Shown here: positions 1-64,000 of the stretch, piece by piece | Layout: the number at the start of each line of letters is the position of its first letter | Position numbering within the stretch: the stretch's first letter is position 1 | Origin: Phyllobates terribilis | Taxonomy: Eukaryota | DNA length: 64,000 bases | Direction of reading: 5' to 3' | Assembly: GCF_046119375.1 (NCBI RefSeq) | Contig: NW_027362762.1 | Coordinates: 254,944,001 to 255,008,000 of the forward strand | The notes under the pieces: model-generated | Databases searched by the model: none | Told to the model about the DNA's origin: nothing | The model's input: the letters and a program-made list of their open reading frames with translations, nothing else | Program-made: the position numbers and the translations under genes

Positions 1-55
1 TGGGTGTTCGACGAACCGAACCGAACTCGAACACTACGGAGGTGGCTCAACACTA
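1..55 (+). mobile_element. 3' terminus of a hAT element of the same subfamily as hAT-D; element runs off the window start
   Basis: GGTGTTCGACGAACCGAACCGAACTCGAACACTACGGAGGTGGCTCAACACTA nearly matches the hAT-D right end at ~58332-58385; TIR reverse complement is TAGTGTTGAGC. Confidence 0.8.
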
Positions 56-135
56 GTCCTGATCTGAACCTGACCATTCCAAAACACGTGTGGGGAATTC
101 TGAAGAGACAAGTTGAGCATCATTCTCCATCCAGC
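56..135 (+). pseudogene. Tc1-like transposase C-terminal fragment
   Basis: Translates (with a frameshift) to PDLN...WGILKRQVEHHSPSS, resembling the SPDLNPIENxW motif. Confidence 0.5.
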
Positions 136-753
136 AAAGGGGCTTAAGACAATATTGACTGTCAGTTTACTGCATTTAAATACATAACTTTAAAGGGGTT
201 TTGCATGTAGTCTTAACTCAGATTGGCAAAGATTTTATTGTCAAAGTAACACATTTTATTTTAGTGCTTCTTTAAGTTTAAGCTCTTTTGTCGCAACACT
301 TTCAGCATAGAAGTCAACCTTGTAACTAACTTGAGAAAAATCTATAAAATCAGACAATTAGGCGTTATCTAGACTTTTACACAATGGGAATATTTTTTTA
401 ACTGTATATGCATCTGATAACCTTTTTATTTTGCATATACAAAGAAAACAAATCCTCAAAGGAGACATATAGCACAATATTTTGTTCTCTTTAATGTTGA
501 CCTTTTCCTCTTCATTGGTTAAATATGTAAAACTGGCAATCTTTTTTATGTAAAACAAGTAATTATTTGTTGGCCATAAGCTTACTATAAATAACTGTAA
601 AGGTTACCTGCATTGAAATCAGACATTTATAAAAATGTGTTGATTTTTCTTTTTCCTGGCTTTATTTCCTTTTAATTGCTGCTGTAAAAATAGCAAACGT
701 GCTTAAGATTCTGGTCAGAATTCACTGAGAATGTTCACAAACACAGAGCTTAA

Positions 754-1184
754 ATGAGTTGTCCGGTATAAATTGATAAGTCTGCAGTCACTCAGTGTGA
801 CTGCAGACTTATGAATCTCCCAATGCATGCACTGTGTGCTGCGAGGATTTGCCAGTTTCTGAGCCTGGACCTGCTGGTAAGTATGAGTTATGCATACTCC
901 CGGCCAGAGACCATCTAGTGTGCATGGCCTTGCTCCATACACTTTTATTGAGGAAGGCCGTGCCGATTGGACGGCAGTGTCACTAGATGGGGCAGGGTCT
1001 CACTTAATATAAGTGTATGGAGCAAGGCCGAACCCACTAAACCCACTAGAGCATACATACCCACAAGTGCTGGCTCAGAAGATGGCGAATCCTTGCAGCA
1101 CACAGTGCGTTCACTGGAGGGATTCATAAGTCTGTAGTCACATAGAGTGATTGCCAACTTATCAATTTATATCGTACAACATTT
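754..1184. mobile_element. MITE with long imperfect terminal inverted repeats, TTAA-flanked (T2/Kolobok-like)
   Basis: 759-~890 (GTTGTCCGGTATAAATTGATAAG...GACTTATGAAT...CACTGTGTGCTGC) is inverted at ~1045-1180; TTAA at 750-753 and 1185-1188. Confidence 0.6.
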
Positions 1185-1359
1185 TTAAACCAACAGTTTG
1201 CAAAGGTGTGAATTTGGTGTGAATTAAAATACCTATTGTTGGTTGACTTTATGTTTATTTTCCTTCTGACTTGCAGTATTATTATTGAAACAAATTGCAA
1301 CTTGTGAATTCTGTTTCAGAGACCAGAGACCAAAAAGCAAGATCCTGTAGAAATAAAGG

Positions 1360-2290
1360 ATTGCCTTCTGTCCACATTAGTCCACTTAAAAAGGCGTTTA
1401 GTGCACTACGCAAAGCAGTAGTCCAAACGTTTCCTACTGCCTGCTACCAAGCACGCACCAGCCCATTTCCCTCGCTGTTCTTTTGATGACAGCCAGCTTT
1501 CTGTTCACATTAGTCCACTTAAAAAGGCATTTAGTGCACTACACAAAGCAGTAGTCCAAACATTTCCTACTGCCTGCTACCAAGCATGCACAAGGCCATT
1601 TTCCCTGCTTTTTTTTTGGTGACAGCCTGCCTTCTGTCCACATTAGTACACTTAAAAAGGCATTTAGTGCCCAACGCAAAGCAGTAGTCCAAACATTTCC
1701 TACTGCCTGCTACCAAGCATGCACCAGCCCATTTCCCCCTGCTATTTTTGAGGTAACAACCTGCTTTCTGTCCACATTAGTGCACTTAAAAAGGGGTTTA
1801 GTGCACTATGCAAAGCAGTAGTCCAAACATTTCCTACTGACTGCTACCTAGCACGCACCAGGCCATTTTCCCTGCTGTTTTTGGGGTGACAGCCTGCCTT
1901 CTGTCAACATTAGTCCACTTAAAAAGGCGTTTAGTGCACTACGCAAAGTAGTAGTCCAAACATTTCCTACTGCCTGCTACCAAGCACGCACCAGCCCATT
2001 TTCCCCGCTGTTTTTGGGGTGACAGCCTGCCTTCTGTCCACATTAGTCAATTTAAAAAGGTGTTTAGTGAACAACGCAAAGCAGTAGTCCAAACATTTCC
2101 TACTGCTAGCTACAAAGCTCGCACCAGGCCATTTTCCCCGCTGTTTTTGGGGTGACAGCCTGCCTTCTGTCCACATTAGTACACTTAAAAAGGCATTTAG
2201 TGCACTACGCAAAGCAGTAGTCTAAACATTTCCTTCTTCCTGCTACCAAGCATGCACCAGGCCATTTTACCCACTATTTTGACTGTTACA
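1360..2290 (+). repeat. Tandem array of ~7 x 133-bp units directly upstream of the hAT-A transposase
   Basis: T(C/T)(C/A)ACATTAG recurs at 1371, 1504, 1637, 1771, 1904, 2037, 2170. Confidence 0.95.
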
Positions 2291-2303
2291 GCTAGCTTGG
2301 CTT

Positions 2304-5300
2304 GTGCCATCAACATCTGAAAATCTGTCAACAAAACCCAAAATGCCAAAAAAGCCTGTTGTTAAGGGATGTGGACGTGGACATGGTGTTGTCAGTGGTA
2401 CGCGAGAAGGCACTCAGTCTGTGTCAGGTCAGAAGAAGCTTGATGCATCCACTATGTTCCTGGAAAAATTTTCCGGTCTGAAATGTAAACATGTGTGGAA
2501 GACAGAAAAGCGAGAGCAGATTCTGTCTTGGATAGCAGACAAGGCCTCTACGCAATTGCCAAGCAGCAACAAATCTTCCACGACCACACAGTCTACTGTC
2601 GATACACAGAAGGCTGGCCCATCCAATCCTGAAGCATGTTCTCCTTCCTCCGGCCATTATCAGTCACAGTAGACATATGACCCCAAGCTTGGCCACTCCG
2701 AGGATCTGTTTGGTGCGTATCCTTTGATTGGCTCTGGCCTATCACCGTGCAGCATTGAAGAGGGACAAGAGGAGGTGGCGTGCATTGATGCTCAAGTATT
2801 TGAGGACCTACGGTCAGAAGAAAGCCACCTGGAGGAGCATCATTTACAGTACTGTCTCCAGAGGTGGAGGCTGATGATGATGAGACACAGTTGCCATCAG
2901 GTCAGCCTACAATGTCAACTGGGAAGCAGGATGAGATGGAAGATGAGGTGGTCGATGATGAGTCCACTGATCCGACCTGAACTGTTGGCATTCATAGCCA
3001 TGACAGCAATACAGAGGAAGTTGGATATGTAGCACCAACACAGGCACCAAGGGGTCATGGTTTGCCTAGAGTGAGCACTAGGTCAAGTGTTCCCAAGAGC
3101 ACCCCCGCTGTGCACCAAGTCAGGGCAAAGGGGCCGTTCAGCTGCTGTGTGGAATTTTTTTTCTGAAAGTCCGTTAGAGAAATACAATGTAGTCTGTAGC
3201 TTCTGCCATACCAAGTTGAGCAGAGGCCAGGGCAAAGGCAACCTGAGCACCATCAGTATGCTAAACCACATGGCAGCAAAGCACCCCATAGGTGGGCGGA
3301 ACACCAGGGTATCAAATCTGTGACTGCGGGTCAAACCAATACCATGTCGCCTGGGCTATGTCCTTCAGAATCAGCTGTTCAGGAAGCAGGTGCTCATACC
3401 TCCTGCCCGCAAGCTGCGGTTGCTCACACACAACAAACATCAACCACATCCACTTCCTTGTCCCAGCAAAGCGTCCACTTATCCATGCCTGAGAGCTTGG
3501 AATTAAAGCATAAATACCCAGCCACGCACCCACAGGCACAAATACTAATCTCGAACATTGCCAAATTATTAGCTGTGGAGATGTTGCCATTTAGGCTTGT
3601 GGGAACACAGTCTTTCCATTATCTCTTGGCTGTGGCTGCCCCACGATACAGTGTTCACTATTTTCCCCCGTGTGTTGTCCCTGCGTTACACAAGCATGTG
3701 TTAAACAGTCTGCACCGTGCTCTCACCAATGCTCTAACCAGGAAGGTCCACCTAACAAGAGACACCTGGAAAAGTTGTTGTGGACAGAGATGATACATTT
3801 CTGTCATGGCACACTGGGTGAACCTGGTGAAGGGTGGGACAAAGGCGCAAACTGGAACATCACACATCCTACCCATGCCAAGAATAGCGGGCCAAACTTC
3901 TGTCAGGGTTTCTGCCTCTTCATATTCCACTTTCTCTTTCCCCTCTTCCTGCTCCTCATCCTCTGCTGAATTACCCTCCCCATCACTGCCAAGCTGGGAT
4001 CTGTGCAGCAGCGCATTGGCAAAGCGGCAACACACTCTGCTGAAGCTGATCTGTTTAGATCAGAAAGCACACACTGCAGCAGAGCTGTGGCAAGCTTTAA
4101 AACAACAGACCAATCAGTGGCTCTCCCTCCTGCACATGCAACCCGGTCTGGTGGTCTGCTATAATGGGCGTAACCTGGTGGTAGCTTTAAAGGTCGGAAA
4201 GCTGGTACAAGTGCCATGTATGGCTCATGTGCTGAACCTAGTTGTTCAGAAATTTCTGAAAACTTCCCGTGACTTGCCATACCTACTTGAGAAGGTCTGC
4301 CGTATTAGCTCCCATTTCTGCCATTCCTCTTCTGCTTTTGCAGCACTGTACGAGCATGAATTTGCCAAGTCACTGACTCATGTGCGACCTGACCACAGGG
4401 TGGAAGTCAACCTATCACATGTTAGTGAAGATTAGTGAACAGCAGAAGGCAGTAGCTGAATTCCAGCTTCAACATGCCCGTCAGACTGAGAGTCAGCCAC
4501 CACACATAACAACTGTTGAGTGGGTGTGGATCGCTGACATTTGTGAGGTTCTTGAGAACTTTGAGTACTGCACCAACCTCATGAGCGGTGATCAGGCTAT
4601 TATCAGCGTAACCATCCCGCTACTGTGTCTCTTGAAACAATCACTGCATAATCTCAAAGAGGAAGCTTTGAATGCCCAGCATGTTGGTATGGAGCCAGAT
4701 TTCCCAATGGGTGATACTACCCAGCCCAGCCAATTTTCTGAAGCAACATTGGGTGATGAGGAGGAAGATGAGGAGAATGAGGAGGGAGAGTACTTGTTTT
4801 TCTGTGCTACTGAGGGGACTCATAATGCTACAGAGGGGCCACCCAACCCAAGCTTCAGGTCTGACCAGCCTGGATGGCCTGGAGAGGAGGAGGCGGAGGA
4901 GGCGAGTAAGCATGAGGAGAGGATGGGTACTGTTACTACTGTTGGGGACACAAATATTTGCCTTTTTGCAGCTTGGCCCACATGGCACAGTTCATGTCTA
5001 AGTGTCTGTGGCAAGACTCTCGCGTAATACACATTTTATTCAACAACCTATACTGGTTGGCCGCCTTTCTTGATCCACAGTACAAAATTTCCCTTCTCTC
5101 CTTTTGGAGTCAACAAAGAGTTTTAGAATGGCATCGTTCAAGAGGGCCGTTGTAGATCAGTTGTTGAAAACATCACCCTCAGACAATGCTGGTGGCAGTG
5201 GTACCAGCTCTTTTCAACACCAAGGGATAATGGGGAGAGACACGAACACCAGCTCCAACAGAGGTAGGGGTAAAATGTGCGCAAATTGGGCAATTTTCAA

Positions 5301-5652
5301 TAAACAAGCACAACAGCAAGGGCTATCTGTTCCTGTATCAATGCCAAGGAGGGATAAGTTTCAGAACATGGTCAAGGGGTACTTAAGTGACCATATGTGC
5401 TTCCTTTCTGACGCTTCAGTTCCCTTTAATTACTAGGTGTCTAAGCTGAACACTTGGCCTGACCTCTCCTTATATGCCATGGAGGTACTGGTCTGCCCGG
5501 CTGCTAGTGTGGTGTCTGAGCATGTTTTCAGTTCCGCAGGGGCAATCATCACTGATAGGCGCACAAGCCTCTCCAGGGAAATTGCAGACAGACTTACTCT
5601 GATTAAATTCAACAAGTACTGGATCCCTCCAGATGACAGCAAGCCAACCTAA
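2304..5652 (+). pseudogene. hAT (Ac-type, BED-finger) transposase pseudogene, element A
   Basis: Collinear ORF fragments: BED finger VWNFF..VCSFC..NHMAAKHP; LLAVEMLPFRLV; KVHLTRDTW; PCMAHVLNLVVQ; CDLTTGWKSTYHML; C-terminal dimerisation region CPAASVVSEHVFSSAG; several stops and frameshifts. Confidence 0.93.
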
Positions 5653-6579
5653 ATTCACCAAAAATGCAGATTCATGCTACTGCTGTTAATGTCACCCCCT
5701 TCCCATAAAAACTCATTTCCTTCCTTCGTCAACCATGACTCAGCCCATAGGGCTAATTTTTACAAACCCTTTGCACATTGTGCAGTGGGCAAACAAGGAC
5801 AGTATTCCTACTCCAGCATAACCACTATTTGTGATTGGAGGCCCTGGGGATGGTGGCTTCCTGCGTCAACCATAACTCAGCCCATAGGGCTAATTTTTAC
5901 AAACCCTATGCACATAGTGCAGTGGACACATCTGGAATGTACAGTGGTCCTACCAAACTAATATTTGTCATTGGAGGTCCTTGTCACAGGTTGTGCCACA
6001 TTGTGACTGAGATAGGGGATACATATTCAATAGAAATGTACTGTCAGTCACCCTATTTGGCAATAAATCATGCCTAGCTTGTGTCACATTGTGACTGAGA
6101 TAGGGGATACATATTCAATAGAAATTTACACTAACTGTTGATGACCGACTGATGGCCCTCTGAAAACTTGAATTGAGGGCCACCACTACTACAGTACTCC
6201 ATCGTAGATAATGTTTGTCAAGGGAGTCCCTTGTCATGGAATCTTCCTGCATCTATGACACAGCACCCAGGAGTAATTTTTGGAGATACGATGCACATTC
6301 TGCACTGTACCAAGTAGCACAGTATCAAGAAGTCTTCTCCTCCTATATAATCTGGGGAATATTGACAATCAAAATCTTTGAGCCATTTGGGAAGCTTCTC
6401 CAACCCATCCTAGAGGGTCGGGCACCATATATCCTTTGTTCATTGACTTGCACAAGTGATATATTTGAGCTCGTCATCCAGTTGACTAATGCAGCTTTAT
6501 TTTTTCGGTTCACAGAGTTAAGCCAAACCTGAGGATTGCAGGCCTCAGTCACTGCTACCTTCTAGTACTCCATGTCTCT

Positions 6580-7349
6580 TTACCTTTTTCTCTGTAGTCC
6601 ATGAAGGCCTGCTGCACAAAGTCTCCTCTTAACAGTTGTTGTAGAGATGTGTCTGCTGCTAGAACTCTGTGTGGCATTGACCTGGTCTCTAATCTGAGCT
6701 GCTGTTAACCTGTGATTTCTGAGGCTGGTGACTTGGATAAACTTATCCTCAGAAGCAGAGGTGACTCTTGGTCTTCCTTTCCTGGGGCGGTCCTCATGTG
6801 AGCCAATTTCTTTGTAGCGCTTGATGGTTTTTGCAACTGCACTTGGGGACACTTTCAAAGTTTGCCCAATTTTTCGGACTGACTGACCTTCATTTCTCAA
6901 AGTAATGATGGCCACTAGTTTTTCTTTACTTAGCTGCTTTTTTCTTGCCATAATACAAAATCTAACAGTCTATTCAGTTGAACTATCAGCTGTGTATCCA
7001 CCAGACTTCTGCACAACACAACAGATGGTCCCAATCCCATTTATAAGGCAAGAAATCCCACTTATTAAACCTGACAGGGCACACCTGTGAAGTGACTACC
7101 TCTTGAAGCTCATCAAGAAAATGCCAAGAGAGTACAAAGCAGTCATCAAAGCAAAAGGTGGCTACTTTGAAGAACCTAGAATATAAGACATATTTTCAGT
7201 TGTTTCACACTTTTTTGTTAAGTATATAATTCCACATGTGTTAATTCATAGGTTTGATGCCTTAATTGTGAATGTACAATTTTCATAGTCATGAAAATAC
7301 AGAAAAATCTTTAAATGACATGGTGTGTCCAAACTTTTGGTCTGTACTC
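6580..7349 (-). mobile_element. 3'-truncated Tc1 element (5' TIR plus N-terminal HTH region of the transposase)
   Basis: ORF 6580-6951 MARKKQLSKEK...RKGRPRVTS (paired-like HTH, GRPR motif); TIR-like (C)AGTACAGACCAAAAGTTTGGACACACC on the minus strand at ~7322-7349. Confidence 0.85.
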
Positions 7350-8582
7350 TGTGCACATTTAATAAATACTTTTTTTTCACCAAAATTCACCCTTTCCCAA
7401 AAATGACCTAATATGACCATAAAACCATATATGACACTGTATTACTGTGGCGTGTGTGGATGTAAAATTTGACTAGTAAGACAGAAGTGCAAAAAAAATA
7501 ATTTTCTTTCCCTTCACAAAAATGATTGCAAAAAAATGCACAAACGTTATACAGACACTTGTGAAAAGTAAGCACTTTCTCTGACATTGATTACTGAACT
7601 GTGCTGTCTTGATTTTACTTTTTAATGCATTAAGAGTTAAAAAAATGTATAAATATAGATCAAATGCAACAGGACTGATGCCAACTAAACTATCTCACTA
7701 ACCAATCACACTGGGTATGGGACTCCTGCTAGCATCTATCCTATCATCTCTCGCTCTCTCTTTATAAATTGAATCTTTATATCATTTCCAGACTTCTTCT
7801 CTGTAGTATTTGTCCAATGTTTAGGGCTGTCTGTTGTTGAACTGTGAGCTCTGACAAACTCACACTATCTTAAAATCACCCCAACATGGCTGCTGCATTC
7901 ATTGTTTAGCCTTTTATACAGGCAATAATAGCCCATCTTGATTATCTGTGCTATATCATCTGACGTGATAGCTGCAAAGTTTTATGGGGAAGCCTGTGAA
8001 GTTTTACCTGAGGTCATGTGGGTCTTCTGTGATTAATGCATTCTTCTACCACTTGTAAAAAGTCGTTGTGCATTTTTTTGCGATTTGTGCTAATCAAATC
8101 TCAATCACACATTGCTTGACCTGGGACCTGCAAATTTAATAAAATGTGGCCTAAATTTGATTTACATTGCATTATCTCTAGTGACAAACAATATGACTAC
8201 ACCTATTTTTGTAAATTTTGTTTATTTATTTTTTTAATGGCAATTGAAACAAAGCACAAAAATATTAATTTCTAAGACATTAATAGGAGGCTAGTTGTAT
8301 GCTTTCAGTTGAAATATTGTTTTTCCATGATGTGCAACACATGAGCAAATTATGATTATATCAAAAAACACATGTAAACAGTTTAAAATAATAAAATATC
8401 TTTTCAAATGTGAATTTCCTCTTAGTATCTACATTCTTTGAGTGTCATGATATGACGCTGTGTATTGGATCTGTTTTAATTTGCCCGAACAGATGTGTAT
8501 AAATATACTAACAACCAGAAGCAGAATTTTAACACACCCAAATATAGTACATTAGACATCGAATATAGGGTATTCCAATTTA

Positions 8583-10326
8583 TCTATAATATAACCGGAG
8601 ATGCGTGTCTCTGTCTGAAGCCTTTGTAGACTACGCAAGCGTGACACACCTGCGCAGTCTGGCTCCAGACAGAAGAACTCATCAAGCCGTTACAGGTAAT
8701 AGGAGTGTGTATGGCGCTGGAGATCACGGTATGCGTAGACACTGAACACACACCACGATCTCTGGCACCATACTTACATACTTACGTGACCGAGAGGAGC
8801 ATTGCCACAGCGCTTCTCTTCGCCGGAGACCGGGGCAAAAGTGAGGTGTCGGAATCGGCACATGCGCATAGCGCTATCCGGCGCCATTTTACTGAAGGCA
8901 CATTTGCAGTGTGTCTTCAGCAAAATGGCACCAGACAGTTCGGTATGAGCACACGCATACTCCACCGCTGCACTCCTCCCCCGGCCTCCGGCAGAACAGG
9001 ACACAGCGTTGGAGCACAGGGAAGAAAGGTGAGTATAAGTGTTTATTTTTTTTGTATGTGTGCAGCGTGAAAGGGATGAGGAGTGCCATACATACCAGGA
9101 TTGGTGGGTGAGGGGGCCATACATACCAAGATTGGGAGATGAGGGGTGCCATACATACCAGGATTGGGGGGTGAGGAGTGCCATGCATACCAGGATTGGG
9201 GGATGAGGGGTACCAAGCATACCAGGATAGGGGGATGAGGGGTACCAAGCATACTAGGATTGAGGTATGAGGGGCACCATACATACCAGGATTGTTGGGT
9301 GAGGGGACCATGCATACAAGGATTGGGAATGAGGGGTACTATGCTTACCAGGATTGGGTTGAAGGGTGCAATGGATGCCAGGATTGGGGATCAGGGGTGC
9401 CATGCATACCAGGATAGGGATGAGGGGGTGTCATGCATACCAGGATAGGTATGAAGGGTACCATGCATACCAGTATAGGGATGTGGGGGGGCCATGCATA
9501 CCAGGATTCAGAATAGGGGCTATGCTTACCAGGATAGGGATGAGGGGTACTATCCATACCAGGATATGGGGTTCCATGCATACCAGGATTGGGTATGAAG
9601 AGAGTCATGCATTCCAGGATGAGGGATGAAGGGTGCCATGCATACCAGGGTTGGGGGTGATGGGTGCCATGCATACCAGGATTGGGGGTGAGGGGACCAT
9701 GCATACCAGGATTGGAGGTGATGGGTGCCATGCATACCAGGATTGGGGGTGAGGGGTGCCATGCATACCAGAATTGGCAGATGAGGGGTGCCATGCATAC
9801 CAGGATTGGGGGTGAGGGGTGCCATGCATACCAGGATTGAGGGTGAAGGGTGCCATACATTCCAGGAGGGGGATGATGGGTGTCATGCATACCAGGATGG
9901 GGATGAGGGGTGCCATGCATATTAGGATAGGGATGAGGGGTGCCATGCATACCAGGATTGGGGGTGAGGGGTGCCATGCATACCAGAATTGGCAGGTGAG
10001 GGGTGCCATGTATACCAGGATTGGGGATGAGGGGTGCCATGCATACCAGGATTGAGGGTGAAGGGTGCCATACATTCCAGGATGGGGATAATGGGTGCCA
10101 TTCATACCAGGATGGGGATGAGAGGTGCCATGCATATTAGGATAGGGATGAGGGGTGCCATGCATACCAAGATAGGGATGAGGGGTGCCATGCATACCAG
10201 GATAGGATGGTGGGGACAGGATGGGGGCAGCACAAATACCAGGAGGTGGCAGCACATACCAGCATGGGAGACCATATACCAATAAAAATGCTCGCCACCC
10301 GGGTGTAGAACAGGTTCAATAGCTAG
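8583..10326 (+). mobile_element. Non-autonomous Helitron H1
   Basis: A|TCTATAATATAA 5' end at 8583; 3' end CCCGGGTGTAGAACAGGTTCAATAGCTAG|T; inserted between A and T with no TSD; ~450-bp core shared with H2/H3. Confidence 0.85.
9065..10265 (+). repeat. ~30-bp minisatellite inside H1
   Basis: Unit GGGGTGCCATGCATACCAGGATTGGGGGTGA and variants. Confidence 0.95.
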
Positions 10327-12267
10327 TTAAATTACGTTCAAAAACAGCTGTGCTTGTTCTAGGAAGACAAAGGCAACAGTATCCATCTAATATTCCACTT
10401 ACCAATGCAGAACCTGCAGAGTGGCTCATGGTCTTTATTTACATTTAATCGGCATTTGACCATTTAGTGACCACAATGGTCATGTGCCTTTCAATTGGCA
10501 TCTTCATTAAGTAATGAGGGCTATGATGCTAGTATCTTAGCACTTGACCTTTTGAGCCACATATTAACTATAGCCAACATGTAAGCAGAGACCATATCTT
10601 TTTTCAATAATTTCACACCATAAATGTTTGTCTTGTTGTTTAAATGTTTTTTTGTTGGTGATTGTTATAGTATCTTTCTCACAACCTTGTCATAGATACA
10701 ATAATAGATCAATATAATTAACATGTATTTTGTTACACTCACCACTGTAATACTGGCATGACCTTTCCCCATTTTGATCTACTTTAAATAAACAGCTAAA
10801 AAATATGGTTATTATTGTGTATGTAACTGTTGGTTTATCAGATTGAAGAGCTGACTTGAAATGTCAAGGCTGCATAATAATTAGAATCACTTTTCTCACA
10901 TGTCAGGGGATGAATCCAATTGTACATCAGGTTGTAGGGGTTATTTTGAAATGTTTTTACTATTCATAAGCGTACGGTGTAAGCTTTGTCAGTGCATAAG
11001 AGAACACAGATGTCTGCACATTTATAAAAGTTTCCTTAAGTGTTGTGAAATATTCAGCAAGGCTATTCTGAAGAGTTATTGAAGTAATGTTAATGGCTGA
11101 AAGACCTGCATATTATATTCTTTCATTGCAGAGCAGTCGTTACAGACTCTACAGATTTCTACACTTATGGTCAGTGTACTCATCCTATTCTTTCTATGTT
11201 TTCTTTCTTTCAATGCTTGAAAACATTTTTCATTCTTTTATTGATTTAAAAATATAAAGGTAAACGGAACTTTCTATATCACCCCCTCATACTTTCAACC
11301 TTTCTGAACCTTTCTATTCATCATTCATACTGTGTTTTCTTTAGTAAGGCACCTCTGCAATAAAAATTCAGATTCCAGTATGTAAGAGAACATGATGACC
11401 ATTCATAGAAATATGTTCAAAAAAGAAAACATCTATTCTACCAAGGTTAAATGTTTCCTTATGAAATACACATTTTAATACATTTTTGTACAAAAAAAAA
11501 GAAAAAACACACAATGTTAAAAGCAACATTTGCAATATGGATCTCGTCAAGGGCACATAACTTCACTACATAGAGAAATAATTGAAAAGTGAATTAACAT
11601 TTGCGTCACATCTTTTTTTTACATGCAGAGGAATAGGATGCGCTTATTGTATTTGATGAATAACATAATATAGGCATTGCTAACGTTAAGAGCATTAATT
11701 TATGATTAAATACATATTTAAACATTTTTTGGTTCCTGTGATTTTATTGTTATTCATTTAATGCAGAATAATAGTAATTATTGTATAGTTTAAAATAATT
11801 AAAAAAATTATTATGTAATCACAGGTAATAGCTAGTGATGATCGAGCATACTCGCAAGTACTCGGTATTCGCCCGAGCATCTCAGTACTCGAGATGCTCG
11901 GAGCTCGCTGAGTACTTGCGAGATGCTCGGGAGGATGCTCGGGTCCCTTCCCTGCATGTTTGGTGTTCTTTAGAGTGCCAATCAACATGCAGGGATTGCC
12001 TGCCACTCACTGTAATGCCGCAGCCATGTTGGTTGTTACATGGCCGCACAGCGTCATCAGGTCTATTTCAGACATGGCGCCGCTGTGCTCGTCAGTCTAC
12101 TGCGCAATCAGGCAGTGTAGGGAGAGGTGCTGCTGAGCTAGGGGTATATTTAGTTGTGCATTAGGTAGTGTTGGGAGAAAACAAGTACACTACACATATC
12201 CATCTCAACAAACAGTCATTCTGAGGACTAATCCATCTGCAGAGATATCAGGCAGGTAGTGTATATA

Positions 12268-13916
12268 CAGTTATATGAAAAAGTTTGGGCACCCCTATTA
12301 ATCTTAAGCTTAATGTTTTATAAAAATTGGTGTTTTTGCAACAGCTATTTCAGTTTGATATATGTAATAACTGTTGGACACAGTAATGTTTCTGCCTTGA
12401 AATGAGGTTTATTGTACTAACAGAAAATGTGCAATCTGCATTCAAACAAAATTTGACAGGTGCATAAGTATGGGCACCTCACCAGAAAAGTGACATTAAT
12501 ATTTAGTAGGTCCTCCTTTTGCAAAAATAACAGCCTCTAGTCGCTTCCTGTAGCTTTTAATGAGTTCCTGGATCCTGGATGAAGGTATTTTTGACCATTC
12601 CTCTTTACAAAACAATTCCTGTTCAGTTAAGTTTGATGGTCGCCGAGCATGGACAGCCCTCTTCAAATGATCCCACAGATGTTCAATGATATTCAGGTCT
12701 GGGGACTGGGATGGCCATTCCAGAACATTGTAATTGTTCCTCTGCATGAATGCCTGAGTAGATTTGGAGCGGTGTTTTGGATCATTGTCTTGCTGAAAGA
12801 TCCATCCCCTGCGTAACTTCAACTCTATCACTGATTCTTGAACATTATTGTCAAGAATCTGCTGATACTGAGTGGAATCATGCGTCCCTCAACTTTAACA
12901 AGATTCCCGGTGCCGGCATTGGCCCCACAGCCCCAAAGCATGAAGGAACCTCCACCAAATTTTACTGTGGGTAGCATGTGTTTTTCTTGGAATGCTGTGT
13001 TTTTTTGCCGCCATGCATAACGCCTTTTTGTATGACCAAACAACTCAATCTTGGTTTCATCAGTCCAGAGGACCTTCTTCCAAAAAGAAATTGGCTTCTC
13101 CAAATGTGCTTTGGCATACCTCAGCCGACTCTGTTTGTGGCGTGCTTGCAGAAAAGGCTTCTTTCGCATCACTCTCCCATACAGCTTCTCCTTGTGCAAA
13201 GTGCGTTGTATAGTTGACCGATGCACAGTGACACCATCTGCAGCAAGTTGATGCTGCAGCTCTCTGGAGGTGGTCTGAGGATTGTCCTTGACTGATCTCA
13301 CCATTCTTCTTCTCTACCTTTCTGATGTTTTTCTTGGCCTGCCACTTCTGGCCTTAACAAGAACTGTCCCTGTGTTCTTCCATTTCCTTACTATGTTCCT
13401 CACAGTGGAAACTGACAGGTTAAATCTCTGAGACAGCTTTTTGTATCCTTCCCCTGAACAACTATGTTGAATAATCTTTGTTTTCAGATCATTTGACAGT
13501 TGTTTTGAGGAGCCCATGATGCCACTCTTCAGAGGAGATTCAAACAGGAGAACAACTTGCAAGTGGCCACTTTAAGTAGCTTTTCTCATGATTGCATACA
13601 CCTGGCTATGAAGTTCAAAGCTCAATGAGGTTACAAAACCAAAAAAAGTGCTTTAGTACGTCAGTAAAAAGTAGGTAGGAGTATTTAAAACAAGAAAATG
13701 AGAAGGGTGCCCATACTTATGCACCTGTCAAATTTTGATTGAATGCAGATTGCACATTTTCTGTTAGTACAATAAACCTCATTTCAAGGCAGAAACATTA
13801 CTGTGTCCAACAGTTATTACATATATCAAACTGAAATAGCTGTTGCAAAAACACCAATTTTTATAAAACATTAAGCTTAAGATTAATAGGGGTGCCCAAA
13901 CTTTTTCATATGACTG
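12268..13916 (-). mobile_element. Full-length Tc1 element (DD34E, IR/DR type) nested in the hAT-B 5' arm
   Basis: TA flanks at 12266-67 and 13917-18; 211-bp TIRs (12268-12478, 13706-13916) with 2 mismatches by eye; inner and outer AAGT(T/A)TGGGCACC direct repeats. Confidence 0.97.
12496..13517 (-). pseudogene. Tc1 transposase, 340 aa if repaired (one TAG stop, one 1-bp deletion)
   Basis: MGSSKQLS...GRPRKTSER*RRRM; WTDETKIE; frameshift near EGRM(D)STQY; QQDNDPKH...SPDLNIIE with 34 residues between D and E. Confidence 0.95.
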
Positions 13917-14412
13917 TAGCAGACTGCAGTGCATATAGCACAAGAGGCTCCATTCCAGTTCTGCCTTCTGCTGCTGTTAGATATTTCTAGAAATAGGCCC
14001 AGGTCTCAGGGGCAAGGAATAATTTTTTGGGCTCTTAATCCTCATTATTTGTTAAAAAGCAATCCAGAGAACACTGTTTTTCTGCACCATTTGCTTGTTG
14101 GCACTGCAGAATACATCCAGGTCCTTTACATATTACAGCGCTAAAAATCCAGCCATTTAAAACTGTATTTTGTCTGTCACGCGGATCACATATAATTGCG
14201 CTGAAAATAGTGCCATTTTTGGTCTTCATTCAAATTCATTTGTGTCAGCAAAGTTTTTGACACCGATTTGCTATTCAAATTACTTACCTACAGGCCAGGT
14301 ATTTAAAACTGTGGTTTGTCCGTCACACGGATCACGTATACGTTTTCTGAAAATTCTGCCATTTCTGGCCTCCATTCTAATTTTTTTTCAGTGATATTGT
14401 TCTCCATTTAAA

Positions 14413-17400
14413 ATGGGCAAGGCGCGTGGCAAGGGTTGGGGAACTGGACGTGATGGTGATGGTGCATGCAGAGGCCGAGTCCGAGGCCGTGGGCAAGCTG
14501 AAATTGTGCCACAACAAACACCCACGTTTTCTCGCATGACCTTCCTGTCCCAATTCCTAGGGGAACGCTGCACACCACTATTGAACCTAGAGCAGTGTCA
14601 AAGGTTGTTGGTTGGATAGCGGATAATGCTTCCAGTCACTTTACCACCACCACCACCACCACCTTGTCTTCCACACAGTCAAGTCTCAGTAGCCATGAGT
14701 CTGGACTGTATATTTCTCACCCTGATCCTCCTTCCTCCAACCATGCCGAGTGCCCGGAGACAACTGATCCCACAATAGAACACTCCAAAGAGCTGTTCGC
14801 TTTTCCATTTATAGATTCGGGCCACTCGCCAAGTCCACTTGAAGCGGGGCAAGAGGAGATCGCATGTAGCGATGCACAAATATTTGAGCATATACGGTGA
14901 CACGAAGGCGACGGTGGGAAAGTGTCACAAGAGGTGCACGATGATGAGACACAATTGCCAGAAAGTCAGGAGGAGAACCAGGATGCGAAAGTGGAAGACG
15001 AGGTGGTGGATGATATAGTAACTAAACCAACCTGGCAGGAGGACATGCAGAGCGAGGACAGCAGCACACAGGGGGAGGGAGGCAGAGCACCCCAACAGGC
15101 AGGAAGAAGCAGTGAGGTGGCCGCATACAGAAGGCAGGCAACCATTCCCCGTAACATCAACACGAAGGAAGTTGCCAGAACAACTGTTAGGTCTTCCCCA
15201 GTCTGGTTGTTTTTTAAGGCCATTTGCACCACGTGCCAGGCCAGCATCAGCAGGGGTGGCAAAACAACCAGCCTGACCACCACCAGCATGATCAGGCACA
15301 TGGCAGCATAGAACCCAATTTTGTTGGCCGAATCTCAGGGTCAAGGAACAGTGTCTGCGAGTGGTACCACTGATTCTTCCGCTGTTGTGCATGCTAGTCA
15401 ATCCCCTGTCCATGGTGCATGCGAAGATGCCTCCTGCCTTGCACCTATCATTGCACACTCTCAAGTAGCAGCATCAGGAAGCATGTCCACGTCCTTGTAC
15501 CAGCGCAGCGTTCAGTTGTCCATACCCCAGTCCTTGGAACGCATGCGCAAATACGTAGCCAATGCCCCACAGGCCACACTACTAAATTCTCACATTTCCC
15601 GACTGCTTGCGCTTAAAATGTTGCCTTTTAGGCTCATGGAGACGGAAGCATTCCGCAACCTGATGGCGGCGGCCATCCCTCGGTACTCGGTCCCAAGCCG
15701 CCTCTATTTCTCCCCGTGTGCCGCCCCTGCATTACACAAGCACGTCTCCCAAAACATTAGCCGTGCCCTCAACATCGCAGTTACCAGGAAAGTCCACCTA
15801 ACTACGGACACGTGGACAAGTGTTTGTTGGCAGGGACGCTACATCTCGCTGACAGCACACTGGGTTAACATAGCGGAAGTCGGGACCCAGTCGGACCTTG
15901 GGACGGAACACGTCCTCCCGACTCCAAGGATTGCGAGCCCTAGGTCAATCAGGGTTGCCCCCACAGTCTACAGCTCTGGCAACTCATTCTCCTCAGCCTT
16001 CTCCTCCTTTTTAGCATCCATCTCCGAAATGACCACATCAGTCACAAGCTGGAAGCACTGCAGCACTGCCTCGGCCAAGCGGCACAGGTTGTGCTGAAGC
16101 TAATATGCTTAGGTGACAAACTGCACAATGCTGAAGAGTTGTGGACAGCTCTGAAAGAGCAGGCAGATCTGTGGCTCACACCGCTGAACCTACAGCCAGG
16201 CATGGTGGTGTGTGATAATGGCTGGAACCAGGTGGTGGCTTTGGGGCGAGGCGAGCTCACACACGTATCATGCCTGGCCCGTGTGCTTAACCTCATGGTT
16301 CAGCGGTTTCTCAAATCCTACCCGGAGCTGCCAGATCTGCTCCTTAAAGTATGCCACCTGTGTGTCCATTTTAGCAAGTCACCTACAGCTTCCACCGCCC
16401 TTTCCATGTTTCAGCAGCGTTTGCAGCTTCCGGCTCACAGACTGGTGTGTGATGTCCCCACGCGTTGGAACTCTACACTGCAGATGTTGGGAAGGATTTG
16501 TCAGCAGAAGAGTCCAGTTGCTGACTGCCAGCATCAACAAGGCCGTTGGTATTCAGTTCAGACTCCACACATAAGACCTCAAGAGTGGACATAGATGTCA
16601 GACACATGAACTATCGTCCAAAACTTTGAGCACTCCACAAAGATGGTGAGCGGCGATGACGCCATAATCAGCTTCACCATCCCACTTCTCTGTATTCTGA
16701 AATGCTATCTGCTGAAAATCAAAAAGGTACATTGCAGGCGGAGAATGATGAGATGTAGCAAGGAACCATACAGGGTGATAACACACAGCCCAGCCTTATC
16801 TCATCCCAACGTGGATTGGGTGACAATGAGGAAGAGGAGGAGGAAGAACTAGAGCTAGTTTCATGCTCTATAGACGGTACTACCTGCACAGCTGTCATAC
16901 CGTCTATTCAGCGTGGATGGCCTGAGGACAGAGAGGAGGAGGAGGAGGAGGAGAGCATGGTCAGTCGTACTCTTGGTGAGGACACGGAAGTCTTGCCTGA
17001 TAGCAGTCTGGCACGCATGGCTGAGTTTATGTTACGCTGCCTTTCCCGTGACCTTCGCGTTCTCAAAATTTTGGGTGACAGTCATTACTGGTTGTTGACA
17101 ATTCTAGACCAACGCTACAAGGAGAACTTTATATCTCTTATTCCTGGGGCGGACAGGTCTACAAAAATGGGGCAGTACCTGAAGGCCCTTGTTGCGGAAC
17201 TATTAAAAAAACTCCCAACTGAAAACGCTGGCAGCAGAGGTCACAGTTCATTGGACAACCAAGGAGTACAGGTGAGAGAGACACAACTTCAATGCAGCAG
17301 AGGCAGGGGAACACTGTCAAAGTTCTGGGAGAATTTTCTCAGCCCCTCCCATCCCACAGGAAATGAGGCGCGGTGTACTCTCACAAGGAGTGCACAGTTT

Positions 17401-17700
17401 GGGAAGATGCTGAGGGAGTACCTTGCCGACTGTACTAATGTCCTCCGTGATTCCTTTGTGACTTATAATTATTGGGTATTCAAGCTGGATACGTGGAATA
17501 ACTGGCTCTCTGTGCCTTGGAGGTCCTGGCCTGCCCTGCCGCCAGCGTTATATCAGAACGGGTTTTTAGTGCCGCTGGTGGAATTAGAACTGATAAGTGC
17601 ATCCTCCTGTCAACTGAAAATGCTGACAGGCTGACTCATATAAAAACGAACAAGGGCTGTTTAGGGCCAGACTTCTCAACACCACCGAATGATAGTAGAG
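14413..17700 (+). pseudogene. hAT transposase pseudogene of element B
   Basis: MGKARGKG RG-rich start; BED remnant AICTTC..MIRHMAA; KVHLTTDTW; VCDNG; CLARVLNL; CDVPTRWNSTL; CPAASVISERVFSAAGG; many stops and frameshifts. Confidence 0.92.
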
Positions 17701-19906
17701 CAACATAAACTCAAATCCAGTGTCTTTTATTTTGAGGTGTATTCCCATGCACCTCTTCACACCCACACATGGGTATATGCTTCCTGATTTTGTCTGTTTG
17801 CTCTTGTCCTCCTCCTTCTCCTCATCCTCCACCACCATATCACAAGGGTGACCGAGGTCCGTGATACAACACACACATAATTTTTTTAAATGGTGTTTAT
17901 GATGCCCGTGAAAAATTTTTTTTATACAGTATGTTCATGTATACCCCCCAGGTCACCCCATACACTTAGTGCTTGAGCATTACAAGTATAGGAGACCCGC
18001 TCCTTTCTAATTGGAACATTTTTTTTCATGAGGCCCTCCTCCACGTCTCTTCTAAGGGGCATTGGAGTGCCTCCCAATTTTTGGCAACCCTTGCATTCAC
18101 TGCATAGGCAAACAGAATGGAAGACCCACTTCCTAATAATGGAAACATTGTTTTCAGGAGGCCCTCTGACCTCCACATCACTTCCAAGGGGCATTGTATA
18201 GGAGACCCACTATTTAGTAATGGGAACAATAAAACATAGCCGTCTGATGGCTCTCTAAGAATAGTGAGGGCCAACTGCTGGCCCTTTAAGAATAGTAAAG
18301 GCCGCCTGATGGCTCTATAAAAATAGGCTTTGTGACTTTCACAGTCCCTCCTTCATAAATGAAACGCGATGTGTCTGATTATATCTCACACACCATGTGG
18401 CCAGATAAGGTTGTAAAATGTTAAATGACATTTCCTGGTGAATGCATTTGTCACGGTTGAAAGCAATGCAAAAGTGAAAAAATGCATCAAAACGCTAAGT
18501 GTGAACATAGCCCAAGGTGTGGAGGAGTATTTTTGTTTTTTGGTTGTTTATTTTACTTTATATACAAGTCATTACCCTGGAAAGGATGTTCCTTAAAATA
18601 TTTCCCAGGAAAGTCCGCAAAAGTGGCTTAATACCTCTGACAACGTTGTTGACAGAAGAGACCTGGAAGTCAGAAATGCTTACAGGGTACTTCCCCATGC
18701 TGTTTCCATGTCATTTGAGCACTGTTCCCATCGATTTGGGCAATTTTTAGGCCCTCTTCAGACCTCCTTGGGAAGAAAAATGCTTGAGTTTCCCATAGAC
18801 TTACATTGGGCTCGTTGCTCTGGTCGAGCACCCGAGTATTCCAATGTGCTCGACCGAAGCATCGAGCAACCAAGCATTTTAGAGCTCGCCCATCACTAGT
18901 AATAGCAAATTTTCACCTATCCCAAGGATATGTGATAACTTTCTAACTTGGTACAAGCCCTTTGCTATGTATTTTTCTGCAAAAAAATGCTCTCTTGGCA
19001 GTAAAAACGCTGTGAGCAATGCTAATTTTTCTATGCTTTCGCAGCATTTTTCGCAGCATTTTTATTGTGTTTATTGCAGCGTTTTTTAGATGCGGATTAC
19101 ATGTGTGCATATACATTGAATGTTTAACCCCTTCACGACATGCGGCATACATGTACGTTCCATTTTGTGTCTCCCCTTTGATGCGCGCTCCGGCACTGAA
19201 TCCTTTCCTGACTCATGCCAGCTGATCTGATCAGCTATTATATGCCCCTATCTGCCTCGGGTGGAATCGCCATCCACGCGCGGCTACTACTAACATGTTA
19301 AATGCCGCTGTCAATCTCCGATAGTGGCATTTAACATGGCCGCGTCAGAGGCTCGTCACAGACCATGCCCATCGGCACGCCTGTCACATGATCGAGTGCT
19401 GCCGATGGGTTGTCATGACAACTCGAGGTTTGCAGGAGACCCCTACGATAGTCATAGCCGATAAGCAGGTAATCACTATTTCAGATAACCAGCCCCGCTG
19501 GCAATAAATTTGCACCTAAATTCTATTCTTCTTTCTCTCCAGCCAGGGGATGACCGCAACCTAGGTTACCCATACACATCGAAAACAACTATGGACCTAC
19601 ATCAATTACTACTAAAAGCTACGATCACTACTTCCTCAGTTTTTTTCTCTATTTACTATTACAATTATTTTTACGTAATTTTTACCTCCTCCACTTATAT
19701 GTTTTAACTCTGCTAATAAAATCATGTGTGTTTTTAGAATTTTGTGCTCTTCCATTAGTTTATTTTATTCATTTTATTTTTTATTCCTACATATCCAGCA
19801 CATTGTACATCCTAAATATCCCCTTATTACACTTTGACAACCCGTGGTACTTGACTTACTTGTGGCAGGTACGAATATGTAGACCTACTAGTGCCACTAT
19901 TTTATA

Positions 19907-20929
19907 CTAGCTATTGAGCCCGTTCTATGCCTGGATGGCGGGCATTTTTATCGGTATATGCTGCCCCCATCCTGTTATGTGGTGCCCCCATCCTGGTATA
20001 CGCTGCCCCCATCCTGTTATGTGCAGCCCCCATACTGCGCCCCCGATCCTGTTATGTGCTGTCCCCATCCTGTTTTGTGCATCCCCATCCTGTTATGTGC
20101 GGCCCCCATCCAGTTATGTGCGGCCCCCATTCTGTTATGTGCAGCCCCTATACTGTTATGTGCAGCCATTATCCTGTTATATGCTGCCCCCATCCTGTTA
20201 TGTGCAGCCCCCATCATGTTATGTGCAGCCCCCATCCTGCATCCTCATCTTGTTATGTGCTACCCCATCCTGTTATGTGCTGCACCCATCCTGTGCCACC
20301 ATCCTGGTATGTGCAGCCAGCATCCTGTTATGTGCAGCCCCCATCCTGTTATGTGCAGCCCCCATCCTCTTTTGTGCTGCCCCCCATCCTTCGCCCCTTC
20401 CTTTTTTGTGCTGCCTCATCCTCTTTTCTGCTGCCCCCATCCTGCACCCTCATCCTATTATGTGCTACCCCATCCTGTTATATGCTGCCCCCATCCTGTT
20501 ATGTGCTATGTCCATCCTGCGCCCCATCCTGTTATGTGCTGCCCCCATCCTGTTTTATGCTTCCCCCATCCTCTTTTGTGCTGCCCCCATCCTGTTCCCC
20601 CATCCAGAGGCCAGGGGAGTAGTGTGGCACCGGAGTACATGCATGCCCACACTGCAAATGTGTCTTCACTAAAATGCCGCCGGATAGTGTGCTATGATCA
20701 TGCGCTGATTCCAGCACCGCATTCCTCCCCCAGCCTCCGGCCTGAACAGAGGCGTTGCGGCAACACTCCTCCCAGTTAGGTATGTACTTACGGTTCCGGA
20801 GATCGTGGTATGTGTTCAGTGCCTACGCATACTGCAATCTGCGGCGCCAAATACTCCTCTTATCTGTGAAAGCTTGCTCAGTCTGTAGAGGCTTCGGACA
20901 GATGGACACATCCATGATTATATTATATA
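19907..20929 (-). mobile_element. Non-autonomous Helitron H2
   Basis: Minus-strand 3' end ...GGCATAGAACGGGCTCAATAGCTAG|T at 19907, homologous to the H1 end; core at 20605-20929 homologous to H1/H3; 5' TC degenerate. Confidence 0.8.
19965..20600 (-). repeat. 20-bp minisatellite inside H2
   Basis: Plus-strand unit CCCCATCCTGTTATGTGCAG/CTG. Confidence 0.95.
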
Positions 20930-20988
20930 TATCCCCCAATTCTGTTAATATCCCCCATCCTGGTATATATGCCCCCCCCTTCCTATTA

Positions 20989-22557
20989 CACTGTGTTCCA
21001 AATTATTATGCAAATAATATTTTCTCAGATTTTCCCAAATTACCTATATGAATTGCAGTCATTGTAATTTTCCAGTCAAATAACTATTAGAGTACAATTG
21101 AAAGGTTTTTGTACAAACTGCCTATGATAACAGTATATTTTTAAAAAAATAAAAATCTCAAACTGCACTCAAAATGCATGTTCTAAATTATTATGCACAG
21201 CAGTTTTCAACCTTTTCATTTTAATAAAGAACAAAAAAATGGTCATTTTTGAAATTATAAGCATTAGCAGGTTATTACAAACTTAAATCAAACAGTTTTC
21301 AACTCAAAACTTTATTCTAGGTGATGTTACATTTGCACATAGGACCACTTGTTCAAAAGGAGCTTCTGAACTTCCGCGTCCATTGAATTTGTCAGGTTTT
21401 GGATGGTTTCTGCTTCCAATTGTTTTGCATGAGGACACAATACCCTCCCAGAGCTGTTGCTTAGATGTGAACTGCCTCCCGCCATCATAGACACTCCTTT
21501 TGATGATGCTCCAGAGGTTCTCAATGGGGTTGAGGTCAGGGGAGCATGGGTGTCACACCATAAGTTTGTCCTCTTTTATGACCATATCAGCCAGAGATGC
21601 AGATGTGTTATGTGCAGCATGAGACGGGGCATTATCATGCATGAAATGATCTCGATGGTCCAGATGGATGGAGTGGAGGATGGCTGGTTGATGGACACCC
21701 AATGCAAACACGGCTACGGCGCTAACAAAGGGGAGGTGGAGTAATGTTTTTGGCTGGAATCATGGGGAGAGAGATTGTCGGCCCTTTTAGGATCCCTGAA
21801 GGGGTAAAGATGAACTCCATAATGTATCTTGAGTTTCTCAAACAGCACTTCCTTCCATGGTTCAAGAAGAAGAACTGTGCATTCCGTAGCAAGATCATTT
21901 TCATGCATGATAATGCCCAGTCTCATGCTGCAAATAACACATCTGCATCTCTGGCTGCTATGGGCATAAAAGGGGACAAACTTATGGTGTGGCACCCATG
22001 CTCCCCTGACCTCAACCCCATTGAGAACCTCTGGAGCATCATCAAAAGGAGTGTCTATGATGGCGGGAGGCAGTTCACATCTAAGCAACAGCTCAGGGAG
22101 GGTATTCTGTCCTCGTGCACAACAATTGAAGCAGAAACCAACCAAAACCTGACAAATTCAATGGACGAGAGAGTTCAGAAGCTCATTTCGAACAAGCGGT
22201 CCTATGTGCAAATGTAACATCACCTAGAATAAAGTTTTGGGTTGAAAACTGTTTGATTTAAGTTTGTAATAACCTGCTAATGCTTATAATTTCAAAAATT
22301 ACCATTTTTTTGTTCTTTATTAAAATGAAAAGGTTGAAAACTCTGCTGTGCATAATAATTTGGAACATGCATTTTGAGTGCAGTTTGAGTCTTTTATTTT
22401 TTTAAAAATATACTGTTATCATAGGCAGTTTGTACAAAAACCTTTCAATTGTACTCTAATAGTTATTTGACTGGAAAATTACAATGACTGCAATTCATAT
22501 AGGTAATTTGGGAAAATCTGAGAAAATATTATTTGCATAATAATTTGGAACACAGTG
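20989..22557. mobile_element. Fold-back DD37E (TRT-like) Tc1/mariner derivative built from two 3' ends
   Basis: TA|CACTGTGTTCCAAATTATTATGCAAA...|TA; 20989-21652 is the inverse of 21892-22557, including C-terminal coding sequence; ORF 21744-22217 HDNAQSH...SPDLNPIE has 37 residues between D and E. Confidence 0.9.
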
Positions 22558-22559
22558 TA

Positions 22560-23865
22560 TACGTGACCCCCATCCCCATCCTGGTATGTATGGCACCACT
22601 CCATCCTAGTATGCATGGCACCCCTCCATCCTGGTATACATGGCACCCATTCATCCTGGTATACATGACACCCCTGATCCCATCTTGGTATGCATGGCAC
22701 CCCTCCATCCTGATAGGCATGGCACCCCTCATCCTGGTGTGCATGGCACCCCTGATCCCCATCCTAGCATGCATGGCACCCCTCCATCCTGATAGGCATG
22801 GCACCCCTCATCCTGGTGTGCATGGCACCCCTGATCCCCATCCTAGCATGCATGGCACCCATCCATTCTGGTATTCAAGGCACCTCTCATCCTGGCATGC
22901 ATGGCATCCCTCATCTCCATTCTTATATGCATGGCACCCCTCCATCCTGGTATGCATGGCACCCCATCCATCCTGGTATGCATGCCATCCCTCCATCCTG
23001 GTATGCATGGCACCCATCCATCCTGGTATGCATGGCACCCCTCTATCCTGGTATGCATGGCACTGCTCTATCCTGGTATGCATGGTGCTCCTCTATCCTG
23101 GCATGCATGGCACCCCTCATCTCCATCCTGGTATGCATGGCACCCCTCCATCTTAGTATGCATGGCATACTTCATCCTGGTATGCATGGCACCCCTCCAT
23201 CCTGGTATGCATGGTACCCCTGATCTCCATCCTTGTATGAATGGTACCCCTGATCTCCATCTTGGTAAGTATGGCACCCCTCATCCTGGTATCCATGGCA
23301 CCCCTGATCCCCAACCCTGGTATGCATGGCACCCCTGATCTCCATCCTGGTATGCAAGGTGCCCCTCATCCCGGTATGGATGGCACCCCTCATCCTGGTA
23401 TGCATAGCACCCTCATCCTTATCCGGGTATACAAGGCTCCCCTCGTCCTTATCCTTGTATGCATGCCACTCCTCATCCTTATCCGGGTATGCATGGTACC
23501 CCTCTTCCTGGTATGCATGGCACCCCTCATCCCTATCTTGGTATGCATGACACTCCTCATCCCTATCCTGGTATGCATGGCACCCCTCACCTTATCCTGG
23601 TATGCATGGCACCCCTCATCCCTATCCTGGTATGCAATGCCTCCCTCATCCTTATACTGGTATGCATGGCACCCCTCATTCCTATTCTGGTATGCATGAC
23701 ACCCTTCATCCATATCCTGCTATGCATGGCACCCCTCATTCCTATCCTGGCATGCATGGCACCCCTCATCCCTATCCTGGTATGCATAGCACCCCTCATA
23801 CCTATCCTGGCATGCATGGCAAACCTTCATCCTTATATGCATGGCACCCCTCATCCCCATCACAC
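22560..23865 (-). repeat. 24-30-bp minisatellite of H3
   Basis: Plus-strand unit (CCCCAT)CCTGGTATGCATGGCACCCCTCAT, the inverse of the H1 unit. Confidence 0.95.
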
Positions 23866-25425
23866 TGCGCACAAAAAAAAAACTACTTCTACTTACCTTT
23901 CTTCCCTGTGCTCCAGTGCTGCATCCCATTCTGCTGCCAGCACTGATCTCACCTTGTGAGCCGCGCATGATGCCCTCACAAGGTGATATGAGCTGCCTGA
24001 ATAGTCCTCCGGAGGCCGGGGTAGGAGTGTGGCACCAGAGTACGCGCATGCCCCTGCCGAGCTGTCCGGTGCCATTTTATTAAAGACACACTGCAAATGG
24101 GTCTTCACTAAAATGGCGCCGGATAGCGCGCTATGCGCATGCGCTGATTCCGACCCTGCACTCCTCCCCTGCTCTCCGGCCCGAATAGAGGAGCTGCGGC
24201 AACACTCCTCCTGGTCAGGTATGTACTTATGGTGCCGTAGATCGCGGTATGCGTTCAGTGCCTATGGATACCACTATCTCCGGCGCCATATACTCCTCTT
24301 ACCTGTAACGGCTGGGTGTGTTCTTCTGTCTGGAGCCAGACTGCACGGTGCATTGCGCTTGCACAGTCTATAGAGGCTTCGGACAGACAAACACATTCCT
24401 GACTATATTATAGATATATGTTTTACCATTTGGTAGAAAAAAAAACAATTGTGGAATTGCACTTTTTTTGCAATTTTACCGCACTTTGATTTTTTTTTCC
24501 CGTTTTCAAGTACACTATAAGGTAAAACCAAAGGTGTTGTTCAAAAGTACAACTCGTCCCACATTAAACAAACCCGAATACGGCTATATTGACAGAAAAA
24601 TAAAAAAGTTATGGCTCTGGGAAAAAGGGGAGCAAAAAACTAAAGCTCAAAAATGAAAAATGGCCATAGCGTGAAGGGGTTAATAAAGTTTGTTTTGATC
24701 ACCAAACATATTTAAAAAATGCTGTGAAAAACACCTTTGTAATTTATGCTGTTTTTTCACTTTTTCGTTATTTTCCTTGGGTGAAAAAAACACTGAAAGA
24801 ATTGACATGCTACATATGTAAAAAACGCTACAGTTCTCAAATTCAATCAGGAAAAAAAACAAGTTTGTTTATGAGATTTCTGAAATCTAACATGCTTTGC
24901 TTGTACTATAAAAGGCAACTTTTAATTTGCATAAAAAACAGCAAAAAAAACCCTGCTGCAAAAACACATTGAGAATGCTTCAAAAATAATAGCCTTTCAA
25001 GTCATCTAATATATAAAGCTGAATGTGTGTGTGTATGTATGTATGTATGTATGTGTGTATGTCTGGGATTGGCATCTGCACCGTCGCAGCTACAGCCACA
25101 AAATTTTGCACAGTCACACGTCTGGACCCCGAGAGCGTCATAGGCTATGTTGTGAGGTGAAATTTTAACCCCGCTCATTCCAATTCACCAAACAATTTCG
25201 CCCTTATCAGCACACACAAAACTCATCTCACAAAGATTTATCAGGCTGCCAATAGCAACCAATCACAGCTCAGCTTCTATTTTGCTACAGTTAATTAATC
25301 TGAGCTGTGATTGGTTATTATAGGCAACAAAGGACATTCTCAGTATAACAAAGCTTGTGTAAGGTAATAAGATGTCAGTTAGGGTGTGTTTGTGGAAAGG
25401 GTGATGTCAGTCACATTGCTTCTAT

Positions 25426-28400
25426 GTGAGAGGATATAGAAACTGCCAGTTACAGACTATTTTTACCACAATAATGTCTCATAAGAAAAGGAATTTCATG
25501 GCACGAATGTCAGCTGATGCGAAAAGAAAAGCTGCATTACGGGCCAATGAAAAATATGAAGACCGAGAAACAAAGCTGACACACATGAGAACAGCAGCTG
25601 CTTCCTTAAGAGCCAATGAACTTTCTGAGCAGAGGGAAGTGAGGCTTGCAGACATGAAAAGAAGAGCTGCTTCCTCAAGAGCCAATGAACTTTCTGAGGA
25701 CAGGGAAGCGAGGCTTTCAGACATGAAAACAAGAGCTGCTTCCTCAAGAGCCAATGAACTTTCTGAGGAGAGGGAAGCGAGGCTTGTGGACATGAAAACC
25801 AGAGCTGCTTCCTCAAGGGCCAATGAACTTTCTGAGCAGAGGGAAGCGAGGCTTGCAGACATGAAAACAAGAACTGCTTCCTCAAGAGCCAATGAACTTT
25901 CTGAGGAGAGGGAAGCGACGCTTGCAGATAAGAGAGGAAGAGATGCTACCTCAAGGGCCATTGAGTCATCTCAGCAGAGAGAAGGCCGATTTGCCACTAA
26001 GAGAATTGCTATTTCTTCCACCAGGGCACAGGAAATGGTTGGAGATTTGAAACATGCTGCCTTTTGTTACCAGTCAGACATAAACTATCAGGTTAATCCT
26101 AAAGTTCAGATAGGAAAAATGGATGTGGTCTGCATGTACTGCAGTGCCCTGAAATGGAAAGATGAACCGCCAGGTTTATGCTGTGCAAATCGCAAGATAA
26201 ACCTTCCACCTCTCCTGTCACCACTAGATCCTCTAAAGTCTCTGATGACAGGTACCAGTACAATAAAAAAGCATTTCTTGGACAACATTAGGAAGTACAA
26301 CTCCTGCTTCCAAATGACATCATTTGATGCAACAAAAGAAATGTTTACAACAGGATGCCGACATTTAAAGTTCAAGGACAGGTTTACCACTCAATTGGCT
26401 CACTGCTTCCATTACAAGGAGAAGAACCTCAATTTCTTTAACTCTTCTTTATGGGAAATGCAGAAGCAGAGGCTCAGCAGCACTTTTTTGCAGCACTTCC
26501 TTCACTCCAACAATCTATATGTTCAACTTTTCAAGACTGCACTTGAATGCATGTGAAATGATGATTACAAGGTTGTCATTCGAGCTGACAAAACACCACA
26601 AGGTGAACATCAGCGACATTCAAATGCTCCCACATTTGATGAGGTAGCCATCTTGATTGTAGGTAATGATTTTCAAATCCGTGACATTGTGCTTCAGAAA
26701 AGGAACAATAGTTTGCAACGAGTAGCAGAAACTCACAGGTCCTATGATACTCTGCAATATCCAAACATCTTTTGGCAGGGACAGGATGGCTATCACTTTG
26801 GAATACCTCAGACAGATCCTACAACAGGCAACCCTTCAGGAAAAAAAGTGTCTGCCATGGACTTCTATGCATATAGGATCATGACAAGATTTGCAGAGGA
26901 AAATCCCATTTTTAAATGCAAACACCTCTTCCACCAATTTATTGTTGACTTGTATGCAAAGATTGAGAGTGAATGTCTTTTATATATCCGACTAAATCAA
27001 AAGAAGCTCAGGGCAGAGGAATATATTCACCTTAGAGATGCTTTTGCAAATGATGCTGAGCCAAAAGAGTTGGGGAAAATGGTTATTCTTCCATCAACTG
27101 TCACTGGAAGCCCACGACACATGCATGAATACACACAGGATGCAATGGCTTATGTGAGAAAGTATAGCCGCCCAGATCTTTTCATCACCTTTACTTGCAA
27201 TCCTGCCTGAGAGGAAATTGGAGGGCACCTGTTGCCGGGCCAAAAAAAAAGGGAATCGACATGACCTTATTGCTCGGGTTTTCAAGCAGAAACTTTCAAA
27301 AATGACTAATCTCATCACAAAAACACATATTTATGGTGAGACGCAGTGCTGGATGTATTCAGTTGAATGGCAAAAAAGAGGCCTTCCTCACGCCCACATC
27401 TTGATGTGGCTGAAGCAACAAATACAGCCTACCGAAATTGACAATATCATCAGTGCCGAATTGCCAGACCCTCAGATTGACCCATTGCTGTTTGACACCA
27501 TCACAAAAAACATGATCCATGGTCCGTGAGGGAGTCTGAGCAAAAATTTTCCCTGTATGATTGATGGCAGGTGTTCAAATCATTACCCACGATCCCTGGT
27601 CCAAGAAACCCAAACAGGACAAGATGGATATCCAGTCTACCGAAGAAGAAAGCCAGGGGATGGTGGTTTCATATCAAAGCTCAAAATGCATGTTGGATCA
27701 TCACTCCAAGAGATAGAAATTGACAACAGGTGGGTAGTGCGTTACAACCCTTTGCTCTCAAAAATCTTCCAGGCCCACATAAATGTCGAATCTTGCCACT
27801 CTGTGAAATCAATCAAGTATATCTGCAAATATGTCCACAAAGGAAGTGATCAAGTAGTTTTTGAACTCCAGAAAAATGGACCTATTTTATTGATGAAGTG
27901 GAGGCATTCCAGATGGGCAGGTACATAAGCAGCAATGAAGCTGTTTGGAGAATACTAGGATTCTCATTCATGAGCGCTACCCACCAGTTGTGCATCTGAG
28001 TGTGCACTTTGATAATGGACAAAGAATTTACTTTAACCCAGCAAACGTGCAGAAGCAGCTCCTAACACCACCTAAGACGACCCTCTTGGCATTTTTTGAG
28101 CTGTGTAAACCAGACCCTTTTGCAAAAACAATTCTCTACTGTGATTTACCAAAGTACTACACTTGGAATGCCTCCAGAAAAACACTGGAACGGAGGAAAC
28201 TGGGGCTTGATATTGAAGGCTATCCAGGGGTGAAAGCAACTGATACTCTTGGTCGCATCTACACTGTTCATCCGTCAAATGCAGAGTGCTTCTACCTGCA
28301 CATGTTACTTCATGTTGTCAAAGGCCCTACATCATTTTCTGACCTGAAGACCGTCGGAGGCCATGTGTGTGAAACATTCAGGGAAGCTTGCCAAATAAAA

Positions 28401-28820
28401 GGTCTTTTGGAAAATGATGGACACTGGGACATGACCCTCAGTGAAGCAGCAGCCACACAAACCCCAAAGCGACTAAGACACCTCTTTGCTATTATTCTAA
28501 CAAGCCGTAGCATTTCAAATCCTCTTGAGATTTGGACAAAGTACAAAACTGATCTCAGTGAGGACATCCTCATGCAGATTAGAAGGGAAAATCCTCAGCA
28601 ACTCATCAACTTCACTGAGGAAATGTTCAATGAAACTTTAATGCTCCTTGAAGATCAATGCATAGCAATGTCAGGAAAAGCCTTACAGTTGCTTGGTTTG
28701 CCTGCTCCTATAAGAAATCCTGAAGGCATCCAAATGGGTATGGAGATTTTCCTAGAAACAAACTACAATATTGATGAACTGACAGCATTTGTGTCTCAGA
28801 ACGAGTCAATATTGGTACCA
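25426..28820 (+). pseudogene. Helitron RepHel, N-terminal and Rep (HUH) part
   Basis: VVCMYC...PGLCC Zn-like motif; NIRKYNSCFQMTSF; Rep motifs FITFTCNP, VEWQKRGLPHAHIL (HUH), KYICKYVHKG (Y2); several stops and frameshifts. Confidence 0.95.
25545..26030 (+). repeat. Coding 69-bp (23-aa) repeats, ~7 units, STPR-like
   Basis: GCCAATGAACTTTCTGAG at 25612, 25681, 25750, 25819, 25888; peptide RANELSEQREARLADMKTRAASS. Confidence 0.9.
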
Positions 28821-31800
28821 CTTAAAATATCCTGCGCTGGTAACGTTTAGGCCGTATAGAAGAAGGGGGAGGGTTTTTTAAGGACCAGATATGAACAGTA
28901 GGAGAGGATGATAAAAATGTGTTTATTTTTATTTAGGATAATAATCTCACATAAAATTGACGTTAAATAACATAGACACTTAAAATATTAAAATAATTTA
29001 ATAGGGGTTGATGGTGGGTATTTTGTTGTAGAGGCTCTGTGTATATTCTTGTACTAGTGGCCTTGTGGGTTTCCAGGCCAGTTTTAGAGGGGTTGTAGTC
29101 CGGATGGTACCTTGGTGTAAAAAAGGCAGGGGGGGGGAGAGGGGGAAAGGAGGGGTTAATGACTAGATAGTGACCAGTATGATTGGAATGGCTAATCTCC
29201 CTAGTGGAAGAGGTGATTTACCTGTTGTCGGTCAGATAGGATATCCAAGTGTGGATGGCTGGTACTTTGGGCGATGATCGTTGCTGGTTAAGGCAGCGGG
29301 GTTAGGAGTAGCCGCTAGTGGATATAGAGTATTGTTAGTTAAACCGATAACACAGTAGAGAGGGTCAAAATGGACCATAAGAAGAAGTGCAGTATGTACC
29401 AGTGAAGAAGGAGGACTCTGTGTGGGTGACAGGGCTGCACTTGATGGTGTCTGCCATCTTGATGGTTGTCCGGTTCCGGGCAATGGATGGCTGTTGTGAA
29501 TCGCAGTGCCTGAGGCTACTTGCTGCTGTTGCCGAATAGTATATAGGTGTGTACGTGTATGGGGTCTGTGGGGCACAGCTAAGAAAATACGTATTTACCT
29601 GTAGGAGGTGCTGTGTAGGTCCCAGGTTAGCTGTGCTGGTAACTGGGCTCTTGATTGATGCTGTCCTATGCTGGGTGATGGACCGCTGTTTATATATCAA
29701 GAGGCTTTAAAGGGTGCTATGGAATTAAATGTCAGTCAAAAAAGGCAAATATGGATCCGAATTGGTAGGGGGAGGGCATGCACAATACAGATAAGAAAAT
29801 TAGGGTTACCTGTTAGGTAAGAGCACTGAGAGTCTGCTGGTTCCTTGGACACACTGGTAGTGTGGATAGCAGTGGGGAACCAGTGTATGTGCTCTAGGTA
29901 AATACACTGAGGATCTATTTGTTCCTCTTGGACACTTTCGTGTTGATCATGGGAGATGTGCAGTCTGGTGTGTGTGCAAGAAGGTGCACACGATGGTACA
30001 GTCTTGGATATTAGATGTCACCGTGGGAGCGGAGCTCCATACTTACAGTTGGTTGTCTGTCAGGACTGACAGGAGTTCGTTAGCGTCTAGCTATAGGTGC
30101 TCCCCAAGTCTCGGTTGGCAGTGGGGGAGAGAGTGGGGGAGCGGTAGGGTATAGAGGTGAGTCGCGAAGGGAGTGTGACAGGGTCCCGGCCGGAGACCAG
30201 CTGTTCTCCCTTGCGCTAAGCGTCTTTGGTCCCTGTCAGCCACCGTACCGGTACGGGTCACGTGCGCGCTGTCACGTGCACTGACGTCACGCAGGTCCTA
30301 CTGCATTGACCCAAGGCGCCAATCCAAGGTCCTTTCCGCCCTCCACAGACCGTCGACGGAGGGCGATTAGCGCAAGGGGGAACAGCTGGTCTCCGGCCGG
30401 GACCCTGTCACACTCCCTGCGCGACTCACCTCTATACCCTACCGCTCCCCCACTCTCTTCCCCACTGCCAACCGAGACTTGGGGAGCACCTATAGCTAGA
30501 TGCTAACGAACTCCTGTCAGTCCTGACAGACAACCAACTGTAAGTACGGAGCTCCGCTCCCACGGTGACATCTAATATCCAAGACTGTACCATCGTGTGC
30601 ACCTTCTTGCACACACACCAGACTGCACATCTCCAATGATCAATACGAAAGTGTCCAAGAGGAACAAATAGATCCTCAGTGTATTTACCTAGAGCACATA
30701 CACCGCTTCCCCACTGCTATCCACACTACTAGTGTGTCCAAGGAACCAGCAGACTCTCAGTGCTCTTACCTAACAGGTAACCCTAATTTTCTTATCTGTA
30801 TTGTGCATGCCCTCCCCCTACCAATTCGGATCCATATTTGCCTTTTTTGACTTACATTTAGTTCCATAGCACCCTTTAAAGCCTCTTGATATATAAACAG
30901 CGGTCCATCACCCAGCATAGGACAGCATCAATCAAGAGCCCAGTTACCAGCACAGCTACCCTGGGACCTACACAGCACCTCCTACAGAAAAATACGTATT
31001 TTCTTAGCTGTGCCCCACAGACCCCATACACGTACACACCTATATACTATTCGCCAACAGCAGCAAGTAGCCTCAGGCACTGCGATTCACAACAGCCGTC
31101 CATTGCCCGGAACCGGACAACCATCAAGACGGCAGACACCATCAAGTGCAGCCCTGTCACCCACACAGAGTCCTCCTTCTTCACGGGTAAATACTGCACT
31201 TCTTCTTATGGTCCATTTTGACCCTCTCTACTGTGTTATAGATTTAACTAACAATACTCTAGATCCACTAGCGGCTACTCCTAACCCTGCTGCCTTAACC
31301 AGCAACGATCATCACCCAAAGTACCAGCCATCCACACTTGGATATCCTATCTGACCGACAACAGGTAAATCACCTCTTCCACTAGGGAGATTAGCCATTC
31401 CAATCATACTGGTCACTATCTTGTCATTAACCCCTCCTTTCCCCCTCCACCCCCCCCCCCCCCCGCCTTTTTTACACCCAGGTACCATCCAGACTACAAC
31501 CCCTCTAAAACTGGCCTGGAAACCCACAAGGCCACTAGTACAAGAATATACACAGAGCCTCTACAACAAAATACCCACCATCAGCCCCTATTTTATTACT
31601 TTAATATTTTAAGTGTCTATGTTATTTAACGTCAATTTTATGTGAGATTATTATCCTAAATAAAAATAAACACATTTTTATCATCCTCTCCTACTGTTCA
31701 TATCTTGTCCCTAAAAAACCCTCCCCCTTCTTCTATACGGCATAAACGTTACCAGCGCAGGATATTTTAAGTACTTTCATTTTAACAATTGGACTCTTCC

Positions 31801-31888
31801 AATATTGTCAACCTGTGGTTGGTTGTCTATCCCTTGCAGCAGGTAATATCCAGGCCTACCTACCAAGCGCCTACACACAATTTTATTT
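28821..31888. mobile_element. Unclassified 3.07-kb palindromic insertion with 16-bp TSD
   Basis: GTCAATATTGGTACCA at 28805-28820 and 31889-31904; arms ~28820-30220 and ~30367-31772 are inverted copies; 116-bp unpaired tail 31773-31888; the Helitron frame rejoins as NESILVP|DQR when the insert is removed. Confidence 0.88.
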
Positions 31889-32937
31889 GTCAATATTGGT
31901 ACCAGATCAAAGGGACGACCATGAATACATTTTAAGTTTCAGTGAAACCAACAAAGGTGGGATTGTCTTCCTTGATGCTCCAGGTGGAACAGGAAAGACA
32001 TTGGTAATCAACTTGCTCTTGGCAAAATTTCGACCACAAAAAAAGATTGCACTTGCAGTGGCATCTTCTGGAATTGCAGCTACGCTTTTAAAAGATGGCA
32101 GTACAGCACATTTTACATTCAAACTACCACTTAACCTGTCTCATAATGACAGCCCCACAATGTGATATTGCCAAGGGATCAGGACTGGCCAAATTGCTTC
32201 AAAAATGCAGTGACATCATTTGGGATGAATGCACCATGTCACACAAAAGGGCTCTGGAAGCAGTGGACAGACTACTGCAAAACCTGCGTAGCAACAAATA
32301 TATCATGGGTGGAGTAGTTGTTGCTTTGGAAGGTGACTTCCGCCAAACACTACCTGTTAATCCAATATCAACCCCTGCAGATGAACTGAATGCCTGTCTC
32401 AAAGCATCGTACCTTTGGAGAAAAGTAAAGAAAACATCACTGAACACAAACATGAGGGTCTACATGAAAGGCGATGTTTCTGCTGGACTGTTTTCGAGCC
32501 AGCTGTTGACTATTGGAGATGGCAAGGAACCAGTAAACTTAACCATTGGACAGATCACCTTCCCAAGCAACTTTTGTTGCATTGTGACTTCCATTGAGGA
32601 GTTGAAAGCAAAGGTTTTTCCAAACATTCAACTCCACTTCTAAAATTCCGTCTGGCTGTGTGAAAGGGCTATTCTAGCTCCCAAAAATGACATTGTCAAC
32701 AAGATCAAGCTTCAAATTCTAAATCTGCTTCCAGGTGTGTGCACAAGCTACAAGTCAGTGGATACAGTAATAGACCCTGCTCAAGCATTATTTTATCCAA
32801 CTGAGTTCCTCAATTCCTTGGAGCCACAAGGACTTCCTCCTAACAACCTCTTTCTAAAACCTGGAGCACCTATTCTGCTATTGAGAAATTTGAATCCACC
32901 AAAGCTGTGTAATGGAACAAGAGTCTTGTTTAAGAAC
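31889..32937 (+). pseudogene. Helitron RepHel, PIF1-like SF1 helicase part
   Basis: FLDAPGGTGKT (motif I), AVASSGIAATLL, IIWDECTM (II), GDFRQTLPV (III), PILLLRNLNPPKLCNGTR. Confidence 0.95.
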
Positions 32938-33693
32938 TAGTGTTGAGCGACCACTAAAATGCTTGTGTGCTCGAAGCTCGGGCCGATCTCACCGTGATAC
33001 TCGGGTGCTCGACCCGAGCAATGAGCCCAATGTTAGTCTATGGGAGACCCGAGCATTTTTGCGGCTGCACCCCCGGCAGTCTGAAGAAAGCCTAAAAAGT
33101 GCCCAAAACGATAGTGACAGTGTTCAAATGACATGGGGACAGCATGGGGATCGCCCCAGGAAGCATTTCTCACCCCGAGGTCACTGCTTTCAACAACGTG
33201 GTCAGAGGTATTAAGCCACGTTTACGGGCTCACAATAAAACGTTCAAAAACGAAACTGAAACTGTTTTCCTGTGAAATATGTTAAGGAACTTTCTTTTCA
33301 GGGTAAAGACTTGTGTATAAGGTAAAATAAATAACCAAAAACAAAAATACTCCTCCACACCTTGGGCTATGTTCACAAGTAGCATTTTTTATGCGTTTTT
33401 GCACTTTTGTATTGCTTTCAACCGTGACAAATGCATTCACCGGGAAATGTCATTTTAACATTTTACAATCTTATCTGGCCATGTGCTGTGTGACACATGC
33501 ATACAGTGCTGAAAAGAAATGGGAACAGCATGGGGAAGACCCCTGGAAGCACCTCTGACACACAGATCACTGCCTAAAAGTGTGCCCATCAGAAGTGTTC
33601 CTTGCCGCATCAGAAGAAGCAGACTTGCAACTATCCCCGTGCAAGTCCTTGTTCCAGGGCAGTGTTCAATTGTACCTCTCCTATTCCTTACAA

Positions 33694-34960
33694 TGCAAGC
33701 GCAGGTATGCAGCCTGCCACCCACCCACCCCCAGGCTGCAGTACCATACTGCTAGCTTGCTTGCACTTGAAATTGGGCCTTTTAGGCATGTGGAGGCAGA
33801 CCCCAGTGACCAGGTCATGGCTGTGTCGGCGGCCTGGTATCCATACTCAGACCCCAGCCACCCGGCAGCCGGGTGTCCATGCTCGGTCCCCAGCCGCCAG
33901 GGGGCGGCCGGGTGTCCATACTTGGTCCCCAGCTGTCCCGCGGTCGGGTGCCCACACGGTCCCCAGCCGCCTGGGGGCGGCCGGGTGTCCATAAACGGTC
34001 CCCAGCAACCCCTATTTCTCCTGTGAACTTCCCTCACACTTTTCTTAGCCTGGCCTGCTTTAGGGCAGCATTGGACGAGCCCACCAGAGAACCAGACTCC
34101 TCCGGTGGGCCCTGGCTTCTCCATCAGGGGAGTTGAGAGTGCCAAGGTGAGGATCATGATGATGATGATAGAAGTTAGCATCTGCTTTGTTTTCTTGAAA
34201 TGCAAGCGTAAGTATGCAACCTGCCATGCACCCACCCCCAGGCTGCAATACCATACTGCTAGCTTGCTTGCACTTTAAATTCTGCCTTTTAGGCATGTGG
34301 AGGCAGACGCCAGCCACCATGTCATGGCTCCGTCGGCAGCCTGGTATCCATACTCAGTCCCCAGCTGCCCGGCGGCCAGGTGTCCACGCTCGGTCCCCAG
34401 CCGTCAGGGGGTGGCCAGGTGTCCATACTCGGTCCTCAGCCGCCCCGTGGCCAGGTGCACACACACAGTCCCCAGCCGTCTGGGGGTGGCCGGGTGTCCA
34501 TAAACGGGCCCCAGCCACCCCTATTTCTACTGGGAACTTCCCCTACACTTTTCTTAGCCTGGCCTGCTTTAGGCCAGCATTGGACGAGCCCACCAGAGAA
34601 CCAGACTCCTCCAGTGGGCCCTGGTTCTCCATCAGGGTAGTTGAGAGTGCCAAGGTGAGAAGCATAATGATGATGATAGAAGTTAGCATCTACTTTGTTT
34701 TCTTGGAATGCAAGCGTAAGTGTGCAACCTGCCACCCACCCACCCCCATGCTGCAATACCATACTGCTAGCTTGCTTGCACTTGAAATTGGGCCTTTTAG
34801 GCATGTGGAGGCAGACGCCGGCCACCATGTCATGGCTGCTTCGGCGGCCTGGTGTCCATACTCGGTCCCCAGCCGCCCCACGGCCGGGTGCCCACACACG
34901 GTCCCCAGCCACCTGGGGATGGCCGGGTGTCCATAAACTGTCCCCAGCAGCCCCTATTTG
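33694..34960 (+). repeat. ~2.5 x 507-508-bp tandem units derived from hAT transposase coding sequence, with internal GC-rich ~38-bp subrepeats
   Basis: TGCAAGCG at 33694, 34201, 34709; translates KRRYAACHP..LLALEIGPFRHVE..YSVPSR, matching transposase LLALEMLPFRLVE..RYSVPSR. Confidence 0.85.
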
Positions 34961-35819
34961 AAGGACAGCCTAACCACAAACACTTGGAAAAGTGAATGTG
35001 GCCAGTGATGGTCCATCTGACTGACGCCTTCACACTGGGTTAATATTGTGGAAGCCGGGACACAGTTGGACACTGGGTTGCAACACGTCCTCCAGACATA
35101 GAGGATTGCGGGTCCTGGGTCAATCAGGTTTCAACACAAAGTTCAGAAGGTAGACAGCAGCAGTGGTCAGCCTCCTACACAACGAGTAAATTATTCATGA
35201 TCATGAGGCCATCCATCTCCTTAGCTTTCTGTTCCTTGGAATGCAAGCGCATGTATGTAGCAGTGGCTAGGCCTGAGGTGGTCAGCGTTTTGGCACATAT
35301 CCTACCTCCTTTGAGGATTGCTGGATGTTTTCCTGCTACTATCCTAGTTCTATGACTCCCATTTAAACAAAGCTTCAGGTGATGAATGTCGGATGAGGTG
35401 GTGGCAAAGGAGAAAGAGCAGGAGGAACAGGGACCATTTACATGAATATCAGGCCAGTCAATTACACATGTCTTGTAGGATATGTTTCTGTACCAAAAGG
35501 AGCGGTTCGGTTACACAGTTATAGGGCATACAGTGAGTGCAATGCCTACCAAAAATTTCGAGGCACTCCAATGCACCTTGGAAGTGACATGAAGGTCAGA
35601 GGGCCTTAACTAAACCATTTTTTCCATTTATAGCAATTGGGTCTCCTGTACACTGTTGGCCTAAGCAGTGAATGGAAGGCTTTCCAAAAAATATGAGGAA
35701 CTGCAATGCCCCTTGAAACAGACGTGGATTACAGCATACCATAAACCTTCTACCCATTATTGGGGAGTGGGTCTCCCTTAGTGTTTGCCTAAGCATTGAA
35801 ATGCAAAATCTGACTAAAA

Positions 35820-38800
35820 TTAGGAGGAAATGCAATGCCCCTTGGAAGAGTCGTGAAGTTAGAGGTAATTAAAAACAACATTTCAATGCCCCTTGGAAGA
35901 GACGTGGAGGTCACAGTAGCTTAACAAGACGGTTTTAATGCCCCTTGGAAGAGTGGTGGAACTTACAGTGGAATAAAAAGACAATATCAATGCCCCGTGG
36001 AAGAGATGTGTAGGTCACAGTAGCTTAACAAGATGGTTTTAATGCCCATTGGAAGAATGGTGGAGGTCGCAGTTGAATAAAAAGACAATATCAATGCCCC
36101 TTGGAAGAGTGGTGGAGGTCGCAGTAGCTTAACAAGACGGTTTTAATGGTGGAGGTCGCAGTAGTTAACAATACGGTTATAATGCCCCTTGGTGAAGTGG
36201 TGGAGGTCGCAGTAGCTTAGCAAGACAGTTTTAATGCCCCTAGGAAGAGACTTGGAGGTCAGAGTGGTTTAACAAGATGGTTTTAATGCCACTTGGAAGA
36301 GTGGAGGAGGTTGCAGTGGCTTAACAAGACGGTTTTAATGCCCCTTTGAAGAGATGTGGAGGTTGCAGTAGCTTAACAAGACGGTTTTATTGCCCCTTGG
36401 AAGAGTGGTGGAGGTCACAGTAGCTTAACAACACGGTTTAAATGCCCTTTGGAAAAGTGGTGGAGGTCGCAGTAGCTTAACAAGACGGTTTTAATGCCCC
36501 TTGGAAGAGACGTGGAGGTCTGAGTGGTTTAACAAGATGGTTTTAATGCCTCTTGGAAAAGTGGTGGAGGTCGCAGTAGCTTAACAAGACGGTATTAATG
36601 CCCCTTGGAAGAGAGGTGGAGGTCTGAGTGGTTTAACAAGACGGTTTTAATGCCTCTTTAAAAAGTGGTGGAGGTCGCAGAAGCTTAACAAGACGGTATT
36701 AATGCCCCTTGGAAGAGACGTGGAGGTTGCAGTAGCTTAACAAGACGGTTTTCATGCCCCTTGGAAGAGTGGTGGAGGTCACAGTAGCTTAACAACACGG
36801 TTTAAATGCCCCTTGGAAGAGACGTGGAGGTCACAGTGGAATAAAAAGACAATATCAATGCCCCTTGGAAGAGTGGTGGTGGTCGCAGTAGCTTAACAAG
36901 ACAATTTAATGCCTCTTGGAAAAGTGGTGGAGGTCGCAGTAGCTTAACAAGATGGTTTTTATGCCCCTTGGAAGAAACGTGGAGGTCTGAGTGGTTTAAC
37001 AAGACGGTTTTAATGCCTCTTGGAAAAGTGGTGGAGGTCGCAGTAGCTTAACAAGACGGTATTAGTGCCCCTTGGAAGAGAAGTGGAGGTCAGAGTGGTT
37101 TAACAAGATGGTTTTAATGCCCATTGGAAAAGTGGTGGAGGTCGCAGTGGCTTAAAAAGATGGTTTTCATGCCCCTTGGAAGAGCGGTGGAGGTCACCGT
37201 AGCTTAACAAGATGATTTTAATGCCCCTTGGAAGAGTGGTGTAGGTCGCAGTAGCTTAACAAGAGAGTTTAAATGCCCCTTGGTAGAGTGGTGGAGGTTG
37301 CAGTAGCTTAACAAGACGGTTTTTATTCCCCTTGTAAGAGACGTGGAGGTCGCAGTAGCTTAACAAAATGGTTTTAATTACCCTTGGGAGAGTGGTGGAG
37401 GTCACAGTAGCTTAACAAGATGGTTTAAATGCCCCTTGGAAGAGACTTGGAGGTCACAGTGGAATAAAAAGACAATATCAATGCACCTTGGAAGAGTGGT
37501 GGAGGTCGTAGTGGAATAAAAAGACAATATCAATGTCCCTTGGAAAAGAGGTGGAGGTCACAGTAGCTTAACAAGACGGTTTTAATGCCCCTTGGAAAAG
37601 TGGTGGAGGTCGCAGCATCTTAACAAGACGGTTTTTATGCCCCTTGGAAGAGACGTGGAGGTCTGAGTGGTTTAACAAGACGGTTTTAATGCCCCTTGGA
37701 AAAGTGGTGGATGTCGCAGTAGCTTAACAAGGTGGTTTTAATGCCTCTTAGAAGAGACGAGGAGGTCAGAGTGACTTAACAAGATGGTTTTAATGCCCCT
37801 TGGAAAAGTGGTGGAGGTCGCAGTAGCTTAACTAGATGGTTTTTATGCCCCTTGGAAAAGACGCGGAGGTCTGAGTGGTTTAACAAGACGGTTTAAATGC
37901 CCCTTGGAAACGTGGTGGAGGTCGCAGTAGCTTAACAAGACGGTTTTTATGCCCCTTGGAAAAGACGTGGAGGTCTGAGTGGTTTAACAAGATGGTTTTA
38001 ATGCCTCTTGGAAAAGTGATGGAGGTCGCAGTAGCTTAACAAGACGATATTAATGCCCCTTGGAAGGGACGTGGAGATCTGAGTGGTTTAACAAGATGGT
38101 TTTAATGCCTCTTTAAAAAGTGGTGGAGGTCGCAGAAGCTTAACAAGTCGGTATTAATGCCCCTTGGAAGAGATGTGGAGGTTGCAGTAGCTTAACAAGA
38201 TGGTTTTCATGCCCCTTGGAAGAGTGGTGGAGGTCACAGTAGCTTAACAACACGGTTTAAATGCCCCTTGGAAGAGACGTGGAGGTCACAGTGGAATAAA
38301 AAGACAATATCAATGCCCCTTGGAAGAGTGGTGGATGTCACAGTAGCTTAACAAGACAATTTTAATGCCTCTTGGAAAAGTGGTGAAGGTCAGAGTAGTT
38401 TAACAAGCTGGTTTTAATGCCCCTTGGAAAAGTGGTGGAGGTCGCAGTAGCTTAACTAGACTGTTTTAATGCCCCTTGGTAGAGCGCTGGAGGTCGTAGT
38501 AGCTTAATATGACGGTTTTAATGCCCCTTGGAAGAGTGGTGGTGGTCGCAGTAGCTTAACAAGACAGTTTAAATGCCCCTTGGAAGTGTGGTGGAGGTCT
38601 CAGTAGCTTAACAAACAGTTTAAATGCCCCGTGGAAAAGTGGTGGAGGTCGCAGTAGCTTAACAAGATGGTTTTAATGCCTCTTGGAAGAGACGTGGAGG
38701 TCAGAGTGGTTTAACAAGATGGTTTTAATGCCCCTTGGAAAAGTAATGGAGGTCGCAGTAGCTTAACTAGACGGTTTTAATGCCCCTTGGAAGTGTGGTG

Positions 38801-41800
38801 GAGGTCTCAGTAGCTTAACAAGACAGTTTAAATGCCCCGAGGAAAAGTGGTGGAGGTTACCGTAGCTTAACAAGATGATTTTAATGCCCCTTGGAAGAGT
38901 GGCGTAGGTCGCAGTAGCTTAACAAGAGAGTTTAAATGCCCCTTGGTAGAGTGGTGGAGGTTGCAGTAGCTTAACAAGACGGTTTTAATTCCCCTTGTAA
39001 GAGACGTGGAGGTCGCAGTAGCTTAACAAAATGGTTTTAATTACCCTTGGGAGAGTGGTGGAGGTCACAGTAGCTTAACAAGATGGTTTAAATGCCCCTT
39101 GGAAGAGACTTGGAGGTCACAGTGGAATAAAAAGACAATATCAATGCACCTTGGAAAAGTGGTGGAGGTCGTAGTGGAATAAAAAGACAATATCAATGTC
39201 CCTTGGAAAAGAGGTGGAGGTCACAGTAGCTTAACAAGACGGTTTTAATGCCCCTTGGAAAAGTGGTGGAGGTCGCAGCATCTTAACAAGACGGTTTTTA
39301 TGCCCCTTGGAAGAGACGTGGAGGTCTGAGTGGTTTAACAAGACGGATTTAATGCCCCTTGGAAAAGTGGTGGATGTCGCAGTAGCTTAACAAGGCTGTT
39401 TTAATGCCTCTTAGAAGAGACGAGGAGGTCAGAGTGATTTAACAAGATGGTTTTAATGCCCCTTGGAAAAGTGGTGGAGGTCGCAGTAGCTTAACTAGAT
39501 GGTTTTTATACCCCTTGGAAAAGACGCGGAGGTCTGAGTGGATTAACAAGACGGTTTTAATGACCCTTGGAAAAGTGGTGGAGGTCTCAGTAGCTTAACT
39601 AGACCGTTTTAATGCCCCTTGGAAGAGCGGTGGAGGTCGCAGTAGCTTAACAAGACAGTTTTAATGCCCCTTGGAAGAGTGGTGGAGGTCGCAGTAGCTT
39701 AACAAGACAGTTTAAATGCCCCGTGGAAAAGTGGTGGAGGTCGCAGTACCTTAACAAGACGGTTTTAATGCCCCTTGGAAAAGTTGTGGAGGTCACAGCA
39801 GCTTAACAAGACAATTTTAATGCCCCGTGGAAGAGTGGTGGAGGTCGCAGTTGCTTAACAAGAGAGTTTAAATGCCCCATGGAAGAGTGGTGGAGGTCGT
39901 AGTTGCTTAACAAGACGGTTTTAATGCCCCATGAAAGAGACGTGGAGGTCGCAGTAGCTTAACAATATGGTTTTAATGCCCGTTGGGAGAGTGGTGGAGG
40001 TCACAGTAGCTTAACAAGATTTTTTAAATGCCCCTTGGAAGAGACTTGGAGGTCACAGTGTAATAAGAAGACAATATCAATGCCTCTTGGAAGACTGGTG
40101 GGAGTCGCAGTTGAATAAAAAGCCGATATCAATGCCCCTTGGAAAAGTGGTGGAGGTCACAGTAGCTTCACAAGACGGTTTTAATGCCCCTTGGGAAAGT
40201 GGTGGAGGTCGCAGTAGCTTAACAAGATGGTTTTTATGCCCCTTGGAAGAGACGTGGGGGTCTGAGTGGTTTAACAAGACGGTTTTAAAGCCCCTTGGAA
40301 AATTGGTGGAGGTCGCAGTAGCTTAACAAGATGGTTTTAATGGCCCTTGGAAGAGACGTGGAGGTCAGAGTGGTTTAACAAGATGGTTTTAATGCCCCTT
40401 GGAAAAGTAATGGAGGTCGCAGTAGCTTAAATAGATGGTTTTAATGCCCCTTGGAAGAGTGGAGGAGGTCGCAGTAGCTTAACAAGATGGTTTTAATGCC
40501 CCTTGGAAGTGTGGTGGAGGTATCAGTAGCTTAACAAGACAGTTTAAATGCCCCGAGGAAATGTGGTGGAGGTCACCGTAGCTTAACAAGATGATTTTAA
40601 TGCCCCTTGGAAGAGTGGTGTAGGTCGCAGTAGCTTAACAAGAGAGTTTAAATGCCCCTTGGTACAGTGGTGGAGGATGCAGTAGCTTAACAAGACGGAT
40701 TTAATTCCCCTTGGAAGAGATGTGGAGGTCGCAGTAGCTTAACTACATGGTTTTCATGCCCCTTGGGAGAGTGGTGGAGGTCACAGTAGCTTAACAAGAT
40801 GGTTTAAATGCCCCTTGGAAGAGAATTGGAAGTCATAGTGGAATAAAAAGACAATATTAATGCCCCTTGGAAGAGTGGTGGAGGTCGCAGTGGAATAAAA
40901 AGACAATATCAATGCCCCTTAGAAAAGTGGTGGAGGTCACAGTAGCTTAACAAGACTGTTTTAATGCCCTTGGAAAAGTGGTGGAGGTCGCAGGAGCTTT
41001 ACAAGACGGTTTTAATGCCCCTTGGAAGAGACGTGGAGGTCAGAGTGGATTAACAAGACTGTTTTAATGCCCCTTGGAAAAGTGGTGGAGGTCGCAGTAG
41101 CTTAACAAGGCAGTTTTAATACCCCTTGGAAGAGCGGTGGAGTTCGCAGTAGCTTAACAAGATGTTTTTATTGCCCCTTGGAAGAGTGGTGGAGGTCACA
41201 GTAGCTTAACAAGACAGTTTTAATTCCCCTTGGAATTGCGGTGGAGGTCGCAGTAGCTTAATAAGACGGTTTAATTGCCCCTTGGAAGAGACGTGGAGGT
41301 CAAAGTGATTTAACAAGACGGTTTTAATGCCCCTTGGAAAAGTGGTGGAGGTCGCAGTAGCTTAATAAGACGGTTTAATTGCCCCTTGGAAGAGACGTGG
41401 AGGTCAAAGTGGTTTAACAAGACGGTTTTAATGCCCCTTGGAAAAGTGGTGGGGGTCACAGTAGCTAAACAAGACGGTTTTTATGCCCCTTGGAAGAGCG
41501 GTGGAGGTCGAAGTAGCTTAACAAGACGGTTTTAATGCCCCTTGGAGGAGTGGTGGAGGTCGCAGTAGCTTAACAAGACGGTTTTAATGCCCCTTGGAAG
41601 AGATGTGGAGGTCAGAGTGGTTTAACAAGATGGTATTAATGCCCCTTGGAAGAGTGGTGGAAGTCACAGTAACTTATCAAGATAGTTTAAATGCCCCTTG
41701 AAAGAGACGTGGAGGTCACAGTTGAAAAAAAAGACAATATCAATGCCCCTTGGAAGGGTGGTGAAGGTTGCAGTGGAATAAAAAGACAATATCAATGCCC

Positions 41801-44800
41801 TTTGGAGGAGTAGTGGAGGTCGCAGTAGCTTAACAAAACGGTTTTAATCCCCCTTGTAAGAGACGTGGAGGTCAGAGTGGTTAAACAATACGGTTTTAAT
41901 GCCCCTTGGAAGAGTGGTGGAGGTCCCAGTAGTTTAACAAGACATTTTTAATGCCCCTTGGAAAAGTGGTGGAGGTCACAGTAGCGTAGCAAGACAGTTT
42001 TAATGCCCCTTAGAAGAGTGGTGGTCACAGTAGCTTAGCAAGACAGTTTTAATGCCCCTTGGAAGAATGGTGGAGGTCGCAGTTGAATAAAAAGACAATA
42101 TCAATGCCCCTTGGGAGAGTGGTGGAGTTTGCATTATCTTAACAAGACGGTTTTAATGCCCCTTGGCAAAGTGGTGGAGGTTGCAGTAGCTTAACAAGAC
42201 GGTTTTAATGCCCTTTGGAAGACACGTGGAGGTTAGAGTGGTTTAACAAGACAGTTTTAATGCCCCTTGGAAGAGTGGTGGAGGTAACAGTAGCTTAACA
42301 AGATGGTTTTAATGCCCCTTGGAAGAGTGGTGGAGGTCACAGTAGCTTAACAAGACAGTTTAAATGCCCCTTGGAATAGTGGTGTAGGTCACAGTGGTTT
42401 AACAAGATGGTTTGATGCCCCTTGGAAGAGTGGTGGAGGTCACAGTAGCTTAACAAGACATTTCAATGCCCCTTGGAAAAGTGGTGGAGGTCACAGTAGC
42501 TGAACAAGACTGTTTAAATGCCCCTTGGAAGAGACGTGGAGGTCACAGTGGAATAAAAAGACAATATTATTGCCGTTTGGAAGAGTCGTGGAGGTCGCAG
42601 TGGAATAAAAAGACAATATCGATGCCCCTTGGAAGAGACGTGGAGGTCATAGTAACTTAACAAGACAGTTTTAATGCTCCTTGGAATTGCGGTGGAGGTA
42701 ACAGTAGCTTAACAAGATGGTTTAATGCCCCTTGGAAGAGTGGTGGAGGTCACTGTAGCTTAACAAGACAGTTTAAATGCCCCTTGGAATAGTGGTGGAG
42801 GTCAGAGTAGCTTAACAACACAGTTTTAATGCCCCTTGGAAGAGACGTGGAGGTCACAGTGGTTTAACAAGATCGTTTGATGACCCTTGGAAGAGACGTG
42901 GAGGTCACAGTGGTTTAACAAGATCGTTTGATGACCCTTGGAAGAGTTTTGGAGGTCACAGTAGCTTAACAAGACATTTTATTGCCCCTTGGAAGAGTGG
43001 TGGAGGTCACAGTAGCTTAACAAGACGGTTTTAATGCCCCTTGGAAGAGACATGGAGGTCAGAGTGGTTTAAGAAAATGGTTTTAATGCCACTTGGAAAA
43101 GTGCTGGAGGTCGCAGTAGCTTAACAAGACAGTTTTAATGCCCCTTGGAAGAGACGTGGAGGTCACAATGGTTTAACAAGATCGTTTGATGCCCCTTGGA
43201 AGAGGGGTGGAGGTCACAGTAGCTTAACAAGACATTTTAATGTCCCCTTGGAAGAGTGGTGGAGGTCACAGTAGCTGAACAAGACGGTTTAAATGCCCCT
43301 TGGAAGAGACGTGGAGGTCACAGTGGAATAAAAAGACAATGTCAATGCCCTTTGGAAGAGTCGTGGAGGTCGCAGTGGAATAAAAAGACAATATCGATGC
43401 CCCTTTGAAGAGACGTGGAGGTCGCAGTAGCTTTACAAGACAGTTTTAATGCCCCTTGGAAGAGCGGTGGAGGTGGCAGTAACTTAACAAGACGGTTTTA
43501 CTTCCCCTTGAAAGAGTGGTGGAGGTCGCAGTAGCTTAAAAAGACGGTTTTAATGCCCATTGGAAGAGACATAGAGGTCAAAGTGCTTTAATAAGACGGT
43601 TTTAATGCCCCTTGGAAAAGTGGTGGAGGTCACAGAAGCTTAACAAGACAGTTTTAATGCCCCTTGGAAAAGAGGTGGAGGTCACAGTAGCTTAACAAGA
43701 CAGTTTTAATGCCCCTTGGAAGAGACTTGGAGGTAAGAGTGGTTAAACAAGACGGTGTTATTGCCCCTTGGAAGAGTGGTGGAGGTCACAGTAGCTTAAC
43801 AAGACGGTTTTAATGCCCCTTGGAAGAGACATGGAGGTCAGACTGGTTTAAGAAGACGGTTTTAATGCCCCTTGGTAAAGTGGTGGAGGTCACAGTATCT
43901 TAACAAGACAGTTTTAATGCCCCTTGGAAGAGACGTGGAGGTCAGAGTGGTTAAACAAGACGGTTTTATTGCCCCTTGGAAGAGTGGTGGAGGTCACAGT
44001 AGCTTAACAAGACGGTTTAAATGCCCCTTGGAAAAGATGTGGAGGTCACAATGGAATAAAAATACAACATCAATGCCCCTTAGAAGCGTGGTGGAGGAAG
44101 TTGTAGCTTAACAAGACGGTTTTAATGCCCCTTGGAAAAGTGTTGGAGTTCGCAGAAGCTTAACAAGACGGTTTAAATGCCCCTTGGAAGAGCGGTGGAG
44201 GTGAGAGTGTTTTAACAAGATGGTTTTAATGCCTCCCCACTGGAAAAGAAGTGGAGGTCACAGTGGAATAAAAAGACAATATCAATGCCCCTTAGATGAG
44301 TGGTGGAGGTCGTAGTAGCTTAACAAGACGGTTTAAATGCCCCTTGGAAAGGATGTGGAGGTCACAATGGAATAAAAATACAACATCAATGCCCCTTATA
44401 AGCATGGTGGAGGTAGTAGTAGCTTAACAAGACTGTTTTAATGCCCCTTGGAAAAGTGTTGGAGTTCGCAGAAGCTTAACAAGATGGTTTTAATGCCCCT
44501 TGGAAGAGCCGTGGAGGTGAGAGTGTTTTAACAAGACGGTTTTAATGCCACCCCCTTGGAAAAGACGTGGAGGTCACAGTGGAATAAAAAGACAATATCA
44601 ATGCCCTTAGATAAGTGGTGGAGGTCGTAGTAGCTTAACAAGATGGTTTTAATGCCCCTTGGAAGAGTGGCGGAGGTCACAGTAACTTAACAAGACAGTT
44701 CAAATGTCTCTTGGAAGAGACTTGGAGGTCACAGGAGAATAAAAAGACAATTTCAATGCCCCTTGGAAGAGTGGTGCAGGTCCCAGTGGAATAAAAAGAC

Positions 44801-46372
44801 AATATCCATGATCCTTAGTAGAGTGGTGGAGGTCGTAGTAGCTTAACAAGACGGTTTTAATGCCCCTTTGAAGAGACTTGGAGGTCAGAGTGGTTTAACA
44901 AGACGGTTTTAATGTCCCTTGGAAAAGTGGTGGAGGTCACCGTAGTTAACAAGACGGTTTTAATGCCCTTTGGAAGAGTGGTGGAGGTCACAGTAGCTTA
45001 GCAATACGGTTTTAATGCCCCTTGGAAGAGACTTGGAGGTCAGAGTGGTTTAACAAGACGGTTTTAATGCCACTTGGAAAAGTGCTGGAGGTCATAGTAG
45101 TTAACAAGACGGTTTTAATGCCTCTTGGAAGAGTGGTGGAGGTCACAGTAGCTTAACAAGACAGTTCTAATGCCCCTTGGAAGAGACATGTAGGTCAGAG
45201 TGGTTTAACTAGACGGTTTTAATGCCCCTAGGAAGAGTGGTGGAGGTCACAGTAGATTAACAAGACGGTTTAAATGCCCCTTGGAAAAGACGTGGAGGTC
45301 ACAGTGGAATAAAAAGACAATATCAATGCCCCTTGGAAGAGTGGTGGAGGTCGCAGTGGATTAAAAAGACAATATCAATACCCCTTGGAAGAGTGGTGGA
45401 GGTCTCAGTAGCTTAACACGACGTTTTTAATGCCCCTTGGAAGAGACGTCGAGGTCAGAGTGGTTTAACAAGATGGCTTTAATGCCCCTTGGAAGAGTGG
45501 TGGAGGTCGCAGTAGCTTAACAAGATGGTTTTAATGCCCCTTGGAAGAGTGGTGGAGGTCGCAGTGGAATAAAAAGACAATATCAATGCCCTTTGGAAGA
45601 GTGGTGGAGGTCACAGTAGCTTAACAAGATGGTTTTAATGCCCCTTGGAAAAGTGGTGGAGATCGCAGGAGCTTAATAAGATGGTTTTAATGCCCCTTGT
45701 AAAAGACGTGGAGGTCAGAGTTGTTTAACAAGACGGTTTTATTGCCCCTTGGAAGAGTTGTGGAGGTCACAGTAGCTTAACAAGACAGTTTTAATGCCCC
45801 TTGGGAGAGTTGTGGAGATCACAGTAGCTTAACAAGACAGTTAATGCCCTTTGGAAAATACGTGGAGGTAAAAGTGTTTTAACAAGATGGTTTTAATGCC
45901 CCTTGGAAGAGAGTTGGACGTCACAGTAGCTTAACTAGACGGTTTTAATGCCCCTTGGAAGAGTGGTGGATGTCACAGTAGCTGAACAAGACGGTTTAAT
46001 TGCCCCTTGGAAGAGACGTGGAGTTTACAGTGGAATAAAAAGACAATATCAATGCCCATTGGAAGAGTGGTGGAGGTGGCAGTGGAATAAAAAGACAATA
46101 TTAATGCCCCTTGGAAGAGTGGTGGAGGTCGCAGAAGCTTAACAAGACGGTTTTAATGCCCCTTGGAAAAGTGGTGGACGTCGCATTAGCTCAACAAAAT
46201 GGTTTTAATGCCCCTTGGAAGAGACGTGGAGGTACAAGGGGTTTAACAAGATGGTTTTAATGCCACTTGGAAGAGTGTTGGAGGTCACAGTAGCTTAACA
46301 AGATGGTTTTAATGCCTCTTGGAAGAGTGGTGGAGGTCACAGTAGCTTAACAAGATAGTTTTAGTGCCCCTT
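35820..46372 (+). repeat. 52-bp satellite array, ~200 monomers, with higher-order repeats
   Basis: Consensus AATGCCCCTTGGAAGAGTGGTGGAGGTCGCAGTAGCTTAACAAGACGGTTTT (e.g. 36441, 36493); three monomer variants; diagnostic blocks repeat at 1455, 1663 and 1716 bp. Confidence 0.97.
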
Positions 46373-46661
46373 ACAAGAGCCATGCAGTACAGCATATTAA
46401 AAACATTATTCCCATTTTTGGGGTGTGGGTCTCCCATAGTCTTTGCCTATGCCTTCCATGCAAAAGCTGCCAAAAATTCGGACGGAGGAACTTGCAATGC
46501 TGACAACATGGACCACAGTCACCCTGGTGCTGTAGTGGTTGTGGAGGCTGAGGATAAATAGAAGAACTTAAAGCATCCGAAATGAGGAAGCGTATACCCA
46601 TGTGTGGTTGTGAAGCGGTGCATGGGAATACACCTCCCGAAATAACACAGTGGATTTGACT

Positions 46662-48230
46662 CTATGTTACTCTGCTGTCATTTGGTGGTGATGAGAAGTC
46701 TGGCCCAATCCAGCCCTTGTTCATTTTGATAAGGGTCAGCTTTTCAGCATTGTCAGTTGACAGGCGAGTGCGCTTATCAGTTATAATTCCCCCACCGGCA
46801 CTAAAAACACACTCCGATAACACGCTAGTGGAAGGACAGGCCTGTACCTCCAAGGCGTACAGAGCGAGTTCATTCCAAGTGTCCAGCTTGGATACCCAAT
46901 AATTAAAAGGCACAGAGGAATGACGGAGGACGCTGGTACAGTCGGCAAGGTACTCCCTCACCATCTTTTGAAACTTTCCACTCCTTGTGAGAGTATCCCG
47001 CGCCTCAGGGCCTGTAAGCTGGGCGGGTCTCAGAAAACTGTCCCAGAACGTTGACAGTGTTCCCCTGCCTCTGCAGAATTGGAGTTGCGTTTCTCTCGCC
47101 TGTACGCCTCTGCCGCTAGCGTGTTCAGATGGGATTTTTTTTTAACAATTCTGCAGCAAGGGCCTTCTGGTACTGCCCCATTTTTGTAGACCTCTCCACC
47201 TCAGGATTAAGAGAGTGAAAGTTCTACTTGTATCGGGGCTCTAAAAGTGTCACCAACCAGTAATGACTGTCACCCAACATTTTTACAATGCGAGGGTACC
47301 GGTTAAGGCAGCATAACATAAAGTCAGCCATGCGCGCCAGACTGGTAATGGGCAAGACTTCCGTGTCCTCACCAAGATGACGACTGACCATGCTCTCCTC
47401 CTCCTCCCCCTCCTCCTCCTCCCCCCTGTCCTCAGGCCACCCACGCTTAACCGATGGTATGACAGTTGTAGAGGTACTACCGTCTTCAGCGCATGATACC
47501 AGCTCCTGTTCTTCCTCCTCCTCCTCTCCCTCATTGTCCCCCAATGCACGTTGGGATGAGATGAGGCTGGGCTGTGTGTAATCGCCTGTTACGGCTTCTT
47601 GATCCATCTTATCATACTCTGGCTGCAAAGCCTCCTCTTTAATTCTCTGCAGAGAGTGTTGCAAGAGACAGACAAGTGAAATGCTGAGACTAATGATGGC
47701 GTCATCGCCACTCACCATCTTGGTGGATTCCTCAAAGTTTGTAAGGATGGTACATATGTCAGACATCCAGGTCCACTCCTGAGGTCTTATGTGTGGAGTC
47801 TGACCTGAATATTGACGACTTTGTTGCAGCTGGTACTCCACAACTGCTTTCTTCTGCTCACAAATCGTTTGCAACATGTGGAGGGTAGAATTCCAATGTG
47901 AGGGTACATCACACACCAGTCGGTGTGCCAGAAGCTGCAAACGCTGCTGCAGCACAGCAGGGGCGGCGGAAGCTGTAGCCGACTTGCGAAAATGAGCTGA
48001 CAGGTGGCGTACTTTGACGAGCAGATCTGGTAACTCGGGGTATGATTTAAGAAACCGCTGAACCACGAGGTTAAGCACATGAGCCAGGCATGGAACGTGT
48101 GTGATCTCGCCTCTTCACAGAGCAGCCACCAGGTTACGGCCATTGTCACACACGACCATGCATAGATGTAGGTTCAGCGGTCTCAGCCACAGATCTCCCT
48201 GCTCTTTCACAGCTGTCCACAACTCACAAG
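46662..48230 (-). pseudogene. hAT-C transposase, C-terminal half
   Basis: MLNLVVQRFL..CDVPSHWNSTLHML..; CPSTSVLSECVFSAGGGIITDKRTRLS. Confidence 0.92.
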
Positions 48231-49146
48231 TAGAGATGAGCGGTGTTCGACTTGAACTGTTCGCCAATCTCAAATTCGAGCTGTTTTGGGCGGTGTTCGA
48301 GCCGTTCGGCGAACACGAACGATTTGAAAAAAATTCGGCTTTTCGAGGTTATGTTCGATAACTGTTCGTGCACCAAAATCATAACTGGATTTTTTCTCAG
48401 AAATGATGAAAATTAATGTTAATACCAGATTGAGTGTACAGCGGGGCGGGGGGAGGGGCAGGGGATGGATCTCTGCCGGAATAATGAAGATCTCCATTTT
48501 TTTTTTCTCTTTCCCGCATTTACAGTCGGGAGGTGCAATCTGTCAGCCTATCAGCAGCGCACACACGGAGCGAAGTGCTTTTTTTCACACAAGCAAGGGC
48601 ATGTGTCATTGGCAGTGTATGTCACATGTCCTTGCCCTATAAGACCCAGCCATTTTCCCTGTCGCCACCATTTTCTCACTGCTGCAGCTGCGTGTTAGAC
48701 GGCACCGCTGTTGCTGTGTGCGCTATACCTTGTTAATTTCAAGCCAATTTTCGCACAAATCTACAGATAGCTTGGGAGTAGGGAATAGTTGTGATTGCAG
48801 TCCTTTTAAGGACTAGGTTACAGCATTTCCTATGACTTTTATCAGGCACGTCTGTGCTCTTAAATAGATAGGTTGGGAGTAAAGACTAATTGTAATTGCA
48901 GTCCTTTTCAGGACTAAGTTAGATCAGTTCCTATCAGTTTTTGCCAGGCAGGTCTGTGCCAGTGCTGTGCAAGTTTTTTTCACAGCATTTGGCTAAATCT
49001 AGCAAAGCTAATCCTTTTTGGCCTATTGCAGAGTGTGTTAGTCAGTGGAGTAGCCTATCTGTGTTGCAAGCTACACCACCTGTGTATAGAATACCAATTT
49101 TTTTACTGCACCTAGTGATGTAAAACATTTTGGGCATAGCATCATT

Positions 49147-50092
49147 CTATTAGTCCATCTATACTGACCTCCATAAGGTTGCAAATTGAATATAATTTTT
49201 TTCTGCATCTTCCTCTGAAAAAATATTTGGGCTTCTAGCTGTGTGTGGGACTTGTTCTATTAGTCCATCTATACTGACCTCCATCAGGTTGCAAATTGAA
49301 TATAATTTTTTTCTGCATCTAGCTCTGAAAAAATATTTGGCCTTCTAGCAGTGTGTGGGACTTGTTCTATTAGTCCATCTATACTGACCTCCATCAGGTT
49401 GCAAATTGAATATAATATTATTCTGCATCTAGCTCTGAAAAAATATTTGGCCTTCTAGCAGTGTGTGGGACTTGTTCTATTAGTCCATCTATACTGACCT
49501 CCATCAGGTTGCAAATTGAATATAATATTTTTCTGCATCTAGCTCTGAAAAAATATTTGGCCTTCTAGCAGTGTGTGGGACTTGGTCTATTAGTTCATCT
49601 ATACTGACCTCCATCAGGTTGCAAATTGAATATAATATTTTTCTGCATCTAGCTCTGAAAAAATATTTGGGCTTCTAGCAGTGTGTGGGACTTGTTCTAT
49701 TAGTCCATCTATACTGACCTCCATCAGGTTGCAAATTGAATATAATATTTTTCTGCATCTAGCTCTGAAAAAATATTTGGCCTTTTAGCAGTGTGTGGGA
49801 CTTGTTCTATTAGTCCATCTATACTGACCTCCATCAGGTTGCAAATTGAATATACTATTTTTCTGCATCTAGCTCTGAAAAAATATTTTGCCTTCTAGCA
49901 GTGTGTGGGACATGTTCTATTAGTTCATCTATACTGACCTCCATCACGTTGCAAATTGAATATAATTTTTTTCTGCATCTAGCTCTGAAAAAATATTTGG
50001 CCTTCTAGCTGTGTGTGGGACTTGTTCTATTAGTCCATCTATACTGACCTCCATCAGGTTGCAAATTGAATATAATTTTTTTCTGCATCTAA
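49147..50092 (+). repeat. Homogeneous tandem array of ~8.6 x 110-bp units upstream of the hAT-D ATG
   Basis: CTATTAGT(C/T)CATC at 49147, 49257, 49367, 49477, 49587, 49697, 49807, 49917, 50027. Confidence 0.97.
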
Positions 50093-50207
50093 CCCAGACA
50101 ATAGTTTTGGCCTAATTCCACAGTTTGGCCTCTCAGCTCTGCTCGGTTCCCATCCATTGTTTTTTTGTGCAAACAACTCCAGAGTTGTGAATTAGTTAAC
50201 CACCAAA

Positions 50208-53200
50208 ATGAGTGGAAAAAGGCCTGCTGCTGGTGGAAACGGGAATAGGCGTGTTGGGAAGGGAAAAAAAGGTTGTGTCCGTGGAGTAGGTGTTAAAGCA
50301 ACAGTAACATCTGCAGAAGAAAGACCGTCTTCCAGCAATACTAAAATGTCTACTTCTTTTAGCGGACAATGTGATAAGATCCCTTTCTTACGGCCACGCC
50401 AATCGCTACAAATTCAAGATGAGGCACAAAAACAGCAGGTGCTTCAACGGATATCAAGTGCTCCTTTAAGTGGGCTCTCCTCCACATCAACTTCAACATC
50501 ACAAATACTCCAGTCCTCAGAGGTGTCACCCCAATCACACTTGCTTCCTCACAGCTCCCAAATCTCCAGCTGCCCGTCTGAGTATGAGGTAGAACAGATG
50601 GTTGAGTCTGCAGAGCTGTTTACTCATACTATAGCTTGGGAATCAGAGGTTGGCTCCAGCGCTTCTGTGAATCCAGACGAGGAAATGATCTGCACTGATG
50701 CCCAGAACCTTTATGAGTCGGATCCAGGACCAGACGCAGAAGGTTCTGACCATAATGTAGACCCTCATTCCCAAACTGTAACTCCTGTTGGTGGAGACAA
50801 TGAGGAAGACGATGATGAGACTCAAATACCTGATGGAGCGACAACTTTAGTTTTTTGTCAGTGCAGGAACAGGATGGCTCTGAGGACGACGGGTGTGATT
50901 ACACACAGGGTGATGATGATGAGGTTGGAGATCCCACTTACTGTCAACCCACAGTCAGCCAAGAGATGAGGTCAGCAGAGGAGGTGGAGGAGGATGCTAG
51001 TGATGACGAGGTCAGGTTGCGCCTTCCTGGACAGAGACGTAGTACTGGAAGCACGTCAACAACTGCATCCTCAAACACAACTCTGCCTCTGAACACAAGT
51101 CGTGGTGGCTCTTCAGGTTGCATGGGTGCTAAGCCTTGCATAGCCTTGGCATTTTTTCAGATCGATAAAGATGACCCAACTCATGTTATCTGTAACATTT
51201 GTCAACAAAAGCTAAGTAGAGGCCAAAAAATACATAGTTTGAGTACTTCATGCAAGAACAGGCACATGGACATGAAGCATAAGTTGCAGTGGGAAGCTCA
51301 CTGTGCTACAAAGTGGCCTAGCCGGCCGGGCCAACCACCGTCTGCCCCATCTTGTGCATCTGTGGCCTCTTCATCCTCTGTGACTGGGGGGACAGCAGTC
51401 ACACCTGTTTTGGGACGCAGACCTGCCACCTCTTTACCCGCAACAGCCAGCGTGATTGGCAGGTCATCATTTTCTTTGGAGGTGGTAACACCAGCTGGTG
51501 TTGAGCGCTGTACGACATCGATAGCACCACCTTTGGATCAAGGCAACCTAACATGTCCGCCTGCATCTTCCTCACAGACCGGCAGTTTGCTGGGGACACC
51601 CTTATCTACCCCGTCTAAGCACAACAGCCAGCCCTCAGTCCCTCAGATGTGGACAAGTAAAAGACCATTTCCTCCTACCCTTGAGAAAGCTAAGAGGTTG
51701 AATTTCACCATCTGCAAGCTCTTGGCTACAGAAATGCTGCCTTTCCGCCTAGTGGACACAGAGGATTTTCGAGACCTTATGTCCGTCGCAGTGCCCCAGT
51801 ACCAGATGCCCAGTCGGCACTACTTCTCAAAGAAAGGTGTGCCTGCGCTCCACCAGCATGTCACACACAACATCACGGCTTCTTTGAGAAAGTCTGTGTG
51901 TGACAGGGTGCATTTCACCACAGACACTTGGATGAGTAGGCAAGGACAGGGGCGTTACATGTCGCTGACTGGGCAATGGGTAACTATGGTGACAGCAGGA
52001 CAAGGGGCTGCTGTCCAAGTCTTGCCGTCCCCACGAGTTGTGCGTCAATCCTCTTTATGTCAAAGTTCCTCCACTGCTTCTGCCTCCTCAACCTCCTCTT
52101 GGTCCTCCACCTGCACCCAAAGCCTGTCTGGTCATGCTACAGGCTTTCTAACTGCGGAGAAGGGATCCTGCTCACCTCCTTACTTTGCTGTCAGCAGGGC
52201 TCAACATCATCAGGCGGTTTTTACTTTGAAATGTCTGGGAAATGTGAGTCACATAGCTGAGGAGTTGTGGTCAGCTCTGGAGAACCAATTTCATGAATGG
52301 TTGTCTCCACTGGACCTGAAACCAGGGAAGGCCGTGTGTGACAATGCTGCAAACCTGGGTGCGGCACTTTTCCGGGGCAATGTCACACACGTGCCTTGTA
52401 TGGCTCACGTGTTGAACCTGGTTGTCCAGCAATTTTTAGCCCACTATCCCGGACTAGATGGCCTTCTGCAGAGGGCACGGTCACTGTGTGCTCACTTCCG
52501 CTGTTCGCATCCCGCAGCTCAGCGACTTACATCTCTACAGAAGTCGTTGGGCCTGCCACTTCACCGGCTAAAATGCGATGTGCCTACCCGGTGGAATTCA
52601 ACTCTGCACATGTTGCAGCGACTGTGGCAGCACCGACAAGCCCTGGTGCAATACGTTCTGATGTATAGCCTGGGCCAACGGGATCCAGAGGTGGGGCAAA
52701 TCACGCTGGAGGAGTGGTCTCAGATCAGGGACCTATGCACCCTTCTGCACAGTTTTGAAATGGCAACGAAGATGTTTAGTGCTGACGATGCCATTATCAG
52801 CATGAATATTCCGGTGATTTACATGCTGGAGTACATGTTAAACAGAATTCGGAGTCAGGTGGTAGCACACGAGGAGGTAGAGGAAGTAGAGGAGGAGGAG
52901 TTGTATGCGGAAGGGCTAACATCTGCAAGGTCTAGACGGTCGGCAGCACCAAGGCGGCAGGCATGTGAGGGTGGGGGAGATGGCTTTACCAGGGCGCATG
53001 GTAGCAGACAAACTAGTGAAGAAGGTGCAGCAGCCCAGGAAGAAGTGGAGGACGAACTGATGGAAGACTCATCAGATGAGGGAGACCTTGATCACATTTC
53101 TGTTATGCGAGGTTGGGGGGAGAGGACAGAGGAAGGAAGCATGATTGTTACCTCGCCACCAACACAACAGGGACTTGGTACTCCTGGATGCACAAGACAC

Positions 53201-53869
53201 ATGAGTGCCTTCTTGCTGCACTACCTGCATCATGACCCTCGAATTGGGAGAATTAGAAATAATCCTGACTACTGGGTTGCCACACTGTTAGATCCCCGGT
53301 ACAAAAGTAAATTTGCAGAAATAATTCCTGCCATAGAAAGGGATGCACGCATGGAGGAGTATCAGCAGAGTCTGTTGCAGAATCTTACATGTGCTTTTCC
53401 ACAAAACACCAGTGGTGCACGTAGTGAATCTCACAGTTCCAACTTGCCAACCGTGGGACCGTCGAGTGTTCAGCACTCAAACCATAACAGAAACACAGTA
53501 TCTGCTGGTAACATCAATTTTTCGGAATCAGTTCACCACTTTTTTAGCTCATCCTTTGCAAGGCCACAGGAGACAAGAAGTCTGACACATAGTCAACGCC
53601 TAGAGACAATGGTACAGGAGTATATCCAAGTAAACATTGAAGCCATGACTGCGTCACTGGACCCTTGCTATTTTTGGGCTTCCAATCTGGATAAATGGCC
53701 GGAGCTCTCCACTTACGCCTTGGAGATCTTGTCATGCCCCGCAGCCAGCGTTCTGTCTGAACGTGTGTTCAGCGCTGCTGGTGGTGTGCTGACAGATATG
53801 CGCACGCGGCTCTCCACTGATAATGTAGACAGACTCACGTTCATAAAGATGAACAAATCATGGATCTGA
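50208..53869 (+). pseudogene. hAT-D transposase, ~1,220 aa if a single 1-bp frameshift near 50833 is repaired
   Basis: ORF 50208-50969 overlaps ORF 50855-53869; adding one base at CCTGAT(T)GGAGCGAC gives IPDWSDNFSFLSVQEQ. Confidence 0.9.
50966..53869 (+). CDS. Open 967-aa Met-initiated hAT transposase ORF (BED + RNase H-like DDE + dimerisation domain)
   Basis: ICNIC..RHMDMKH BED; FTTDTW (D), VCDNAA (D), CMAH, PTRWNST, ASVLSERVFS (E); no internal stop. Confidence 0.7.
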   Translation: MRSAEEVEEDASDDEVRLRLPGQRRSTGSTSTTASSNTTLPLNTSRGGSSGCMGAKPCIALAFFQIDKDDPTHVICNICQQKLSRGQKIHSLSTSCKNRHMDMKHKLQWEAHCATKWPSRPGQPPSAPSCASVASSSSVTGGTAVTPVLGRRPATSLPATASVIGRSSFSLEVVTPAGVERCTTSIAPPLDQGNLTCPPASSSQTGSLLGTPLSTPSKHNSQPSVPQMWTSKRPFPPTLEKAKRLNFTICKLLATEMLPFRLVDTEDFRDLMSVAVPQYQMPSRHYFSKKGVPALHQHVTHNITASLRKSVCDRVHFTTDTWMSRQGQGRYMSLTGQWVTMVTAGQGAAVQVLPSPRVVRQSSLCQSSSTASASSTSSWSSTCTQSLSGHATGFLTAEKGSCSPPYFAVSRAQHHQAVFTLKCLGNVSHIAEELWSALENQFHEWLSPLDLKPGKAVCDNAANLGAALFRGNVTHVPCMAHVLNLVVQQFLAHYPGLDGLLQRARSLCAHFRCSHPAAQRLTSLQKSLGLPLHRLKCDVPTRWNSTLHMLQRLWQHRQALVQYVLMYSLGQRDPEVGQITLEEWSQIRDLCTLLHSFEMATKMFSADDAIISMNIPVIYMLEYMLNRIRSQVVAHEEVEEVEEEELYAEGLTSARSRRSAAPRRQACEGGGDGFTRAHGSRQTSEEGAAAQEEVEDELMEDSSDEGDLDHISVMRGWGERTEEGSMIVTSPPTQQGLGTPGCTRHMSAFLLHYLHHDPRIGRIRNNPDYWVATLLDPRYKSKFAEIIPAIERDARMEEYQQSLLQNLTCAFPQNTSGARSESHSSNLPTVGPSSVQHSNHNRNTVSAGNINFSESVHHFFSSSFARPQETRSLTHSQRLETMVQEYIQVNIEAMTASLDPCYFWASNLDKWPELSTYALEILSCPAASVLSERVFSAAGGVLTDMRTRLSTDNVDRLTFIKMNKSWI

Positions 53870-54121
53870 AACGACTTTTTTACCCCTGTGTCATCCTGGG
53901 GAGAGTAAAAGCTTGATGATTGGTTAAAATCACCTCACCAACCGTTTTAAGCTTTCAAATTACTAATCATGTTTATCTGTGTCTTGGCTGGAAAATAATT
54001 TGGGCTTTGTAGCAGTGTGCAGTACTGATTCTATTAGGCCATCTATACTAAGCTCCACCAGATTTAAAATTAATAATAATTTTTAGCTGCCTCTAGCCCG
54101 GAAAATAATTTTGGGGCTCCG

Positions 54122-54232
54122 AGATGCGCAAGACACATAAGTGCCTTCTTGCTGCATTACCTGCCACATGGACCTCAGATTGTCAGAATTCGAAGTAATC
54201 CTGACTACTGGGTTGCCACATTCTTTGATCCC
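54122..54232 (+). pseudogene. Second, diverged copy of a hAT-D transposase segment, continuing at 55607-55678
   Basis: Aligns to ~53187-53297; 55607-55678 aligns to ~53387-53459; split by the DD37E element at a TA. Confidence 0.8.
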
Positions 54233-54249
54233 CCACACTCTTCGATCAA

Positions 54250-55606
54250 CCTTTTCATTTTAATAAAGACCAAAAAATTGGTCATTTTTGAAATTATAAG
54301 CATTAGCAGGTTAGCAGAAACTGAAATCAAACAGTTTTCAACTCAAAACTTTATTCTAGGTGATGTTACATTTGCACATAGGACCCCTTGTTCGAAAGGA
54401 GCTTCTGAACTCTCTCGTCCATTGAATTTGTCAGGTTTTGGATGGTTTCTGCTTCAATTGTTTTGCATGAGGACAGAATACCCTCCCTGAGCTGTTGCTT
54501 AGATGTGAACTGCCTCCCGCCATCATAGACACTCCTTTTGCCGATGCTCCAGAGGTTCTGAATGGGGTAGAGGTCAGGAGAGCATGGGGGTCACACCATA
54601 AGTTTGTCCCCTTTAATGCCCATATCAGCCAGAGATGCAGATGTGTTATGTGCAGCATGAGACGGTGCATTATCATGCATGAAAATGATCTTGCTGCAGA
54701 ATACACGGTTCTTCTTCTTGAACCATGGTAGCAAGTGCTGTTTGAGAAACTCCACATACATTATGGAGTTCATCTTTACCCCTTCAGGGATCCTAAAGGG
54801 GCTGACAATCTCTCTCCCCATGATTCCAGCTCAAAACATTACTCCACCTCCTCCTTGTTGGCGCTGTAGTCGTGTTTGCGTGGGGTGTCCATCAACCAGC
54901 CATCCTCCACTCCATCCATCTGGACCATCGAGCATTGCACGGCACTCATCCGTGAACAAAACAGTTTTGAAATCAGTCTTCATGTAATGTTTGGCCCACT
55001 GGAGCCGTTTCTGCTTGTGTGCAGTGGATAGAGGAGGTCGACAGGATGGCGTACGCACAGCTGCAAACCTCTGAAGGACCCTGCATCTTGTTGTTCGGGG
55101 GACGTTGGAGGCGCCAGCAGCTTCAAAAACTTGTCTGCTGCTATGACAAGGCTTTTTTGCCGCTGCTCTTTTAACCTGACGTAATTGCCTGTAGGAAAGA
55201 GTCCTCAATTTGCCCTTATCAGCACGCACACGTGTGTACTGTGAATAAGCTACATACTTCTTGATTGCCAAGACACTTCATCCTGATCATCGCACAATGT
55301 TGATTGTAGTCATGCCTTGACCTAAACAATCCACAATTTGTTGCTTCTCAGCAGCCGACACATCCTTTTTCTTTCCCATTTTGGCAGAAAATGTAGGCTG
55401 CTTAATAATGTGGGACAGCGTTCTTAAGTAGTCTTGCCGTTCATTGGGCCCACCTGCCAAACTAATTAGCACAGGTATCTGCAATTGCTTACAGTGATAT
55501 AAAGAGCCCTGACACACATCACCATCAATGAGTTTAACTGACAAACAAACAAATTCTTCCCTTATCACTCCTAAACACTTTTTGCATAATAATTTGGAAC
55601 ACGGTG
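54250..55606 (-). mobile_element. Decayed DD37E (TRT-like) Tc1/mariner element, distal 3' end deleted
   Basis: 5' TIR CACCGTGTTCCAAATTATTATGCAAA at 55606 followed by TA; MGKKKDVSAAEKQQ; LFTDECRAMLDGPDGW; HDNAPSH; same family as 20989-22557. Confidence 0.9.
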
Positions 55607-55678
55607 TACATGTGCTTTTCCACAAAACACCAGTGGTTCACGTAGTGAATCTTACAGTTCTAACTTCCCAACCGTGGT

Positions 55679-57500
55679 CTGTATGGAGTTGTTCAATAAA
55701 GGGCATAAAATTAAGATAACATAGACGGGAGAGGTCTCTATGAATAGGAATTCCTAAGAATTTGATACCCTGTGAGGGCCAGGCAAAGGGACGGTTGGAC
55801 TGTATGGAATCCTGTATGGATTTGGGGAGGGAGACATCGAGGGCCTCAGACTTCGCTGTATTGATTTTAAAATTTGACCATGTAACAAAGTGATCTATTT
55901 CAGCCATAACAGCAGGGATGGATATATGTGATTGAGTGATATATACTAGGACATCATCAGCAAATAGAGAGCACTTGTACTCGGTGCCTCTCACCTCAAT
56001 CAACCTAATATTGGGGTTATGACGAATTGATGAGATCAGGTGCTCCGTCACTAGGATGTATAAGAGAGGGGACAGAGGACATTCCTGCCTTGTCCCATTG
56101 GTGATTATGAAAGGTGATGAAAATGTTCTGACGCGCCCCCTTGGCCTTGGGACATCCGGAGCCGGACCCTTTTTGGTGGATGCTGGTGGTTGTAGTCTCC
56201 GTGGCGGCGACCCGGTTCCATGGCTCAGGGCGGTCAAACCAGTGGCGGAACTATTTATGTGGTTTTGATGTTTAAATGTCCGACTATGCCACCCGTAGAT
56301 TGCGGTCAGAGTGAACCGCCGCTGCAGGGCTGACCGCTGAGGCTGGTGTTGTGGGTGCAGCAGAGCGTAGCATAACTCCCCACTGGAGGAGTATAGCCTC
56401 AGGGCAGTGTATGCGGAGGATGGGGGTGATGGTGCAGGGCAGCAGCAGTAACGACACGGAGTCAGTGATGCATTCCAGGGCCTTTACTCACAGTTCTAAT
56501 TATCCAGACCACTTCTGCAGGTAACGGCTGCCCACGTCGTACTGTGCTCACCAGGTGAGGGGCTCAGACAACTCCCAGATAACTTTGGAGCGCTTCACAG
56601 GACCCCCTTTGTGTGTCCTTTGTCTGGCCTTTCTTACCAACCCTTCTGTCCGGCTGCCTCGGGCCTTCTCTTGGTAAACTTGGCGCCAGTTTCCCTGACC
56701 CTATGTGCTGCCCTCCTAGCAGGTGTAGCGAGGGGCTGCACCACATAAAATGTCACAGCCTCCGGTTTCTAGCTGAGGGTCGTTTCCCGCCTCCACTAGT
56801 TTCGGGGACCGGTCTCCCCCTTTGGCCTGACCCCTCCACGCAGGTGGATTCGGTCGTGCGGTGGCGACTCGCCCGTTCACACCCCTGGGATCCCTTCGTT
56901 CCTGGTTCCTGGAGCCTTCTCCGCTCCTCTTACTTCCTTCTCCCTCTTCCAGGCCTGGGCCTCTGTTATTAGGCCCGCCTCTGGAGCAGAGCTCATGCAG
57001 AGCCCCTGCTCCCTGTCACTTCTGCTCAGACTTCTCTGCACTGAACTAAGATGGTGCCCACCTTTTATACTCCCTTCTCAATGCACCCAAGAACTGCTTC
57101 CTCCCTGCTCCTGCACTACAGGGTTCCCCTTCCTCAGTGTTCCCTCCCCCCACTCCAGCCAGGGATAGGGACTGTCGTGCCCATCTCAGGGGCATATTGG
57201 TCGCCTTGCCCCACGGCAATGTGGTGTAATGCATGCAGGTGTCGGGGTCCTGATCCACACTCCATCCTTACCTGAGAGTGAGATATCACACCTCTGGGTG
57301 AGGTGCAATACCTCTGCAGCAACCGAGCCCTCGGGGTGCTACAGTTCCATTTATCTACAGCCTAGGTGAAGCATTGCGATACAGGGCCGTGATTTTGGCT
57401 ATAAAAGGGTCCCCTAGACCCCTACCCCAAGCTTTTTAAGGGAATAATATATAGCGTGCCAGGAGACTCTATGGAATGCTTTCTCAGCATCCAGCGACAG
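55679..57500 (-). mobile_element. L1-clade LINE reverse transcriptase fragment, split by a solo LTR
   Basis: LSLDAEKAFHRVSW (~57500) ... NGT|FSSPFIITNGTRQECPLSPLLY ... SLFADDVLVY ... IKFLGI. Confidence 0.9.
56129..57343 (-). mobile_element. Solo LTR (1,215 bp), probably Gypsy-type
   Basis: Minus strand TGTAGCACCCC...GGGGGCGCGTCA; 4-bp TSD GTTC at 56125-56128 and 57344-57347; minus-strand TATAAAA (~57065) and AGTAAA (~56483). Confidence 0.85.
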
Positions 57501-57617
57501 TATCTAATTACAAATTTTTAACTGCATCTAGCCCAGGAAATACTTTGTGCCTAGTAGCAGTGTCTGCTAGTCAGCGGATTATCCCAGCTGTTAAGCAAGC
57601 TACACCACCTGTAGTTC

Positions 57618-57880
57618 GGACACTTAATTTTTTCAAATGAAATGCTTCGGGGCCACGGGATACTCAGTGAAGAGCATCAGGAGGCACCACAAGGCATAGG
57701 GGCTGGGACTGGCGGTAGGACGCCTTGCAGTGGACAGTCGAGCTCGATCCTTATCAAAGCTTTTTAACTGCAGCAGCTTTAGTGGACGCTACTGGAGCTG
57801 GAATTACGCGGCTGCTGGCATGAGACTTGCCCTTCAATTGATCCTTGTAAAAGGATTTAAAGTTTATTCATTCAAGTTAG
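57618..57880 (-). pseudogene. Degenerate 18S rRNA-derived fragment (530-loop region and flanks)
   Basis: GCTTTTTAACTGCAGCA, CGCTACTGGAGCTGGAATTACGCGGCTGCTGGCA, GACTTGCCCT, AAAGGATTTAAAG and TAATTTTTTCAAA..GCTTCGGG occur in the order of the reverse complement of eukaryotic 18S (GTGCCAGCAGCCGCGGTAATTCCAGCTCCAATAGCG). Confidence 0.88.
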
Positions 57881-58385
57881 AGAGACAATTTAAATTAAAA
57901 AGCTTAGAGCTGCCTCCACCACAGGGGGGCTCACTCGACCCACCAGTGGACAGGCACCAGTATTGGGAGAGGTGGGCTGGCCGTCAGGGTCCACCGCGGC
58001 TCTGGCACAAACCTGGCGACACGGAGGTGGCACGGGCAGGAACGGACTGGCTGTGTCGGCTTCTCACTTTTTGGATTTTAGAAGGGCATGACATGCCTAT
58101 ATCTGTGTCTCCCCCTCCTTTTACTCCTCCACCTCTTTTCTTTTCGCATGACTATATGTACTTGTCACTTTTCCATGTGTTAGTTATGTCTTCTGAGCAG
58201 TTTGTCAGCTTTTGGACACCTTTGAAGGTGTTTTCTATGTGTTTCTATGTGCTTTTGTTTGCCTGCCATTGGTTTTAACGGTGTTCGAAGGTGTTCGACG
58301 AACAGTTCGACGAACAGTTCGGCGAACACAAGGGTGTTCGACGAACAGAACCGAACTCGAACACTACGGGGGTGGCTCAACACTA

Positions 58386-60128
58386 CTGACAAGCAGTGTG
58401 AGGTTTATTACCTAAGCTTAAAAGTTTCAGCACAGCCTGTTGCCGCTTGGCTAAGGCAGTACTGCAGTGCTTCCAGCTTGTAACTTATGTGGTGATATCT
58501 GAGATGAATGCTGAACCTGAGGAGGAGGAGGATGATGCGCAGGAGCTGTACACTGTGGTGTGGGGCAACTCTGACTGACATAGGGCCCGCAATCCTCGGT
58601 GTGGGGAGGATGTGTTCCGTCGCAAGGTCCGACTGGGTCCCGGCTTCCACTGTGTTTACCCAGTGTGCCGTCAGGGAGATGTACCGTCCCTGGCCACAAG
58701 TACTTGTCCACGTGTCCGTTGTCAGGAGGACTCTCCCTGTAACTGCTTTGTTGAGGGCACGGCAGATGTTTTGGGACACGTACTTGTGTAGTGCAGGGAT
58801 GGCAAAACAGTGTCGTCTGGGGACCGAGTACCGAGGGACAGCCACCGCCATAAGGTTGCGGAAGGATCCGTCTCCACGAGCCTAAAAGGCAGCATTTCCA
58901 TTGCAAGCAGTCGTTAAATGTGCGAATTTAGGACTGTGGCCTGTGGGGCGCTGGCTGCAAAAGGTCTGGGATATGGACAATTGAACGCTGCGGTGGGACG
59001 TGGATGTTGATGCTGTTTCTTGAGAAACTGCCATAACAAGTGAAGACTGAGAGGAGGGGGCATTTTTGCATGCGGTATGGACAGGGGACTGCCTTGCACG
59101 CACAACAGGTGGTTCTCCTATGAGCAAAACAGTGGAAGAAGCAGTTGTGACACCCGCTGACACTGGTCGGGGACCCTGGAGTTTGCCCAACAAAATCGGG
59201 TGCTTTGCTGACATGTGCCTGATTATGCTGGTGGTGGTCAGGCTGGTAGTTTTGTCACCCCTGCTGATGCTGGCATGGCAGGTGGTACAAATGACCTTTT
59301 TGGGGTTAACAGCAGAGTCTTTAAAAAAATTCCGGACTCTGGAAGACCTACAGGTTGTACTGGCAACGTCCCTCGTGTTGGTGTTATGGGGAACTGTTGC
59401 CCGCCTTCTGTGTGTGGCCACCACACTGCTTCTTCCTGCCTGTTGGGGTACTCTGCCTCCCTCCCCTGTGTGCTGCTGGCCTCGCTCTGCATGTCCTCCT
59501 GCCACGTTGGGTCAGTTACTAGATCATCCACCCCCTCCTCCTCTTCCACATGTGCACCACGATCCTCCTCCTCACTTCATGGCAATTGTGTCTCGTCATC
59601 GTTCACCTCTTGTGACAAGTTGCCAGCGTCGACTTCCTCTGGCCGTGGCTGTTCAAATATTTGGCTATCGCTACATGGGATCTCCTCTTCCACCACTTCA
59701 AGCGGAGCAGGTGAGGTGCACAAATATGGAAATGGACCAGTGAACAGCTCTTCAGAGTGTCCAAGTGTGGGATCAGTTGCTGTCTGACGACACTCGGCAT
59801 GGTGGGAGGAAGGAGCATCAGGGTGAGGAGGAGTATGCGGTCGAGACTCATGGCTAATAAAACTTGACCGTGTGGAAAACAGACCGGAGGTGGTGGTGCC
59901 CAGGTAACTGGAATTATTATCTGCTATCCAATTAACAACCTGTTCACACTGATCAGTTCGCAATACTAGTTTTGTAGTGTGCTTCCCTAGTAATTCGGTC
60001 AAGAAGTGGGAGCGAGAAGATGTGGCTTTTGGTTGTGGCACATTTTCACCTTGGCCACGGCCCCGTCCTCTACACGCACCATCACCAGAACGTCCAGTTC
60101 CACGTCCCTTGCCACGCGCCTTGCCCTT
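58386..60128 (-). pseudogene. hAT-C transposase, N-terminal half
   Basis: (start ATG->AAG)GKARGKGRGTG; QVVNWIADN; BED VRNFFK..VICTTC..RHMSAKHP; VLLTTDTWTS..YISLTAHWVN. Confidence 0.92.
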
Positions 60129-60179
60129 TGTAAATGAAGTAAAATAGCTTACACTCGCACTATCAATGGAAAAAGGGTA

Positions 60180-60590
60180 ATAAAAAGGAGATTAGAACCG
60201 TGGAAGAGGAAAACCACAGTTCTATTTCTCTGGCCTACATCAGAATCTTTTAAACATATATATTTGTGTCTGAACACTGAGCCAGACACTCAATTTTTTT
60301 ATTTTTAATGTAAAAAAGGCAAAAAGGTGGATAATACAGAGATTTGAACCGTGGAAATGCAAAACCACAGTTCTAGTTATCTGGCCTACTCCAGACTCTT
60401 TTAAACAGATATATTTGTGTCTGAACAATCAGGGAGACACTATTACTGTTTTTTTTTTACGGAAAAAAAAGCCAAAAGCAGGATAATACAGAGATTTGAA
60501 CCGTGGAACTGCAAAACCACAGTTATAGTTATCTGGTCTACACCAAACTCTTTTAAACAGATATATTTGTGTCTGAACAGTCAGGTAGAC
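60180..60590 (-). repeat. ~3 x 151-bp units upstream of the hAT-C start codon
   Basis: GATT(T/A)GAACCGTGGA at 60190, 60341, 60493. Confidence 0.85.
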
Positions 60591-61017
60591 ACTAGTGTTG
60601 AGCATTCCGATACTGAAATATCGGGTATTGGCCGATATTCACGGTATAGGAATTCCGATACTTAGTTCCGATACTTTTAGAATATCGGATACCGGAATCG
60701 GAAGTTCCCATAATGCAATGAGCCAGTTTCATTTTATTCAGCCAATGAGGATCCTAAGAAGTGTGGGCACATCCTGTTAGGCATGTAGGCATCTTAACTA
60801 ATGGCATGGCTGTGATTGGCTGCTGAAATGAAGTCATGATGCACTATAAAAGCCGCCGCCGCCATTTTGAGCTCACTCTGCTGTGAATTCAGTTAGGGAT
60901 AGGACGCTGCTGTTCTGAGGGACAGTTTTAGCTATGTATTTGCTCTATTCTGCTTTACCCAAGCTAGTTTATAAACCGCTGTGCCTTGCAGTGCTAATGC
61001 ACAGTTCTCTGTGCTGT

Positions 61018-61505
61018 TCACGGCTGTCTGCAAGGTCTCTGTGTGTGAGTGCAGCTCATGCTGTAGTGTGTGCTTCAGCCACGTCTGGTTGTAGTGCACT
61101 CAGCGTGCGTCACTGCCTCATACATTGTCCTTTTTTGTTAATTGATAATTTTTGCTGATTTCTCCTATTAGTGTGGTGGTTCCATCCGTATCCAGCTAGA
61201 TTGGTTCCATGCACACTATATAGGAGTAGATAGAGAAGCTTTATTTTGCCTTGCAGCGCTAGTGCACAGTGCTCTGCATCTGCACTGTTCACGGCTGTCT
61301 GCAACTGTGTGTGAGTGCAGCTCACGCTGTAGTGTGTGCTTCAGCCACGTCTGGTTGTAGTATGCTCAGCGTGCGCCACTGCCTCATACATTGTCCTTTT
61401 ATGCTAATTGATCATTTTTCCTGATTTCTCCTATTAGTGTGTTGGTTCCATCCCTATCCAGCTAGATTGGTTCCAAACACGCTATATAGGAGTAGATAGA
61501 GAAGC
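61018..61505 (+). repeat. 2 x ~270-bp duplication in the hAT-E 5' arm
   Basis: TTCACGGCTGTCTGCAA...GGAGTAGATAGAGAAGC at 61018-61238 and 61288-61505. Confidence 0.9.
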
Positions 61506-61857
61506 CTTTCTGCAGCCTTGTGCCCTGCAGCTCCAGCCAGATTACTATTAGCCTATTTTTTGTAGCCTCATCTATTGCATTGTAGGTTACCTTCCTGCAT
61601 TGTAATAGCTACAAAAAGTTTGTGATACTATCGGTATTACATCTTTGGGCACATCCATTGTCTTTTTGTGACAAAAAAAAAGCTAAATAAAGTTCACCAA
61701 ACACTCCACTTTACAGTTGTGTAGGCCACATTAGCTCATATTAAAGTCTAGTCCACACTTTATCAAATTTGTGTTTCTTATACCTGTTAGCTGCTGTTCA
61801 GGAATAAGCACACTAAGCCCTTTGTACTTTTCTGCCTATCTTTATCAGTCTACGAAG

Positions 61858-64000
61858 ATGAAGAAGGCAGGGAGTAAGGCATGTGGTCATGGTCGTGGGC
61901 GTGGAGCTTCTACAAGGAGAGGACGTGAGGATTCTGTGCCTGCAGGAAGAGGACGTGTGGATTCTGTGCCTGCTGCGCGCACCAGTGACTCAGCATCCCC
62001 CAGTTTTACCAGGGAAGAGTCCTTTATGCGCAGCTTTGTAGGAGCTAGCCGTATCCCACTGCTGCGGGAGGACCAAATTGAAGCCGCTGTCGGATGGATT
62101 GCAGATCCTCTCAGGTCTTGAGCACTGAAGAGCACCCATCTGTCTCTTCACCACCTGCCAAATTGCCCAGGCAGTCAGAGAGCCCTGGACATGAGCCATC
62201 TCTACTTCTGTTCTCTGAATCTCTTAGTTTGGAAACAGGGGGCCAGCTAAGCAGAATTCGAGAATTTGAAGAAGAGGTAGTATGCAGTGATGCGCAACCG
62301 TTTTGTCTCTCTGAATCTGAAGAGGCGGGTGGGCCAGTGCCTATGTTCAGCAGCACACCTCAGTACGCATCTGATGATGAGACTCAGGTGCTACTTTCTG
62401 GTGCGTACTGTGCTGTCGAGACTACTCAGGAGAAGCAGTTGTTTGAAGAGGGGGGTGTAGATGATGAGGTCCTTGACCCATCATGGCGTGAGGGACAGGA
62501 AGGTGGTGGGAGTAGCTCTGAGGAAGAGATTCCCGAAACGGCCCAAAAAGGAGGGAGAGGGAGGGGGCAGACTTGGTTGCCTGTAGCCTCCACTTCGGCA
62601 CCCATTAGGAGCATGGCTCTTCTAAAACCCAAAGCGGGCGCTCCCAAGACTTGCAGTGCCTGGTCCTTTTTTGACACAGTTGCAGATGACATTTGCTTTG
62701 TCAAATGCAAGCTGTGTAATCAGAAGGTGAAAAGAGGGAAAAGTGTCAGCAACCTCAATACCACAAATATGTGGAAACATGTGCGGACCCATCATGTGGT
62801 GCAGTTACAAAGACACACTGAAGACCTAGGCCAACCTTCAGCGCCACCTACCACCTATTCAGCTCATGTTGTAGCCTCTTCCTCCAGCTCACACACAGCT
62901 GGTTCTGCTTCCTCACAGGATTGCCATGGAAGAACCTCTGGCACTGTTGTACAGAGACACAGTGTAATTCCACCCACAGCACCACGTTCCCTGTCATCCT
63001 CACACTCCCAGGCCAGTCTACAGTCATCATTAGCACAGGCATGGGAGAAAAGGCACCCATACTCGGCAAACCACCCCCGAGCACAGGCTCTGAATGCTGG
63101 CATTGCAAAACTACTGGCCCTTGAAATGCTATCCTTCAGGCTGGTGGAGACTGACACCTTCCGTAACTTGATGGCATTGGCAGTCCCACAATACAACGTG
63201 CCCAGCCGCTTTTATTTCAGCAGGCAAGCCATCCCTGCCCTGCAATAGCATGTGGAGGGAAAAATTAAACATGCGCTACAAAACGCTGTCAGTAGCAAGG
63301 TCCACCTGACCACCGATGCGTGGACCAGTAAGCATGGACAGGGACGATACCCTTCCCTCACTGCCCATTGGGTAAATGTTGTGGAGTCGGGTACAGATCT
63401 TGAGAGTGGCACTGTACGTGTTCTGCCAACTCCAAGGGTTGCAGGAATCCAGTCTGTACACATTGACTCCTCCTCATACTCCTGTTACTCTGAATCAGCG
63501 CTGCAGGAGCCGTCACGGTCTACCTCCACATCGACCCGTGAACGGTTACCTGTTACGACCGATATGAGCACAGCCGTGGCCAAACGTCAACAGGCCGTAT
63601 TAAAATTAATTTCTTTGGGGAATCGAAGCCACACAGCGCAGGAGCTCTGTAATGCCATCAAGCAGCAGAGCAACATGTGGTTTGTGCCAGCGAATCTCCA
63701 GCTAGGCATGGTAGTGTGTGACAATGGCCGAAATCTGGTGGCAGCTCTGGGCCTAGGCAACCTCACTCACATCCCATGTCTGGCACATGTGCTCAACTTG
63801 GTTGTGCAGAGTTTTTTGAGGGACTATCCGGATCTTGATGCACTGCTGCAAAAGGTCCGCTTAGAGTGCGCTCACTTGCGGCGTTCCAGCAACGCAAGAT
63901 CGCGCATTGCAGCTCTGCAGCGCCGATTACGTCTTCCGAAACATCGCATCATATGTGACCTACCCACCAGGTGGAATTCAACGTTACATATGTTAGAGAG
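61858..64000 (+). pseudogene. hAT-E transposase (partial; one frameshift near 62100 and one TAG at 63246-63248)
   Basis: MKKAGSK..GRGRG; BED AWSFF..VKCKLC..KHVRTHH; after the TAG the frame is open to the window end: HLTTDAW, VCDNG, CLAH, CDLPTRWNST. Confidence 0.92.

What the first reader, a model, noticed from the sequence alone, without database searches (positions are those of the whole stretch)
28805..31904. 3-kb non-coding palindromic insertion with a perfect 16-bp TSD: unclassified mobile element
Seen: ~1.4-kb inverted arms (roughly 90-95% identical by eye), a ~145-bp CpG-rich spacer, an asymmetric 116-bp tail, and a 16-bp duplication that exactly restores the Helitron frame. There is no transposase, RT or poly(A) tail, and the arms have GT-AG intron-like segments reading outward from the centre (donors ~30777 and 31365, acceptor 31481). 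Established: 16 bp is longer than hAT (8), Mutator (~9-11), Tc1 (2), piggyBac (4) or LTR (4-6) TSDs and is typical of target-primed retrotransposition; Penelope-like elements retain introns and form inverted pseudo-LTRs with a tail. Inference: a non-autonomous PLE-like or new fold-back element that could yield a ~1.4-kb dsRNA hairpin or a cruciform. I found no hammerhead core, which weakens the PLE reading.
Basis: partly seen in the sequence, partly recalled or inferred. Interest (0 to 1): 0.78.

Follow-up and report, generated by a model that had tools for sequence, protein, structure and literature searches.

The report
Head-to-head Penelope-style insertion keeping introns
A real 3-kb mirror-image insertion in a frog genome has the known layout of Penelope-like jumping genes; it is unusual in carrying a long non-coding end with at least two retained introns and an extra-long one-sided tail, which could help test how these elements copy themselves without losing introns.

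Summary
Observation confirmed. A 16-bp duplication (28805-28820 = 31889-31904) flanks 1.4-kb head-to-head arms (97.3% identical, not 90-95%), a 137-bp CpG-rich spacer and a 116-bp one-sided tail. Removing it restores the Helitron frame in 98 of 104 homologues. The host is probably a poison-frog relative. Public contigs show a multi-copy family. Relatives join arm to tail and run on upstream of the spacer with other letters, so the unit looks 5'-truncated and is not a terminal-inverted-repeat transposon. Inverted truncated copy, tail, long TSD and retained introns match Penelope-like (PLE) insertions. Best reading (0.7): the ORF-less end of a PLE-type element inserted head-to-head about 5-14 My ago. 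Membership is unproven: no RT, GIY-YIG or canonical hammerhead, and no autonomous partner could be retrieved. Unusual: unit of at least 1.6 kb, several introns, tail three to four times the usual length. One lead: a degenerate antisense hammerhead-like motif would cut exactly at the arm end (post hoc, poor fold). dsRNA hairpin and cruciform are unsupported. New variant of a known kind; interest 0.42.

The parts
28805..28820 (+). Left target-site duplication (16 bp; last base ambiguous with the arm)
   Evidence: empty site in paralogous Helitron contigs
28821..30224 (-). Inverted arm: copy of 30362-31771, more deeply 5'-truncated, lacking the tail
30225..30361 (+). Spacer = unique 5' part of the direct unit; CpG-rich, with CRE, two E-boxes, CCAAT and GC-box motifs (consensus motifs recalled) and a 14-bp palindrome at 30243-30256; promoter-like by inference
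30362..31772 (+). Direct arm: ATG-poor, multi-exon non-coding unit read outward
30370..30422 (+). Predicted hairpin in the stretch (30372-30422) that RNA-like contigs of diverged relatives share
   Evidence: 30330-30430: z -2.55, 1 of 200 shuffles; one of six segments folded
30988..31060 (+). Intron skipped in one RNA-like contig (run X10, depth 2); donor GT in the left arm and in the DNA contigs listed there, AA in the right arm
31187..31271 (+). GT-AG intron skipped in one RNA-like contig (run X9, depth 4)
30777..30869 (+).
   Evidence: no RNA joint listed
31365..31481 (+).
   Evidence: 31435-31477 was skipped as a repeat
31769..31811 (-). Degenerate hammerhead-like motif (U3-A8 core, 3-bp helices) and 8-bp palindrome 31769-31776 centred on the arm end; unproven lead
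31773..31888 (+). One-sided tail, 116 bp; shared by family relatives
31889..31904 (+). Right target-site duplication
25405..28820 (+). Host: decayed Helitron Rep-helicase gene, upstream part (STPR, Helitron_like_N)
31905..32640 (+). Host: decayed Helitron gene, PIF1 helicase part (runs on beyond)

Best explanation
This is the ORF-less end of a Penelope-like (PLE-type) retroelement family, inserted head-to-head into a Helitron of a frog. Shown: one insertion with a 15-16-bp duplication; both arms from one source lineage; a dispersed family whose unit goes on beyond the inner junction; a unit spliced on the outward strand while DNA copies keep the introns. Inferred: a PLE RT/GIY-YIG enzyme supplied in trans nicked both target strands 15-16 bp apart. 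It primed cDNA at each nick from two internal start sites of unspliced RNA (near 31888 and near 31772), so the tail is the distance between the start sites. Both cDNAs stopped early (30225, 30362) and were joined head-to-head. The unit is the promoter plus a long spliced leader (pseudo-LTR). Within this reading I put two-site priming on unspliced sense RNA at about 0.5, an antisense template with self-priming at about 0.4, other routes 0.1. The copy codes for nothing; it may still hold a promoter.
For: Layout equals the described PLE unit: an inverted 5'-truncated copy, a tail at one end and a variable TSD (PMC8557442 passages; Pen2 copies with inverted pLTRs and 9-10-bp TSDs, PMC3846280). Family: 250 (X1) and 187 (X5) contigs laid at 88% or more, all 30 bins covered; one X1 contig and two X5 contigs start at 30225 with other letters upstream; an X5 loose end at 31780 has arm-end letters joined to tail letters. 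Introns: 2 of the 8 joints listed come from RNA-like runs of two studies, both fit GT..AG, and neither is seen in the two DNA runs; chance for both is about (2/256)x(5/256), my arithmetic. PLEs are described as highly unusual among retroelements in retaining introns. Leader signal: 6 ATG on the outward strand against 17.0 expected (2 of 1000 shuffles); of the 5 ATGs shared by both arms, one lies in an RNA-skipped intron, one in a candidate intron and two in an AT-rich stretch. One source: of 29 variant rows inside the arm, 12 have both arms sharing a base that differs from the variant listed, 17 have left arm = listed variant, 0 other. Mechanism model: the Anolis Poseidon enzyme cleaves and extends both strands and starts at two internal RNA sites whose interval is the tail (PMC11167929); applying this to inverted arms is my inference. 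PLEs occur in anurans (PMC12822217 passages; bioRxiv 10.64898/2026.07.22.740005).
Against: No RT or GIY-YIG sequence in the copy, and no autonomous partner could be fetched: no genome held, 0 hits in four collection scans. No canonical hammerhead, although these are reported for vertebrate Poseidon and Neptune PLEs. The tail is 116 nt against 30-40. It has no ATG, whereas the Pen2a pLTR and tail and the Poseidon tail lie in the ORF start; one open tail frame found no longer relative (weak search). TSD of 15-16 bp exceeds the 8-10 bp of the Adineta examples. No second copy with its own TSD or inverted arm was seen: no strand-change joint was listed and 89 of 113 loose ends were not shown; depth at the arm end equals depth in the tail (1014 vs 1005; 467 vs 575) instead of doubling, though depth is no copy number. 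Each intron rests on one contig under depth 5 from runs whose RNA nature is guessed or unrecorded.
Confidence: 0.7

Rival explanations
1. An intron-bearing non-coding repeat family moved by an enzyme other than a PLE RT (a new kind of non-autonomous element), the PLE-like layout being convergent.
For: No RT, endonuclease, canonical hammerhead or ORF start; tail and TSD longer than in described PLEs; two AATAAA at 31659 and 31665 could end a stand-alone spliced RNA before the tail.
Against: Inverted truncated copy, one-sided tail, long TSD and retained introns together are described for PLEs, and for no other group in the passages read. The AATAAA stretch has indels in family contigs (table 4).
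Confidence: 0.1
2. A one-off repair event: a family copy was patched into a staggered break with a fold-back duplication (templated insertion), so the palindrome is no product of the element's own cycle.
For: No second palindromic copy seen; no depth doubling in the arm; both arms from one lineage.
Against: Clean 15-16-bp TSD with no loss of Helitron codons; no microhomology at the inner junction beyond a weak imperfect match (read by eye); the family itself is dispersed and keeps its introns.
Confidence: 0.08
3. A TTAA-type DNA transposon (Kolobok/T2-MITE-like; family features recalled) with 1.4-kb TIRs nested in an older 120-bp retro-insertion that made the 16-bp TSD.
For: Both arm ends carry TTAA followed inward by two purines; DNA transposons can keep introns (recalled); fold-back Tc1-like derivatives exist in the window.
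Against: A relative has arm-end letters continuing into tail letters, depth runs on without a break from arm to tail, and none of the 24 loose ends shown lies at 31768-31772; it needs an insertion at base 2 of a 120-bp target; arm symmetry goes 1-2 bases beyond the TTAA.
Confidence: 0.05
4. L1/Tx1 machinery inserted a family RNA with twin-priming inversion.
For: TSD length fits L1 (recalled); an RT fragment of L1 look lies in the window (clade by eye).
Against: No poly(A); nicks are not at TT|AAAA; L1 twin priming inverts but does not duplicate the segment, and L1 retrocopies lose introns (recalled), whereas here 1.4 kb is duplicated and introns are kept.
Confidence: 0.04
5. Non-autonomous DIRS element (inverted repeats with a right extension).
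For: Asymmetric inverted termini; DIRS elements are common in frogs (groups them with Ty3).
Against: DIRS lack TSDs and have an internal complementary region (PMC8969392); here the TSD is 16 bp and the termini match the spacer over 5-6 nt at most.
Confidence: 0.02
6. Assembly or fold-back read artefact.
For: No listed contig spans the inversion junction.
Against: Arms differ by 38 substitutions, 7 of 27 checked being CpG transitions; left-arm bases match independent family contigs in 17 rows; a chimeric read makes no TSD.
Confidence: 0.01

Closest known systems
Endonuclease-bearing Penelope-like element insertions with inverted pLTR and tail (Pen2/Pen2a_Av, PMC3846280; general layout in PMC8557442)
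   Same: Head-to-head inverted copy shorter at its 5' end than the direct copy, one-sided tail, flanking TSD, palindrome near the inverted junction (14 bp, 18 nt from it), promoter-like sequence in the repeat, retained introns.
   Different: No ORF; unit at least 1.66 kb against about 200-bp pLTRs; tail 116 against 30-40 nt; TSD 15-16 against 8-10 bp; no ORF start in the tail; no canonical hammerhead.
Drosophila virilis Penelope (PMC2377424) and Chlamys-3_cRei (PMC8557442)
   Same: Promoter and spliced 5' leader inside the terminal repeat; intron kept in DNA copies; large inverted terminal repeats of variable size.
   Different: One leader intron there (75 bp; 398 bp); at least two RNA-supported and up to five or six candidate introns here.
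Poseidon of Anolis carolinensis, PAc (PMC11167929)
   Same: Vertebrate PLE; two internal RT start sites and both-strand priming would give this anatomy.
   Different: PAc start sites lie 111-118 nt into the ORF with a sense hammerhead upstream; neither ORF nor sense hammerhead is present here.
Non-autonomous PLE derivatives: animal retrozymes (bioRxiv 10.64898/2026.07.22.740005), non-autonomous Chlamys such as MRC1 (PMC8557442)
   Same: ORF-less, presumably moved in trans.
   Different: Retrozymes are short (51-972 bp consensus) tandem units with type I hammerheads; this is a 3-kb head-to-head unit with introns.

Membership tests
Penelope-like elements (EN+) | Telomerase-like RT fused to GIY-YIG endonuclease | tested here: not met
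   Absent from this copy; the copy is truncated, so this lowers 'is a PLE', not 'works like one'
Penelope-like elements (EN+) | Family linked to an autonomous PLE ORF | not testable with these tools
   No genome; four collection scans empty; laid contigs give only 30-nt loose ends
Penelope-like elements (EN+) | Inverted, 5'-truncated copy head-to-head with the direct copy | tested here: met
   feature from PMC8557442
Penelope-like elements (EN+) | One-sided tail (30-40 bp in print) | tested here: inconclusive
   Present and family-borne but 116 bp; whether both ends are fixed in other copies was not seen
Penelope-like elements (EN+) | Variable-length TSD | tested here: inconclusive
   One copy, 15-16 bp; variation across copies not testable
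Penelope-like elements (EN+) | Spliceosomal introns kept in genomic copies | tested here: met
   Two introns skipped in one low-depth RNA-like contig each, kept in both arms and in DNA contigs
Penelope-like elements (EN+) | Direct pLTR / partial tandem | not testable with these tools
   Not present in this copy; other copies not retrievable
Poseidon/Neptune PLEs and retrozymes | Type I (minimal) hammerhead in the pLTR | tested here: not met
   Rfam none; no canonical core with helices of 4 bp or more in the window; one degenerate antisense hit
DIRS | No TSD; internal complementary region | tested here: not met
   16-bp TSD; 5-6-nt best match of termini to spacer; features from PMC8969392
TIR DNA transposons / MITEs (Kolobok, T2, Mutator, Foldback) | Both element ends are terminal inverted repeats with a fixed short TSD (recalled) | tested here: not met
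   Outer ends are unlike; arm continues into tail in a relative
L1/Tx1 retrocopy | Poly(A) tail, intron loss, TT|AAAA nick (recalled) | tested here: not met
Replitrons | Short direct terminal repeats; algae, protists, non-seed plants | tested here: not met
   PMC10288648 passages; termini unlike; host a frog

The most novel reading that the evidence does not exclude
The element is copied from an ANTISENSE RNA that carries a degenerate hammerhead at the arm/tail border. Ribozyme-cut RNA gives the tail-less arm and uncut RNA the arm with the tail, and the introns survive because the template is antisense to the spliced transcript. The only relaxed hammerhead hit on both strands of 64 kb has its predicted cut at 31772|31771, the base where the left arm starts. 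In 5000 local shuffles 29 gave any hit and 1 a cut within 3 nt. Two diverged relatives keep the minus-strand GAAA, one with a 7-bp stem before it and another palindromic 4-mer after it (loose ends read by eye). Against: the variant core was added after I saw the site; the hammerhead fold costs +4.9 against -10.4 kcal/mol for the best fold; G10.1-C11.1 is missing; core positions differ in relatives; known PLE hammerheads are sense to the ORF.
Probability: 0.15. Interest if true: 0.75.

Novelty: new variant of a known kind. Interest (0 to 1): 0.42.

Why it matters
The layout is known, and several earlier AI notes of this scan describe it in other genomes. What this copy adds is scale. With a 116-nt tail, two well separated ends and several introns, the family could settle an open question stated in PMC3846280: whether PLEs keep introns because they copy unspliced sense RNA or an antisense RNA. 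It is also a practical warning: such ORF-less PLE ends carry promoter-like DNA and spliced exons, and would be annotated as unknown repeats or lncRNAs in large frog genomes. I found no description of a multi-intron, kilobase-long PLE leader in frogs in eight literature searches, but Repbase, Dfam and the 2006 paper that defines Neptune were not available, so it may be catalogued already.

Tried and rejected
Whole-genome search: no genome held. Exact-motif scans found nothing in metagenome contigs, viral contigs and genome contigs. No RNA holder is on record; runs X9 and X10 are guessed or unrecorded RNA. Parts without RNA cover (12 and 16 of 30 bins) say nothing. RNA-like contigs of two studies stop at 30382; a weak hint at a start site, not used. 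A 2575-nt X10 contig with a tail-like stretch at its positions 659-691 could be a longer element RNA or a host transcript holding a fragment; it could not be read and is not used. Coding potential: 154-aa frame 30890-31351 had 0 hits among 1.84 billion representatives; one tail frame had 0 hits among longer proteins (the other two frames were not searched there); 18 ORFs had no Pfam family above cut-off; joined candidate exons gave no ATG-started ORF over about 46 codons (read by eye). No tRNA; Rfam none. No other copy of the element in the window. Donor-motif excess (4 outward, 0 inward; 1 of 1000 shuffles) is discounted because the pattern was chosen after seeing the sites. Tail folding is no better than shuffles (z -0.96 and -1.41). 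The two other long inverted structures in the window are Tc1-like and unrelated. PMC5850863 is not held; PMC6431247 and PMC10794172 passages added nothing. Look-ups of earlier findings by sequence, place and two word sets were empty.
Full report
Observation. The finding is real. A 16-bp direct repeat, unique in the window, lies at 28805-28820 and 31889-31904. Between them are an inverted arm and a direct arm with 1365 identities, 38 mismatches and one 6-nt gap (97.3%), a spacer, and a 116-bp tail (31773-31888) on the right only. The host is a decayed Helitron (STPR, Helitron_like_N and PIF1 domains). Of 120 Helitron proteins retrieved, 104 aligned on both sides of the insert; 98 of them put 28820 and 31904 on the same residue, 6 did not. 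The two closest are from poison frogs (93% and 88% identity), so the host is probably of that lineage. Contigs of other Helitron copies show the empty site. An assembly artefact is unlikely: the arms differ by substitutions, 7 of the 27 checked being CpG transitions. But no contig spanning the inversion junction was listed.

Family. No whole genome is held. Twelve of 20 listed public runs, from 4 studies and all of one organism, hold part of the stretch; the best holder may be the source sample. I laid 30205-32080 on four runs. The two DNA runs gave 250 and 187 contigs, mostly 90-99% alike, covering all 30 bins, deepest at the inner end and around the arm end and tail. Contigs that reach 30225 go on upstream with other letters (one in X1, two in X5), so the unit is most simply a longer family sequence cut at that point, and the inversion junction is 30224|30225. 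A diverged relative has arm-end letters running into tail letters, so the tail belongs to the family and the arm end is no transposon terminus. Of 40 variant rows shown (122 not shown), 29 lie in the arm; I dropped 9 in the spacer and 2 beyond the arm. In 17 the left arm has the listed variant, in 12 both arms share a base that differs from it, and 0 are otherwise. The arms thus come from one source lineage and have decayed since. K2P 0.028 with 1-3e-9 substitutions per site per year (PMC12822217) gives 4.6-13.8 My, if the arms were identical at insertion and not homogenised.

Introns. Of 8 joints listed, two come from RNA-like runs of different studies: 31187-31271 (GT..AG, X9) and 30988-31060 (X10; GT in the left arm and in the DNA contigs listed there, AA in the right arm). 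Neither is seen in the DNA runs. Each is one contig at depth 4 or 2, and the runs' RNA nature is guessed or unrecorded; the exact GT..AG fit is what carries the weight. The outward strand has 6 ATG against 17.0 expected (2 of 1000 shuffles), and the spacer is CpG-rich with promoter-type motifs. No coding signal was found. This reads as a promoter followed by a long spliced leader (inference).

What it works like. An inverted, 5'-truncated copy placed head-to-head, a tail at one end, a variable TSD and retained introns are the described marks of Penelope-like elements (PMC8557442, PMC3846280, PMC2377424, PMC8969392). The Anolis Poseidon enzyme cuts and extends both target strands and starts at two internal RNA sites whose interval is the tail (PMC11167929). 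My inference: nicks 15-16 bp apart were each primed, one from a site near 31888 and one near 31772, on unspliced RNA, and the two truncated cDNAs were joined. The published alternative is self-priming on an antisense template (PMC3846280 Discussion). The data here do not separate the two. A 14-bp palindrome lies 18 nt from the inner junction, which mildly suits self-priming.

Against, and membership. The copy has no RT or GIY-YIG, no ORF start in the tail and no canonical hammerhead. The tail is three to four times and the TSD up to twice the printed lengths. No second copy with its own TSD or inverted arm was seen (89 of 113 loose ends not shown; no strand-change joint; no depth doubling at the arm end). 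Four scans of public collections found nothing. I therefore say it works like a PLE insertion (0.7) but do not file it as a member of Poseidon or Neptune. DIRS, TIR transposons, L1 retrocopies and Replitrons each fail a tested feature (features partly recalled).

A lead. A relaxed hammerhead descriptor that admits the U3-A8 core of PMC4209133 has one hit on both strands of the window: on the minus strand of the tail, with its predicted cut at 31772|31771, where the left arm begins. In 5000 local shuffles 29 gave any hit, 1 a cut within 3 nt, 0 at the end itself; an 8-bp palindrome centred on the arm end is as rare as 219 of 63980 positions. But I added that core after seeing the site, the fold is unfavourable (+4.9 against -10.4 kcal/mol), the helices are 3 bp, and with 4-bp helices there is no hit. 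Relatives' loose ends keep the GAAA but alter the core (by eye). If real, it would support the antisense-template model; I give it 0.15.

Both arms read outward from the centre, so a central promoter gives divergent transcripts; a hairpin RNA needs outside read-through, which was not tested. A 137-bp spacer disfavours a cruciform (recalled).

Papers seen: PMC11167929, parts 1-2 of 4; PMC4209133, parts 1-2 of 4 and passages of one of two supplements; bioRxiv 10.64898/2026.07.22.740005, parts 1-3 of 5 (its supplements, which list Xenopus pLTR matches, are closed); PMC3846280, passages and Discussion; passages only of PMC8557442, PMC8969392, PMC2377424, PMC12822217, PMC6431247, PMC10288648 and PMC10794172. 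The 2006 and 2017 papers on Neptune and Terminons were not read. Eight searches found no account of a multi-intron PLE leader in frogs; repeat databases could not be searched. Earlier AI notes of head-to-head PLE insertions in other genomes were not checked and only lowered my sense of rarity.

Verdict. Real; a known insertion layout with unusual dimensions and intron load; new variant of a known kind; interest 0.42.

Noticed in passing
window 20987-22559: TA-flanked element with 669-bp inverted arms (96%) around a 240-bp centre, apparently a fold-back derivative of a Tc1-like transposon made of its 3' part; a longer copy lies inverted at about 54246-55610. Tc1 label by eye and recall.
   Followed up: partly
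window 12266-13918: TA-flanked element with 213-bp inverted repeats (99%), Tc1-like by eye.
   Followed up: partly
window 50834-53869: Uninterrupted 1011-codon frame with zf-BED and hAT dimerisation domains, a possibly intact hAT transposase; further zf-BED frames at 58882-59511 and 62082-63248.
   Followed up: no
window about 35600-46500: Long 52-bp-period satellite (one search shows it to 37000; extent inferred from GC skew), preceded by about 508-bp repeats at 33600-34960.
   Followed up: no
window 30334-30363 and 31785-31808: Two small hairpins whose stems appear kept by two-sided changes in single diverged relatives (tables 5c and 7, read by eye): possible cis-elements at the two best-shared parts of the unit.
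   Followed up: partly
window 30640-30775: Degenerate internal repeat of about 75-bp period within the arm.
   Followed up: no
window 55638-56480 (-): RT fragment (Pfam RVT_1, E 6e-13), L1-like by eye, not related to the element.
   Followed up: partly
window 8600-10300 and 22560-24400; 14395-17863 and 46507-48225, 58392-60146: Diverged (70-80%) inverted copies of other repeats, one with a short-period minisatellite.
   Followed up: no

Follow-up and report, generated by a model that had tools for sequence, protein, structure and literature searches.

How did a hAT transposon with a near-full transposase come to hold remnants of other transposons and of an 18S rRNA gene in its 3′ arm, and does it carry them as cargo? 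A preliminary description of this locus had proposed that the pieces were captured earlier and move with the element as a fixed cassette, making it a candidate Pack-hAT. We analysed the whole 64-kb stretch of DNA, here called the window, and most of the patchwork looks like ordinary nesting and recombination. The coordinates are collected in Table 1.

Table 1. Features of the element (hAT-D), its nested pieces and its host, in window positions.
Feature	Position	Strand	Remarks
Older host hAT, 3′ part of transposase	46507..48230	-	80% to paralog 16136-17863
Left TSD copy CTCACAAG	48223..48230	+	retains paralog's base
Left end, 11-bp TIR and GTTCG/CGAAC subterminal cluster	48231..48380	+	15 CpG in 150 bp
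5′ arm array, 8.6 units of 110 bp	49145..50091	+	8 units against majority: 19/880 differ (2.2%)
hAT transposase, ~1,233 codons: BED finger, D-D-E, CxxH, dimerisation domain	50208..53908	+	
Native 3′ arm, 1.5 diverged 110-bp repeat units, ~74%	53948..54110	+	
Transposase duplicate, piece 1	54111..54233	+	corresponds to 53175-53297; 20/123 differ (103/123 identical)
Filler at deletion junction	54234..54247	+	templated from 54217-54230, 12/14 identical
DD37E (TRT-type) Tc1 element	54246..55606	-	337-codon frame, 4 stops, one TIR intact at 55606
Transposase duplicate, piece 2	55607..55677	+	corresponds to 53386-53456; 4/71 differ (67/71 identical)
L1-type RT, downstream piece, open frame	55678..56128	-	ends at 55678, 2-bp homology, without poly(A)
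Probable solo LTR, 1,215 bp, TG...CA	56129..57343	.	GTTC at 56125-56128 and 57344-57347
L1-type RT, upstream piece, 5′-truncated	57344..57503	-	one frameshift near 57420, one stop
Native arm resumes	57504..57613	+	unit akin to 48997-49083 (77%)
18S rRNA fragment, ~267 bp	57614..57880	-	Rfam RF01960, model positions ~511-785
Distal 3′ arm	57881..58270	+	without match elsewhere
Right end, GTTCG/CGAAC cluster and TIR	58271..58385	+	13 CpG kept
Right TSD copy CTGACAAG	58386..58393	+	carries the single TSD change
Host hAT, 5′ part of transposase	58386..60146	-	76% to paralog 14395-16132

The element, hAT-D, is an Ac-group hAT of 10,155 bp (48231-58385), or 6.8 kb without the nested block in its 3′ arm. 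It integrated inside an older hAT, whose transposase is split into halves by hAT-D and is uninterrupted in a paralog that provides the empty site, at about 16132-16136. Its TIRs, TAGAGATGAGC on the left and TAGTGTTGAGC on the right, agree at 9 of 11 positions, and GTTCG/CGAAC subterminal clusters flank both termini. The 8-bp TSD, CTCACAAG and CTGACAAG, is identical at 7 of 8 positions, with a chance probability of about 4e-4. The preliminary description had read the one mismatch as a sign of youth; it is uninformative, being equal to a pairwise divergence of 12.5% with a CI of 0.3-53%. There are two cases of a hAT nested in a hAT in the window, hAT-D in its host and another hAT at 60593.

Both ends of hAT-D look young. 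They keep 15 and 13 CpG, with about one candidate decayed site in the right end, and the right end shares 52 of 54 bases with another one, at window positions 2-55, this second copy being represented in the window by 55 bp alone. Scanning a collection of prokaryote genomes for the exact right-end pattern returned 0 loci, as expected. These observations bear on one origin of the patchwork, in which the 5′ 5.9 kb of an old resident copy was overwritten by a young copy through gene conversion or gap repair. The TSD change does sit in the right-hand copy, and the right part is old in its interior. However, the right end keeps its CpG, its 2/54 differences from the second copy have P = 0.12 if it were 7% old, and a TSD mismatch has a probability of 0.21 already at 1.5% decay; we hold this origin to be very unlikely.

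The transposase died recently, with two lesions and a decay of about 1.4% (0.4-3.0%). Pfam recognises its dimerisation domain (PF05699, E = 8.3e-14) and BED finger (PF02892, E = 6.7e-6), and the motifs TTDTW, VCDN, PCMAH, RWNS and SERVFS occur once each; the D-D-E triad, CxxH and RW are characteristic of Ac-group hATs. Where one lesion in 3.66 kb had been described, we find two in 3.70 kb, a 1-bp frameshift near 50833 and a premature TGA at 53867-53869, together with alterations at 7 of 80 columns whose conservation is 95% or more, a state worse than that of 32 of 35 homologs. The TGA is premature because all 34 homologs with the FIKMN-type motif (59 were examined) run at least 13 residues beyond it and the hAT-D ORF only 4; the reading frame continues past the TGA to 53908. 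With these lesions and altered columns it is not the intact frame of an autonomous hAT, and as far as the sequence goes hAT-D could be mobile today solely if transposase were supplied in trans. The frog Ac-group hATs (ZBED4-like and ZBED6-like; Ranitomeya, Dendrobates, Phyllobates, Anomaloglossus and Xenopus) have in common with it the BED finger, D-D-E core, dimerisation domain, 8-bp TSD and short TIR. The transposase is 38-44% identical to full-length frog models and 77-83% identical to two Ranitomeya gene-model fragments that belong to its own family. What sets hAT-D apart from these relatives is that it is broken, measures 10.2 kb, and contains the nested block and the 18S piece.

All the pieces named in the preliminary description (TRT, L1, LTR, transposase duplicate and 18S) are present in the 3′ arm, and its junctions lie within 4 bp of our remeasured ones (54233/54246, 55606, 55678, 57503 and 57614); its list lacked 54110/54111, the start of the duplicate. 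The nested block runs from 54111 to 57503 (3,393 bp), and its junctions bear short homology or templated filler. Piece 1 of the duplicate meets the arm at 54110/54111, where the two share a short TTGG-type homology, and 88 bp are absent between pieces 1 and 2. Two frames in the arm were rejected as genes, 54080-54490 (136 aa) and 57700-58278 (192 aa); neither has a Pfam match, and both are junction read-throughs.

The Tc1 transposase has the D-37-E spacing in a single reading frame with its third residue changed from E to Q; a related Tc1 copy at 21651-22337 keeps the E. Two of its four stops come from a probable 27-bp microinversion (55268-55294), and about 220 bp, including the opposite TIR, are deleted. 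The label TRT-type is taken from the D-37-E spacing and codon count, not from a tree against the DD37E families Mosquito and L18. TRT elements (PMC5630946) are alike in this spacing, in the TA target, in codon number (338 in DrTRT against 337 here) and in length (1,573 bp in XtTRT against an inferred 1.58 kb or so); the element in the arm differs in being dead and in lacking one end. Its TA target is the first two bases of duplicate piece 2. A TIR end and a TA inside the duplicate mean that the Tc1 element integrated by itself.

The RT piece matches PF00078 (RVT_1, E = 6.1e-13), and both ends of the element are absent. By its motifs, rather than by a tree, we assume it to be L1; its RT domain is closest to those of amphibian L1-type elements, and the best of its 7 protein matches is 55% identical, to a Xenopus RT. 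It has neither a poly(A) tail nor the TSD that target-primed insertion leaves, and the 3′ side stops inside the RT at 55678, so that insertion followed by deletion and capture during repair both fit. Solo LTRs have TG...CA termini and a 4-6-bp TSD. Here the L1 homology runs across the LTR insert without loss, and its GTTC TSD, set within an L1 frame that continues on the far side, means that the LTR element, too, integrated by itself. Capture of the block piece by piece, as had been proposed, is contradicted by these integration marks of the TRT and LTR inside other pieces. A tblastn of 146 stored proteins against the 3′ arm found nothing in the LTR or distal arm, and phmmer with the distal-arm frame 57883-58275, a weak search with one frame of six, gave 0 hits among 1.84 billion representatives.

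The order in which the nest was built follows from the junctions. The Tc1 element entered a TA within a piece of hAT-D transposase, the LTR element entered the L1 and was later reduced to a solo LTR, and the nest was trimmed by two deletions. A single microhomology-guided template switch, during gap filling or fork switching, would then have joined this nest, as the decayed remains of an older sibling from the same family, to a younger copy, leaving the arm at 54110 and rejoining arm sequence beyond 57503. This is the origin of the 3.4-kb block that we put first, at about even confidence. The block would be particular to this copy or to a few, and the join could have been made before or after arrival. 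The template switch is consistent with a block that starts with, and is built within, hAT-D's own transposase, with the self-integration of its Tc1 and LTR and with its short-homology and filler junctions, which are as in the Pack-TIRs of PMC8277862. The young ends of hAT-D agree with it as well. The hAT-in-hAT nesting seen twice more nearby indicates that old siblings were at hand. However, the donor copy is not seen, and a tandem duplication of 53175-54110 in one long-lived lineage would yield identical junctions.

The ages of the pieces bear on this choice. Over 60 codons the duplicate carries 8 amino-acid changes of its own, a number with P = 0.0008 at 1.5% decay and 0.043 at 3%, which supports its having arisen before the ORF died. 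An in-place tandem duplication after arrival was rejected; it needs an ORF about 6% decayed, for which P(≤1 stop) is 0.001-0.002. Polarised with a Ranitomeya outgroup, a single gene model from another species, the 8 private changes compare with 3 in hAT-D, as expected of an older sibling; however, the sign test is not significant (p = 0.23), and the two duplicate pieces are unequally diverged (16% and 6%, p = 0.04).

The TRT and L1 cannot be separated in age from the transposase ORF. TRT divergence is 14/445 or 3.1% (CI 1.7-5.2%), an upper bound, as this branch includes divergence from the founder of the comparison copy. Against the ORF it gives p = 0.10, with a joint fit of 2.4%, or p = 0.036 if the amino-acid data are left out. 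The two lesions of the L1 have P = 0.12 at 1.5% and 0.34 at 3%, and its invariant columns show 6/40 departures, several being Y/F swaps, against 0-13% in leave-one-out comparisons of 6 homologs (one of the 7 matches was dropped as distant). Observed/expected CpG (0.37-0.53 in the larger coding and LTR layers) failed to separate the layers. Thus the earlier view that the pieces are older than the insertion holds for the duplicate and the 18S fragment, both of which predate the death of the ORF, and is not shown for the TRT, L1 and LTR.

The five structural events all lie in the 3′ arm and none in the 5.9-kb 5′ part, for which P is 0.004-0.015 if they occurred in situ, calculated post hoc; for the insertions alone P is 0.02-0.05. 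Furthermore, no nested inserts were seen in about 12 kb of window sequence that is 0.5-2% old. Both results argue for the splicing of an older sibling's nest and against nesting in place, in which the arm already held the duplicate and 18S, the TRT, L1 and LTR inserted after arrival, and two deletions followed. The age ranges of the TRT and L1 do overlap the 0.4-3.0% of the ORF, and mobile DNA makes up nearly the whole window, with a close TRT derivative (94%) at 20987-22559. We consider nesting in place quite unlikely.

The fixed cassette deserves the same scrutiny. One hAT-D lineage may have duplicated its own 3′ region, gathered the TRT, L1 and LTR, and jumped as a shared 10-kb cassette, its transposase kept open by selection while the dispensable arm gathered inserts. 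A duplicate that predates the death of the ORF, damage confined to the arm between two young ends, and a TRT older than the ORF without the amino-acid data all agree with this, as does the 14-bp filler, which postdates the TRT and yet has already acquired 2 differences. Pack-hATs present in multiple copies are known from Xenopus (PMC8277862). However, with all data the TRT and ORF fit a single age, three insertions are required in the 1-2-kb arm of a single surviving lineage, and a second copy of the block was not found; the LTR, L1 and 18S pieces are without a second match in the window. We regard the cassette as possible, if rather unlikely. That a full-size vertebrate hAT with a working transposase spread the 10-kb patchwork to many loci, its arm gathering 18S, a self-copy and three unrelated elements, is unlikely.

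Comparison with the Pack-TIRs, as described by Tan et al. 2021 (PMC8277862), points the same way as the splice. Like Pack-hAT-N8_XT and others, hAT-D has foreign DNA between the ends of one hAT; homology or filler is found at the junctions of 190 of 281 Pack-TIRs, and template switching is the likely route in both. Most Pack-TIRs are single-copy and were filled in after insertion, so that old content does not imply carriage; multicopy ones number 4 of 281 unique Pack-TIRs in animals (1.4%) and 3 of 23 in Xenopus, a rarity that favours the older-sibling splice. Their cargo, in the same account, is non-TE DNA that matches a single parental locus at 90% identity or more, and their carrier is a short non-autonomous frame, whereas hAT-D has 3.4 kb of TE debris and a near-full transposase. 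The block (3,393 bp) and the 18S piece (about 267 bp) both lie within the Pack-TIR size range of 100-5,000 bp between ends. The term Pack-hAT could thus apply at most to the 18S piece, which is non-TE by RF01960, and not to the block, which is wholly hAT, Tc1, L1 and LTR sequence.

The splice of a sibling's ruin is of little import, since a genome so rich in transposons can be expected to hold nested and recombined ones. A multicopy block, if real, would mean that a vertebrate DNA element with a transposase spreads other element classes as passengers, and repeat age landscapes would be biased. If the patchwork were found at many loci, a hAT would be shuttling dead Tc1, L1, LTR and rDNA, and the copy numbers and ages of the passengers and dispersed rDNA signals would partly reflect hitchhiking.

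The 18S piece is the only host-derived cargo in the 3′ arm, and it is not part of the block, having a native arm segment on either side. Its match to RF01960 (61.3 bits, E = 6.7e-14, above the gathering score) is firm for about 57760-57875 and weak in the variable part. Seven of 61 conserved positions, counted by eye, are altered (P = 0.002 at 3% decay), which supports an origin before the death of the ORF. Its left edge has AATTTTTT in common with the arm repeat, and a template switch at this homology would have brought it into an ancestor of the family. It is rather likely that the piece was acquired in this way and is now a fixed constituent of the arm, probably a neutral one, its family-wide status being judged solely by age and position. 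Unlike Pack-TIR cargo it is old and comes from a multicopy gene, and with 7/61 positions changed it would probably fall short of 90% identity to a unique parental locus. Other transposons with rDNA-derived parts are Pokey (IGS), SINE3 and Cassandra (5S) and SINE28 (Garcia et al. 2024, PMC10946416). As in hAT-D, an rDNA fragment lies inside a mobile element; Table 2 of that paper lists neither an 18S-derived part nor a hAT, and the hAT-D piece differs from these in that no promoter role is evident. If fixed in a hAT arm, an 18S fragment would be a new pairing for this short list and could account for scattered 18S-like matches in such genomes.

The ends, the target site duplication (TSD) and all of the 3'-arm pieces of hAT-D, an Ac-group hAT, were found as in the preliminary description, whose observations are confirmed in part and whose interpretation is supported in part. 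Mobile DNA makes up nearly all of the window, and the genome is frog-like. The ends of hAT-D match at 9 of 11 bases, with GTTCG/CGAAC clusters in both, and the flanks, CTCACAAG and CTGACAAG, agree at 7 of 8 positions (chance about 4e-4). The insertion splits the transposase of an older hAT on the minus strand (the host hAT), and a paralog at 14395–17863 is uninterrupted over that site. Since the paralog is continuous there, the entire hAT-D stretch fills one target site; hAT-D was inserted into an older hAT. The window opens with the right end of another hAT-D copy (52/54 identical; 2 matches against 0.00 expected), after which comes Tc1-like sequence; the remainder of that copy lies beyond the window. 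The ends of hAT-D look young. The single TSD mismatch, previously counted among the signs of near-intactness, has a probability of 0.21 already at 1.5% decay, so it adds nothing on the age of the element.

Table. Positions of hAT-D, the pieces of its 3' arm and neighbouring elements in the window
Feature	Position	Details
Second hAT-D copy, right end	1–55
Decayed hAT transposase, host-related	2641–5981	65%; 133-bp array upstream at 1362–2280
Related elements with minisatellites	8578–10210, 19955–20882, 22557–24419	21–31-bp units, both orientations
Young Tc1-type element	12266–13918	213-bp TIRs (2/213 differ); transposase frameshifted
Decayed hAT transposase, host-related (paralog)	14395–17863	76–80%
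Satellite-related sequence, 3' arm of paralog	18039–18196	73–79%
Fold-back derivative of the arm's DD37E element	20987–22559	TA-flanked; two 666-bp arms, 22/665 differ
Helitron-like coding region	25405–28850	Helitron_like_N E 4e-33; STPR repeats E 6.6e-18; interrupted by stops
Palindrome, 2.95 kb	28820–31772	arms 97% complementary; centre about 130 bp
507-bp tandem repeat	33684–35131	GC-rich inner units
52-bp satellite	35834–46379	197 copies
hAT-D	48231–58385	10,155 bp
Nest in 3' arm	54111–57503	3,393 bp
Transposase duplicate, two pieces	54111–54233, 55607–55677
DD37E Tc1 element (TRT-type; called TRT)	54246–55606
L1-type RT pieces	55678–56128, 57344–57503
Probable solo LTR	56129–57343	1,215 bp
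18S piece	about 57614–57880	Rfam 61.3 bits, E 6.7e-14; variable part aligned at low confidence
Further hAT	60593–64000	starts TAGTGTTGAGC; BED finger at 62082–63248

Among the matches listed, the hAT-D transposase has its best named relatives in ZBED4/6-like models of frogs, dendrobatids included (38–44%), and two Ranitomeya gene-model fragments match it at 83% and 77%. The transposase had been credited with one lesion in 3.66 kb, but it carries two, a 1-bp frameshift near 50833 and a premature TGA at 53867–53869, after which the frame runs on to 53908. The R. imitator model has Arg in place of this TGA. A FIKMN-type motif is present in 34 of the 59 homologs examined, all 34 of which extend at least 13 residues past it (13–17 in 32 of them), compared with 4 in hAT-D. 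Measured against the best 35 of the 120 matches listed, hAT-D departs at 7/80 columns that are at least 95% conserved and at 11/134 at the 90% level; the median homolog among these 35 departs at 2.7% of the former columns, and just 3 are worse than hAT-D. Because the homologs are distant, part of these departures may be subfamily differences. A neutral simulation, its transition and indel rates drawn from the 106 substitutions and 3 frameshifting indels of four repeat pairs within the window, gives an ORF decay since the end of selection of about 1.4% (support 0.4–3.0%), or 0.8% (0.1–2.5%) from the two lesions alone, and the 5' array of hAT-D agrees with this estimate (19/880 differ, 2.2%). 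Thus, the ORF is young yet dead.

Two separate things lie within the 3' arm: a nest made up of TE debris and, beyond this nest, an 18S piece. At 54110/54111, the native arm (1.5 units of its 110-bp repeat) passes, across a short TTGG-type homology, into a copy of transposase 53175–53297. The TIR of the DD37E Tc1 element ends at 55606, and the second transposase piece, equivalent to 53386–53456, begins with the TA that comes next; thus, this element integrated on its own into the duplicate. Later, 88 bp of the duplicate were lost in a deletion together with about 220 bp at the Tc1 end, and the filler left at the junction is a copy of the neighbouring 14 bp (12/14 identical). The Tc1 frame has 337 codons, four stops and zero frameshifts. 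Two of the stops fall within a 27-bp stretch between ATTG and CAAT, the opposite strand of which translates as IAKTLHPDHRT, and we take this stretch for a microinversion in what is, by its motif, presumably the helix-turn-helix. A 2-bp homology marks the junction 55677/55678, where the duplicate gives way to an L1-type RT piece. This RT is continuous with Xenopus homologs over a TG...CA insert with GTTC on either side; by these marks, the insert is probably a solo LTR. The LTR, too, integrated itself inside another piece, and a capture of the pieces one by one is wrong for both it and TRT. The deletions in the arm carry repair marks. The native arm resumes at 57503 (77% to 48997–49083). The 18S piece has AATTTTTT at its left edge in common with the arm unit, and to its right lie 500 bp of distal arm and the right end of hAT-D.

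The duplicate was polarised over 60 codons with one Ranitomeya model as the outgroup, giving 8 changes private to the duplicate, 3 private to hAT-D, 2 that differ in both and 3 silent. The 8 private changes have P = 0.0008 at 1.5% decay and 0.043 at 3%; 8 versus 3 is not significant (sign test, p = 0.23). The 18S piece is changed at 7 of 61 upper-case consensus positions, counted by eye (11.5%, CI 4.7–22%; P = 0.002 at 3%), on the premise that vertebrate 18S agrees with the consensus at these positions. Both this piece and the duplicate predate the death of the ORF; TRT is not separable from it. Dated against the two arms of its fold-back derivative, TRT has 14 private changes in 445 sites (3.1%, CI 1.7–5.2%, an upper bound), versus 8 and 10 for the fold-back arms. 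TRT and the ORF can share a single age of 2.4% on all the data (p = 0.10), a fit that is rejected by the lesions alone (p = 0.036). Over its roughly 600 bp, the L1 carries two lesions, which have P = 0.12 at 1.5% decay.

The insertions and deletions number three and two in the arm and 0 in 5,880 bp of the 5' part (P = 0.004–0.015, post hoc), and no nested inserts were seen in about 12 kb of comparably young sequence within the window. This clustered placement is the strongest sign of a longer past for the entire block. We give an even chance to an origin of the nest in an older, ruined sibling of hAT-D, with one template switch bringing it into the younger copy. Such a single event would give a block that starts in the element's own transposase, with clustered damage beside young ends and a young ORF. 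A single lineage that assembled the cassette and carried it along, as the preliminary description had it, predicts the same junctions as the sibling ruin, and we regard it as a distinctly weaker possibility. That the elements nested in place, the family arm already holding the duplicate, fits more poorly and is unlikely; overwriting of an old resident copy, also a poorer fit, is very improbable. The simplest account of the 18S piece would be that an ancestor captured it and that it became fixed in the arm, which we consider fairly probable from its age and position.

By the definition of Tan et al. (2021, PMC8277862), the cargo of a Pack-TIR is non-TE sequence with at least 90% identity to a unique parent; in their data, hAT elements account for 208 of 370, only 4 families are multicopy (3 of the 23 Xenopus cases), and single-copy Pack-TIRs are concluded to arise via gap filling after insertion. 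The block at 54111–57503 is not non-TE cargo, whereas the 18S piece is. hAT-D resembles Pack-TIRs in the probable route by which foreign DNA entered and is at most a candidate member. TRT, as outlined by Zhang et al. (2016, PMC5630946), has a DD37E motif, 338 aa and a length of about 1.56 kb, and the Tc1 copy in the arm matches this outline. The rDNA-derived TE parts enumerated by Garcia et al. (2024, PMC10946416) are from IGS, 5S and 28S, with 0 from 18S and 0 in a hAT. Among the papers listed by a literature search for 18S-derived transposon parts, none describes such a case, judging by titles and the opening lines of abstracts; a frog hAT that carries the piece may be catalogued in Repbase or Dfam, outside that search.

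Just past the 3' end of the host hAT transposase lies the 52-bp satellite, to which sequence in the 3' arm of the paralog is related; this looks like a 10.5-kb satellite grown out of a hAT arm repeat. These hAT elements seem to share the trait of having tandem arrays in each arm. The hAT at 60593 starts within the 152-bp repeats of the host hAT 5' arm, a further hAT-in-hAT nesting. The fold-back arms derive from the 3' end of the DD37E element, and the fold-back element is flanked by two of the minisatellite arrays. The palindrome comes directly after the Helitron-like frames, and the 507-bp tandem repeat adjoins a fragment of host-type hAT transposase.
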